Shown here in pieces: positions 1 to 64,000 of a DNA stretch of 64,000 nt (position 1 is the stretch's first letter; every line of letters begins with the position of its first letter). The translations under genes and the position numbers were made by a program. Origin of the DNA: Paraphysomonas bandaiensis (Eukaryota > Protista > Chrysophyceae); contig CBFFRP010000406.1 in assembly GCA_965644295.1 (NCBI GenBank), positions 248,001 through 312,000 on the forward strand, given 5' to 3'. A model generated the notes under the pieces. It searched no databases. It saw only the letters and a program-made list of their open reading frames with translations, and had not been told where the DNA came from.

Positions 1-780
1 GAGGCCGTCTCCGATTTTGCCCTTGGCTCGATTTCTGCCGATTGCGTAGGATTTGTCCCACACATATGCAGTTTCGCGTATGCGGTCTTGGAATGAGACG
101 TAGTATTTGGGGGAATTATTGGTGCGGAGGGGGTGAAGTTTGTGCGGAAGCCTGATACCACTACATGTCCAATACTGTGGGTCTCGGCTTGTACGTGTGG
201 CGTACGTGCCGTCTCTCGTGAGTGTGTATTGGTGGAGGTCTCATTGGTGTTGGAGTTCGGTGACGTCCCCTAGCATGGGGCCACTGTCTGTGAGAAGATA
301 TTTGTCGTATCTCCTCCAGTGCCATTGTTGGCCAGTAGTGAGGAATTGTTCTAGGAGGTGTGTGATTTCAGTTGCGACCACGCTGTAGTTGGTGGCGTCT
401 AGTATTTTGTTGATCGTTGTTCAATCTCCACAGGCGGCCGCGTCAGCTATGTAGATGCCATGGTCGCTGTAGGTCCACTTACTTTGGGCTTGCGTTCTCG
501 GCGTTCGGGGTGGGAACGGACCCATTTGATTGGACGCTGTTTGTGATGTTCTTTGGCAAGGCATTCGTAGAAGATGCCCTGGGGCTTTGTGCCGAGTGCT
601 CGCCTCCTGCTTGAGACCCCGTTGTGCGTGGCATTCTGGGTGTGTGAGTCTCCTAGTAGATGGGCAGGGGTGAGATTGGTGCGAGTGAAGGAGCCATCGG
701 TGAAGATGGCTTGATATTCGTGTGGGCGATCATCGTACAGTTGGAGTTGGGATCGGTCGTGCTCCTAAAGGTGGGAGGCC
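1..780 (-). mobile_element. Degenerate non-LTR retrotransposon (LINE) fragment with RNase H remnants
   Basis: Minus-strand translation gives the RNase H motifs IFTDGS (~690-707), IKWVRSH (~512-530) and HGIYIADAAA (~433-463), broken by frameshifts and stops. Bases 1-218 align at roughly 70% (by eye) with 36363-36577. Confidence 0.7.
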
Positions 781-1777
781 GACATGAGGACTCATGTCAC
801 CTATCTCTACAAGTATTAAATGAAAAAGGAATCTGAAAGGGCCAGTGTGTCAAGCATATTCAAGTTAGACTGAAGCATATTGCCGTAAAGAAGAACACAA
901 ATGCTGTCATTTCAGGAAATAGTAATTGAAGTTCATAAATCTTTGAAATTCGTTTACAGAAAATGATTCATAATAGAGCCCCTCCTTCCTATACACAACA
1001 TTTGAGTCAGTTGCACTAGCAGGGTTAAGCGTGACAGCAAGAAGCCTCGTGCGATAACAATCATGCACACTGATCATCACATCTATTGACGAATATCATT
1101 AGCTCGCAATTGCTATTCCCTCAGCATACCTTACGCGGTGGGGGCATTTGTCGATGCTATTATTGAAATTTGGGGGTTCATTGTTTTCAGTTAATCCACA
1201 GTGCAGTCACCCCTATGAGCTTATGTACGATCCCATTGATTAGAAACAATGCGTGAATCATGTTAATCAGGGACATCACTATATGTATGAGGTTGACATC
1301 ATCGTGATGACAGGCTGTATAAGAGTATCGTCCCTTCACGAACTTTAAAACACGGGCTACTTGTCTGCTTTCAGCCTCCTTATAACCCCGCTACATCTAA
1401 CCACAGCCCGGTTCTATGCGGATACAGTACAGTGCCGGATACCATCCATGAACTTCCACTTCCACATCTAGACATCCAGTGCCTGCGGTATTATGCATGA
1501 TGGGATACAGATACGGATACAGTATAGTAGGAATTCCTTCACTTGAACACTGCAATGAGGATGCCATTGCTATAAATATAAATACAGTATTCAGTGCTGC
1601 TGTATACCATTGTATACCTCTGTATACTATATGTACATATGTCTCTATAGAGTGCAGCAGTGTGGTGTATATCAGTACGACATATCAGTTCAGTTCTCAA
1701 CTGACAAGAGAACGACTGCTTCCTATGCAATCCACAGCCAGATAGGCACACAACATGCATTAAACTGTCTTATAACG

Positions 1778-2838
1778 ATGAACGCTCATGCTCAGCCTGT
1801 GTTTATCTTCAAAATCCTTTTAGTTGGTTCAGTTAACAGCAATAAAACCAGCTTTCTAGTGCGTTATGCTAATGGGCGAACACCTGTCCAAATTCCGACT
1901 ATTGGAATCGACTTTAAGATCAAGAGTATACTAGTAGATCAGCGCATTGTGAAGCTTCATGTATGGGATACTTTACATTGCGATAGATTCCGTCCATCCT
2001 CTAGAACACCGATTCTTTTCAAAGGCGTCAGTGGTATGTTCCGCCAGCATTTCGAATAAATTTTGACAAGAGAGTGTTAACTTTAGGTATTGTACTATGC
2101 TACAACATTGTGGATAGGAAGAGTTTCGATATTTTACAGTCGTGGATTGACAACATTGGCTCCTCCGACCCCGATATATATGGTGTGGTAGTGGGTATTT
2201 ACCCTGAAGGCTTTGCAGAACACGAACGCTGTGTACCATCCTCTGAAGCTCGAGACTTTGCACACTACAATAACTTGCAACACTTTGAAATTGACCCTGT
2301 AGCATCCTCCCAAGAGGAATGTAATGCTCCCATTGATTTATTGGGTCGACTCTGTGTACGCCGCATCTTGAGTGGAGGGTCCTGTGGATTTTCGGAGCCC
2401 AACACTTTTCACAAGGTTTCAATGGGATGGACAACTGGACGACATCTGCACTTTGGGCACGAGTTCAAGCGTTTCGTCATATACGTTCTTGTTGCGCACA
2501 ATAGACCGAGACAGGTTGATGAGGTATTCTCTAAACATAAGTAATCCTGTAGTCGTGATCTTTCAACAGGATGATAAGGCGGGGTCTAGTTTCCCTGACT
2601 ATGTGACTACTTTACCACTTGAGGTGAGTGTATCAGGTATCATTTTCCATCTCTAAGCTGGTGTGTGCAGCTTTGGTTTACGATATTCTCCTATTGTGAC
2701 AAGTCTACCTGGGTTTCCAATAGTGACTACAATAGGTCCTCTTCTGCATACAGAACTAGCACTGCATGGAAGTCCATTACTGGTTTAGGAAGCCGCCACT
2801 CATGCGCCAATGAAGGAAACAATTGTGTTGTATCTTAG
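1778..2838 (+). CDS. Degenerate Rab-like small GTPase with C-terminal F-box/SOCS-like motif and CaaX box (4 exons)
   Basis: Rab features FKILLVG, PTIGIDFKIK, VKLHVWDT, IVLCYNI, SFDILQSW. GT-AG introns at ~2034-2086, 2524-2569 and 2624-2670 splice in frame to ...TTLPLE|LWFTIFSYC...GNNCVVS* (stop 2836-2838). Confidence 0.8.
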
Positions 2839-3492
2839 CGAGAAGTAATATACTTCCTGCTTGAATATTATGTCTTGGGTACGCACTCACAATTTTTTGT
2901 ACTGTATACTGCTATAGATACATCTGTTGCACATGCAAAGCTCATTTTGTACTAACCTGTTACGTATCTTTTCGAAACTGTAGATTATCTATTCTAAATT
3001 GAAAAGTATATAATTCTATTACTTAGAATGTAATGTCTACGGAATATTAACGTAGGTCACAGCTTTGACAGTTATGTTGAAAATATTATATCAGAAGAGC
3101 TGATATAAAAGTAATACTTTTCATGTTTTCATATCCTTCAGTAGTAGAACTAAGTTCAGGCTCGTTTACCTTCTATCATTAAAGCTATTATTACTTTCAT
3201 TGTCCTGAAAAGTGTATATTTAGACTCTTATACGACATTTAAATTTCTTGTACATGTACACTTTACATTTTACATAGCCTCGAGTATTCTGTAATCAGTG
3301 AAATTGCGTATATAACCAGCAATTAATTTAATATCAATCAGCTTGCACTCAAACACGGCAATTTCGAATATACAGTATGTGTATGAAACGAAACACATCT
3401 AAAAATGAAAGCTAACAAGAACAGAAACAATTTCATTTTTGGAATCTGCATACTACACGTAACAACATCCATCTAATCTGTATACATTTCGT

Positions 3493-5106
3493 CTAGTAAA
3501 AGTATTCTGGGACATACATTACAGTATCAGAAGCAGTTGATGTTTGCCGAGACGCTGGCGACACGACTTCACCCCCAGCAGAATTTAGTCCTGCATCAAC
3601 ATTTTTCTCTTTCTTGTCAATTCGGGACGCAAGAAGATAGCACACCACACCAGCAAACCCCGTTATTATCACCAGACCTCCATAGGATGCTCTTCTGATA
3701 TGTCCTTCTGTAGTTACAGCGAATATAATAAACGAAAGCCCAGCAGCTATAGTCTTTGCAAATCCAGTAATTGAATAAGCTGATGCTTCTTTCTGTGGGA
3801 AGAAATCGGCAATTACAGCCATCATGTTGTTATCGCAAACAGACCGCGCTATGCCGTACAAGGCTGAGTATGTGAGCGTCACTACGAAGTAATTAGTAGA
3901 CAGAGCGAGCAATCCAAGTACCCCCATAGCACAGAAACAAACGCCACCTATTACTATCAGCAGTGAGTGAGCATGCCATTTGAGTATAAGTCGGTCAATA
4001 TTATAAAAGACTAATGTCATGAGAACATTCAATGTACACGCAACACCGACTGCGATAACCCCATTGCTCTGAAGAATAATGTGGCCGAGTATGAACATAA
4101 TCCAAAAACTTGTGCAGCATCCCCAACAGATGTGGTAGGGCAGAAGTAGGCCCACTTTTGCCCGCCTAGCTGAAGTCATATCTAGTGCTGCTCGGACCAT
4201 GTCATAGACACCTCGCCTGATCTTGAACGAGAGGCTTGTGTCTCCAACATCCCCAAGGTCATTAACCTTGAACAGCAGATAGAACGATACGCAAGAATAC
4301 ACACAATATAGCGGCCCTACACCTACAGTCGAATTGAATGGCAAGGCCACAATAGTTGTCAAAACACCAAATCCACACACGAGACATAACAGATAAATAA
4401 GAGTGAACTTGTTAGCTAGAGCCCTGTTCATATGTTCAATTTCCTTGAAGTCCATAGATGTCAAAAACATTTGCGAGCATCTTGCAAAGTAAGCTCCCTA
4501 AGAGAAATTAAGATTCAATACCACACAACTAACATTATATCATATACCTGTGCTGTCCACCTGGTACACATATATTAGAGCATGTTGTAAAGTATTCATA
4601 TGTGCTTACATAGCCGCTTGAAAAAAACCGCCAATAATTGAGAAGAAAGGATAGCAGACAGAAGTGTAATCAGGTATGAATGCCACTGATATTAATAACC
4701 CAGCAATGTAGGTAACTGTACCAATCTGTCCGTAGATAATAGCGGCTTTACAACCGAAACTATTTACGATTGATTTCGAAAGAGTTATGGAGCATACAGC
4801 ATACGCTAGATAAAAACATCCGTTCCCAATACCTCCTGTTCTCCAAGACGCTATGATAGGAGCAAAACTCAGAGTAGCGACCACAGGTACCACTGATAGT
4901 GAAAATCCAAAACAAAATATAACATAATCCTTCTTAGTTATAACCCGGTCCACGAATTGATTGCTAGGTTCAATGGCAAAACTACTGACGACATCTGTCT
5001 GAATAGAATCTGATCTCGACCCATGCAATGGGGTAGTAGTGGTCGCCACAGGTGCACTTGTTTGCACTTGAGACTTTTTAGTTATTATAACTCGATGATT
5101 CTCCAT
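3493..5106 (-). CDS. UNC-93-like MFS membrane transporter (3 exons, including a 13-bp micro-exon)
   Basis: Multiple hydrophobic helices. Removing introns 4561-4609 and 4498-4547 restores the UNC-93-type MWTAQGAYF motif. Confidence 0.8.
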
Positions 5107-5652
5107 ATCTGCCCTCTAGGTACTAGAATATAGTAAGCATGTGGGTTAATTTCTTCAACAGACACGCATTTCCAGAATTAGCTATGGTGCAATTACCATG
5201 CTACCCCGAGTATGGTGCAGTGCATTGATAATCGATGTATGTCAGAGCGACGGTTGACCACTTCAGACACACATGAATATCATGCCAGCCCATGCCTGCA
5301 TATCCAGAGCAACAGACACAAGTGTACCAGATAATACTGCCGGTATACTCGTGCTGTATACTTTCAGAGGAGATTGTTCTGTGTTGTTGTGTGTGTGGAG
5401 TATATACCGGTATACCAGGTATACCATATACGTATACCATGTGTACACATCCTCACAGTGTTCTAGAATTTGCGCAACACATGCTGCTGTTCGTGTTTGT
5501 CCTGTTCATAACTGCAGCCGTATACCTAGTATACGGTATACGGTATACCATGTCCATGTATTTGAATACTATATTAACACCCTCCTCTCTCTCTCTCTCG
5601 CATCCTCCTCATAGCAAGCCATATGAACCTGCCGTAACACTCCCACGACACA

Positions 5653-8521
5653 ATGCCAGGCTTATCAAATAGAAACCCCGTGCCGGGCTATGGAAATATC
5701 GGTAAAGTCCACATACGCTATAAGCCGAAACAACCCCCTAAACCCCTATACGGCCTCGTGCTCTATCTCTTCTGTGTATCTCTTGTATTATTCTCGTGGA
5801 GTTGGTCGAATAAATGGAGAAGACAAGTGGGTGTGTTGCCGTGTTTTAGGCAAGTGATTAAGTGGGTGGATGAGGCTCGTATATATACAGAGAGCTCATA
5901 TGGTCATGAGAAACATTCAGATGGAGCCAACATATCTCTTGATTCGGCTGGACACCCTCTTATTCGAGCTACCTCTGTGGAAGATGTGTTGTTTGGTCAG
6001 GGTTATGTGCATGCCAGGGATCGATTGTTTCAGATGGATTTTGATCGTATGCGAGCACTTGGTCGTTTATCGGAGTTCTATGGTGAACAATGGCTTTCCT
6101 CTGACTTCATGGCCAGGGCTCATAACTTTTCTGGTCAGGCAAATGAGGACTGGTTAGCACATGATGAAGTTGGGAAGGCGCATTTGCAGAGCTTTGCTGA
6201 TGGTATAAACGCATACCTCGGTGAGAAGCACAGTCTACCACTAGAATACCTGGCAATGGGTATGAACGAAAGTAGCATAGAGTTTTGGCATCCAACTCAC
6301 TCCTTGGCGATACTTCGATATTTTGCTTCCGCCTCAAGTGAGTCGTGGGAGTTAGAACTTACTCGCACCCTTGTGTCAGAGATGTCTGGAGGTTCGGACT
6401 TGCTGGGTGTTTTAGGTCTGGATGACGAAGACTCAGCGTTAGACGAGGACACTTTCCTCCCCTCGATATCTTCCAGTGCTGCGTGGGTACTCAGTGGGAC
6501 TCATACAGCTTCTGGTCGTCCTATCCTTTCCACCACTCTTAACCTAGAGGTATGACTATTAGTGCTTTTATTCTAGCATATGAAGTAACACGTGTACAGC
6601 CCACTGCTCCTGGCGCTTTGGTGCAGAATACGTTGGTTGTGCAGGGCCATATGCATGTTGTGGGGAGTAGCATTCCCGGTGTGCCCTTTGTATACACAGG
6701 TCGCAATGAGAACATTTCGTGGTCCTTTTTACCCTCTGGTCTTGATACTGAAGATCTCTTCGACGAACGGATAGATTCGGTGAATACAAGTAATGGAATT
6801 CGGTGGCAATATCTCCAGGAGATTGCAGCTGTTGAGACCATGGAATGTGCACCTTCTAATACGGCGGCTGAATGTGATACAAAGGTGAGGGAGGTGTGGG
6901 CAGATGTCGAGGTGAAGGTGGAAATGATGAAGGTCAAGGAGAATCGTGGACGGGGAGTAGTTGAAGAGCTTCCACTGACTCTAATGCGTACTGTTCGCGG
7001 CGTGGTAGTAACACCAATGCTTGCAAGCGTTAGTGGCAGTCACCTTCAGGCCTCAAAGCGACACCTTGCCCTGAGCACTGTGGCTAGTCGCCACCGCATG
7101 GATATGTCTGCTCTATATGCACTCAACACAGCGGCCACTTGGGATGATTTTCTCGAGGGAGTAGAAAGAATTGAGGCAATGTCTCTCAACGCTCTGTACG
7201 CGGATAGTAGTGGTAACATCGGACGCACTGTTACTGGCAGGTATGTCTTATTTTGTTGCTCAATCTGCTCAGTGACCTGTTATGGTATTAGGGTACCAAT
7301 GCGGGCGAAGGGTCACAGCGGTCATTTGGTATCTAACGGAGTGGTAGGGGAGTGGATAGGCGACGAGTCAGCTGTGGATGCAGATCGGTACACTCACCAC
7401 CCTCTGCGCCGGCTTAATCCTCCTAGTGGCGTTTTAGGATCTCTACCATTTCATATGGACCCGAAGAATCCACTTGTTATTGCAATCAATAGTGCCCTTG
7501 AGGGATCCAATGCCACACTGGATAGCATACGCGAGTTGGAGTGTTCAACGTCATCACCCTCTTCTGTTGCGCTATCCAAGCTTATCCGTCGGTCTTTACA
7601 GGAAAATGTATGGCCGAATGGTTTCAGTGATCGTGTGTTGAAGATCTTAGGTGATCAAGATGGAGAGGATGATTACCTGGTCACATCACGAAAACCGTTG
7701 CTACTGGAGGCATTTAGGGTACAGCTTGCAGATCTACTTCTTGATCCTATGCACAGCACTGCATTAGCCGTTCGTGGAGAGGCACATAGTCCGTTTAAAC
7801 GATCAACTATGCTGAGCAGGTGCGATTCAATGAAAGAATATATATATCGTAAATGTAATGGTTATTCAGTAATTTTGACTGGATTGGAACTATGCTCTCT
7901 GTAAACTCGTCACCTGCAGTGGAAAGGTGGATGGAAGTCTTGGGCGGTAGGGGTGCCGTCATTCGTAATGCGCTCATGGATGCAATGGAGTGGGTGGATG
8001 CACGTACATCAAGCTGGGTATCATATTCCTACTGGGGAGATATGCATGGGGCTCGTTTTGCTCATTCTCTATCGGTACATATTAGTATGTGACCTGAATA
8101 TCACTTATATATTAATGCATAGGAGCTAGAGTACATCGGAGAATTTCTATCTCCAGGTCCTGTAACTCTCTCGGGAGGTGCTTGGGATGCCCCACGAAAG
8201 ACTGGAACCGACACTACGACCAATAATCACAACCAAGACGGATTTGGGTGCTCATTGGGGCGCCACGGTGGTAGTCGTCGTTGTCGACTGACAGTTCACA
8301 GATCTTTGTTCGATCTGAGTTCGCCCAAGCTGTCTTATGTCGTGAACCCGCCAGGCCCTTCTGGTAGAATTGGGAGTCCCCATTACAACTCTGTTCTTTC
8401 TCTGTGGGCTAAATGTGAATTGTTGCCCATCATCTGGACTGAGGATGATTCCAGTGAGTCCTTTCATGTGTCACCATTCCATGAAGTGGACAAGAACGTA
8501 GGAGATAATAGTGAACTATAG
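5653..8521 (+). CDS. Penicillin acylase (peptidase S45 / Ntn-hydrolase) family protein with N-terminal TM anchor, multi-exon
   Basis: Motifs GHPLIRA, FGQGYVHARDRLFQMD, GRLSE, FADGINAY, SAAWVLSGTHTASGRPIL, PGVP..TGRN, YADSSGNIG, WGDMH, PGPSG..GSPHY. Short GT-AG introns link the ORFs at 5653, 6552, 7892 and 8255. Confidence 0.85.
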
Positions 8522-9644
8522 TGTATGAAGTGTAAGTTTTGGTGGTATATGTGCGCTGAAGCACAAATTAGGCAAGTTGCCCTAATGGAATACAACTTTT
8601 TTACAATATATAAATAGTCTTTTACAAAGTATACTATTTCTTTCACTGAGGTCTTTTCGAAAGAAAACTTCGCGGTATTTCGAATATTGTTATCATTGTA
8701 TCATCGTGTGAACAAACCACACTGTCGATTTGATGAAACACTGCCCCTCTAATAACAGTTAGAAATAATTAAGCTAAAATCATTTGCGATTATTCGGTGG
8801 CACCTTCTTATAGTATTAATGACTACCTTGTAGTAGCAGACATAAACTATTCGCTTTTACAGTGTACAATGTCGAATATTTTCGTTGTAAGGGCCATGCT
8901 AAGAGTGTCATGATTGATCATATGCTACTGCATAAAAGAGAATCAGTGGTAAGTTCTATGCTGTTATCTTTTAGCTGTCAAGTGTACTGTATTTCTATGC
9001 AACTAACAAGTGTTGACGTATGTTCCTTGCTTTGGATTCCATCAACAATAATCATGTCCACCCATCAACAATCAAACGGAAATGCATTGGAAGCATTCCA
9101 ACCTCTTCGTTATTATCATTTCTTTTCTCGAAGAACACTCGTGCATTATCTTCTGGTACCAGTTTATCGCTCATATCGCCAATTCTTTAAATGAATTATT
9201 ATGTAAGATTATCCTATGGATATTATACTTTTTTACCAATCTTTGATTTTTGAAATAAAAATTGCCGTTTTTAATCAACTTTTCAGTATAAAATGGCGGT
9301 ATTATTATATCAATTAATTGACAATTATTAAAATTGAGACATCAAATCAATTAATTGATACGCAGCCCTGGTATAATGGTATAATGCACTGGCTCTTTGT
9401 TGGAGTAAATTGTTTCAATAAGAAACTTTTATTCAGCGAGTACTGTGCATTACCTATTAACAATATTGTGTCGGCTGAGTACGAGGTAGTGACTAATATA
9501 AAGAAAGATGCCACCAAATATTCGCAAATTATTCAGCTTAATTATTACTAACTATTATAAGAGGGGTGCTGCTTCAACAAATCGACAGAGCAAATTTTAC
9601 AATTAGAAAATAACCATGTAGATGTGCTAGGACAAGTTACTTTC

Positions 9645-11329
9645 TCAATAATAAGTCTCTCCTGGCGACAGATCGTAGTCAACAACCTTCCAGTCGCTGA
9701 GTCCTTCATCCTCATTGTACACTTGCTTGAATGCAAGAGTATAAATTTTGGCAACAACATCACTCTCTCCTCCCTGCATAACAGAACGTCATATTTATCA
9801 AACGAATAGAGTGGTGAAAACAAATAAGGTGTTGTTCCTCATCCACGCATAAATCTGACACATCACACTACACCACGTCGTGGTAGCAGTCACCAGCATC
9901 ACTAATAATCACAGGACAAAAGTACATAAAAGATATATAAACAGTCCTCACCTCTATGATCTCCCCTGCTCTGTTGCGGATGCAGTTAATCTGCTGGACC
10001 ATGTACACCACTAGAACAATAGGTCCTTCATGCTCAAGATATCTGCAGAAAAACATCCCACATTGAATAAGATCATGATGACAACTGATAGAAGCAATGA
10101 ATATCCTTACCGAATGAGAATTTGGGCCTCGTCTATGTCCAGTACATTAGTATCAATAGATATTCCATCACTCTTGCGCTGTATATACAAAGCAGCAATA
10201 TATCAGAAAACACAGCTGGCAACAAGGTTCATTTACCGTCCGGATATCTGCCGCTAGTTTGTTATACACTGCTTCTCCTAGCAAGGGCTTTAGAGTCTTT
10301 AGATCACCCTCCAGGTGAGCCTTAATAATTGCGGGAGCAACGTCACGCTTAATTTCTTCTGCCCACTGCTCCTACTCACAACACAATTATATATAACAAA
10401 ATTTCACAATATATAGCTCCCACACACAATCCACATCAGGAAGAAAAAGTATGCACATGTAACTGTCACGCAGTCTAACCTTGATAAAGTACGGGTCGAG
10501 CTTCTGGATCTCCGCTACGGCCATGCCCTCCTCAGTGGGAGCTGTCATGCTTTCCCAGGCTCCGGATATCTTGTAAACCAGAGGGTTCTGAGTTGTCTCC
10601 CAGAACTCACGTGCATCCTATATACTGAGTCAACAACTTTATACCACTCCACACAACACAACTCACATGAATTTTGTTTGTGACATCTTCGCCTATCTTG
10701 GAGGCCTGTTTCCCTATATCGGTATTGGCCGCCTGGCGACTAAAACGCTTGGTATTTTTCAACATCTCTTTAATTAAGGGGGAGTCTTCCAGTCTTGCAT
10801 ACATTTGTTCCCAAGTACTCTTATTTGTTTTCGATACTACTAATGCAGAGGGTCCATCATATGCTGCTTCCTCTTCTTCTTCTTCATCATCATCAGACGA
10901 CTTTTTTGCTTTGAACGATGAAGCCTGAGCAACCTTCTTGCGTACTTTGCTTTCCTTATCGCCAGAGATCATTTCATTCCATGCTCCTTTCACCTCTGAT
11001 ACAAAATTTGATGATGCATCTCTTCCACTTTGTAAATACTTATAAGCTAATGCTATATAATCAACAGAAGTGTCGGTCTTCTTCGCACTATCATGAGATT
11101 CACTGCTCTGTGATGCCTCCGCCTGCTGCTCCTTATCCGCCTCAGCCTTCTCTTCCACTTTCTCTCCACTCTCACTGTAATTTCCTTTCATTTTATTGAG
11201 AACATCAGCAAAACTGCCGCCATTCGGTTCATTTTTCACACTCAGTGCTCTGGCTATTCTGTAACTCCCAGCATGTGGTCTGAACACTCTTATCGCTCCA
11301 TATCTTGCCCACATTACCCTTGATATCAT
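9645..11329 (-). CDS. TIM44: Mitochondrial import inner membrane translocase subunit TIM44 (multi-exon)
   Basis: Arg-rich presequence-like N-terminus, EFWETTQNPLVYK segment, and C-terminal Tim44 domain PIVLVVYMVQQINCIRNRAGEIIE|GGESDVVAKIYTLAF..WKVVDY, ending at stop 9645. Confidence 0.9.
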
Positions 11330-12310
11330 CTTCACTTATATATGAGTATACAGGGAGTTAATATCTAATCATACAATACAAGTGTGTATTATACTATGAA
11401 GCTCCTTACTTCTGTTGCCTCAATACAAGTAAGTCAAGTCAGAGCTTCAGGTGTATACATTCTATAGATGGATGTGTATGTGTGTATGTGTGTGTGTTGA
11501 TTGTGCGGTGTTTCTCATAATCAAAATGAAGGGCTGAAAGTATTTTACTGGTATGTCAATGTATACCTTCAGGACCTGTATATGACTGTATATCCGGTAT
11601 ACAGGCATACCTCTCAACGGTGATTGGAGGAAACATTGGCGAAGATTTTCATATGTAAAATATATGCATCTATAGATTGGAAGGAGGTTCACATGCAGTC
11701 TAGTGTCATTACAGGACAGCTGCCTTCCTTCAAGTCTATCCCCATGGAAAATGAGGACCTCCAAACTGTTGAATAATAATATTGGACAGAGCATGACTGC
11801 ACATGAATAAAGTGGAGGGTTATTGTTCAGATGACCGGAGAAGTTTGATGAAATTGTATCGTATACAAAGAAAAATGATATGCCTTACATAATGATGAAC
11901 CCTTTATATCATATTAATACATTCAAGCCGGGTACTTCACGGCTGCGTATAGAAGAATTCAAAATACGAAAACTGACATTCGACTGCATGATTAAAATGT
12001 CCACAGTGTGAAGCAGCAATATGTAGAGATAAGAAACTGAAGACGAGGAATTTTTTAGATATCTGTTCAAGAGATACGATATACAAACCACATTGAGTTG
12101 TGGGCTACATTATTTCATTCATCAGAGTGGTTATAAACTTGAGAAATTATAATATTGATATAAACCAAACGCATGTATACCGTATTCAATTGCGTGTGAA
12201 CTAAATATACTCTACAATCGACGCTTTATTACTGTAGTATTTTACCTTATATTAATGTCATACTCAACTATTTTTAGTGCTATTCGAGTTGTAACGTCCA
12301 AAATGAAAAT

Positions 12311-12761
12311 TGCCCCATTCCAAGAGCGAACCCTAGTACAGTGCTAGTGGTGATTAAGCTAAGTAACATATAGATTGTTAATAAAAAACTCAGCGTATTC
12401 TTTGTGCGTCGGCAGCAACAAAAACTAGGTAGATCTACACTATACTTGTATAGCCTATGTGAGATTGCCAGAAACCCGCGCATTCTAGGGGAGGGTGCGG
12501 CCAATGTCACACTAACTATACTGAGTCATGTATGGTCACGAGAAGCACAGAAGCGTGCATAGTTATGAAAAATCCTGCGTAAGCTTAGCAAAGATGAACA
12601 CGGGTGGGGCGGAAACAGAATCTGCGCGTGATCTATGTGGTCAGCTACGTTGGTACACGGGTAGGCGGGTGGTAGAATCAGTGCAAAATCTCGGGAGTGT
12701 TATAGGTGGTAGGTGGTGTACCAGCGAGCCTACAATATGGCCACGCGCTCGGAATGGGGCA
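12311..12761. mobile_element. MITE-like non-autonomous DNA element, copy 1
   Basis: 11-bp terminal inverted repeats TGCCCCATTCC (12311-12321) and GGAATGGGGCA (12751-12761); noncoding; a second diverged copy lies at 18009-18564. No clear TSD. Confidence 0.65.
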
Positions 12762-13859
12762 GAAAACATAAAGGACGAGATTAACAACGCATACCTTCTA
12801 AATGAAAACAACTTTATTTATTAAAGACAACAATATAAATTGTGTCAACCATACGACCTCTAATTTCAGGACATTCTTGGCTTATACTTAAATGAAGTGG
12901 AAAAAGTTGGGGCTTATATTTTTTGTTCTAGTTTCAAAAAAGAATAAAGCTGTTGAACATAATTCGCTTTAAACATTAATTCATAATATGTTGTAAAGCG
13001 TCGTAAACCTGACTCGCGCTCTTACATCACCGACAGGAAGCGTTTGTTTACGTGATTGCGTCCAGTCAAACTTCTATATTTGAAGCCCCATTGTCACCAA
13101 CACTCTTTGGGTAAACCCGAGTGTCTACTTCCTTGGTATGAGCACTGTACATATTAATAGAGCAAAATATTAAATACCGCCCGAGTCTCAGGTCGAGGAG
13201 ATCGCTCACCGCTTGTTTGAAAAACTTCACTCCTTGACAGCTGTCGCTCGAGAGAGGCACACATACGCAAATATCACCACAAAAAACACAGTTCCGAAAA
13301 CGACAGAGTTCATAACTTAAGCACCAACTTATATAAAATAATAATGAGAAGACGCTGAGAAATGTATTTTGTTCTAGAAGCAGGATACTTCAAAGAGATA
13401 TTCGCACCGTGTGATTAGGTGAGAGGGAAGGAAAGAGAATGAATATGAAGGGTGGTTCGAAGGAGGGCGATGTCACAGAGTCACACTATTAATGTGATCG
13501 ACTTGTAAAAAGCCTATGCCGAACACTCCACTGAGTTTCTTTCCAATATGTTCACTGCCTGTGGTCTAGTATGTAATGGACTGTTACAGTTTCTTACAGT
13601 TGGCTGTGAAGGGTGTGGTGTTTCATGGAAGTGCTAATGTCTGCAATGTCCCCCTCCCTCGTTGAATCCTATCATCACCCCAACACATCCACCGCTCTGC
13701 AGTGTCATGATCTACATGGCATAGATGAGATTGAGGTGCTGTAGGTCACACTGTGAGGGTCTACAAAAAAAAACGGCATAGGAATTTCTACACACATTCT
13801 TTGAAGAAATTTCAGGTTTTTTTCTGCAACAAACTCACCTCAAAATCGATTGGGCGTAA

Positions 13860-16855
13860 ACCGACAACAGCATCGGAGGGGCAGCACCCACATCGGAGGG
13901 GCAACATCCGTAGTCCCGTTTTTCTGTTCTGTACGTGAATATTAGTATGATCGAATGGGGATGGCGGGCTCTTCATATCTACACACCACATCCAAATAAG
14001 CATATCTTCATATTTAAACTATTCGGAACATACTCTTGTGTTGTTGTGCCCACTGTAGAAACTTAATTTCATCGATTTTATGCTGTAATGATGCAGGAAG
14101 TTCACCCAAATATTGACCACAGTTTGGACCACACAATCCCATTATCATGAAGTGCTCGTTACAATCATACATCCCTAGTGGATGAAGACTGTCCCCTGGA
14201 TGATTTGTCATTAGATATATTTTGAAGGAGCTTCAGAAAGAGCTACCAGCGGATGATGCATACGACTAAAAGTGTTTACATGAAGCTCTTCTGCAGCAGT
14301 GCAGGGCAACTATGAAAGGAAGGATATATGCAAAGATATCCAAAGAGAATGGGGAAATGGAGGGAGAAACAAAACTAGGAGACAAGATTTGAAGATAGGT
14401 GGCATTGAATATATATCATTATGCTTTATCATGAAGACTTTAAAGCGAACTAGAATTTAAGGACATACATACTTCCCTTGCAGTAAGTTGTAAGACGAAG
14501 TTGTTTGTGAGTATGGATTTCATGATATATACAACTAATGTGGTGTACGTTGTAGATCGCCGTAATGATATTGCATTTCGGTCAATAGTACATACTTAAA
14601 TCATCGTATGCCTTATTTGCATAAACCATTTGATGTAACCTAAAACTGTAATGATGTATGTTATACTTTCCGTGTAGTAAGCTATTTATGCATGTATATT
14701 GCATGATGTAACAAGTGTAATGTATACTGTAGGCCGCTGCAATGATATTCGAATTTGTTTTTGTTAATTGCACATACTCAAACCTTCGTATGTCACAACT
14801 ATTTGTCTAACGTTATCTCGCAGCAGCAATTTCTAGCGAGCGTGTGCAAGCAAGCTAGGGACTATTTATTATAGTTTACAGACAATCGTTTCAATATACT
14901 CATGCTAAGGTATAGCAAGTAGCTATGTAACGCTTGTAAAATGTTTATATGTGCGCGAATAATAAGACGAAAAACGGTTATACTGCTTGCTGCCTGGCCT
15001 CGTAAGCAATCTGTTTCGTGCAAGTACATGGAATTTTTCTCATACTATTCCTGGGCAATTTATTTCATACATCGTGTAGATGTTTCAAAAGTTGTTTCAA
15101 TTCAGATACTTTTAAAAAAGGTTAGTACGTTTCTACTTAACACACTTTTTAAACAAAACATGGTTCAGCTAGAATACTTCTCATTTGTTCATACAAAACA
15201 TGTTAAAACTAAAATATTTTTCAAACAAGACATGTTACAACTAAAACACTTTTCAAACAAGACATGTTACAGCTGAAACACTTTTCAAACAAAACATGTT
15301 TCAACTAATATACTTCATAAACGTTTAACTCAGATACTCTTCAACGATGATATGTTTCAAGGAAAACAAGAGCTTCAGCTAATTCTCCAGCGACTGCTTC
15401 AAACTTCTGTCTTATTGCTTCAGCTTCTACTCTTTTCTTGGTCACTTTCTCAGCCTTATACTGCTCTGGAGATAAGGAATTAAACCTGTCCTTCTCTGAT
15501 TACCTTCCCAACAGAGCCTAAGCCGCCTTCGCATGTTTCGCCAAAGCTGCGGCATTATTTCTTTCTTCTCACCCCTCCTCCTTGCAAAATTTCTCCACTA
15601 TATCAGGGGCTTAACAAGCCTTTTCCTACTTGTACCTAGACACAGTTTGGCAGGTAGTAATAATTTTAGACTTTAAAATTTAGACAAATGACGTACAGGA
15701 GTGAGGTTGTCCCGTTTTATAATAGTGTTAGATGCAACGGCTCTTCGTCTTATTATTCGCGCACATATAAACATTTTACAAGCGTTACATAGCTACTTGC
15801 TATACCTTAGCATGAGTATATTGAAACGATTGTCTGTAAACTATAATAAATAGTCCCTAGCTTGCTTGCACACGCTCGCTAGAAATTGCTGCTGCGAGAT
15901 AACGTTAGACAAATAGTTGTGACATACGAAGGTTTGAGTATGTGCAATTAACAAAAACAAATTCGAATATCATTGCAGCGGCCTACAGTATACATTACAC
16001 TTGTTACATCATGCAATATACATGCATAAATAGCTTACTACACGGAAAGTATAACATACATCATTACAGTTTTAGGTTACATCAAATGGTTTATGCAAAT
16101 AAGGCATACGATGATTTAAGTATGTACTATTGACCGAAATGCAATATCATTACGGCGATCTACAACGTACACCACATTAGTTGTATATATCATGAAATCC
16201 ATACTCACAAACAACTTCGTCTTACAACTTACTGCAAGGGAAGTATGTATGTCCTTAAATTCTAGTTCGCTTTAAAGTCTTCATGATAAAGCATAATGAT
16301 ATATATTCAATGCCACCTATCTTCAAATCTTGTCTCCTAGTTTTGTTTCTCCCTCCATTTCCCCATTCTCTTTGGATATCTTTGCATATATCCTTCCTTT
16401 CATAGTTGCCCTGCACTGCTGCAGAAGAGCTTCATGTAAACACTTTTAGTCGTATGCATCATCCGCTGGTAGCTCTTTCTGAAGCTCCTTCAAAATATAT
16501 CTAATGACAAATCATCCAGGGGACAGTCTTCATCCACTAGGGATGTATGATTGTAACGAGCACTTCATGATAATGGGATTGTGTGGTCCAAACTGTGGTC
16601 AATATTTGGGTGAACTTCCTGCATCATTACAGCATAAAATCGATGAAATTAAGTTTCTACAGTGGGCACAACAACACAACAGTGTATTCCGAATAGTTTA
16701 AATATGAAGATATGCTTATTTGGATGTGGTGTGTAGATATGAAGAGCCCGCCATCCCCATTCGATCATACTAATATTCACGTACAGAACAGAAAAACGGG
16801 ACTACGGATGTTGCCCCTCCGATGTGGGTGCTGCCCCTCCGATGCTGTTGTCGGT
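13860..16855. repeat. Long inverted repeat (foldback): 1112-bp arms at 13860-14971 and 15744-16855 around a 772-bp spacer
   Basis: The arms are reverse complements with no indels (coordinate sums are both 30715). Only 3 clustered mismatches were noticed. ORF pairs 14582-/15942+ and 14014-/16504+ are mirror images. Confidence 0.95.
15140..15360 (+). repeat. Degenerate ~32-bp minisatellite in the foldback spacer
   Basis: Units of the type AAAACACTTTTCAAACAAGACATGTTACAACT at 15211, 15243 and 15275, with decayed units on either side. Confidence 0.8.
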
Positions 16856-16971
16856 AAATTGGTTCCCAGAGGATTCATTTGATGCATGCATGATATCCAT
16901 GGATTCATAATACCATTTGCAATTGCATGTGCTTGTCTTTTAAAATTAACATTAAAAGTATTGCTAGAATC

Positions 16972-17742
16972 ATGTCTAGATCTTTTCAGTCTCAATCCAG
17001 ATCCAGGTGGGGTGGAGAACCAGTCACTCTTCTCCGAAAAACACAGCTCGTGACCGACGCTGAAAGTAGGTTACCAGTGTACACTCTTACATTCTCTACC
17101 CCGGCTGGAACTGACTCCCTCCCTTGTGACATATCAATGGGTGACGTGGTGAAAGTAGAAGTTCCGAATTACAAACCCAAGTCATATTCCATGAGCTCAT
17201 CGAGACCGGGGGAGTTTGATATTACCTTCAAAGTCTATCCCAATGGTAGAGCGAGTGGATACCTCAATAGTATCGGTATAGGGCAGTCCATACACGTATT
17301 TGGGTTATCTAAACGCAAGAGAAGGCAGCCTGGGAACTTTACTGGGTTTATTGCTTATGGTGTTGGTATCACAGAAGCGTTGCCGATTGCTGCCGCTGAG
17401 CTTGTGAAATCTGATTCTAAAGTCCTATTGCTTTGGGCCTCGAAGACTACAGGAGACACATTCTGGCACAATGAAATATCTCGGTTACGGGAAGAGTATG
17501 GTGAGAGGTTTGAGTTCACTGAGATCCTATCCAGGGAGATTAAAGATGGTGCGTTACACGGCAGAATCAATCCCAAGATCCTTCGTACCGTATTTGATGG
17601 AGCATGGGGCACTGAAGACCGGGAAGATTTGAGAGAAGGCGTAAGATTTTTGAGTGTGGGTACAAAAGAAATGATGCGGGAGACTGACCTGATGCTCTCC
17701 AGTATTGGGTATGAAATGCCAAAGCATGCACTTCTTGCATAG
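16972..17742 (+). CDS. Intronless FNR-like FAD/NAD(P)-binding oxidoreductase (cytochrome b5 reductase-like)
   Basis: KPKSYS (RxYS-like FAD motif), FDITFKVYPNGRASGYL, IAYGVGITE (GGTGITP-like), LLWASKT..DTFW, FLSVGTKEMM (CGP-like). First ATG at 16972. Confidence 0.8.
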   Translation: MSRSFQSQSRSRWGGEPVTLLRKTQLVTDAESRLPVYTLTFSTPAGTDSLPCDISMGDVVKVEVPNYKPKSYSMSSSRPGEFDITFKVYPNGRASGYLNSIGIGQSIHVFGLSKRKRRQPGNFTGFIAYGVGITEALPIAAAELVKSDSKVLLLWASKTTGDTFWHNEISRLREEYGERFEFTEILSREIKDGALHGRINPKILRTVFDGAWGTEDREDLREGVRFLSVGTKEMMRETDLMLSSIGYEMPKHALLA

Positions 17743-18008
17743 CGTATGGCTGACTAGCTGATATCAATATATTGCTGGCTAATAGGTAACCGCATCATGA
17801 CCACTATCGAAATATACTAAGCGAATAATCTTTGTTGCCAATATCTTGCTTAGTCTGGAAGTCTATATGGCCGAATATTTGGGCACCGCTGTTGGCGGCC
17901 CTTATGTTAATATGCGAAACTTGCTTTATTATACTTTATATTTGCTAGTGTCGATGTAAATAATAAGATAATGCCAACATAATAATAAGATGATTCAGAT
18001 GACAACCG

Positions 18009-18564
18009 AGAGCGTACCTTAGTAAAGTGCTCGTGGTGATTAAGCAAAGTAGCGTAAAAATCTCAACGTTTTCTTTGTGCATCGGCACCAAGTATTGCAG
18101 AGTTACTGTGAGCCTCAAAATAGTTACATTACTTGTTTATTCTTGGAAAGCATTTTTGCCCCATTCCGAGCGCGTGGCCATAGTGTAGGGTGTAGGCTCG
18201 CTGGTACATGGTACACCACCCACCACCTATAACACCGAGATTTTTCACTGTTTCTATGTTTCTACCACCCACCTACCCATGTACCAACGTAGCTGACCAC
18301 ATAGATCACGCACAGATACTGTTTACGCCCCACCCGTGTTCATCTTTGCTAAGATTACGCGGGATTTTCATAACTATGCATGACTTATATATGTTATTCG
18401 CCCAGATTCTAGTAGGACCATGTGTACCTTCCATTACCTAACAAAGATTACGCAGAGATTCTCGTGACCATACATGACTCAGTATAGGTACAGTGTGACA
18501 TTGGCCGCACCATCCCCTAGAATGCACGGGGTTTGTCATAACCTCATATAGGCGATCTACCTAG
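18009..18564. mobile_element. MITE-like element, copy 2 (internally inverted)
   Basis: 18009-18092 matches ~12323-12419 in direct orientation. 18157-18564 is the reverse complement of ~12425-12761, including the TGCCCCATTCC terminus. Confidence 0.75.
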
Positions 18565-20065
18565 AGCTTTCTTGTATTTTACTTTTCAGACTATATTTCA
18601 CGTCATTTATATACAATTAGAACTACTAAGTAGCTAACGTAGATTCTACGTAAACGCTAAGCTGTTATAGCCTCATAGTTACTACTTTTACTACAACTCT
18701 ACTGTTACGACATACATAATACAAGTATATACACATCGATTATACGTAAACACCTATTTATATTAATGTAACATGCGTATACAGTACATTCGTTGTGTTA
18801 TACTGCACACATTGCAGCATATTGGTCGTGACGTCGCCGCAGACACAACTCAGTTCACATTCAGTCGTAGCATTCTCAACTAACTTCCTTTACCATCGTT
18901 AGGTGGAGCAATTTTTCATGCTGTTCTAAAAGGACGGATACGAAAAGGACACAAGTGATAGTTAAATCCACATAAAAACTTTCCATCATATTCAATACTT
19001 TCTTCCGTCGACTGGTTTATGTAACTAGCTGCTACCTTATTCTAAAGACCCAGGAATATATATCAATACGTCGGCGTGGAAGAATGTAATAAACTGAAAG
19101 AATTAGATGCAAATACATGTGTTTGAACAAGTATACATTAGAAATTGGTCGCGAATAGTAACTATATTTCTCGATTCGCGTCCCAATGCCTACGACTGGG
19201 AGGTTAACAAGTTATTAAGTTCGCAGCCAGTGTCGTAATCAGTTCGGAGATATGAGCTCATTTCTCATATTTATCACACAGTGGAAAGTGCTCAGTAGGT
19301 GAAGAAATGCTCTCACTGCGAGAGTGGGACTTGTATGCCCCTATGACTAGTGTTCATATCTGACTTTTGCTACGGAGTAAACCTTGCTTTGGTGTAGTGT
19401 AATCGACTTGTTCAAACTATGAACCAATATTCTGGACCAGAACTTCTTGCTTGCAAATAAATCGCGCAAGATAAATTCGTTAATAAGAGAGTTGGAATAT
19501 GTCGTATATAAAAGATAGAATCATGGTGTGTGATATGAGTGAGTGAGGTGAGGTGTGGGGGGAGCCCTACGGGCTTTCGAAAATTAGTCTCCCGCGTTGC
19601 GGTCGGCATAGTATTGGATTTAGTTTTCAACTAGCAATAATCTCATCGTCTGTAAAACATCATAGAATTGAGATAATGCCCCAAGAGCAAAGATGACCTG
19701 CTGGTGGGACGCTGGTGTTTATATAGATTTAAGAAAACCCAAAAACGAAAATATCTGATTAGACATTATTTCGACAGGAGGAGCAGCAGAAGATGCTGTA
19801 TTAAGTGTGTAGTCTGTGTAGTCTGTGTAGGATTCAGGTTACTGACACTGACATACGTCAGATGTATACATGTACATGTACTGTTGCATCGTTGCATCTA
19901 TATGTACAGAGATAAATGCAGTGTGCAAATGCAAGAAAATCTAAAGCCGTTGCTTGATTTCTTGTTCACTCAATTGAAACTATCCACTGAGGTGAGCTAG
20001 TTGCTTCAGCATCTATCACTTGAATTTCAGGAATATATACTATTGCCTGCGGTTGAATCGTTGAG

Positions 20066-21273
20066 ATGAAGCCTGTTTTTGTTGCTGCAACTGGACAACA
20101 TGTCGGGAAAACGACCACATGCCTTGGACTGCTCACTGGACTTCGCAAACATTTTCCTGATTTTAAAGTAAACTATATGAAACCTGTTGGACAGAAACAT
20201 CGTGTAGTGGATGGAAAGAAAGTAGACAAAGATGTTGTGTTATTTAAGAACTGGTTCGATCTAGCCGCTCCGGCTCCCACAATGTCTCCTGTTGTTGTAC
20301 CTAACGGCTACACAAGAGATTACATAGATGGTAAGTACAATCGACAGGATCAACTTGACAACATTAAAACGTCGTTCGATTCAATCAACACATCATCGGA
20401 TATGGTACTGCTGGAGGGAACAGGTCACAGCGGTGTTGGAAGCGTTATTGAAGTGAATAACGCCCAAGTTGCAGCAAATCTAGGGGCCAGAGTCGTTTTA
20501 ATTGGAACAGGTGGATTGGGGAGCTCTTTTGATGAGCTGGAATTGAATCGATTGGCATTTGAACACTATGGTGTTGAAATAGCTGGAGTGGTTCTTAATA
20601 AGTGCATGCCTTCTAAAATCAACATGTTGCGTGACTATTTCACCCGGCTATTGGCAGATAGATGGGGTGATGTCCCACTACTTGGCTTGGTTCCCACGAA
20701 TCCTTTTCTCACTCAATCGACTCTTGCAGACCTCAAAAATTATCTCAGTGCCGAGCAAATTGCTGGAGAGGCCTTCAATGACTGCCATTATGACTCTAAG
20801 ACTGTACTCATGGTCGGTACCACCCCTTGTTTTATTATTTTTTTATTATATAACGGTGCTTGGAGCAGGTGGCTACTGACCTTACTCGCTTCTTGCAAAA
20901 GCAGGAGCTGAATCAACGTGAGTCACCTCTCTTCCTCAGTCATGTCTCGAGGAATGACATCATATTGGGATACTTGTCCCATTGGCAAAAGTGCAAGGCA
21001 CGTGGAATTTCTTTCAGAGGAGCACTCATACTTGCAGCGGGATCAACACGGGTAGGCAAGGATCGAGAGATCCAGTCTCATGTACTCGATACAATTAAAG
21101 CTATGGATGTACCTGTATTTGTGGTGAATGCCAACACTTTTCAAATAATGCAAAAGCTTGATGATTTCACTCCGAAGCTACACTACGAAGACACAGGTAG
21201 AGTCCGAGTTGCCTGTGATCATGTTTGTGAACATATCGACTTCAAACTATTAGCTGAAAGATTGAAGTCGTGA
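20066..21273 (+). CDS. BioD-like P-loop (AAA_26) plus DRTGG-like protein, resembling the N-terminal part of phosphate acetyltransferase (2 exons)
   Basis: VFVAATGQHVGKTT P-loop, YMKPVGQ, DKDV, LLEGTGHSGVGS, GGLGSSFDEL, GVVLNK, RNDI, TPKL. One intron at ~20813-20868. Confidence 0.85.
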
Positions 21274-21705
21274 GTACGTGATGTAGTTGTGAGTGAGAGT
21301 ACTACATATAAGTGTATGCTTGCGGAATATATGCTGTCGTCATGATTAAATGAGTCTAGTGATTCGTATTATATGCTAGTGCTACTCCATAATAAGAGTG
21401 TTTCTAAAATCATTAACAAATCTTATTTGCCGACAACATTTTTTATATATACTATATACTCTGTGACAAGAACATATGTCGGCTATATACTATAAACAAG
21501 AAAGAGCATGGACTATGTATCAACTTCTCCAGACTCCAGATTCAATGCAGGTTTCGGAAAATAATAAAATAATTCCAGTGGAATAGTTATATGTAGCAAA
21601 CTGCCAGTATCAATATCAATACTTAGCATTGGCTGACTTGTACTCGAGGGAAACCGTAAAACGATTAAGGGGAATTTCAATTTAGTGTTATTAAAACTTA
21701 TATAC

Positions 21706-23468
21706 TTAAGAGCAATACATATCAATAGTCTTATGGTACACTATCATAATAGAAAGGCACCCCAAGAGCACGACTGTGAGAAGCATGAAAACCACGCTGT
21801 CATTCACATACTCGGAAATTACTCCTGCAAGAAGCGGAAACACAACACGAGCTAATGATCCTGATGCCCCAAACCACCCTAGCAGCGTCCCTTGTGGTCC
21901 TGACCTAACTATCTTCGCAAACAAGCATAGGAGAGCGGTATGTCCAACTGGATACCCAACAGCGTACATAAGTGCAACTCCCAGTACAAATATCGAAACC
22001 AGCCCTCCAGTGAAATGCATTGAACAGAATAGCAAGCATGACGCAATCATGATCACTAACCCGCCTATAACCAGCTGTATCTCCGTACATCGCAGCAGCA
22101 GTGAGGGATAGAGTAGCAATGCAATTACCCCACAGGCACCCAGGGAAGAAAAGGTGTATCCAATTTCAACCCGCGTAAGTGCGATGTTACTACTTCCATA
22201 GTCGGCACCTACGGTCTCATACACACCAATACTACCCTGCATCCCAATATCTTCATATATAAATATAGAAAGAAGTCCTTACCTTTACGAGACCATTCAG
22301 TATGCACCCACCAATTATTAGTCGGTCTCTCCAAACGGTTGCGTCAGTTTCCCCTTCAGAGTTACTGGTTAACTCCGAATGGGCTGTTGAGGTTCTAGAA
22401 GCATTGTTGCGACGAAGCAATTCAACCTGCAGTAGCATATTAAATTCCCCCTAATCAGAACAGGGACAATACATGCCTCTTCCTCTGAATTTGAAGCTGG
22501 TGGTAGTTGAGACTTCTCATTAAATGCAACGGCGAAGAGAAACGCTGAGAGTGCAGCCATGAGCCCCATGAAAAGGGCCGGCGCTGAAAATTCATTGATA
22601 GATATCACTTCCATTCGTCCTGCAGACATACTGCTATCGCCATATAATGTCTCCGCCGCCCGACGCTGGCACTCGTTTCCCCAAAAGGAGAGCAAGGAGC
22701 CTATTATTGGGGTAACGGTGAATCCCATATATTGAACCGCACTGTAATGAAGTCGAATTAAGATATATTTAGCCTAAACGTATCATTCACTCACGTCAAA
22801 TACGCCTGATACCAAATTATGCTAGGAAGCGAGAAAGTATGCGACCCTTACCATCAATTCCGAACGATTCTTTCTGGTGGTGTTCTCCGCCACATATGAT
22901 CTCGTGACACCTAACCTGAAAATGCATTTAGGCTAAATCAACAAAAAGGAACACTTATTACGTTCCAGATCCAACGCCAATGATAATCTGTGCTGCAAGA
23001 AGCATTGATACAGAAGTTGAAAACGCATATGTGAGACAGCCCACGAACACAACAACACTCGATATTAATAGGATAACACGATAGCCATACGACTCCGATA
23101 GCGATCCCAGTATTGGACTGGATAAAATTCTCCCTGCAGAAAAAGAAGCTACAGCAAATCCTTGAGATACTTTGTTTCCTCCTAGATACTTCACATACAT
23201 CCTATTGCATGCAACGATAAGTCGACCATACATCCAATCAAACGACATACCACATCGTAGGAAACGTAACTCCGCGAGCCATATCTCCCACAAAAACACA
23301 AAACAAAACAATACTGAGACCGGAAAAGGGTGGATATCTGTCCCTTTCATCGTGATCTGCTGGAGCCTCTCCCTGCACAGCTCCATAGGATATTGAGCCA
23401 TCTTTACCTATTGTGGATGATTCCCTATTGCCCCTCGCTACAGAATCATAGGGTTGATTGACCGACAT
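21706..23468 (-). CDS. MFS transporter, MFSD8/CLN7-like (multi-exon, 11-bp micro-exon)
   Basis: TM-rich, with DMARGVTFPTMW, SFSAGRILSSPILG, LGVTRSYVA, AYLTAVQYMGFTVTP and QGTLLGWFGASGSLARVVFP; exons joined by short GT-AG introns. Confidence 0.85.
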
Positions 23469-23882
23469 AGCAGATGATAGACAGATGTCTTATTTATTTT
23501 ACCTGTCAATCAATGAACAGCTATACATATATAGATATTTATGTTCGATTGTTCTGTACACACTTATCCATACATACATACAGCAATCGTAGCGTACATA
23601 ACTTTTCATATGAAAGTTACGATATCGACCCCATATATCCAGATATGGGATACCAAACCACACCACTCCAGCCATCTTCCCGCAGGAAGCATGTGTTCTA
23701 CAAAAGTCTGTAATCTGAGAATTTCTCTATAATATTCAATTTTTATCCACAAAATCACCATTCTGTGCTATATTTTGCCTTATTTCTAGAATTCATCCCA
23801 GTATCTGCAACAACCAGAAGGCCCTCAGAGTGGAATTCATTTGAATCCGCAACTGAGGTCAGTGTATCTTCTATAAAGTAGC

Positions 23883-24931
23883 ATGCTCAACGAATCAGTG
23901 GTATGTGTACTGTATTACGTATCTGGTATCATGTAACTGATGTATTAGAATGGAGCCCTGGCGGCAGCATGCTCGACGATATTGCTGTATCCAGTTGAGG
24001 TGTTTCGAGTGCGTAGACAAGCGACTATCGCTCCATGTAACCAGAGCAAACGTGATATTTCATTAAAAGATATACTTTCAGCTTATATCAATCCATCTTT
24101 GCTCCTTCGACTGTCACACACATCACTTGATTCATTCTTGTACTACTACCTTTACAACGTCTTATCCGAACATGCCGCTAGTAAGATATTGGGCGATCGT
24201 CATTGGATTAAACACTTTTTGGTATCACAAGTGGCGTCAATGTTTGTTGTCTTAGTTACACAGCCTTTAGAACGAATAATATATAGAGAACAAGTCCAGG
24301 ATAACCACCAGAGATCTAATGCGTGCGACATAAAATCCTTCTTTAATAGTCTCATAGAGATTGATGGCCTATCACCTTCGTTGTTGTTGTGCATTAACCC
24401 TGCGATTTATTATACTGTTTACGACCTCTTGAAACAGCTATTGTTACGATACAAGCAGGATCCCGCAGTGTCAACGTCAGTTTCACCGATTGAGGCTTTC
24501 TTTCTGGGATCGTTGTCGAAGATTACGGCTACGATATTGACTTACCCACTCATTCGCGCGAAAGTTATAATGATGACATCACAAAATAATGTGGATGAAG
24601 ATTCAGGTATACTGACATCATTACAATATATCCTTAACATGCATGTAATGTCAGACTGTGAAGGCGACGCATATGATGCTAATTCTGCTAGTGAGGGGTA
24701 CGACATAGTGAAGATGTTCAAAGTAATGCGGTTTGTCGTAATAATGAATGGGATGTCGTCCTTGTGGAAGGGGATCGGTTTACATCTCGCCCATACTACC
24801 CTAAGAGATGCAGTTGCAATGGTATGTGCTTGGGGATGTTTTGCTTCCATTTGACGCCGTTTATGTTGTGACATATCTAGGCTATAAAGGAGAAACTTAG
24901 TAGAGCTACAGCATCACGGAAGAACTGGTGA
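23883..24931 (+). CDS. SLC25 carrier family protein, peroxisomal PMP34/SLC25A17-like (3 exons)
   Basis: MLNESV|NGALAAACSTILLYPVE, TQPLE, GLSPSLLLCINPAIYYTVYDLLK, AFFLGSLSKITATILTYPLIRAK and LWKGIG: three carrier repeats. Confidence 0.8.
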
Positions 24932-25208
24932 AAACTTGCTGTTCTAATATATTTATATATGTTTCTTACACGGATTTCACATTTCCCGCAATATAAATTG
25001 CAGTTCATCTTTTCTTGTTTTTTGTGTTTCTTCTGCATAGTTACATACTAGAAGGGAGTACTACCGGTATTAAAGATGGATTTAGGCCTTTCAACTGTAT
25101 TAAATATTCTTACCTTGCCAGCGCTGTTATGGTACACTATTTTAAGTAACGCATATATGAGAAGGTAATTACGGCGGGCTCTTAGAAGTTCACTGTTGTG
25201 TTCAACAT

Positions 25209-25502
25209 TGTTGAGAAACGCTCATTTTACACTAGATCACAGAGAGAATTTGTCGTAAGACTAGATAGATTTATTAGTATCGTTTACACGAAGTTGTGAT
25301 AACCAACACTAACTCATTATAATCCCTGCATAATATCCTACATATGCGAACCTCTCGTTACTGAACATATCTTGAACGATCAAACTATTTCAGTTTCTCA
25401 ATATCATCACAGCATTTGTACATCACTATATTTCACTGTATTCTCGTACATTGTCTTGAAGTGACATACTGAATATACTAGAATAAGATCCATATTCTAA
25501 TA
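25209..25502 (-). repeat. 3' LTR of copia element
   Basis: Identical to 30422-30715; on the element strand it reads TATTAG...CAACA, preceded by the PPT GAGTGGGAG (25503-25511). Confidence 0.95.
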
Positions 25503-25681
25503 CTCCCACTCAATGTAGAATGCAGTGAGATAAAACAGCAGTGATCACAATAATCTGATAATGCTATGACTATCTAGTCCCATAGGTAAAAACAGATGTG
25601 AAATCTTTTAAAGATACATATATATCTAGCAGTCAACTAGATATACAGTTATGTGGGATTTTCACCCACTAAAACACACCT

Positions 25682-28600
25682 TTAACCTCTTCGGGGTCGT
25701 TTCTTCTGCTGCTCCTCCACACTGTTAGACACACTCCTCTTAACCCCGGTAATCGTTTTCTCATGACGGCTGAAGATCTTCGTGGACAACGCCTTTGTAA
25801 AAATATCGGCCGCCATATCATCCGTAGATACATGAATCAACTTTGCTGTAGGAAATTTTCCATTAACATGTTCTCTTATCCAGTGATACTTGATGTCAAT
25901 ATGCTTCGACCTCTTATGGTACACTGGATTCTCTGAAAGATCCTTTGCACTCTTACTATCCATAAAGAATGGAGTCGGCTTCGCTACCAAGAGTCCGAGC
26001 TCCTTGAACACCCCCGAAGCCACACCAGTTCTTGCAAAGCCGCATACTCCGCCATATACTCAGATTCCATGCTCGAAGTCGCAACTGTGGTCTGAAGCTT
26101 GGACTGCCAGGCCAAAGCGCCCGCACATAAAAGCACGATGTATCCCGTTGTGGACCGCCTAGTCATCCTATCACCAGCCCAGTCTGAATCACTGAATACA
26201 TGTAAATCAAACTCACTCCCACTGAATCTGATTCCCTTATCAACTGTACCACGTAAATATTTCAACAAATGAATAGCTAATCTGCAAGTCGCATATGTTG
26301 GAGAAGTACTAAATCGAGCCAATAACCCCACAGCGTAAGCCAGATCAGGTCTAGTGTGAATCGCCAAATGCAACACCGCTCCAATAATTCCTCTATACGG
26401 AAATGATTCGACCCACTGCTTCTGCTCCTCCGTCAGCTCACGTTGCTCTGCCAACAAATCCTGAACATTGGTAGGTAGTGGAGTCTCCTTATTCTTACTG
26501 CTCTTTCCCATAAACGAACTGAATTTCTTTACAATATTCTTGGCATATTCCGATTGATCTAACATGTACCAGTCCTCGCCTCTCGTGATTCTGATATTCA
26601 GAAACCGTTTGCACACACCCAGATCGTGCATTTCAAACGTTTCGCAGAACCTACGTTTAACACTTTCTAAGTAGGTGAGATCAGCAGATACAATGATAAT
26701 ATCATCAACATATATCAGCAATAAGTGCAATTGACCATTACTCCATCGCATATACAAGCATGTATCTAAAATGCAAGCAGTAAAATGTAACGATTTGATG
26801 AACTTGTCAATATGCTTGTTCCACTGCCTCGGTGATGACCGCAAACCATATAAGGCCTTGATCAATTGAAAACACCACCCCGCTGGCAACTCTTCATCAG
26901 GTGGAGGTGCCATATAAACATCCTCTTCAAGATCGGCATAACAAAACGCTGATGATACGTCCAACTGATGTACATGCATATGAAACATAAAGGCAATTGC
27001 AAGCACCAGTCGAATGGTTATTCCTTTGACCACTGGAGCAAACGTGGACTGCTCCTCCTCCGTTTTTTCTTGTAGATTCCCTAATGCAACCAGCCGCGCC
27101 TTATACTTGACTACATTCCCCAGAAGGTCTCTCTTCACCGTGTGAACATACTTTGCTCGCACCAACTTCACTCCTCGTGGAGTTCGCACAATCTTTAAGA
27201 CACGTCTCTTCAGTAGTGAGGTCTTCTCCACCTTCCGAGCTTCTCTCCACTTCATGTACTGTGGAGATCTCTCTGCTTCAGCATAGGAGTCTGGTATCTT
27301 AAAGTCATCATGTTGAAACTCTGCATGTTTAAAGTTAACAGTGCATGCATCTGGCACCTCAACCATATTTATTTCTCCTAACACCGATGCGTTCGCCAAC
27401 CTACGCTGTAGCCGTTTCCGCCGTACACGACCATCACCATCTAGTTCAATAGGTCGTCTAGTAGATATATACGAACCCATACCTTGCTCATCCTGAGCCC
27501 GCAAATCTTGCGGTGTGGGAGGAGCCCCGCTCGCATCCCCAGACCCATGGTCTGTCGAGGTCTGCAACCTCACGACTGTCTGTTGACAGGTTGGGTCAGG
27601 ACTCTCCTGGAACCCTCCAGGTCTTCCCTGGTCCAGCTCCCTGGCTGGCGTAGTACTCAGGGCGTCCCCCTTTCCTATGTACCCGGTATTCCCGGGGGTT
27701 TCTGCAGTCATACGCACCACGTCTTCGACGTGTATAGGCACCCGGTGCTCTATATGCTCGCGACCTGCAGTAACAAGTGAACGGTATGCTACAATCACAC
27801 CCTTACGTTCTACAACTCTTGTTGTCTTATACAGAAGTCCGTCCTCATCATCAATATGATACGTTCCTTCTAAGCTGACATAGTCGGATGCAAGCTTGGG
27901 TCTAGCGGCCTCCCGCACTCGAAGAGCATCAATCTCTGCGAAATACTTCTCTGATCGTGATGGCGTTGACTCATCAGTCAATATATGGACTGTAGTCACC
28001 ACCTTGTTTGATTCAGGAAGATATACATGGTATCCTACCTTCTCATCAGAGTAACCCATTAAATATCCAACTAGAGCCTTATCCTCCCAATCCTTTCGTC
28101 GATCCGCCTTCGGTGAAAGAACATAAGTTCGACACCCCCATACCCTAAGATATCTCAAATTTGGAGGCTCGCCCGTTAGAAACTCTATAGGAGACATATA
28201 CCCTTTATCTGTTTTCGTTGGCAATCGAATCAAAATATATCTGGCTGCCATGTATGCATCCAGCCAAAATTGCGGTGGCAGTCCAGATTGGATTAGCATT
28301 GCAAGAGTCATCTCTCCAGCAGTTCTGAACTTCCTCTCCTCTATGGCATTCATTTCTGGAGAGTCTGTTGAGCTCCACGTATGTTGATAGCACTCCTGTG
28401 TCCTAAGATACTGACGCAGCTCCTCACTGATTAATTCTCCTGCACCATCGGCATGATAGTGCTCCATCTTGAGCTTGTACCTTCTAACATCTCCTCTAAA
28501 TAGCTCTTTGAAGACTTCTAAGACCGCTTCCCCAGTTCTGTGGACTAAACCCGTCGCCCAGAACATTTTGCTGGCATGATGCGTTATCTTTAACACATAC

Positions 28601-30438
28601 CTCTCACCTCCTCTAGCAGGACAATTTAAGTACACAGCGATATCTGCTGAAAAATTCGGTCTAACGGAATTCTCGTCCTTCGTTCGGAAGCTGACTCGGG
28701 TTATCTTAGACCTGGCACACACATCACACAAACACTGATTTTTGTGTACCTTGGCTGTGAGGTGTTTCCGTTTCAACCCTGTACCCATGATGAGCATCCT
28801 CTTATGTGCCTCCACTAACGCATGTTTGTTGAAGTGACCCGCTCTCCGATGCAGCAACTCCAGCTCGTCCTCACCAGTCCTATCGCTAAGATTTACTTCA
28901 CAATTACTCGGCGTAGACACATCTGGAAGCTCCAACAGCTGCTGAGTTGGAACTGCAGTCATTCCATTCTTCATGGGTCCCTCCAGTACCAGTTCACCAG
29001 TATTACAGTCATAAATTTGGATCCCATACCACACCGTGAATCGATAGCCCATTTCGTTCAGCTTACGTCCGGAGCACAGGCATCGATTGATCTGATCTGA
29101 AATTTCTATGTCTCTCCATGCTCCACGGGAACCCACACTTGTGATATGAATCTCTGATCCCTTCTTAGAGCCGTTTATCACCTTTGAAGTATTCATATGA
29201 GTGTCAAGCATGGTCACATCATTCATCAAGAACATTGATGATGAACAGCAGGTGTCAATATATGTATAATGCATGTCATCATTTACACTACATATATTCG
29301 TTTCATGTATATTGCATGACAATTTCATAACATCCTCGATCATATTTGCTTCATCTTCATCAGAGAAATCTGCTGGTTCTCCACGCCGTATATTCTCTAC
29401 TGTCAGCAGCCTTTTGTCCGGCTTCCTACCATGATTCTTCCCTTTCTCTCCTCTTCTAGAATGCTTTTTCTTCGTCGTTGGACAATCAGCAGCAAGATGT
29501 TCCAGAGACTTGCAATTTCTGCATCCCGTGTATTCAGCACTTCCAGGACGCTGCCCTGATATCTCTCCATCCTTCTTCCTCTGCTTCCTCCTGCACTGTT
29601 CAGTTGAATGGCTATGAGGAATTCCTTCTTTCCTGCAATATCTACAGTTGCCCTTCTTACGCTTATCCCGTTCCGTTCGAGACCGTTTGCTCTTTTCAAT
29701 GAAGTTCAGCTCCTCCACCTTCTTGCGTTTCCGCTCTAACGCAATCCTTCCAGGAATGGTATCATCATACCGTTCTATCTTCCTTGATAATGTTGCATAA
29801 TCAACATCATCAGGCATCAAATACAAAGCAACATTCAGAGGAGCATATTCTTCATTCAACAGACCTTCTCGTAACCGTGTTATTTTTGAGAGCTCCGATA
29901 TGTCCTGCTGCTGCTCCTGTAGCTCTTTCAGCAGTATTTCAAACCGTATTATATAGTCCTTCGCAGTCTCCTCCGGACGCATACGGAAAGAGCCATACTG
30001 AGTCAACAGCTCACTGATCTTGTTTTGCTTCCCTCCAGCAAAGCACTTCTTCAACTCATCAATCATAATATGCGCCTTAAACCTGTTGCTTCCTGTTCCA
30101 TCAGCCTTGAACCCTTTATGTAGAAGATGGAATTTCTGAAGCGCCTTCGAAGATGATTGCACTGCCTCTCTGCAGTACGAATACGCTATGGCATTCGCCT
30201 TCCAGTACTTCTTCACAGCCTGTCTGTAAGACTTCTCCTCCATTAACGTGAGTGGCTGTTCCCCGAAGTCGCTCTCCTTCGGTGGTGGCTCCACAGCTAC
30301 TTCACTTTGCTCTTTCCTCATGAGGAACGTTTCGAAGTCTTCAATCCATTGTTCAACATTGCTCTCATTAAACTGTGGCACTACTCCTCTATCCTCCTTC
30401 TCTCCTCCTCGCTCGCTACCATGTTGAGAAACGCTCAT
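25682..30438 (-). CDS. Copia gag-pol polyprotein with one frameshift at the 26011-26015 homopolymer in RNase H
   Basis: Zn knuckle CRNCKSLEHLAADC, protease-position YIDTCCS, HRRAGH..CDVC, integrase D-D-E (SADI, HADGAGE, AIEER), RT YKARLVA / YGLRSSPR / YVDD, RNase H FSDSDWAG...KHIDIKYH...ADIFTKAL. Confidence 0.95.
30407..30421 (-). promoter_or_regulatory. Primer-binding site of the copia element (TGGTAGCGAGCGAGG), probably complementary to initiator tRNA-Met
   Basis: Directly follows the 5' LTR and begins with TGG. It complements a tRNA ending ...GCUACCA, as eukaryotic initiator tRNAs do (inference). Confidence 0.75.
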
Positions 30439-30715
30439 TTTACACTAGATCACAGAGAGAATTTGTCGTAAGACTAGATAGATTTATTAGTATCGTTTAC
30501 ACGAAGTTGTGATAACCAACACTAACTCATTATAATCCCTGCATAATATCCTACATATGCGAACCTCTCGTTACTGAACATATCTTGAACGATCAAACTA
30601 TTTCAGTTTCTCAATATCATCACAGCATTTGTACATCACTATATTTCACTGTATTCTCGTACATTGTCTTGAAGTGACATACTGAATATACTAGAATAAG
30701 ATCCATATTCTAATA
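30422..30715 (-). repeat. 5' LTR of copia element
   Basis: Identical to 25209-25502; flanked by the TSD AACAT and the PBS. Confidence 0.95.
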
Positions 30716-31337
30716 AACATTACCTGGCAGAGAGCATGCACCCAGTACATATCAAATGTTGAGACCTATTATTGGACCTAGTCAGTTTGGTGTAATTTCC
30801 TAGTCACACCAAAATTGGTGTAAAAACTTAGCCAAGTGGTTAAAAGCCACCTAGTCATTTAATAATTGATTTTTCAGTATACGATGACTAATTGATTAGG
30901 TGTTTACGGTATTCATCTAGGCAAACATGGGATCATACTCTATCCATCAATAAATGAATACAGATACTTGTATACATACAATACATCACATTTATATTTT
31001 CCAATATAGTATGACTGTGTTGATGTGTAGTATTCTTCAATTCGAATGTGCTGTCATTAGGAGACACTGTCCGTAATGTCAAATGAAAAAATAACCAGTC
31101 TATTTTAGACTACTACTTAATATGAAATTATAGTAAAAAGCACTTCAAACTACGTTAAACGTGCTACAGTGTTAGTTCAAAGCAATCAACATCTCCTACA
31201 ATAAGGAATGTATGGCATTACAATAGGGAAGCAGTAATGTTCACTTGAAATCAAATCAAAACGTATAGTAAAAAGAGACGGTTTACACATTCGTAAACTA
31301 CACACAACGAGCTCTTCCGTAGCTAATTCAACCTTCA

Positions 31338-33270
31338 CTACGATTTCAATGAGCGAATTTCCTCCTCGATTGCTTTCTATATAGCATATGTGTTACTATT
31401 TTGTCATTTAATGTCTATTTCTTAACCTTTTCGGCGATGAAAGCCTCTTCCTTCTCTTTGACATCTTTCTTAAAAAATTCATCAGCCTCTGCCATTTTGT
31501 TCCTCATCTGGTTTATCTCGGATTCACGAAGGGTACGGAGGGCTGATTTCTTTTTCTCAAGCCTAGTAAACAGTGACTGTAATTAGGTGTGCAATCCAGA
31601 GGGTCTAATAAACACTACCTTTTATCCACTTCGGCATCAATAAACTTGGCTTCCATAGCATCTTGTTTTCGCTTCTTGGCATCGGTTAAAGTTCTGCTTC
31701 TCTCGGTGAGTTCCTCGAACTCCCTGCGCTGAGTTTTTAAAACTTCTTCCTGTTGTGCTATGTTACGCTCCAGCTCTCTGGCGCGATCTTCTTCCTCCTT
31801 CTTCAACTGCCCTTGAATCTTTGCTTTTTCGGCTTCTTGTTCTATCTCCAATACGCTTGCACGCAGACTGTCTAACTCCTTTTGTAGGTGGGACCTAGTG
31901 TGAGTTTTCTCGTCTATCTGTCGTTCTACCGCTATCACTTCATTCTGTTTCTCATCCCTATTCTTCTCAAGATCTGAAGCCTCCTTTTGTATGCTTAGTA
32001 ACTTACTGAGTACCTCCTCTTTACGTGCATTAGACTCACGAATCCGACTAAGTACATCCAGCAGCTCGGGAGAAGACTTAGATTGCATCTGTGACATAAT
32101 TGGTAAGCAGTTCAATGCAGTTGTATCTATGGTATACCTGTTCCTGCAGCTCTGTCAGTCGTGCGGTGGCCACCTTGAGTCCTTCCCGCAGAGTCTCAAT
32201 CTCCTGCTCCATAATTTTCGAATCTCCCGAACATACCCGCTGATCCAAGTAGCTTCTTGCAACCCGTTGTTGGGCTTCTACTCCACTCTTCGTAACCCGC
32301 AATATCCCACTAGCGGCCCTAATCTCGGCTCTCACGCGTCTGACCTCCTCGCCTTTTTCCTCCTCCTCACGTTTAATACTTTCACGTTTTAGATTTATAG
32401 TTTCTGTTTCCTCTCGAGCAGATGTCAGTTCATTGCGCAGCGCTTCTAGTGCCCCATCGGCCTCCGCTAGGCGTTGTACTTTCTCCGTTGTTTCTTCCGT
32501 AACGCGTACGATCTCGAGGCGAAGCTCCTCGACCCTAATTCGTAGATCTTTCTCTGTTGACGAGCATTCTGCTGACCCAACATCCTCACGCATACCCTGG
32601 AGTTTTGCATCAAGAGAAAGAATCTCTTCTTTTGCAGCCTGCAGCTGCTCTTCTGCCACACGACTGCTCTCTTGTATCTCGCCAATACATTTTTTGTGAT
32701 GCTCAATCCGAGATAGGTATCCTTCATCCTCTGCAGCTAGCGCTTCTGTCTCGGCTGTCAGAGTATCCAATTGTTCTCTAGAAGAATCACGCTGAGAGAG
32801 CAAAGCGTTAACCTCCACCTCTATTCCAGATGATTTCACGTCCTCCAGCTCGTCTATTTCGTCTTCAAGCAGGTCAATATCTTGTTGAAGAGCATCAATG
32901 TCACAAAGTAAAGCATTCTTTTCCTTGATATAACGGTCCGTGCGACTCAGCAGAGAGTCAATATCATCTGTACGCTTAATATCCTGCGCTGTTTGCTGTA
33001 ACTTAACTAGAGACAATTCCATAGTATCATAAAGATTTCTCGCACGCTGTTTTAATTCTGCTTTCTTTCCAAGCATCTCCCTATAACTCTGTGCCTCTTG
33101 GGCATACCTACCTCCACACAGCTGGGTAAAACCCTCTCAAAAACATAACAAGTTAACCTGTTGGCCTCTATAGTAACAGCTCCCTCCAGCTCGAATATTT
33201 CTTTCTCACGCTTCGCTTTCTCGTACAGCTCTTCCTGAAGCATACTACTGAGTTCCGCGACATCCTCCAT
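31338..33270 (-). CDS. Long coiled-coil protein of unknown function (5 exons)
   Basis: E/K/L/R-rich heptad sequence. Four ~50-bp GT-AG introns join the ORFs in frame (ANR|YAQEA, QEQ|MQSK, DKR|LEKKK, AEK|KAIEEEIRSLKS*). Confidence 0.75.
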
Positions 33271-33699
33271 AGGCAACCAGAATTGTCTTTATCACTACAG
33301 AGGTGTACTATGTTTGTTATGTATGTAAATATGAGTTATATAAACAACTGATATTCACATATAGGACACTGCATACACCGCCATGCTTGATCTTCATACT
33401 TATCATATCGACGTACGTGTATCTTGTTTTCTAGATACATCGGATGACTCTCATTGGTTCAAACGCACAAAATAAAAAACTTCGACTTCGTATTGTCTCA
33501 TATGTATATATGGCATACACCATGGGATGCCGCCATACAGTCACTCAATAACAATGAGCGCTTGTAAGAACACGCATCTGCATGGTGTCAGTGAATATAG
33601 TAGAATATTGACACAGGACAGCTGTGAATGTGAAGAAAATATTATGCCCTTTCTTCGGTGCAAAAAAAATGGAGCTTAGCGGATGGTAGTTTCGATCTA

Positions 33700-33741
<42 letters not shown>

Positions 33742-35872
33742 ACCCGCTGCTTCGATGACCACTCTAGAAAATTTATTATATATATATCTTTTTATACAGA
33801 AATATGTCATTCTGCTGTAGAAATCGATGTACTCTGACAGAAACCCCTATTTTTGTATAAAACCGAGGTTTACTGAAGATCCGAAACACACCATGAAGAT
33901 CTTCTTGGACCCTTTGCTGGCTGCTTATTATTCTAACGAGCTGCATGTTCAACTCAATCAATAATCCTGAGATATTATTCGTGACCAGGCAGCTCCCTCT
34001 TCCGCCTCTCTGTGTATACCGTAGATACACCATACGTGTGTCGTTAATGTATTGTATAGAGACGATTCATTGTTGTAGTGCGTCCCTCTGGTAGATATAC
34101 AGTGTGTTAACAAGAGAGAGAAGTAGAAAGTGATCATTTTTATTAAGAGACGCACGCTTACGGGTCACCGCAGCCAACATAACAACTCGATCGGCACTGA
34201 ACACAACTTGACACTCATCCTGTTACAGTATGTATGCGCTAACCAGAACGAAACGACACAGAAAGAAAAGGCTAGCTACGGGGACATACAACCAGTTGCG
34301 AGTTTAAGCTAGAACACTTCTACTCACGCTACTTACTATGGCACAAACGACTTCGGATTATGCGTCTTCGGTATATATGTCCTATATGTACGGCAGATTT
34401 TAGGTCCGTCCAGGTTGTGATGTTTACAGCAGCTGATAGTCTGGAGGAGTAGCAGAGTAGCTCTGGCGGCAAGTCTTGACACAGTCACAAATCGATCTCA
34501 CAAATTTTGCATACTGGTGTATGGTGCTGAAGTTATTCAAGATGACTCTAATATATACGATCAATATACACTCGTTCTGCGCAAACATCCACTTTGCACA
34601 TTTCTCTTAACTATTGATAAGCTGTTTTGGAAACGAGAGAGAAAGGAAGTTGAAAGCCATGGCATTAAATGGCGTTACACTAACACTTCCTTCCTCTCTC
34701 ACTTCAGTATTCTTGGTGGTCCACGCCCATCTACTACATGGTGACCAGTTTCTTCAACATCCATGTCGGCAGTCCTTGGCGCATCTCTCTTTATGCCTGT
34801 TTGCATAGCTGTGCTGATCACCACGGAAGCATTTCCCGTACACAGTACATAATTCACACAGTCCAGTCGATGTTTCCATGGCTTGTAGCATATGGGATTC
34901 AGTCCTGTTGTCACTATAGTTTTGTAACCATGAACTTTCTTCTGTCACCTCTCGTCCTCGGGTAAATGAATGCTCTTCAGCAGTAATCCAGGATCTTCGT
35001 CGTAGTTCTTGTTCTGTACGATTACTACTTGGTAACCTGCTGTAGAACCGTTGTCTCTCCTGCAGTGTTCTTTGTATAAGGCTTGGATTCATGACATGTG
35101 TCTTAGGTATGCCCTTGTGTGATTCACTTTAAGGTACTAATCTTATCCTTTAGGAGTATCATTATGCTTCTTCGCCTTCTTAACATATGCTTCCCTCAGG
35201 ATCTATCTACCATAGCGTAGTTAGCCGACTTCACCTTGGTTTTCTCCGCTCAGTGTTATGAGAATATTCTCATGCTTATGAGGGAATCTACAGCTACGAT
35301 GCGACTTTTGATCACTGTTTATGAATCGAGAGAGGAAGGAAGTGGTAGTTGAACGTCACGGCGTTACACTTCATCATTTTTATGCTATCAGTTGTAAACC
35401 GAATGCCTTCTTAGCTTGTCATGAACACACAAGCGTATCTGCTGACACTACTTGGAGAACAATGTCAGTGCCTTACAATTAATATTAGAGAGGAATAGTT
35501 CGTGCCTCGGTCATTGACCACGTAAATTTCACCTACCTCTTCAGGTCTATCTAACGGTGTTACCAGGCCGCATCTCTATCTGCTGTATCAGCCATAGTTA
35601 TACTAAAGGTATTTCTCTTAGGGTAGTTACCGTAGTGCAGGATACTACCCACACTTGCTGCAAACTCAGGTTGATTACATTATAGGCACTCCTACGTGCA
35701 CACTTGCTCCCCACTCGACAAAGGCATACCCTCAGCATTGAGTCTGTCCCTAAACTCCTGCTTGTGCTACCGAGTCACTCCACTCCAAGACGCTCCCCCA
35801 TTGTATGACCCCTCACTGTTTCAAGTCGTCGGTTACACCTTACCGCAGACTAGTCCTAAGTAATCTAGGCGA

Positions 35873-36580
35873 TCAGCCAGGGTGAATTAGGCGGTTGTGA
35901 TGACGGAATATATGAGATGATGCCGTAACCGATGTTACTGGTGTCGTGTCTGCGTTGTGGTGTCTGAGTCCCCTGTTTCGAAGCATGCGGAGCCCTCCAT
36001 TATATAGGGGGAGCAGGATAGAGGCGAGGGATTTTTCGAGGGCGTGGAACTGATGTTCGAGCAGTGAGCTGGATATGTGGCGTCCGAATGCGTCGGCCAA
36101 TTGTGTGGCAGTAATGTGGCCGGTCCAGTAGCGCTCAACCTGGGGGGTGTTTGGATTCCATGCGGCTTTTGCTAGTTTGATTATGGCGGTGTGAAACCAG
36201 GGATGGGGGAGCGTGCGTGTGCGAAGCTTGTCGAGCTTACTGTGGTGTGCTTGGTGAACATCCTCACGTATGTGAGTGAGGTCAGGGTGTGTGTAGGTGA
36301 TAAGCATGTGCACCATGTTGTCTGTTGGGTGCGCACAGTCTGTGCATGTTGAAGCCATTGTGTGACCATGCCCGGATTTTCCTTTGGCTCGGTTTCATCC
36401 CATCGCGTATGATTTGTTCCATACGTATGCCGTCTCGCGTATACGTTCTGCTAGGAAGATGGAGTGTTTGGAGGAGTTATGGGTACGGAGGGGATGGGGC
36501 TTGTGTGGGAGCCTGGTTCCGCTGCGTGTCCAATACTGCGGGTCTCGCTGCGTTTGTGTACATGCTATCTCGTCGCGGTA
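35873..36580 (-). mobile_element. Non-LTR retrotransposon 3' fragment, same family as 1-780
   Basis: RDPQYWTRSGTRLPHK...RIRETAYVWNKSY is homologous to the fragment at 1-218. It is followed by the decayed CCHC-type motif CTDCAHPTDNMVHMLITY, typical of LINE ORF2 C-termini. Confidence 0.7.
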
Positions 36581-38131
36581 GCAGCTTTACTAAATACATT
36601 GCCATATTGTATTTAGTAAGGTATGAAGGATCAAACAGATTCTAATATATAGGAGAGTCTACTCTTGTGGAATTGTGGAAGTACTTCTGCTATTTCTTCC
36701 TATCTGTGTAAACTTCTGCAAATATTGAAAATTAATTTTTTAGTAATAATTATGTTAAATTTAAGTATAATATACCATCATTTGAATAACTACTTTTCAA
36801 CGACAAAACCTATTATCAGGTACTCCCATCACCCCGCCTCAGTCTTCTATTCGTGCCGATGTAACGAGTTGTTACACTCTTGAACCATTTCCAACCTTCG
36901 GTTGTCTAGCTCAAAGGGTTTGGCGTCTTAATTTTCAACACACTTATAGTTCATGTTGAGGAATGTTTTCCTCATGAAAATCTCTTGACACCTCCGTGTT
37001 AAGGAGTGCTGTTATCTGTATGTGAGTGTAATAGTAATTAAAAATAACGTTTGTTGTAACGATTTTAAGAGAGGTGAGCCAAAGAGACTACTAATCCTAT
37101 GCCACAAAGATGTAGGTGTCCATTTCCTCTCTTTATATTGTTTGGCATTGTGGTAGTATCAAACAGCAACATTACGGATGAAGAGTATTATCATTCCCTA
37201 TTGCCTTACCGAATGAATGATGCCCAACTCAAGGGTCACCGCGAATCAAGAAGTAGACACAGCAGTGCAAAGAGACAAAATACAAACGCCATCGAGTTCA
37301 TAGCAGAGAAAATTTGATTTCGACGGTATAGATGATTTCTAGTGCAAATATGATTCGCCGGGTTATGTAAAGTCTACTTGAGTGGCAGACAGAGTCCCGA
37401 TCGTAAACGTTTCAGTGCAAGTATAGATCTACCAGCACTAGCAAGAAATATCATGACAAAGAGTTACTTTTGACTTTAGTAGAAGCAACGCGAGAGAAAG
37501 AGTTGAATTTTACACTCATAATCGCGATAATTCTCTTGAAGACAGGGCGAGAAAGCAGAAACGAGATAAGCACAGCATTTAGTCTTTTCGGGGAAAAGAG
37601 CACTCGTGACAGTTGCTTATCACCATTGAATGGAAAGGCTAGAAAGTGTAGGGCAACCGATGAGTGACCATATAGTAGTAAAGAAGAATTTGCAATTGTA
37701 GTAAGAGTAGAAAAATGGAGAAGAGAAGTGACAAGAATAGAGATACTTCGTTCAGTAAGCGAACTCGTAGAAAAAACTACAACATGACAGTGAGTCTATT
37801 CCAGCTGAAGAATATAGAACGGAAAGAAAGACAAATATAAGTATGAAACACAAAGAAAAGAATATAAGAATAGTCGTTGCAGTGACGATGAAGCCTAACC
37901 CCAACAAAAGAAGTAGAAGGTGTACGAATGCTGCGCTTCACAGACATAATAAATCACATAACACATTACAGAAATAACAGCAAGCTGGACCCAACTTTTC
38001 GAATAATGTATTAGTTTTAAAAACAAACCACGACGATAAAACACACCAGCACACACTAGATAAAACAATAGACTTCCAAATAGATACTTTGGTGTCGCTG
38101 CTTCACCCACAGTACCATAGAGCCGCATCAT

Positions 38132-39958
38132 CTACCTTCGAAGTGATTGCTTCTTTTCTACTAGAACAGTCGATGTGATGCCATGATCAGATGGAAATTT
38201 CAAGGTGGGAAATACCATGTTGTCCACATACACTCTACGTCCAGTGTTGTCTTTCCTCGTTTCCATGACATCAAAATCGGCACTAAAAAACATGATAAAG
38301 TCCTTAGGATTTTTGTCTCCTTTGATGTCTTTTTCTTCATATGTGATAGCCTTATTGAGCTGGGGCTGGAGGTACGTGCGGGCATGAAATGTTGTGAAGT
38401 TCTTTGGGTTGGGATGAGGACCGTAGCACGTATTCATGTTGAGAGCAGTATAAAACGCGGCGAAATCGGTCACACCCTGCTGATCAGACAGTGGACTAGC
38501 GTAAGTATTGGCATCCATTCCAAAGAGCAATTTGTGATGCGGGCGTGCGTAGGTGGCATACTCACGGACAGCGGTAACAACGGACTTTGTTGCCAGTCCA
38601 TTGGTATCGCCATGGAAGCTAGCCAGTAGGTACATGACGCCATCGTCAGCTTGCTTCGCTTCCATCACAAACAAGTCCCCATCCATAACGGGGAGGTTGG
38701 CATCTGTATGCTTAGAATTATACAAGTCCACCACCTCACGAGTTAGATCCGCAACTTCCATATACTTCCCTTTCGCAAGCAAAATGATAGAGTTCTGATC
38801 ACGTTTGCTATCAAGAGCTGAAGGAATATGTACATCAAACATTGTCGTAAGAGATTTGTCTTTTCGTGCAGCGTCCATGAATGACGATCCCACTTCCTGA
38901 AGAAATTGAATGTCATAGTCTCTATAGGTAGTTGACAGGATTTCTATCGATCGAGAATTCTTCTGGCGATTGAGCTTGGTACAAATTTCGTCACGGATAT
39001 TGTGCCATCCAGGCGACACTGAATTGAGCATATGCACGAGAATGGCATCAAATATAGCTAGAGACATAGTCTGTAGGGGGATAGATATCTTTGCTTCTTC
39101 AGTGGATATGGCAGGGTACTTCGACTGTTTAATTGGCTGCAGCATGTCTTGTACCTTTGTCGTTCCACTGTTGAGAGAGATCGGTTGCGAAAACATGAAT
39201 CGTTTCCAGTGATCCCACCACTTTTCCATAGAATCCAAGCTCTCAGTATAGCAATTCATAACGGTTGGGCGCATGACGTCACCTTTTGTCGTGCTAATAG
39301 TATTGGTGATGCGATCAGGCATTGACGTGAGTCGCTTTTTACCAATCAGATCATCGCGAATGAACTCGGATATAACTTTACGGTTCTTATATTCGTCATT
39401 CCAGCGAGCTTCAGTTTCTTCTACACCATTCCAATTTGCTGCTTTCATTAAATCCTTCAGCTCAGTGAACATACCCTGTGTTTCCTGTCAGAAGAGGGTG
39501 CTGTTGTGGTGAACATTACCTCTGTGAATACTTGAGAAACAGGAATGTCCTTGTCACCAGGATTCTTAATAAACTCCGACACCCCTTGCATTAGAGTGTT
39601 ATACTTGGGGTCTTCATTCGTAATCCAGTACTCTGTACAGGTAATGGGAATTCCATTAGAGCGGGAAATACACAGTGGGCAATCACGTACCGAAAGGGTT
39701 ATTATTTATCGCAGCCATATTCCATGTCAACGCCTTAACAGTCTTTGATGGTGCTGTGGAAAACCTTCTAATAATATTTATACTCCCAAATCCTGTTGTC
39801 AGGTGAGCGTATGGCACCCCTTAACATATATAAGAGACCCTGTTACCTGCAAACCCCAGCATTGCAATGATCCCTATAGGAGTCAACAATCGAATCCAAG
39901 GAGAGTTCCTCTTTCCTGTTACTTTAACCATAAGTTCTTTCGATGACTCCGATGGCAT
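38132..39958 (-). CDS. Endonuclease/exonuclease/phosphatase (EEP) family protein with N-terminal TM anchor (4 exons)
   Basis: Catalytic motifs in order LTWN, FLQEV, SFHGD, FGMDAN, KDFI, PSDH; hydrophobic segment LLTPIGIIAMLGFA near the N-terminus; three short introns. Confidence 0.85.
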
Positions 39959-40562
39959 TAATATTAAGGAGGCAGGTGACACTTATTGTGTAGAGTGTAA
40001 AGCATTGTTGTGTGAAGGGATTGTCCTGTGCGACATTCAAAGCACCCGTAAAACTCTCTTTTTGTGGTAAAATGGGGATATATGACCTGAAAATCATTGC
40101 AGTGTCGTAAATATTGGGGTTTTCGAAATTCTACTGGATGAGATGTGTGTGGTTTTGGTGTCTTACTGCTGTTTGTGAAATATATGCCCTATGTACACTG
40201 CAGTATACACCGTATACTGAGAACATGAGTATTTCCTCTCCTTCTCACAAAATTGTCTAATTTCTAAGTCGGTTAGAATATAAATATATGCTATTTTCAA
40301 TTTAAAGCAATTCATCTGTTGAAAAGTAGGGTTTATAAGGCTGTGATAGGTATGAATAGTACTCCTACGTACTGTCTGTTACCTCTGTACTGTTACGTAC
40401 AGTATTTCTTCCAGTAAAATGATGAGTTTGAAATCATATCAAGCGAAAGGTGGGAGGAATTATTGTTCTCTTTGATGGTGGCCGTATAGTATGACTATAA
40501 CAGTTCACAAGTAAACACTCTTTTACTGTCACATCGATATAAGGGGCTGATACAGAAGCGTG

Positions 40563-41625
40563 ATGATCACGGAAGCATTAATTATAAGGCAGTCTGGAGA
40601 GTATGATTGTGAAGTTATCACTAAACTCAAAATTGAAAAGTTGGGTGAGTTACCTTATTTGTATATCCATCGAACCTGCCTATTATGTCTGTACATGATA
40701 GCAATCACAATATCTGCTGGATGTATAACTCGAAGTGTCTGTAGGAATTCAGAAAATATCTAATCTCGATAATTGCACTTCACTCATCGACTTGAGCCTG
40801 GCAAACAATGATGTACGCATGAATGATGTGTGGTTCTAATATGACACGGCTGTGTAGATAATGCAGATCAGCGGGCTAGATTGTCTTGTGTCCCTGAAAA
40901 GGTTGAATTTATCCTTTAATAAAATACGAAGAATAGGCACGCGTATTGTGTTAATATATTTTCATTTCGTCTGACTTCTGTTTACAGAGAATGTATTGGA
41001 ACTTGAAAATCTCGAATATTTTGATTTAAGAGCGAATTCAATATCCCAAATGGATGATGTTGTTGGCTTGGGCAAGGTGCATACTCATAGATGTTTGAAT
41101 TAATTTTAAGTTGTTTTCTGGACTAGTTACCGAAATTGTCTAACTTGGCGCTTCGAGGATTGGGTGGGGATGATGCGAATCCAGGTGTGTGTGTATTTTT
41201 TTCTACGTTGTAATCCTTTATATACTTTAATGCAGTTTGTCAACATCCCGCGTACCGATCGATAATCACGCGCTCTCTGCCTAATCTAACAATACTCGAC
41301 GGTATGTGCTGGTTGTGTTATTTCACATTGTGACATGCGTTCAGGAGGACTCATGGGACTCATAGAAGCATCAGATGAAATTGAAAAGCATTTGGAATCT
41401 TTGCAGCCCCAGAACCAAGACGATGAAGAAGCATCTGCGATCACTCCTTGGATAGATGCTGAGTCACTTAAAGATGCATCTGATCCTGTTGATATTGAAA
41501 GCTTTATGGATCGGTTCCCAGAACTTAGAAACGCACATGACAGAGCGGAAGACATGCTACGGGAAGATTCTGCTCACGTTCTTCGCCAGGCCTCCGCAGC
41601 TTTGAATAAAGCTAAAGTGAAATAG
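40563..41625 (+). CDS. Leucine-rich repeat protein, LRRC61-like (about 7 exons)
   Basis: Spliced product ITEALIIRQSGEYD..LKIEKLG-IQKISNLDNCTSLIDLSLANND-IMQISGLDCLVSLKRLNLSFNKI..NPVCQHPAYRSIITRSLPNLTILDG has SDS22-type LRRs and an LRRcap. Confidence 0.75.
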
Positions 41626-42839
41626 TTTGTCGTAGAAGTTGTATATATATAATCGTGTTGTGGAAATGTAGTGGGTACATATCATTTACTTATGTAACAA
41701 CGTTAAAACAAGGATGATAAGGTATTGCCTTTAAATACATGTAAGCAGAAGTTGTATGTTTGTAAATGGGAGAGTGTCAAGATGCATGCTCGTATGCTCA
41801 TGGTATGTGATATGACGTGTGGAAATTTTCTACCCTCAGAAATTGTTGCAATCTGCTCTCTGTGATAGCATACGTTTGTTCAAACCATTATATTAGTAAT
41901 AATGGTGGATCGGTTGTGAATATTTTAGTAGTAATCAAACGAAGGTAAAATTGCAATATATATATATATATGCAACAATACTCTTTAAGGAATGTTGCTT
42001 GGGCAACTATATTCTTTCTTCTTTGCTTCAAGTAATATGATTCGAACGTTCTTATTTCCTTACAAATAACACGTTTTCTAGTTGAAATATCTCCACAAAC
42101 TGATTTGATAGTTCTCTCCGCTTTTGAGATTTAACCCACAGGATTTTCGTAGTCTAATGTATATCGTGCAACTGACATTAAACTCCTTATAGTGACACTT
42201 GGGATATCAGATTAAATTTAGAAGATAGTTAAAATCTAGTAGTATAGACTCATATCAAAGTATTTTTTCTCATTATCCACGGAATGATCCTCAATTTAGG
42301 TCAATACTAACTTAGGTGCACCATAAATGCAGAACTGTAGTTTTCTAATCCATAGCGGCATGCAGGTGATTCATGGAGTAGGTTCCTGTAACCGTTAGCA
42401 TATAGCATTGTAGCACGCTGATGGCCCCGAGTTCTACCATCCTCTTGAAACAGTCGCCCATTCAACTCATTCTACGAAGCATAGCAAGATCGGCCTGCCT
42501 TGCAATGGGACACAGTGGCCATCACATACAGTGCGTATTCCCTGGTATTATCAACAGAATACAGCAGCTGTATTCTGGTATACAGGCAGCAGGTGTGGAT
42601 TCTGATAAGATAGCGAGACAGCAGGCAGCAGTGAGCCATATGAGGAGAACACGACGACTCACACATGAGCTGATCGCTTGATAAGACATGCATTCCCGCT
42701 CAACCATGCTCTAGAAACCATCCACCCTTAAGCAGACCCTCTGCTGGATCTTGTGAGTGTATGAAGATAAAAGGAAACTATTTGCTGCGGATGTTTACTG
42801 CGATATTTTCTTGTGGTTAAATAGGAGAAAATAACTAAA

Positions 42840-45800
42840 ATGGCAAAGGAATTAGTGCTCAATATACTCGCTAATGTACTAGGTGATTACATTGAGGGGT
42901 TTTCCAAAGAGAATTTGAAAATTGGGATTTTGTCTGGAAAAATTGTTTTGAAGAATCTGAAGATTAATGAGTCTGGTATTCGTAAACTGAATCTTCCATT
43001 CAATGTCACACAAGGGATTGTCAAGCAACTAGATGTTTGTATTCCGTGGAAAGCATTAGATAGTCAGCCAGTTAAGATATTTATTGACGGTGTGTATGTG
43101 TTACTTGAGCCTCAAGATTGTAGTGGATCTGATCCTGGGTTTGCACATCGGAGAGTTTTGTTTTTAAACCAGTACAGACTCTTCAGGGTTGAAAAAACAG
43201 TTGAATTAAAAGCACAGTTATCAAATCCAGATGATTTTCGGCGTGTATCTTATATGCGAAATCTTACTGCGAAGATAATCGACAATCTGGAGATAAGTGT
43301 TACGAATATTCACGTCCGTTGTGAGGACGCTATAACTTTTCCACTTCAGACGATATCATTTGGTATAACCTTTGCATCCTTTTCTATAATCACAACAAAC
43401 AGTGAGTGGCAGGATTCCTATATCTCTGATAGTGATGGACTACCCAAGTACAAATTGGCTAGTCTTCGGGACTTTTCAGTGTATTGGGATACAGACAGTG
43501 CTACGTCAACGATGCTGAAGTTCGACGACTGGGTTCGATTTATGCAAGGAGCTATATATAAGGCGTCTGGTAACGACTCGAATAAGTGGCGCAGGCATTG
43601 TATAGTACTTCCTCCGAATGAGCTGCAGATTAAGCTTACCCACGATAGCCCTCACCTGGGCGTGAGGATAGAGAGCCCTGATCTCCAGTGCTGCTTTACT
43701 GAGCACCAGTACAAGCAAGCGATCATGGCATCTAGGGCTGTGTCAGTGTTCAATCATAAGCAATATTACGCTCGTCATCGGCCAGTAGGATTGCCATCTG
43801 TAAGTGGGAAGACTGCAAGAGCCTGGTGGAAATATGCACTATTACTCATCACAGAAAGAGAGGATATTCTCGTTGATAAGGTATTCTATCCACCTCTTTG
43901 GAGTTAATTTATATAACGCATTTTGCAGATGACTCTAGCTATGGCGTGTTGTCGATATCGGAGACGATATGTGGACCTAATAGTTCGCCGTCAGAGTCAC
44001 GGAGATGGACTGGATGCAAGCTCTCCTCTCTGTGAGAAAGAAGAACAAGAGGTCGAAACGATGGAGAGCTCGTTACCGCTGTTTACACTGGTCGTCTTTC
44101 GGGAACTGGCCACTCGGGAATATGTGCTTTACCGACGAAGAATGATACGGCGTGAGCGTGAAGGATGGGGAGACAAGATGAAAGACATAGGGCGGGGGGT
44201 AAGATCCAGAGCTGCATCCATACAATCACGTTGGGTATCCCGGTTGATGCACGGGCATAGTGTCCAGGACAAATACAGGACTCGATCTGATAGTGCGGGG
44301 AGCAGTCCCGAGGGAGTTGTTGAGGGGATGGCAGAGGTATGCACAGCATGTCTATATAGGGTCGCTCAATAGTATACTCTGCAGTTACAGGAAGATCTGA
44401 GCAAAGCTCTGGGGTTAGAGGAGGAAAACTTGTCTCTGTCTTTCACACTGGATGTGACTGTAGGAACCAGTTTAGTGCTGACTGTGCGGGATGATGACAT
44501 GACGGACTTGGCTTCTCTTTCAGCATCTGCTGCGTTGGGTCTGAATCTTCGTCCAGGTCATCTCTCCGCATCGGTGTCACTTAATCGCCTGGAGGTCCGC
44601 GATGAGCGCGCTCCATCTCCCCTCTTTTCACACCTCGTTAAAAGCGCTGGTGGTATGTCAATTGGTCGTGGTGATACAGAGTCCCCGCTGTTTAGGGCAT
44701 TGTATGAGAAGGATGGTTGCCACTCGAAAGTAATGGTTTCAGCACTTCCGCTAGAGATCTACTACAATCACATATGCATCGAAAAACTGCTACGAGTATT
44801 TGTTCTTCCTCCCTGCATCCCATCCAATCAGTATAAGATACGTCGAAAGTATCGTAATAGGCATGTGTCAGTAGACTCATCTTTTTCTCTCCACAGGACC
44901 CTGAATCAAACCTTGCCATTTCCAGTGGCCGATGATGCAGCGGAGGTGAGTCCTTCCCACTTGGAGGACTCATGGCCAAAATTCGAGGCCATGCGCCGTG
45001 ATAATGGGGTTGGCACACAATTCGCCACCCTCTCGGTCTCTCTGGAAGTGAGTGCTCCGAAGATTGTGATCCCTGTACACGTGAGTCGGGACTGTGGCTA
45101 CATACTAGTCGATGCGGGGTATCTATCAATGAGTGCTATGTTCAACGTATGGGAAACCACTTGTAGCATGGCTCTGTCTGATGTTAGTGTTGATATGTAT
45201 TCCACCTTTGAAAATATAGACGAAATGAATTGCGGTCGTATTGGATCCAGTTTGATTCTTCCATTTGTGGTTAATGTATGTGGTCGTAATACTGGCCAGA
45301 AAGTGACTTGTGCTGCTGTCGACATCGTTGTTTCTCCGAGCATATGCATTCAACTCAACGCTGTGCAGTTATCAAAGCTAATACACATAGTGGATGCAAT
45401 TTTGACGACTCTAAAGAATGCTGGAATATATCGTGAAATCCAATCTCCTTTTCCGTTATCCTCCATCCAAATCGAAGATGATGTTAGAGTTATTCAAGCT
45501 AAGAGTGTTGACCTAATATCTTTCGAGGTTAATCTTACGGTCGCTGTGGACAAATTCAGTTTGTCTCTGCAGCACGGTATTCTTTCGAAGTGTGCTCATC
45601 AGTGTACAACTTTACATGCCCATGACATGAAACTTGTTGCGTCGAAACGCCTGCATGATATTTGTGTTGAGTTAGAATTAGGATCATTCAACGTTGAGGA
45701 TTCCGCACGGCCATCCAATCAACTGCAAGTTATATCTAGCCCTGTGACAGACAACGACAGAATTATTCAGATATCTTTTGTTGCTATTCGCGACACAATG

Positions 45801-48800
45801 TCTGCACGATACCGTGACTATGGAGTTGAGATTGAAATGAAGTTTGGAAAACTCTTTTTATATTCAGACTCGTCTGCCATCAAGCACCTTTCTCCTTTCG
45901 TTGAGGCTGTATGTAGTGCGAGGACAGGCAATGACTTGGTTACCCCGATGGCACCAGTGCAATATCATATGCAATGTGCTGCAGAAGAGTTGTATGTTCC
46001 TGCAGGTGTATGCATATCAGTAAGCTTAGAAGAAGTCTCTTTACATCTGATGAGGCCTGCTAACAGTGTGCATCATCACGATTCGGGTGAATTCGCAGAA
46101 TTGGAAAGCGTGATTGTGCTTGATATGCAATATTTTCATGGCGATATAAAGTTTAGCGATGAGGTTCGTGCAAGTATGGGAATTAAGTCAATATCAATTC
46201 TCGATGCTCGAAATATTAGTCAAGATTATCATTATAGGTACCTATTGCGCCCGAATACTGAGCTTACAGGTAATAGTGACTCTAGTTCGGACCAGTTTAA
46301 CTGCTTTGCTGTTATCACGAAAAACGTAGAAGGGTTTGAATGCTCATTGGATGTATCTGTGAATAATATTTCTTGTTACGTTTCCTTGGATGTCGTCATG
46401 GATATTATAGATGTGTCCTTGACACTTATTGGCGAAGTGAATCGGTTGATGTCATGTATTGTTTTCTCGCGCTCATCTCTGGCGTCTGTAGATGTCGATG
46501 TCCCCACAATAGTTCATGGACATATTCAAATACCGAATCCAACGTGTGTCTTTCTTGAGGACCCAACATCTGCAACTTCTCGAGCAGTAGTTTTCAGCAG
46601 CTCTATAAGCATTAAACTAGGTCACGATTGCGTTAATCAAATACAATCCTTCGATGCTGAATGGACAGCAACACTATACGTGTCAATGTACCATTGTGAA
46701 ATGTTCGTCGTATTGAATATGATTGAGTGGCGCCCTTCGAAGCTCTTGCAGCCAATGTCACTTCAACTCCACGTGACTAGAGTTTCTGAACGTAACATCG
46801 TAACATCGTGCAATGTGTCATTAAGTGTAGATGAAATCAATGCCCGAATAATGATGAGTGATGTTCTACTAATGCACTCTATCCTGATGAGAAGAACTCT
46901 ATTTGATTCTGTTCTACCGTTAGCTGAAGTTGTTTCAGATGTTGACTTATATGATATTGTCAATGGTCCTAGCATGCACGACTTTATGAAAGTGGCTATG
47001 GCTGTATCGAACGGCCCGTGTGCTAATAACACAGTTGTAGCTTCTAAACCTGTGTCTGTAGTTATATACAAGGTATATGTCATTCTTGCCAAGAGCACAA
47101 TATTTCTACTCAATGATTTGGATGGTGGTGTCATACCACTGGTTCGCTTAGTTTTAGACCAAGCACATTTTAAGGCAGATGGATTTACTCAAGACATTAG
47201 AGGTTTGGGTTCTGCATCAGTCAATGCCGATGTATATAACAGTCTGGTATGTGAGTGGGAGCCACTTGTTGAAGAGTTCTATCCAGAGCTGACATTATCC
47301 AGTGATTCGTCATCATGCTCTGTGAGCATTCAGTACGCTAATACTCTTCAACTTAATCTTACGAGCTCCGCTCTGGAATTGATGTGTCAAACGTATAGTG
47401 TCTTAAAGAGCGAATTAACATCTTCACATCCAGTCTCCAGAGATAACTCTGGCCCTCCAGTAACCATTCACAACGAAACTGGTTTGTGTATAGATATATG
47501 TTCCTCCGATGGCTGTTTAGTTCAATTGTCCGCGAATGATGCTGCTTCCCTGCACGTTGGAGGGAGTGTAAGTGCTATCATACCTCAAAGATTGGAGTCT
47601 GATAGTGTCAAAACTGTTGTGGTTCCAATTCTTACGGATGCAGTGACTCTTCGAGTGAAAGATAAGGACAATAACTCATATCGGGCGATTACTGGTGCAT
47701 CATTTGATAAAAATGGCTCTAGTTACTACCCCCTTGTGTTACCTGATGAGGTTTTGGAATCGTCGGCACCAATAATATTGGAGTGGAATGTAACTCGTCT
47801 ACCTTATGACGACTGTAAAGTTGTAACGATTAGTTCAACTCTAGCAGTGAAAAATGAGCTTTCTTACGCCGTGCTATTGTGTACTGATTCTGGCGAGGAG
47901 TTGGGACCTTGTAATGAGTACGGTATGATATATGTGCCAATTTCAGTTGCTCAAACTGCATGGCTTAAAGTGAAGCCCGCGTATATACCGTGTAGCTGGA
48001 GTGGGGAATTTATGTGTGCTGAGAAATGTGATGGCACGGTAGTTGATGTGGATGGTATGTGCACGGATGAGATGAATGCTTGCTCTCTGTATATAAGGGG
48101 GCGAGTTATTCGACGTGCGAAAACTACCCTGGTGACACTGTATACCCCTGCTGAAATAAAAAATTCCTTGCCCTGCTCCATCCAGTACAGAATAGAAAGC
48201 AATGTGGGGGATAATAGAGGAATGACATATTTAGTGGAGCGTGGATCTCTCGAACCTGGATCAACTGGGCAATTAAACTACCTGAATACATCCCAAGAAA
48301 TTCAAGTGTCTTTGAAATTGTCATCGCATTGCTGGGCAAGCAGTAAAAGTTTTAAAGCATCAAAAAGACAGCATCTAACCAATATACCTTTTTTGAACGA
48401 ATCCGGACAAATTGTGCTCATATTGTCCATTATCTATACTTTTCATGATTCGAGACCATGTAGTTTGTATATTTTTAGCACACACATGTTGGTGGATCGT
48501 TCTGGCCTAAATGTTAGTATATCAACTCGCGTAGAGAAAGACAGCACCGCTAGACTGGTTCGACACACGTATAATCATTTGGGTGATATATCGCAGTATT
48601 CTTTTACGCGGTCAACTCAGGTTCTGGAAGACATTGATGACAGTTGCAGTAGTGAATCAAGCACTGATGATGGAAGTGTTGTCATTGGGGAATTTTCTGT
48701 ACGAAGTCGGCGGCGATATGAAGTAATTCAAGGGGGTATCGGGACGAAAGTGCATACGGATAGAGGATTGACGTTCACATATGTCCCTGTGTTATTTCGT

Positions 48801-51800
48801 GGACAAACCTTTATATCTACGCCATGTGATGACCGGGCAATTATAATTGAAAAGGGTCATGATATGATCAGATTTTCAGTTGACCGACTGGCTATGGTGT
48901 TTGTACTCTTTGATCGGCGCGTTAGCACGCCCCCAGCATGGGTATCAGATGGGGGTTTTCGAAAAGTATTGGATCAGTGTATCGCTCGTGACACACAGCT
49001 GTTGCGAGGTGGTATTGCGAAAGAAATTCAGCTCGCAATGTATGGGAAAGTGTTTGGGGCACACGACACAGTTTCTTTAGGATGTAACTACTCTATTGAT
49101 GCTCGAGATATGTACTGTGTCTACATACTTCCCGGATGCAAAACTCAAATCAATTCTGATTTGTGGAATCAGGTGACTTATGATGCATCTTTAAAATCAA
49201 GCATAACAGAGAGGTGTTGGGTAGTTGGATGTCATGGCGTATCTTTATTTCATTGTGAAAATGGAAGAATTAAACTGGCCATTAATAAGTGTGCTGCGTG
49301 GACGGATACTAGTCTGAGCATTAAGACTATAGGAACTGAGAAAGTCCCATTTGAAATTGATGATAAAAATGCAGGATTGAGTTATCAGTTGGCGTATGCA
49401 TTACAGACTCTCCCCTCAATGTTTGAACATACTAGCGTCATGACAGTTATGCCTAGATATTGCATCGTCAATTGCACAGGAGAGCCAATCAGTGTTCGCC
49501 AGCTTGGAGTGACAAGTGATAACAAGGGTAGCACAGCTTTTGTCCTTCATGTGGGTGCCTATGACTGTCGTGCATGGCATAAAACTGGCTTTAAAACGAC
49601 TTGTATTCAGTTGAAAGGTCAATCGACGGGTTGGTGTTTTGGTCACGTAGATATTAATGAAATTGGGAGTTACCAAGTGTTTTTACCGTTTTTGCAGTCG
49701 GGTATGCATATTTTTCCCACCATAATAAATGTTGAAGTAAAAATAGCCGATCGTCAAGATAACTGTGCTGTCAGCATTATTTTGTGGCGAGCGAATGATG
49801 GGTTTCGCGCTCCGGTGTCGATTAAAAATGATTCGCACCATGCTGTAACTGTCCTGCAAGATTTGTCTGGCAAAGGATTTGATCGTGACAATACGTTCTC
49901 TACATATTGTTCTGTGACTGTGCCTTCAAAAGTGTGGATACCATATGGTTGGTCATTCCCTGACAGAGACCAGAAAGTTTTAATTACACTAGGTAATTCG
50001 TTTGAAATTACACCACAACGAAGTGTAGTGGACCTAACCCAAGTTGGAATGAATTATGTTCTCTCTGACCTTGTTCATGTGCAAGTAGAGGCACAACCCA
50101 GTGGACGAGTTGTTCGAATTATGGATCGCGTGTCCCAAGATCCTGATGATATCTCAATAGACTCACCGGAACTTGTTTCCACAAGTCCAGCTAAAATTTA
50201 TCAGATATCTTGCAACTTTACATCCATTGGTGTATCCCTTATCGCTGATACTCCTCAACGTAGGGAGATTATAAGCTTATATGCTGATAAACTTATTATA
50301 AAATTAGTACAGTCTTGTGACATGCTCTCTGTAGAGTGCAGCATACATGATGTCCAGATAGACAATTACTCTGACACTGTTATTCATCCAGTACTTCTCA
50401 GTCGTTATAGGAGTGTAAGAGGAGGAACTAGAAGAAGTGACGATGAAAATACCCCATTTATTCAGATTGCGGCACTGAGACAAAAAATTCCTGGACCACC
50501 AACTACTTTTGTATTCAAGTATTTTACTGGTAGAATTTTACCACTGGTTGTAGAATTTGATTCAGGAACGGTCCAGCTTTTTATTGTAGATATGCTAAGC
50601 AATTTGGAAGCCGTGTCTGCGGACAGGAGAAAATCAGAGTCTTTCCCAGAGGAATGGATGCGCGAATATAACGGCGGTGTTCTGTCTCCATTATCAAGCA
50701 GATTTGTAGATGTCTATGATGCACAACTTTATGCGCAACAGTCTAAAATATTGTATGAGAAACTTGTGTTTCATCCAATAAAGGTGTTAGTGTCCTTTGT
50801 TGAGGCTGACTTACCGTCTGAGCGAGAATCGGATGCAGTTGTATCGCCATTGCTAGATGTTCTAGCATCCCTTGCAGCAGTTGACCTCGTTGAAATAAGA
50901 CTAAATTCATTCATAGTGTCCAATGCAGTTGAATCTTTACAAACTCTTCGAAACCGACTACAAGCAAAGGTCGCCCAAGACATACGCGGACAAATCGCTC
51001 AGATTGCGGGATCACTAACGGTGCTTGGTAGTCCTGCAGGACTGATGCGAAATATTGGAGGAGGAGTGCAGGTAAGAAGAGTGATTTATATTAACGCTTA
51101 CTTGATTTCTTGAGTATGTAGGATTTCTTCTATGAACCAGCAGCAGGACTGGTGCAAAGCCCTTTAGACTTTATAAAGGGCGTATCGACTGGTACAACTA
51201 GCCTAGTATCAGGAGTGATCGGTGGGACTTTGTCCTCCACTGCCTCTATCGTAAGCACAGCATCCAATGGACTGTCGTATCTCTCCGGAGATGCTGAGTT
51301 TGTCAAGAGCCGCACCATGACGAGGAAGAAGTCAATCGCAGCCAGGGGAGGCGCATTAGCAGGATTGAAAGATGGAGGAACAAGTATTTTGTCCGGAATT
51401 GCATCAGGAGTAACAGGAATATTTACTAAACCTATCACGGAGGCTCAGAGAGAAGGGCCAATTGGTTTTATGAAAGGGGTGGGCATGGGAGTAGCTGGTG
51501 CCGCGGTGAAGCCTGTTTTGGGTTTTACCGATGGGTTTTCCTCAATAGCCAAGGGTATATCTAATGAAGTAGGGGATACTTTGCCACCGGCTTCTCCCAT
51601 GCGTCCTCCACGTGCCTTCATTCGAACTACTGGAGGCATAACACCGAAAGTGCTATGTCCGTTAGATATGTCGTCTGCCTATTCCCAACGTTTGGTGCAT
51701 TTAAACGCGAATAGAAAATCCCTTACCGATGATTTTATCTGCGTCACCGCAGTTGATGAGACATTCCAGGTAGTTTTTTCTGAATTATTTGTGTTCTTGA

Positions 51801-52024
51801 CGAAAAACTACGACGAAGTGGTATGGAAAACTGAGTGGTCGAATATTCTTTGTGTTTTCATGGAAACTCCTACTACTGTAGAAATACTTCTATGTAGCGG
51901 AGACAGGAGGTTGATACAGTGTAAGGGAGAAAGAAGATGTTTGAAGCTGTACAAAGTTTTCTGTTGCAACGCACAGAAAGTGCAAAACCCGGCTGGTATG
52001 ATTGCGGAATCAGTGTGCGTTTAA
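42840..52024 (+). CDS. VPS13: VPS13-family bridge-like lipid transfer protein (exons 42840-43880, 43929-44336, 44385-51071, 51122-52024)
   Basis: Chorein-N (VLGDYIEGFSKENLKIGILSGKIVLKNL; IIDNLEISVTNIHVRCED), WEPLVE, VAB/SHR-BD repeats, QIDN, and C-terminal GSLTVLGSPAGL..GVQDFFYEP...GIFTKP..GFMKGVGMG..KPV plus a PH-like tail. Confidence 0.95.
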
Positions 52025-52329
52025 ATAATCTTTTTTGAACACATTAGAAGTTATGTGTGAGTGTATTACATTTGTTGTATAGTAGCCGAAAGATTTTGGT
52101 TTTGTTGTACCACTTAATATGGTAATTTTGATTTTAGAATTAAGGAGTGTCCATCAATATTGTTCTTTAGTACCATATCTGCATGCCAATATTGATTGAA
52201 CACGCATTCCAGAACTTCCACGTATATTAAAATGGAGCTGAAATACCCCAAACGGTTGATCTGTAGGAATTTGATTTGCTCTAAATTGATGAAGCTTTAT
52301 ATTTAGTAAAATACGAATAGGTACGTTGC

Positions 52330-54060
52330 ATGAACTCTGCAGTATTAATGGTACTAGGAACGTCACCCGTTCCCATATATCCCGTGTAGCCAGGTGTGTT
52401 CCTGGTCATCACCTCAATGTCTTCTATAATATGTATTGATGGTACTTTCTGCTCCATATGGGCTCTGCCTGCAGCTACGAGCGACCGATATCCGACAATG
52501 ACACTCTATCTCTCTATCACTCTGGTTGTTTTGTACAGTTGTACAATGGAATGTCTATGTAAAATGTCTTAATCAGGTGCTGGTAATCGTCAACTGTTTT
52601 TGGTTTGGGTGCTGTCGGTACCAGTTGTGAGCTCTGCATTCTGTTAAGCGACTCTAGACGAAGATGTATACATGCATCCTCCATCAGATAAGGAGCTGAG
52701 CAATGGATGGTATTTCAAACTACTGGTTAAAGCGATATACTGTCTAAGATTCTCACCAAGACTGTGGAATCGACATATATAGACTAATTCATCAAATACA
52801 TGCATATAATAGCATACGTACTTGATACCTGTTTCTACATTCGGTGGTATAATGGAAAACTATTATTGCTCTTATTGTATACAGATGACATTCATCATCA
52901 TTGCATCTATAGACCTCGATTTCTAATACTTGTCAAGGTCAAGTTCTGTAAGACATTAAAGAGGGACATGGGAGAACTACAAGAGCTTCCTAAATATTCG
53001 TATCACGAGAGGTGTACAGCGGTTCAAATAGGATCAGACACAATATGCGGAGAACGTGATTGAGAAATTTAAATCTGTCATAAGACATAGCAGGAAGAGC
53101 AAGGAAGCGCAATCACCATCCAATGCGGACTATTTGCTGCAGAAAGAGAGCTTACATCAGAACAGGAGAAATGGATATCAACGTTTCCATATCACAGTAT
53201 CATAGGACCTATTCTATATCTAGAACTTCATACAAGACAGATCTACTAGCCAATGCTATTGGATTGCTGTCGAGATATAGTAGTAATGTAACGCATTTAT
53301 TTATTGAAATAACTGCGAGGAACAACGAATAAAGGAATCAAATTCAGTGGTAATAGGTTCAGCGAAGTCGACTGGGCGGGCGACATACTCACAAGACGTT
53401 CAACTACATGATAATATATTGTATTCTTGTGTACTAATTGAGCAATTGCATGGCAATCAAAACAACTAACTACGGCTGCAACTTCTAGCATGGAGTCCGA
53501 ATATATTGCTGAGTATGTAGCCATGCAGAAGCTGGTGTGGCTACAAGGGGTGTTACGTGAACTAGGACTATCGCTGACGCAGCCAACTCCACTCTTCATG
53601 GACAGCAAGAGTGCAAAGATTTGTCGGAAAACCCAGTATAGCACGAAAGATCCAAACGTATCCAAATAAAATATCACTGGGTCCGTGAGGATGTGAATGG
53701 TAAGTTTCCTACAGCAAGGTTGGTACATGTCTCAACAAGCCGATATATTCACGAAAGCGCTATCTTCAAAGCTGTTTAAGCTTCACGAAGCAATGGTTAC
53801 AGGGAAGAAGAGGAGTATTTTAATGAAGTAGAGGTGAGCCAGAAGAGTGCTCTAGGAGAGGTTAGGGTGTGTTTTAGGTTAGGGTGTGTTTTAGTGTGTA
53901 TGAATCCCACATAACTGTGTTACAGCGTGCGTGAAGTTCACAGTAGATTTATGAAGATTTCACATCCGTTTATCCTATATCATGACCAGATTCAGAAATA
54001 TATAACTGTAGTATAACGATGATTACCCATTTTTACATTGAACGGGAGTGTTGGAATACG
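52330..54060. mobile_element. Degenerate, internally inverted copia relic of the same family as 25209-30715
   Basis: ~52340-52640 (minus strand) matches the integrase tail LYKTTRVIER..YRSLVAAGRAHME. ~52660-54060 (plus strand) matches RT/RNase H (LDTCFY, YTDD, WQSKQ..ATSSMESEY, DIFTKAL), the 3' region and the PPT/LTR start. Many stops and frameshifts. Confidence 0.9.
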
Positions 54061-54449
54061 TATGTTTCTCTAAGGTAGTACTGTAATCTAAGAAAATAAT
54101 AACCATCTATCTAGTCTAACAAAATAACTTTTCTTTAACGACCTAAACAAGCTAAATGTTCAAAAGCCAATACTTTTATAGAAGCGAAACCCTAAAAATA
54201 ATGTATATGTGCTTCAAAAATTACTGAAGGTTGTCAACTAGAATTACAAACGCAATGTATTAAGAAATGGCCTTAGTGTATAGACACCACTAATACCATA
54301 TATCTAGCTCCAAGAAATCGAAGATATACTATCTATATCTTCATACCACTCAAACTGCATCTAATATATAATAAAAGCTAATTATAAGTGAAACGTTTCA
54401 TATTATACATATCGTTTATTCACAAGTGTCATATTATACACATGGTTGT

Positions 54450-57357
54450 TCACGCCACAGTCACATCCTTTACCAGTTGCAATGACTCGCTACATATATT
54501 CCGCAAAACATGATCTGTAGTTTCAATTTTTGTGGCACAACTAACACCCTCTGGAAATCTCTCCGGTAATTCATGTGGAAACACTAGACCACGCAGGCCC
54601 GAAACAGTTTGCAAGTCCAAAAGTGGTGCATCCATTACTGCGGTTTCGTTATCATCATCCACCACTTCAACCTCCTGGATTGCGTCAAAACCAGGTGTAT
54701 TCTCTTTTATAACGTTTGACAGCGTATTCTTAATACATATATCAGCTAAATAGGGTAAATTGGCACAAAATGAACCTTAAGCTGTTGTCGTTTGTTGATA
54801 CTCTGCTCTATAGAATTATGACATACTAATCGGTATATAAAAACCTCTCTTGTTTGCCCAAGTCGCCACACTCTTCCAATTGTCTGACGTTGGTGTTAGA
54901 GTTATTGTTACCAGATAGATCCGAATATACTTACCTGTTGATCTGTAGCAGGATTCCAATCTATATAGCCAATGTTTTAAATATATATGTAGCTGCATAG
55001 TCAGGTGTCATACCTGGATCCAGTAGAACTAACCTATTAGCCCCTGTGTATATGCATACCAGTCATAACAAGCAGTAATAAAATGACTGCTTGAACTAAC
55101 CAGTAAGTGTCAGGCCCACGCCACCAGCCCGAGTGGATATAAGCATGACGATGAACGGTGAACTGTCACTAACAACAAAAACAAGTGGTAATAATAACCA
55201 TGAACTAGGTAAAACAGTGCCGCATACCGGTTGAACATATCCACAACACGCTGTCGAGCGTCTGCCGTCACGCTTCCATCTATCCGCAGAGCTGGACACC
55301 CACAGGCCTTTGCCACAACCTACGATTGCACAGCGATGCATACTGACTAATCTGAAAAACAGAGAACATGTACACCACCTGCGCATCATCTAATGTTTTC
55401 ACGTAATTCGAAGCCACTACTATCTTCTCGGACTGGGGTCGGCTAGTTTTCTTTAGAGCTACCAACATACTCCTGAGTATCTGTACAACAAATGACAAAG
55501 CATATTGAAGCCCTGTAGACTTACCTGGAACTTAATAGACCTCGTCAATATATCCGAAATTGAGGAATTCTTGTCACACGTATCCGCAGACTGCTCATCG
55601 TTTACCGAATTTAACGACAGGGTTGTACATGCACTCTTCATTCTTCCAGAGGAACAGATAGTTCGAAGACGTTGTAGTGCAGGAAGAATTAGAGTAGTCA
55701 TTCTTGCAGAATCGCTTTCCGTATTGTTAATTTTTTGACGCTTCCTTACGGATACATCTGACTCATCGTTTTCACAAATCTGGTAATTCTCATTTTCACT
55801 ATCTAAATGGCCGACGATATCGGAGCATTCACAACTCTTTATGACTTGATCGGCGAACGCCAAGTAGCTTTCCCGTTGTTGTGCCGTCATATTGAGCGCG
55901 ATTGTGAACTGAGTTTTACGTGGTAGTACATCCCTTAAAAGATGGTCACCTGTACGGCGCAGCAAAATATTGGCGATTCGATCTCGAAGACTTTTCTCTG
56001 CTTCTTCCGCCTGTACATTCTCACTTAGATCGCGACTTCAGAACAAGTGGAAAACATATAACGCATCTCTCTAAGTGGTTAAAATCTTACCTTCGTTATG
56101 TCTTTATGGGTTGCAGAGGGATGCTTTCCAGCGCAGATCGGGTCTGCGTACTGAACTTGATATTCCCGAAGAGAGCCAAGGTATCCTGGTGAAGCAAAGT
56201 TTACGACAGCGAAGAGCTCGTCGAGATTGTTTTGTACAGGCGTTCCAGTGAGTACAATGCGTTGCATGGCGATACAATTTCCAAGCGCAAGAGTGGTCTT
56301 CGTCCCAACTGCGTTCTTCAGTCGATGTCCTTCATCCGCGAGTAAAGTTGAAAGTGATTGAATTCCATTCAGTTCATCGGCAAACGACCTATCATATATT
56401 CAAACTGCTATTGTGGAAAGCGATTGGTGACAAACCTACCTGAACATTTCGTAACTAGTCACCAGCAAAGGGTGTACGGATGGGTGACTCGAAGCAAACA
56501 GTCGTATCAATGCTCGAGGGCCCTAAAAGTGATGCACGCAATCTGATGTCCCACAGACAATCATAGTAACAAGTACATACCTTCACGTCACTTGTACCTT
56601 TGCCGCCAATGATGAATAGCGCTGTTCTCGCCAGCGTCCTCGGAAGCCATTTAGTTATTTCCTTTCTCCAAGTCTCCACCAGGGAAGACGGACATACCAC
56701 AACACCCTTTCCTCGACCATGACGGCAGAATGCCCATATCACACTTAGTCCTACCAGCGTTTTACCGGTTCCCATGTCGTCAGCTAAGATAGCTCCGGTA
56801 ACTGGTATGTCATTTGTTGTTTCCAATGGGTCCTGACGGCCGTCACCTTGGAGCCTTCGCAGAATAAAATGTGCAGCTTCTATTTGGTATGGGCGCATAA
56901 CTCTCATCAGCACCGGATCCAATTGAACGGAACGTTTCTCACTAACATGCTCATGCATCCGGAACTGTTCATCCACCCCATTCCGTTGATAAGCATCTCC
57001 AGAGTTCAACGAACGATCTTCGCAAGCTACCTCTGTATGAGCACCATCTCTAGCAGTCTGATTCAATGAACAATCTCCACAAGACATCTCTCTACTAGCA
57101 CTATCTGTAGGCGCATGAGTCCCATTGGACGACACGGATCTCTCCTTAACTATCCGTATAACATATCCGGCTACACTCAGATCACTCCCAACCGTTAATT
57201 TAGACACAAAACTCTCTGTGACCTTCCCCTTCCTGACCGTCTCCTTCCTCTTGTCCTTGAGCCACACCCAGTGCGTGTCAGAGCAGTAGATGAGAGTCCC
57301 CTTAACAGACGAGCCGCCGGACTTCATATACATCACCGAGAAGCTCTTCACTGGCAT
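54450..57357 (-). CDS. RAD54: SNF2-family DNA translocase, RAD54/RAD54B-like (multi-exon)
   Basis: GAILADDMGTGKT, VVCPSSLV..W..EI.KWL, DEGHRLKN, LTGTPVQNNLDEL, RIDGS..RQ..VD.FN, STRAGGVGL.L.GANRLVL.DPDWNPA, GRVWRLGQ. Confidence 0.85.
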
Positions 57358-57660
57358 CAAGCTATTGATTCCTTGGAACTATTCGTTCAATGGGTCTCAA
57401 TGAATCACTCACACACAGGGGACCATCATATGTGTGTGTATGTGAGTGGATTGTGTCGTGTGTGTTAAGACCAGCATGTATTTGAACCACCATACAGCAG
57501 TATACTGCTGTATATTCTGCTGTATTCACTACACCACTATCGTCTTATACAAATACTGCACTTTTGTAGGACTTTCCAACATGAAAATCAGGCTTTTGTG
57601 TCTGGAGGGTGAAAATCAGTATCTTTTGCCATATCTTTGTCCACAAGGTCTAGAGGTGCA

Positions 57661-57862
57661 GAGCCCCAGTGCTCATCCCTTGCTTGACCCTAATGACCCA
57701 GAGGATGCTGTAATTTATTCCTCCGTGAGCTTCTTGACATCACCCAGTAGGCTACCGAGGCCTCCCTCCTGGACAACCACTACCTACTACCTACAACCAG
57801 TCAGGAGAGCCCCAGCACTCTCCCTTGCTTGACCCTACTGACCCAGAGGATGCTGTAATTTA
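57661..57862 (+). repeat. ~55-bp direct repeat, two copies (57661-57717 and 57808-57862)
   Basis: GAGCCCCAG..CTC.TCCCTTGCTTGACCCTA.TGACCCAGAGGATGCTGTAATTTA occurs twice. Confidence 0.8.
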
Positions 57863-58833
57863 GACCCGTCATAACACCTGCATTGTAGATAGGCAACCGA
57901 CCGGCAGTGATTTGGAAGGCCCATAAGGCAGAAATGGAAATCATCCATAAGAGAAGAGATAAATTTGACTTAGATAATCGGATGCCTTGATTTGATACTG
58001 TCTGTTTAGCAGATTGAGAAATAAGCACCAATAAAGACACCCTTTCAGTTATATTCACACTGTGGCATAAATTATGAGTTGGGTGGGTACACACAAGTCA
58101 ACGTGTCATTCCATATTTCACACTCTCTGCAGTGAATGGGTGTCGATTGTAAGATGACTTTCGTGGACAAGGTTTGTTACAAAGAGTTCCATTACCTGGT
58201 ACTGCATTCATCATTATTTATACGTTAAGTAATACCTGGTTTGGATAAGTAAAATGATGGCTAATAACAGTGGCCGTCTTCGACTGCTTGAAATTAATGG
58301 AATGTACGTGTGTTGTATGAAACATTTAAATGATGGAAGCCTTATCTCTGTTTTTTGAAAGCACAAAGAATGGTAGATTTACAAACTTGTCACATCATGC
58401 ATTTAATAATTGGTACTAAATGGAATGCACTTTTGTGTATTGGATGGTAGTGACGATTATTTATAATCCGAACTACATACTATAATGCATGTTCATCGTG
58501 ATTTGACTATTGAAAATGATTTAGCAGTTTTGAAAAATACTAGCCACCCGATTAGTACCCATCCACACTGTACCAGCTCTTTTATAAAACAAACGGTGCT
58601 TATAGTCTTACAGGCTTTAGTGACTGACAAGATGTCGTAGGGGTAGTGTTATAACAAAGAGCGGGTGTAAAGCGAACAAACAATAAAAAGATGTGATAAT
58701 TCACTATGTTTTTTAATAGTATACTATGAACTGACTTAGCCTGCATTACGTGCTGACGCAACGCATGGCTAAAACATATTTTTCATAAGCAGCAACATTT
58801 GATAGTACATTGCAACATGAGTAAATATCTCTA

Positions 58834-61800
58834 CTAGCGCCACCGGTCATTTTCACTGCCACGATTAGATCTGCACGATTCGCATGAGTACCACGAACAT
58901 ATATACATACTATTTTTATAGATACCTTCTGGAGTCAAAGCCCGACCCTGAACCACCCCTCATAGAGCCCCATCGTCCTTCATCCTCTGGTCCGTCTCTG
59001 GTTCCTCGATCATGAGGCGGTCTATAAGCACTTGGTGATGGTCTCGAAGAAGAGGAAACTGGTGGTCCTCTATTCCATTGGGCGCTTGATTTACTGCCAA
59101 GGGAGGAAGCCGGGGGACCATCTGGCTCGACTCTATCCCTAGCCTGTCTCCAGCCACCGGCTTCTTTGTGTATAGCATGGTGTTCCTCCTCCACCCGACG
59201 CGCAGCTTCCGCAGCCTTCAGTTCATCCTCTCTCGCCCTCGCCTCCAAATCTGCCTCCCGCTGAAGTCGCAGCTCCTCGTGTTGCTGCGCCTGGATACGC
59301 TCCAGTTCCAACTTTTGTTCTCTCTCCCTTTCGATCTCTGCCTGTTCCTCTCGCTGCTCTATCTCCTCATTATAAAGGAACCGGGCTCTAGCGACATTCG
59401 CCTTTCTATGTTCCTCCCACGCTAACTCACGAAGTTTTACTACATCTTCATCATACTTTTTACGCTGAGCAGTCACAACTATACTCTCATAGCCGGCGCG
59501 GAATTTTTTAATACGAAGAATACGCTTTTTGTCTTCTAGCATCTCCGCGTGCTTTTCCTTCGCACATGCAATCACATTCTCAACACGGGCGTCATAGTCC
59601 TTCTTCTCCTGCTCTACCTTCTCCTTGTATTTGGCACACATGATTTTACTTGCCTCGATATAGAAAGCTCGGGTGGTGAAATCCAGAGAACGAGCCTGTT
59701 CTGCAAGGCGCTTCGCTTCAGCCTCTTTTTCTTTCTTCTTTTCCAACTGAGCCTGGGCAAGTAATTCCCTCCGAGAACCTTCGTCCATATCACGCAGGGT
59801 GCTCTCCTCAACATTCTTACCAAGACTCTCAAATACTTTAACCATGCGCTGGATCTGCTTCTCATCATTATGCTTCTTTACCTTAGCCATAGCACGAATC
59901 TCTTCCTCCTCCTTGAGACGTCGATCCTCTTCAATTTTCCTTTGCTGTTCTTCATCTGCCTTCCGCTGTTCCACCAAAGCCATCTTCTCTCGCTGCAGTC
60001 TTTCGAACCCCTCCTTGCGACGCTCAATCACAGTCTTGCGCTCTAACATCACGCTGTGTTGGTTCTTCGATGCATCCTCTATCAGCTCAAGATATGCCTT
60101 TCTGCGCGACGCCATCACTGTGGCATCCACAGCTTTGCCAGAGATACGTTCTGCTACTTGTTGCAGTTTAGATCCAACCTGTGGCAGTTGGGTCTCAACA
60201 ACAGGAGCCACATCCACAACAGTACCAAATCTATAGCAGCCAGTGAAATGGTCAATGCTCATGCGAAGCTGGTGACGATTAAGACCTTCGACCAAAATTC
60301 GCTCGATGGTCACATAGTCTAAATTCAAGGGCGCAAATAATTTCTTGACAAAGTCGACCCGCAATGAGGTGTAGACAGTAGACAACTGTAAAGTGCACCG
60401 AAGAACTGCTACCTTCTGCAACGCCGAAGCATACATGCTTAACTGAGGATGGTCCTTGATGATAGCTAATACTGGCATAAGATCTTTGACAAGGGCAAGT
60501 GGACGGAAGCGACCCTCCACCAAATCATACAGAGACCTCAAAGAAGGGTCAACCTCTGAAAGCACACCCTTCGCCACAATTTCAGCAAGAAGTGCATGCC
60601 GGGTAGGGTTAGCCTGAAAATCAAGAAGCATAGCCATTTGCTGATTCTTTTCCGCAGACGCCTCCTCTTCCTCAGCCACGTTTTTCTTGTCGGAGACAGT
60701 AGGAATACATAAAGCAGAGAGCAACACACTCGAAGCCATAAGACTTTTTTCCTCGGGCTTGATGTCTTTGCGGTACTCACAACAGAGGGTGTAGTACTTG
60801 TACCAGGCATGAGCGTGGAAAAGGTGATTTTCGGATACCCAAAATATTCTGGTTAGTTTCTCATAGTAGGTAGCCATTAAACGGGGCTTTGGAGTCTTCT
60901 TCCCAAGTTGCATGATAGTGTAGATGTCCTCAACGGTGCGGAAGCCTTCGTTCCACTGCTCCATCGTGGTAGCGACTTCTAACTGATGAAATCGAATCTG
61001 CAAGTGGATTTCGATTGATTCAGGTGTCCATTCCCATACCGCGCGATTAGAGCGCGCAGGTTGCGAAGCATTTTTCATCAGGTTCGATAACTGCGTGCGA
61101 AGCATCTCGCAAAGACGGCGAAACTCGAGGGTGCGATGGTAGTCCATACAGAAAGCAAAGGCTTTCTCACTGGTTTTATGGTACACGCGATCCAACTTCG
61201 CGTTCTTGTGCAAAAGTTCAAGAATAGCACGGTATGTCTCCCACAAAAACTTCAGCCACGGGACGACCACTTCCCTATCTGTGCGGTCTTTGACACCTTC
61301 CACAGTCATAGTAGAAAGCATAATGCTTTCAGGAGTTTCCTCTTGATCAAGATCAGATACCTTCGCAGCAGCGGCCAGGGCAACTTTATTAGCCTTCACG
61401 CGAGCGGCGTTTGCCCGGGCTTCGGCGAGCTCCACAAGGTGCAAAATAACAACTTCGAGAGAGCCAGGTTCGGTCTGCACACCACTCGTTAGGAAACAAG
61501 AATATTTTCCTCACAAATGGAATCTATATATTGCACATTACACATATAATAAACAACACTTACACTCTGAGCCATGTTCCTGTATTGATGCAGGCCATCT
61601 TTGGCGGTCCTGTGGTCCTTGAGATCCACGCAGAGCTCCATGTGCCTCTTCATAATTTCCTCATAGACCTTCTGCCATGTTTTTTTCTTCGAGGAAATCA
61701 AATTATGCAATTGCTCCAAAGCATACCGCTTTTCCTTATCTGCGTTACTCCCCGTCGAACTACTAATCAGCTCTACACCATCAAATAATTACTACTATCT

Positions 61801-61881
61801 TTCCCAAGTCACCTGAAACTTACCGTCGACGCGTTTCAGCACGTTCTCCGGCTTTGGAGTGTTATAATTAGGCCGATGCAT
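58834..61881 (-). CDS. EIF3A: Eukaryotic translation initiation factor 3 subunit A (4 exons)
   Basis: KPENVLKR, ELCVDL..AKDGLHQYRN, DRTDRE.V.PWLKFLWETYR, EFRRLCE.LR, W.EGFRTVEDI, IFWVSENHLFHA; PCI region followed by a charged coiled-coil tail. Confidence 0.95.
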
Positions 61882-62253
61882 GATGATGTTAAGTTATGGA
61901 TAAAATAATGGCACTATGAAGCCCTTTTACTCAACCCACTGAACTAAATTCACGTACTCTGTCTTTTCTCCACTCTTCATATCACTTCCAACTTCATACC
62001 ATTCATTTGTGGATGTCAGCACAGATGCTGGACTGAAAAAATAAACCAGTATCTTCAGCGGGTGATACGTTTTCATTTTTTGATAATTTGACGACCATAC
62101 GGATGGTGTGTGTCCCGCACCATCTTTCACCATTGGCTTGTTTCCTATTAATCTATACGCACTGCACTGTGCATACAAGCAACTATTAGTTCTATCTCTC
62201 CCATAGTATATATCTGGTATTACATAATCCAGTGGACTTAACCGAGAAGAGAA

Positions 62254-64000
62254 ATGCCGAACATTACGTTAATTAGATCCCATTTATTCGAAGCTATTGG
62301 GCAAGAATATACTGACGAAGAGTTCGATGAGCTCTGCTTTGAGTTTGGTGTTGAGGTGGACGATGTAGAGACGCAGTTAATCGAGGTATTAGCAGTACTA
62401 TATCAATACATTCATCATTATGATCGTCTTGTAGTTTACGGGAGATGTGACTCGTGAAGAGAAGCATGTGGTGTATGTCATAGCTATTCCTGCCAACAGA
62501 TATGATCTCCTTTGTATGGAAGGGTTCGCTCGAGCTCTTCGAATCTTTTTGGGAAAGCAGCAAACGCCGGTAAGTGATGAATAATTATAATTTAAATAAC
62601 TGTGTTCACGGGTGTTATGTTTGTTACTGGTGTGTAGATTTTCAAGCGTATTACTCCGTCGAATAGGCAGATTATGACAGTTGAATCATCAACGAACTCA
62701 ATACGTCCATACTGTGTGTGTGCCGTGTTGCGTGGTGTAAATTTTGACAGTAAGCGCTACAAGAGTTTCATAGATTTGCAAGAAAAACTTCATCAGAATA
62801 TTTGCCGCCGACGAACGTACGTGGCAATCGGTACGCATGATTTGGACACAGTGCAGGGACCATTTAGGTATCGTGCCTTGCCTCCTCAAGACATAAACTT
62901 TGTGCCATTGACCGAGAACAACGGAAAAGCTTATTCCGGCAAAGAACTACTAGATTTTTATCGTGAAGATTCTTCAGCTAAACATTTGAAGCCGTTCACA
63001 GACATCATTTACGACTCCCCGGTATACCCCGTTATTACCGATAGCACAGATACAGTCTTGTCGTTGCCGCCTATCATTAATGGAAAGCATTCCCGCATCC
63101 AGCTACACACCACAAATGTTTTTATCGAATGTACAGCCACGGATATTACCAAAGCGAATATCGTGCTAGACACGATGGTGACAATGTTCTCTGAACACTG
63201 TGCTACCCCTTTCACCGTAGAAGAGGTTGAAGTAAGGTACGAGACCTCCCACACGGCACTAGTCACCCCATCTTGTCCCGCTGGAGACAGCCAGATTACT
63301 CCTCTTCTCTCCCACCGCCACTGTGACGCTAAAGTTTCTGAGATCAACGGCACTATCGGTGTAACCCTCTCTCCTGATGAAATCTGCCGACTGTGCGACA
63401 AAATGCAGCTCGGGCCTGCTGAATATTCTTCTGCCACGGACTCAGTGCGTGTGCAGGTTCCTCCCACAAGATCAGACGTCTTACACCCTGTCGATGTCAT
63501 TGAGGATGTCGCAATCGCTTATGGTTACAACAATATTGCTCAGGAAGTTCCGAAGACCCTGACAGTGGGCGCTCCCTTACCTATCAATCTCTTCACGGAC
63601 CTGCTGCGACAGGAGATTGCTAGGGCTGGATACATGGAGATGCTCACCCATGGTTTGTGCTCTATTGCCGAGAACTTCACAAACCTGAGAAGACCTGTGG
63701 GGCCAGCTGTGTCACTGGCAAACCCTGCAAATGTGGAATATGAGGTTGTGCGCACTACATTGTTACCAGGTGCTCTTAAGACTCTGGCCCATAACAAGTC
63801 TATTTCCCACAAAGATGGCGTTAGGCTGTTTGAAATAAGCGATGTTGTCGTTCCTGCGGACAACGAGGTTGGTGCACAAAATATCCGTAAGTTTGTCGGA
63901 CTCCATGCTGCCCACAGCTCTGCCTTCGAGGTCGTACACGGTCTGGCAGATCGGGTTTTTTGTTGCTCACAAATCATTCCCCTCAAACAGTATGCCGAGA
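62254..64000 (+). CDS. FARSB: Cytosolic phenylalanyl-tRNA synthetase beta subunit (3'-partial)
   Basis: YTDEEFDELCFEFG, IPANRYDLLCMEG, SFIDLQEKLHQNICRRRT.VAIGTHDLD, LSLPPIING, VPPTRSDVLHPVDVIEDVAIAYGYNN, VRTTLLPG.LKTL, LFEISDVV. Confidence 0.95.

What the first reader, a model, noticed from the sequence alone, without database searches (positions are those of the whole stretch)
1778..2838. Hidden spliced gene: pseudo-GTPase Rab fused to an F-box/SOCS-like motif and a CaaX box, a candidate membrane-tethered ubiquitin-ligase adaptor
Seen: four exons, which the ORF track splits, splice into one protein. The Rab fold is clear, but the nucleotide-binding motifs G1, G3, G4 and G5 are all altered: G1 GSVNSNKTS (not GxxxxGKS/T), G3 DTLHCDRF (not DTAGQERF), G4 GIYPE (not NKxD), G5 EIDP (not SAK). 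The effector loop PTIGIDFK is intact. After the G domain comes W..GRHLHFGHEFKRFVIYVLVAHNR...TTLPLELWFTIFSYC, then a CVVS* prenylation motif. Known: LP.E+W..IFSY is the core of F-box/cullin-box helices, and animal Rab40 has a Rab-SOCS box-CaaX layout that recruits a cullin ligase. Inference: an independently evolved, nucleotide-independent Rab mimic that brings a cullin-RING ligase to membranes or Rab effectors in a protist.
Basis: partly seen in the sequence, partly recalled or inferred. Interest (0 to 1): 0.8.

Follow-up and report, generated by a model that had tools for sequence, protein, structure and literature searches.

The report
Lipid-anchored dead Rab with F-box-like tail
A real, conserved four-exon gene of a silica-forming alga (probably a diatom) encodes a Rab-shaped protein that has lost its GTP-binding motifs, kept a lipid-anchor signal and gained a two-helix tail whose second helix looks like the start of an F-box; whether that tail recruits a ubiquitin ligase is plausible but not shown.

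Summary
Exons 1778-2033, 2087-2523, 2570-2623 and 2671-2838 (+ strand), separated by three 46-53 nt GT-AG introns, encode 304 codons. Exons 1 and 2 match the Ras/Rab profile colinearly, and the best solved relatives are all Rabs. The GTP-binding motifs G3, G4 and G5 are lost, and G1 has lost its second glycine.

The gene is not decaying. About eleven unnamed relatives exist in environmental and SRA assemblies. Three genomic contigs carry all four exons, with introns 1 and 3 at the same codon and phase. Synonymous sites are saturated (pS 0.73-0.98) while pN is 0.17-0.54. The terminal CaaS box is kept in four lineages (CVVS, CTTS, CVTS, CIAS).

The C-terminal part is a bipartite module: a helix W..H..F..FR..V..LL, a variable linker, then a helix LP.E+W..IFSYC...W. 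Two unrelated gene families of the same genome share it (hhalign 89.5%).

Only the LP-helix resembles an F-box, and only its first helix, at sub-threshold scores. No SOCS-box signal was found, and the structure models are uninformative. The ligase-adaptor reading is therefore a reasonable hypothesis (about 0.4), not a finding.

No RNA evidence could be obtained. The joined protein was never searched or folded.

The parts
1778..2033 (+). Exon 1 (85 codons plus 1 base): Rab N-terminal half with the P-loop, switch I and switch II regions
   Evidence: Pfam Ras profile 1-62, E 1e-10. Rab3A E 5.6e-15 and all top PDB hits are Rabs. Homologous exons in L014, L016 and L019.
1826..1849 (+). Degenerate G1/P-loop GSVNSNKT (second Gly replaced by Asn; Lys-Thr kept)
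   Evidence: Alignment to Rab3A GNSSVGKT. Relatives have GSSDSCKN / GSSDSLKD.
1964..1990 (+). Degenerate G3/switch II WDTLHCDRF (canonical WDTAGQERF)
   Evidence: alignment. Relatives have WNPCISHATF and similar.
2034..2086 (+). Intron 1 (53 nt, GT..AG, phase 1 in a Gly codon)
   Evidence: Read from the sequence. Same position and phase in L014, L016 and L019.
2087..2523 (+). Exon 2: Rab C-terminal half, linker and motif 1 of the tail module
   Evidence: Pfam Ras profile 75-142; Rab11 alignment; 11 relatives found.
2194..2208 (+). Lost G4: GIYPE in place of NKxD
   Evidence: Alignment to Rab11 LVGN--KSD. The family consensus YGVVVGI.P shows the loss is family-wide.
2287..2298 (+). Lost G5: EIDP in place of ETSAK
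   Evidence: family consensus NNLQHFEIDLATSSQ.
2428..2505 (+). Tail module motif 1: W-x4-H-x2-F-x3-F(K/R)-x2-V-x3-L helix
   Evidence: His and Val are invariant in 23 sequences from three families. Predicted as a helix in the module model.
2524..2569 (+). Intron 2 (46 nt, GT..AG, phase 0)
   Evidence: This position is not conserved: absent in L014, and elsewhere in L016/L019.
2570..2623 (+). Exon 3 (18 codons), ending in LPLE, the start of motif 2
   Evidence: LP.E is conserved in relatives.
2624..2670 (+). Intron 3 (47 nt, GT..AG, phase 0), directly after LP.E
   Evidence: Same position in L014, L016, L019, L017 and L018. Gene callers read through it as LP.EV.... The sequence is uninterrupted in L013.
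2671..2712 (+). Motif 2 helix LWFTIFSYCDKSTW (resembles F-box helix 1)
   Evidence: Conserved in six loci. hhalign against own F-boxes. Weak Pfam and PDB F-box hits.
2767..2790 (+). Conserved WKS.TG(L/M)G motif in the tail
   Evidence: Present in the window, L014, L016 and L019.
2824..2838 (+). CaaX box CVVS plus stop (X = Ser, the farnesyl-type box)
   Evidence: CVVS / CTTS / CVTS / CIAS, each directly before TAG, in four lineages.

Best explanation
The locus is a single-copy, conserved gene for a Rab-derived pseudo-GTPase that is probably farnesylated at a C-terminal CaaS box. Between the G domain and the lipid anchor it carries a bipartite two-helix docking module.

Most likely mechanism: the dead G domain no longer cycles and serves as a constitutive binding surface. 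The farnesyl tail holds the protein on a membrane. The module docks it to a partner. That module is helix 1 (W..H..F..FR..V..LL), a variable loop, then helix 2, which starts with an F-box-type LP.E turn. The leading specific candidate partner is Skp1 or Elongin C with a cullin. On that reading the protein is a membrane-tethered substrate receptor, an analogue of animal Rab40 that arose independently.

Shown here: gene structure, Rab ancestry, family-wide loss of the G motifs, conservation under constraint, the conserved CaaX, and sharing of the module between three gene families.

Inferred: loss of nucleotide binding, farnesylation, membrane location, and above all the ligase partner.
For: - Gene model and Rab identity. 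Foldseek of the P0003 model hits Rab43, Rab2A, Sec4 and Rab3C.
- Family: 11 relatives. P0012 finds only this gene in the own genome.
- Conserved intron positions.
- Constraint: pS 0.73-0.98 against pN 0.17-0.54; dN/dS about 0.07-0.16 where dS is finite.
- CaaS conserved in four lineages.
- Module shared with a beta-domain family (weak atlas lead to PHR; L024, 39 relatives) and with the L022 gene: own-genome HMM hits; hhalign 89.5%, E 2e-6, both motifs in register.
- F-box helix-1 likeness, always in the same register. hhalign scores 27.5 and 18.9 against a shuffle mean of 7, sd 1.5, max 13.
- Partners exist in the genome: two Skp1 genes, one Elongin C gene and at least four cullin loci.
- Precedents: Rab40-SOCS-Cul5 (PMC10509765) and trypanosome FYVE-F-box-GTPase TbFRP (PMC3593210).
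Against: - No F-box or SOCS model reaches its curated threshold.
- The own-genome scan with F-box-like (75 hits) hits none of the module genes.
- F-box helices 2-3 are missing.
- Single-sequence hhalign probabilities are 6-8%.
- The column-shuffle null does not preserve helical periodicity, so it overstates significance.
- AlphaFold gives pLDDT below 50 for the tail of P0003 and 67 for the isolated module. Foldseek found nothing, and the best VIA Z of 4.3 is to generic helical hairpins.
- The module is rare (four genes found here), unlike typical expanded adaptor boxes.
- The distant clade (L017, L018) ends right after helix 2, with no CaaX in that exon.
- There are no transcript data.
Confidence: 0.4

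Rival explanations
1. Same conserved farnesylated pseudo-Rab, but the bipartite module is unrelated to cullin ligases. It would be a lineage-specific helical hairpin for dimerisation or for docking to some other partner, and the LP.E likeness to F-boxes would be convergence of a Pro-capped amphipathic helix.
For: - Only about 20 columns align to F-boxes, and nothing reaches a threshold.
- The model is a plain two-helix hairpin without an F-box or SOCS fold match.
- The module is rare in the genome.
- The linker varies from about 10 to 150 residues.
Against: - The register of LP plus the hydrophobic pattern is the same in four independent weak matches.
- Scores exceed all shuffles.
- In L022 the module sits N-terminal to another domain, as F-boxes do.
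- The second host family gave a weak atlas lead (score 0.75) to PHR, a domain that (from memory) occurs in E3-associated proteins, and one member has a below-threshold ubiquitin-family match (E 0.018).
Confidence: 0.33
2. The aromatic, hydrophobic helix 2 (LWF.IFSYC...W, or LWLEVLSFC..LWW in the distant clade) is a membrane-inserting amphipathic helix. It would act with the farnesyl group as a two-signal membrane anchor, and the protein would be a membrane-bound pseudo-Rab with no adaptor box.
For: - Helix 2 is rich in Trp, Phe, Tyr and Ile and lies next to the lipid anchor.
- The distant clade lacks CaaX in the exon found and ends in WW.
Against: - The same helix, always paired with motif 1, occurs in proteins without a CaaX, and in L022 near the N-terminus.
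- The invariant His and Val of motif 1 and the LP turn point to a folded unit.
Confidence: 0.12
3. The protein still binds a nucleotide in a non-canonical way, because this copy keeps the P-loop Lys-Thr, the switch I Thr and the G3 Asp. It would then be an atypical switch, not a pseudo-GTPase.
For: The window copy keeps K23, T24, T41 and D64.
Against: - The guanine-specificity motifs NKxD and SAK are absent family-wide.
- The G3 Gly and the catalytic Gln are lost.
- Relatives also lack the P-loop Ser/Thr, the switch I Thr and the G3 Asp, so these residues are not under family-wide constraint.
Confidence: 0.1
4. A decaying Rab pseudogene, or a chance chain of ORFs that is not a functional spliced gene.
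For: No transcript evidence could be obtained. There is no annotated orthologue, and the word search was blank (which is length-limited).
Against: - Intact homologous exons with conserved intron positions and phases in at least four lineages.
- pN far below saturated pS.
- A conserved terminal CaaS followed directly by a stop.
Confidence: 0.03

Closest known systems
Animal Rab40 (Rab with C-terminal SOCS box, substrate receptor of Cullin5; PMC10509765, PMC8129794)
   Same: A Rab-type G domain is followed by a short helical box with an LP turn and then a C-terminal lipid-anchor region. The proposed logic is also the same: a Rab-shaped receptor for a cullin ligase.
   Different: - Rab40 is bilaterian, Rab18-derived and an active GTPase.
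- Its box is a Pfam SOCS box with two halves 2-10 residues apart.
- Here the G motifs are lost and there is no SOCS signal.
- The spacing is 34 residues in this copy (about 18 to about 40 residues, measured the same way, across the proteins that carry the module).
- The lineage is a silicifying stramenopile, so any similarity is convergent.
TbFRP of Euglenozoa (FYVE - F-box - Ras-like GTPase; PMC3593210)
   Same: A small GTPase domain is fused to an F-box-type element in a protist, with membrane targeting by a separate signal.
   Different: [quoted passage not shown] Here the order is G domain, then module, then CaaX; there is no FYVE domain; the G domain is degenerate.
F-box domains (Pfam PF00646, PF12937, PF13013), including truncated C-terminal F-boxes such as poxvirus PRANC (the latter from memory, not tested)
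   Same: An LP.E turn is followed by an amphipathic helix with the I/L-x-x-(F/Y/L) pattern, in register with F-box helix 1.
   Different: Helices 2 and 3 and the conserved VcKrW segment are absent. An extra upstream helix (motif 1) is obligatory. All scores are below curated thresholds.
Pseudo-GTPases (G domains that have lost nucleotide binding)
   Same: The Rab fold is retained while G1, G3, G4 and G5 are degenerate, and this state is conserved across a family.
   Different: This is an unnamed family, so far seen only in environmental or SRA assemblies and in this genome. It combines the dead G domain with a CaaX box and a shared helical module.

Membership tests
Rab family of small GTPases | Ras/Rab G-domain fold and sequence profile | tested here: met
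   Pfam Ras on exons 1 and 2. All top PDB sequence hits are Rabs. The model of relative P0003 hits Rab43, Rab2A, Sec4 and Rab3C by Foldseek.
Rab family of small GTPases | Functional nucleotide-binding motifs G1 GxxxxGK[ST], G3 DxxGQ, G4 NKxD, G5 SAK | tested here: not met
   GSVNSNKT, DTLHC, GIYPE and EIDP in the window. The loss is family-wide.
Rab family of small GTPases | C-terminal CC/CXC double geranylgeranylation motif | tested here: not met
   The protein ends in CVVS, a CaaX box with X = Ser.
Pseudo-GTPase | Retained G fold with loss of the residues needed for nucleotide binding, conserved in orthologues | tested here: met
   Actual lack of binding cannot be tested with these tools.
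F-box | LPxE loop plus helix 1 hydrophobic pattern | tested here: met
   Weak but consistent, always in the same register.
F-box | Complete three-helix domain of about 45 residues scoring above the Pfam gathering threshold | tested here: not met
   Best scores are 16.0 bits against a cut-off of 21.6 and 12.6 against 20.5. The own-genome F-box-like scan misses all module genes. Only 20-22 columns align.
F-box | Binding to Skp1 | not testable with these tools
   Two Skp1 genes exist in the genome. No complex prediction is available.
SOCS box / BC-box plus Cul-box | BC box [STP]LxxxCxxx[LIV] followed after 2-10 residues by the LPxP Cul5 box; Pfam PF07525 | tested here: not met
   No SOCS_box hit at E up to 1-10. 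Motif 1 reads F[KR]xxVxxxL, motif 2 reads LP.E and not LPxP, and the spacing is 34 residues. An Elongin C gene is present.
Rab40 | Rab18-derived bilaterian clade with a SOCS box | tested here: not met
   The genome has several silicon-transporter loci, so it is not an animal. No SOCS box was found. The origin of Rab40 is taken from PMC10509765.
CaaX prenylation substrates | Cys at the fourth position from the C-terminus, two mostly aliphatic residues, and X directly before the stop | tested here: met
   CVVS, CTTS, CVTS and CIAS, each followed by TAG, in the window, L014, L016 and L019. The lipid modification itself is not testable here.

The most novel reading that the evidence does not exclude
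Diatoms and their relatives independently invented a Rab-ubiquitin-ligase fusion. On this reading a nucleotide-dead, farnesylated Rab serves as a membrane-bound substrate receptor. It uses a previously undescribed minimal cullin-adaptor box: a helper helix plus half an F-box. The same box is also attached to a beta-domain family (weak atlas lead to PHR; UBL seen only below threshold) and to a third gene family.
Probability: 0.3. Interest if true: 0.75.

Novelty: new variant of a known kind. Interest (0 to 1): 0.5.

Why it matters
Rab40 is described as the only small GTPase directly implicated in ubiquitylation, and it is confined to bilaterian animals (PMC10509765). If confirmed, this would be a second, independent case in an ecologically dominant algal group, built on a dead G domain. 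That would show that the Rab shape can be reused as a passive receptor.

It would also define a new short adaptor box that current domain libraries do not recognise.

Even without the ligase link, the result adds an unannotated, conserved family of lipid-anchored pseudo-Rabs. It also gives a recurrent two-helix module to be annotated in diatom and haptophyte proteomes.

Tried and rejected
- **Word search with exon 2.** Blank. This is uninformative, because full-length relatives exceed the length limit. The profile word search only re-found known members.
- **Own-genome paralogues of the tail by single sequence.** None. Only profiles found the module elsewhere. The C158 hit looks spurious.
- **Atlas search with the P0003 tail.** Scores of 0.82, uninformative.
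- **PDB profile search with the module.** Nothing, or only cyclin F at E 0.53.
- **AlphaFold of P0003.** The tail is below pLDDT 50.
- **AlphaFold of the module alone.** pLDDT 67. Foldseek gave no hit and VIA gave at best Z 4.3 to generic hairpins.
- **SOCS reading.** Rejected as a membership claim, because the consensus and spacing are not met.
- **Decaying-pseudogene reading.** Rejected on conservation.
- **Rab subfamily assignment.** Not possible. Exon 1 is nearest Rab3/Rab1/Rab8, exon 2 nearest Rab11, and the nearest own paralogue is a canonical Rab with GDTGVGKS and GNKTD intact.
- **Literature.** Searches found no description of this family or module.
- **Joined protein.** All searches used single exons by reference, or database proteins.

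Full report
**Observation**

The + strand between 1778 and 2838 reads as four exons: 1778-2033, 2087-2523, 2570-2623 and 2671-2838. They are separated by GT..AG introns of 53, 46 and 47 nt.
- The mechanical ORF list shows the same stretch as four separate ORFs in alternating frames.
- Unspliced exon 1 runs into TAA at 2057.
- The four in-frame pieces add up to 304 codons.
- Every search used one exon by reference, or a protein returned by a database.

**Rab identity**

- Pfam Ras matches exon 1 over profile positions 1-62 (E 1e-10) and exon 2 over positions 75-142 (E 3e-6), which is colinear across intron 1.
- Against solved structures, the 60 best sequence matches of exon 1 are all Rabs (Rab3A 5.6e-15, then Rab1, Ypt1, Sec4, Rab8). 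Exon 2 aligns to Rab11.
- These alignments show what is altered:
  - G1 is GSVNSNKT against GNSSVGKT, so only the second glycine is lost.
  - G3 is DTLHCD against DTAGLE.
  - NKxD is replaced by GIYPE.
  - ETSA is replaced by EIDP.
- The nearest paralogue in the own genome by exon 2 is a canonical Rab with intact motifs.

**The gene is conserved**

The word search was blank because of its length limit. The exhaustive search with exon 2 found 19 proteins. Eleven of them share the degenerate G4/G5 region, the helix P(F/I)D.L..LC and the tail motif. All are unnamed proteins from Logan, ENA or JGI assemblies.

I ran tblastn exon by exon on their contigs. L014 (a 63-kb metagenome scaffold), L016 and L019 carry homologues of all four exons in order.
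- Intron 1 lies in the same split Gly codon in all four lineages.
- Intron 3 lies directly after LP.E in every genomic copy.
- This explains why prokaryote-style gene calls end in LP.EV....
- In L013 the sequence LPKEIWFIIFSYC is uninterrupted, reproducing the exon 3/4 join.

Synonymous sites are saturated (pS 0.73-0.98) while pN is 0.17-0.54. P0012, from the most distant clade, finds only this gene in the own genome, so the family looks single-copy. A decaying pseudogene is excluded for practical purposes.

**Degenerate G domain**

Relatives have GSSDSCKN or GSSDSLKD, WNPxIS, YGVVVGI.P and FEIDLATSSQ. The loss of G3, G4 and G5 is therefore old and family-wide. The residues that still look canonical in the window copy (P-loop Lys-Thr, switch I Thr, G3 Asp) are not conserved. 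An AlphaFold model of P0003 has a moderately confident G core, and Foldseek matches it to Rab43, Rab2A, Sec4 and Rab3C.

**Tail**

Four lineages end in CVVS, CTTS, CVTS or CIAS directly before the stop. All four also share WKS.TG(L/M)G upstream of it. By general knowledge of prenyltransferase specificity, X = Ser is the farnesyltransferase type of CaaX box. The two distant-clade contigs end shortly after helix 2, with no CaaX in that exon.

**The module**

Motif 1 (W-x4-H-x2-F-x3-F[RK]-x2-V-x3-L) and motif 2 (LP.E, then an aromatic helix) belong together.
- A profile of motif 1 finds the same pattern in other genes of this genome. These are L022 (two copies on contig C520, with the module near the N-terminus) and L024.
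- L024 belongs to a family of 39 proteins with a beta domain followed by KGW..EH..FP.PL[RK].AV.T.LL, a linker of about 10 to 150 residues, and LP..V.Y.ILEFM. The nearest atlas clusters are from diatoms and haptophytes, with a weak lead (score 0.75) to the PHR domain.
- Profile-profile comparison of the Rab-like module with that family gives 89.5% probability, E 2e-6, with both motifs in register.
- His and Val of motif 1 are invariant in 23 sequences from the three families.

**Is it an F-box or a SOCS box?**

Every weak signal points to the same thing: motif 2 aligns with the LP loop and helix 1 of F-boxes.

| Test | Result |
|---|---|
| Pfam F-box-like_2, P0003 | E 0.012, 16.0 bits (cut-off 21.6) |
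| Pfam F-box, positions 1-17, P0023 | E 0.14 |
| PDB profile search, cyclin F | E 0.53 |
| hhalign, L024-family module vs 14 own F-boxes | 66.6%, 22 columns |
| hhalign, Rab-like module vs 14 own F-boxes | 13.4% |
| Same hhalign scores vs 200 column shuffles | 27.5 and 18.9 vs mean 7, max 13 |

The shuffle null destroys helical periodicity, so it overstates significance.

Against the F-box reading:
- Helices 2 and 3 are missing.
- No curated threshold is reached.
- The own-genome F-box-like scan (75 hits) misses all module genes.
- Single sequences give 6-8%.

For a SOCS box there is no profile hit. The BC-box and LPxP patterns are not met, and the spacing is far larger than the 2-10 residues of SOCS boxes.

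The isolated module folds as two long helices at pLDDT 67. It has no Foldseek hit and only generic hairpin matches, best Z 4.3. That result is inconclusive, not negative.

The needed machinery exists in the genome: two Skp1 genes, one Elongin C gene and at least four cullin loci.

**Organism**

The genome (62.6 Mb, 669 contigs) has several silicon-transporter loci. Earlier notes of this scan call it a diatom. I take it as a silicifying stramenopile, probably a diatom.

**Verdict**

- It is plausible but unproven about ligase recruitment. I give that about 0.4, with Skp1 the leading partner. A ligase-unrelated docking or dimerisation hairpin gets about 0.33.
- The SOCS part is not supported.
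- The family and the bipartite module appear undescribed.
- I rate it a new variant of a known kind, of moderate interest.

Noticed in passing
L024 (G000:C292:20474-21049 and downstream): A gene with a beta domain (weak atlas lead to PHR, score 0.75) followed by the same bipartite module, then an intron right after EFM and an HWDWF exon. It has 39 unnamed relatives. One of them has a below-threshold ubiquitin-family match (E 0.018) at its N-terminus. The nearest atlas clusters are from diatoms and haptophytes.
   Followed up: partly
L022 / L023 (G000:C520 about 9071-9742 and about 14703-15374): Two copies, about 5.6 kb apart, with identical module hits. This 223-codon ORF carries the module near its N-terminus, followed by an unassigned domain of about 130 residues. 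No Pfam hit.
   Followed up: partly
P0015 (database protein, 351 aa): A relative with intact G1 (GDHNTGKS), G4 (GNKVD) and G5-like ISAR but a degenerate G3. It shares the LQHFEIS...SSPFDY..ELC helix with the pseudo-Rab family and may be a still-active sister lineage. Its C-terminal half is unassigned.
   Followed up: no
L013:1-1386 (- strand) next to P0003: In this relative the P-loop exon was not found. An opposite-strand ORF with weak C2 and SET hits abuts the gene, and introns 1 and 3 are absent. This is either an N-terminally truncated orthologue or an unusual contig.
   Followed up: partly
G000:C138:108890-138957: Eight hits to positions 6-37 of the F-box-like profile, all just below the cut-off, lie within about 30 kb in ORFs of 149-566 codons. 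This looks like a tandem array of F-box-type genes.
   Followed up: no
G000:C127:98412-98642 (L047): An Elongin C gene with a short intron after MLSG. It was recognised by Skp1_POZ and by PDB Elongin C matches at E 2e-7.
   Followed up: partly
window 5653-7904 (+): A penicillin-amidase homologue split into two overlapping ORFs (5653-6555 and 6552-7904). This could be an intron, a frameshift or a sequencing error.
   Followed up: no
window 25984-30438 (-): A 1484-codon Copia-type retrotransposon polyprotein (RVT_2 and a retroviral SH3-like domain).
   Followed up: no
window 44430-51113 (+) and 58916-61480 (-): A VPS13-like gene (VAB and middle regions) and an eIF3a gene. Both are ordinary eukaryotic housekeeping genes.
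   Followed up: no
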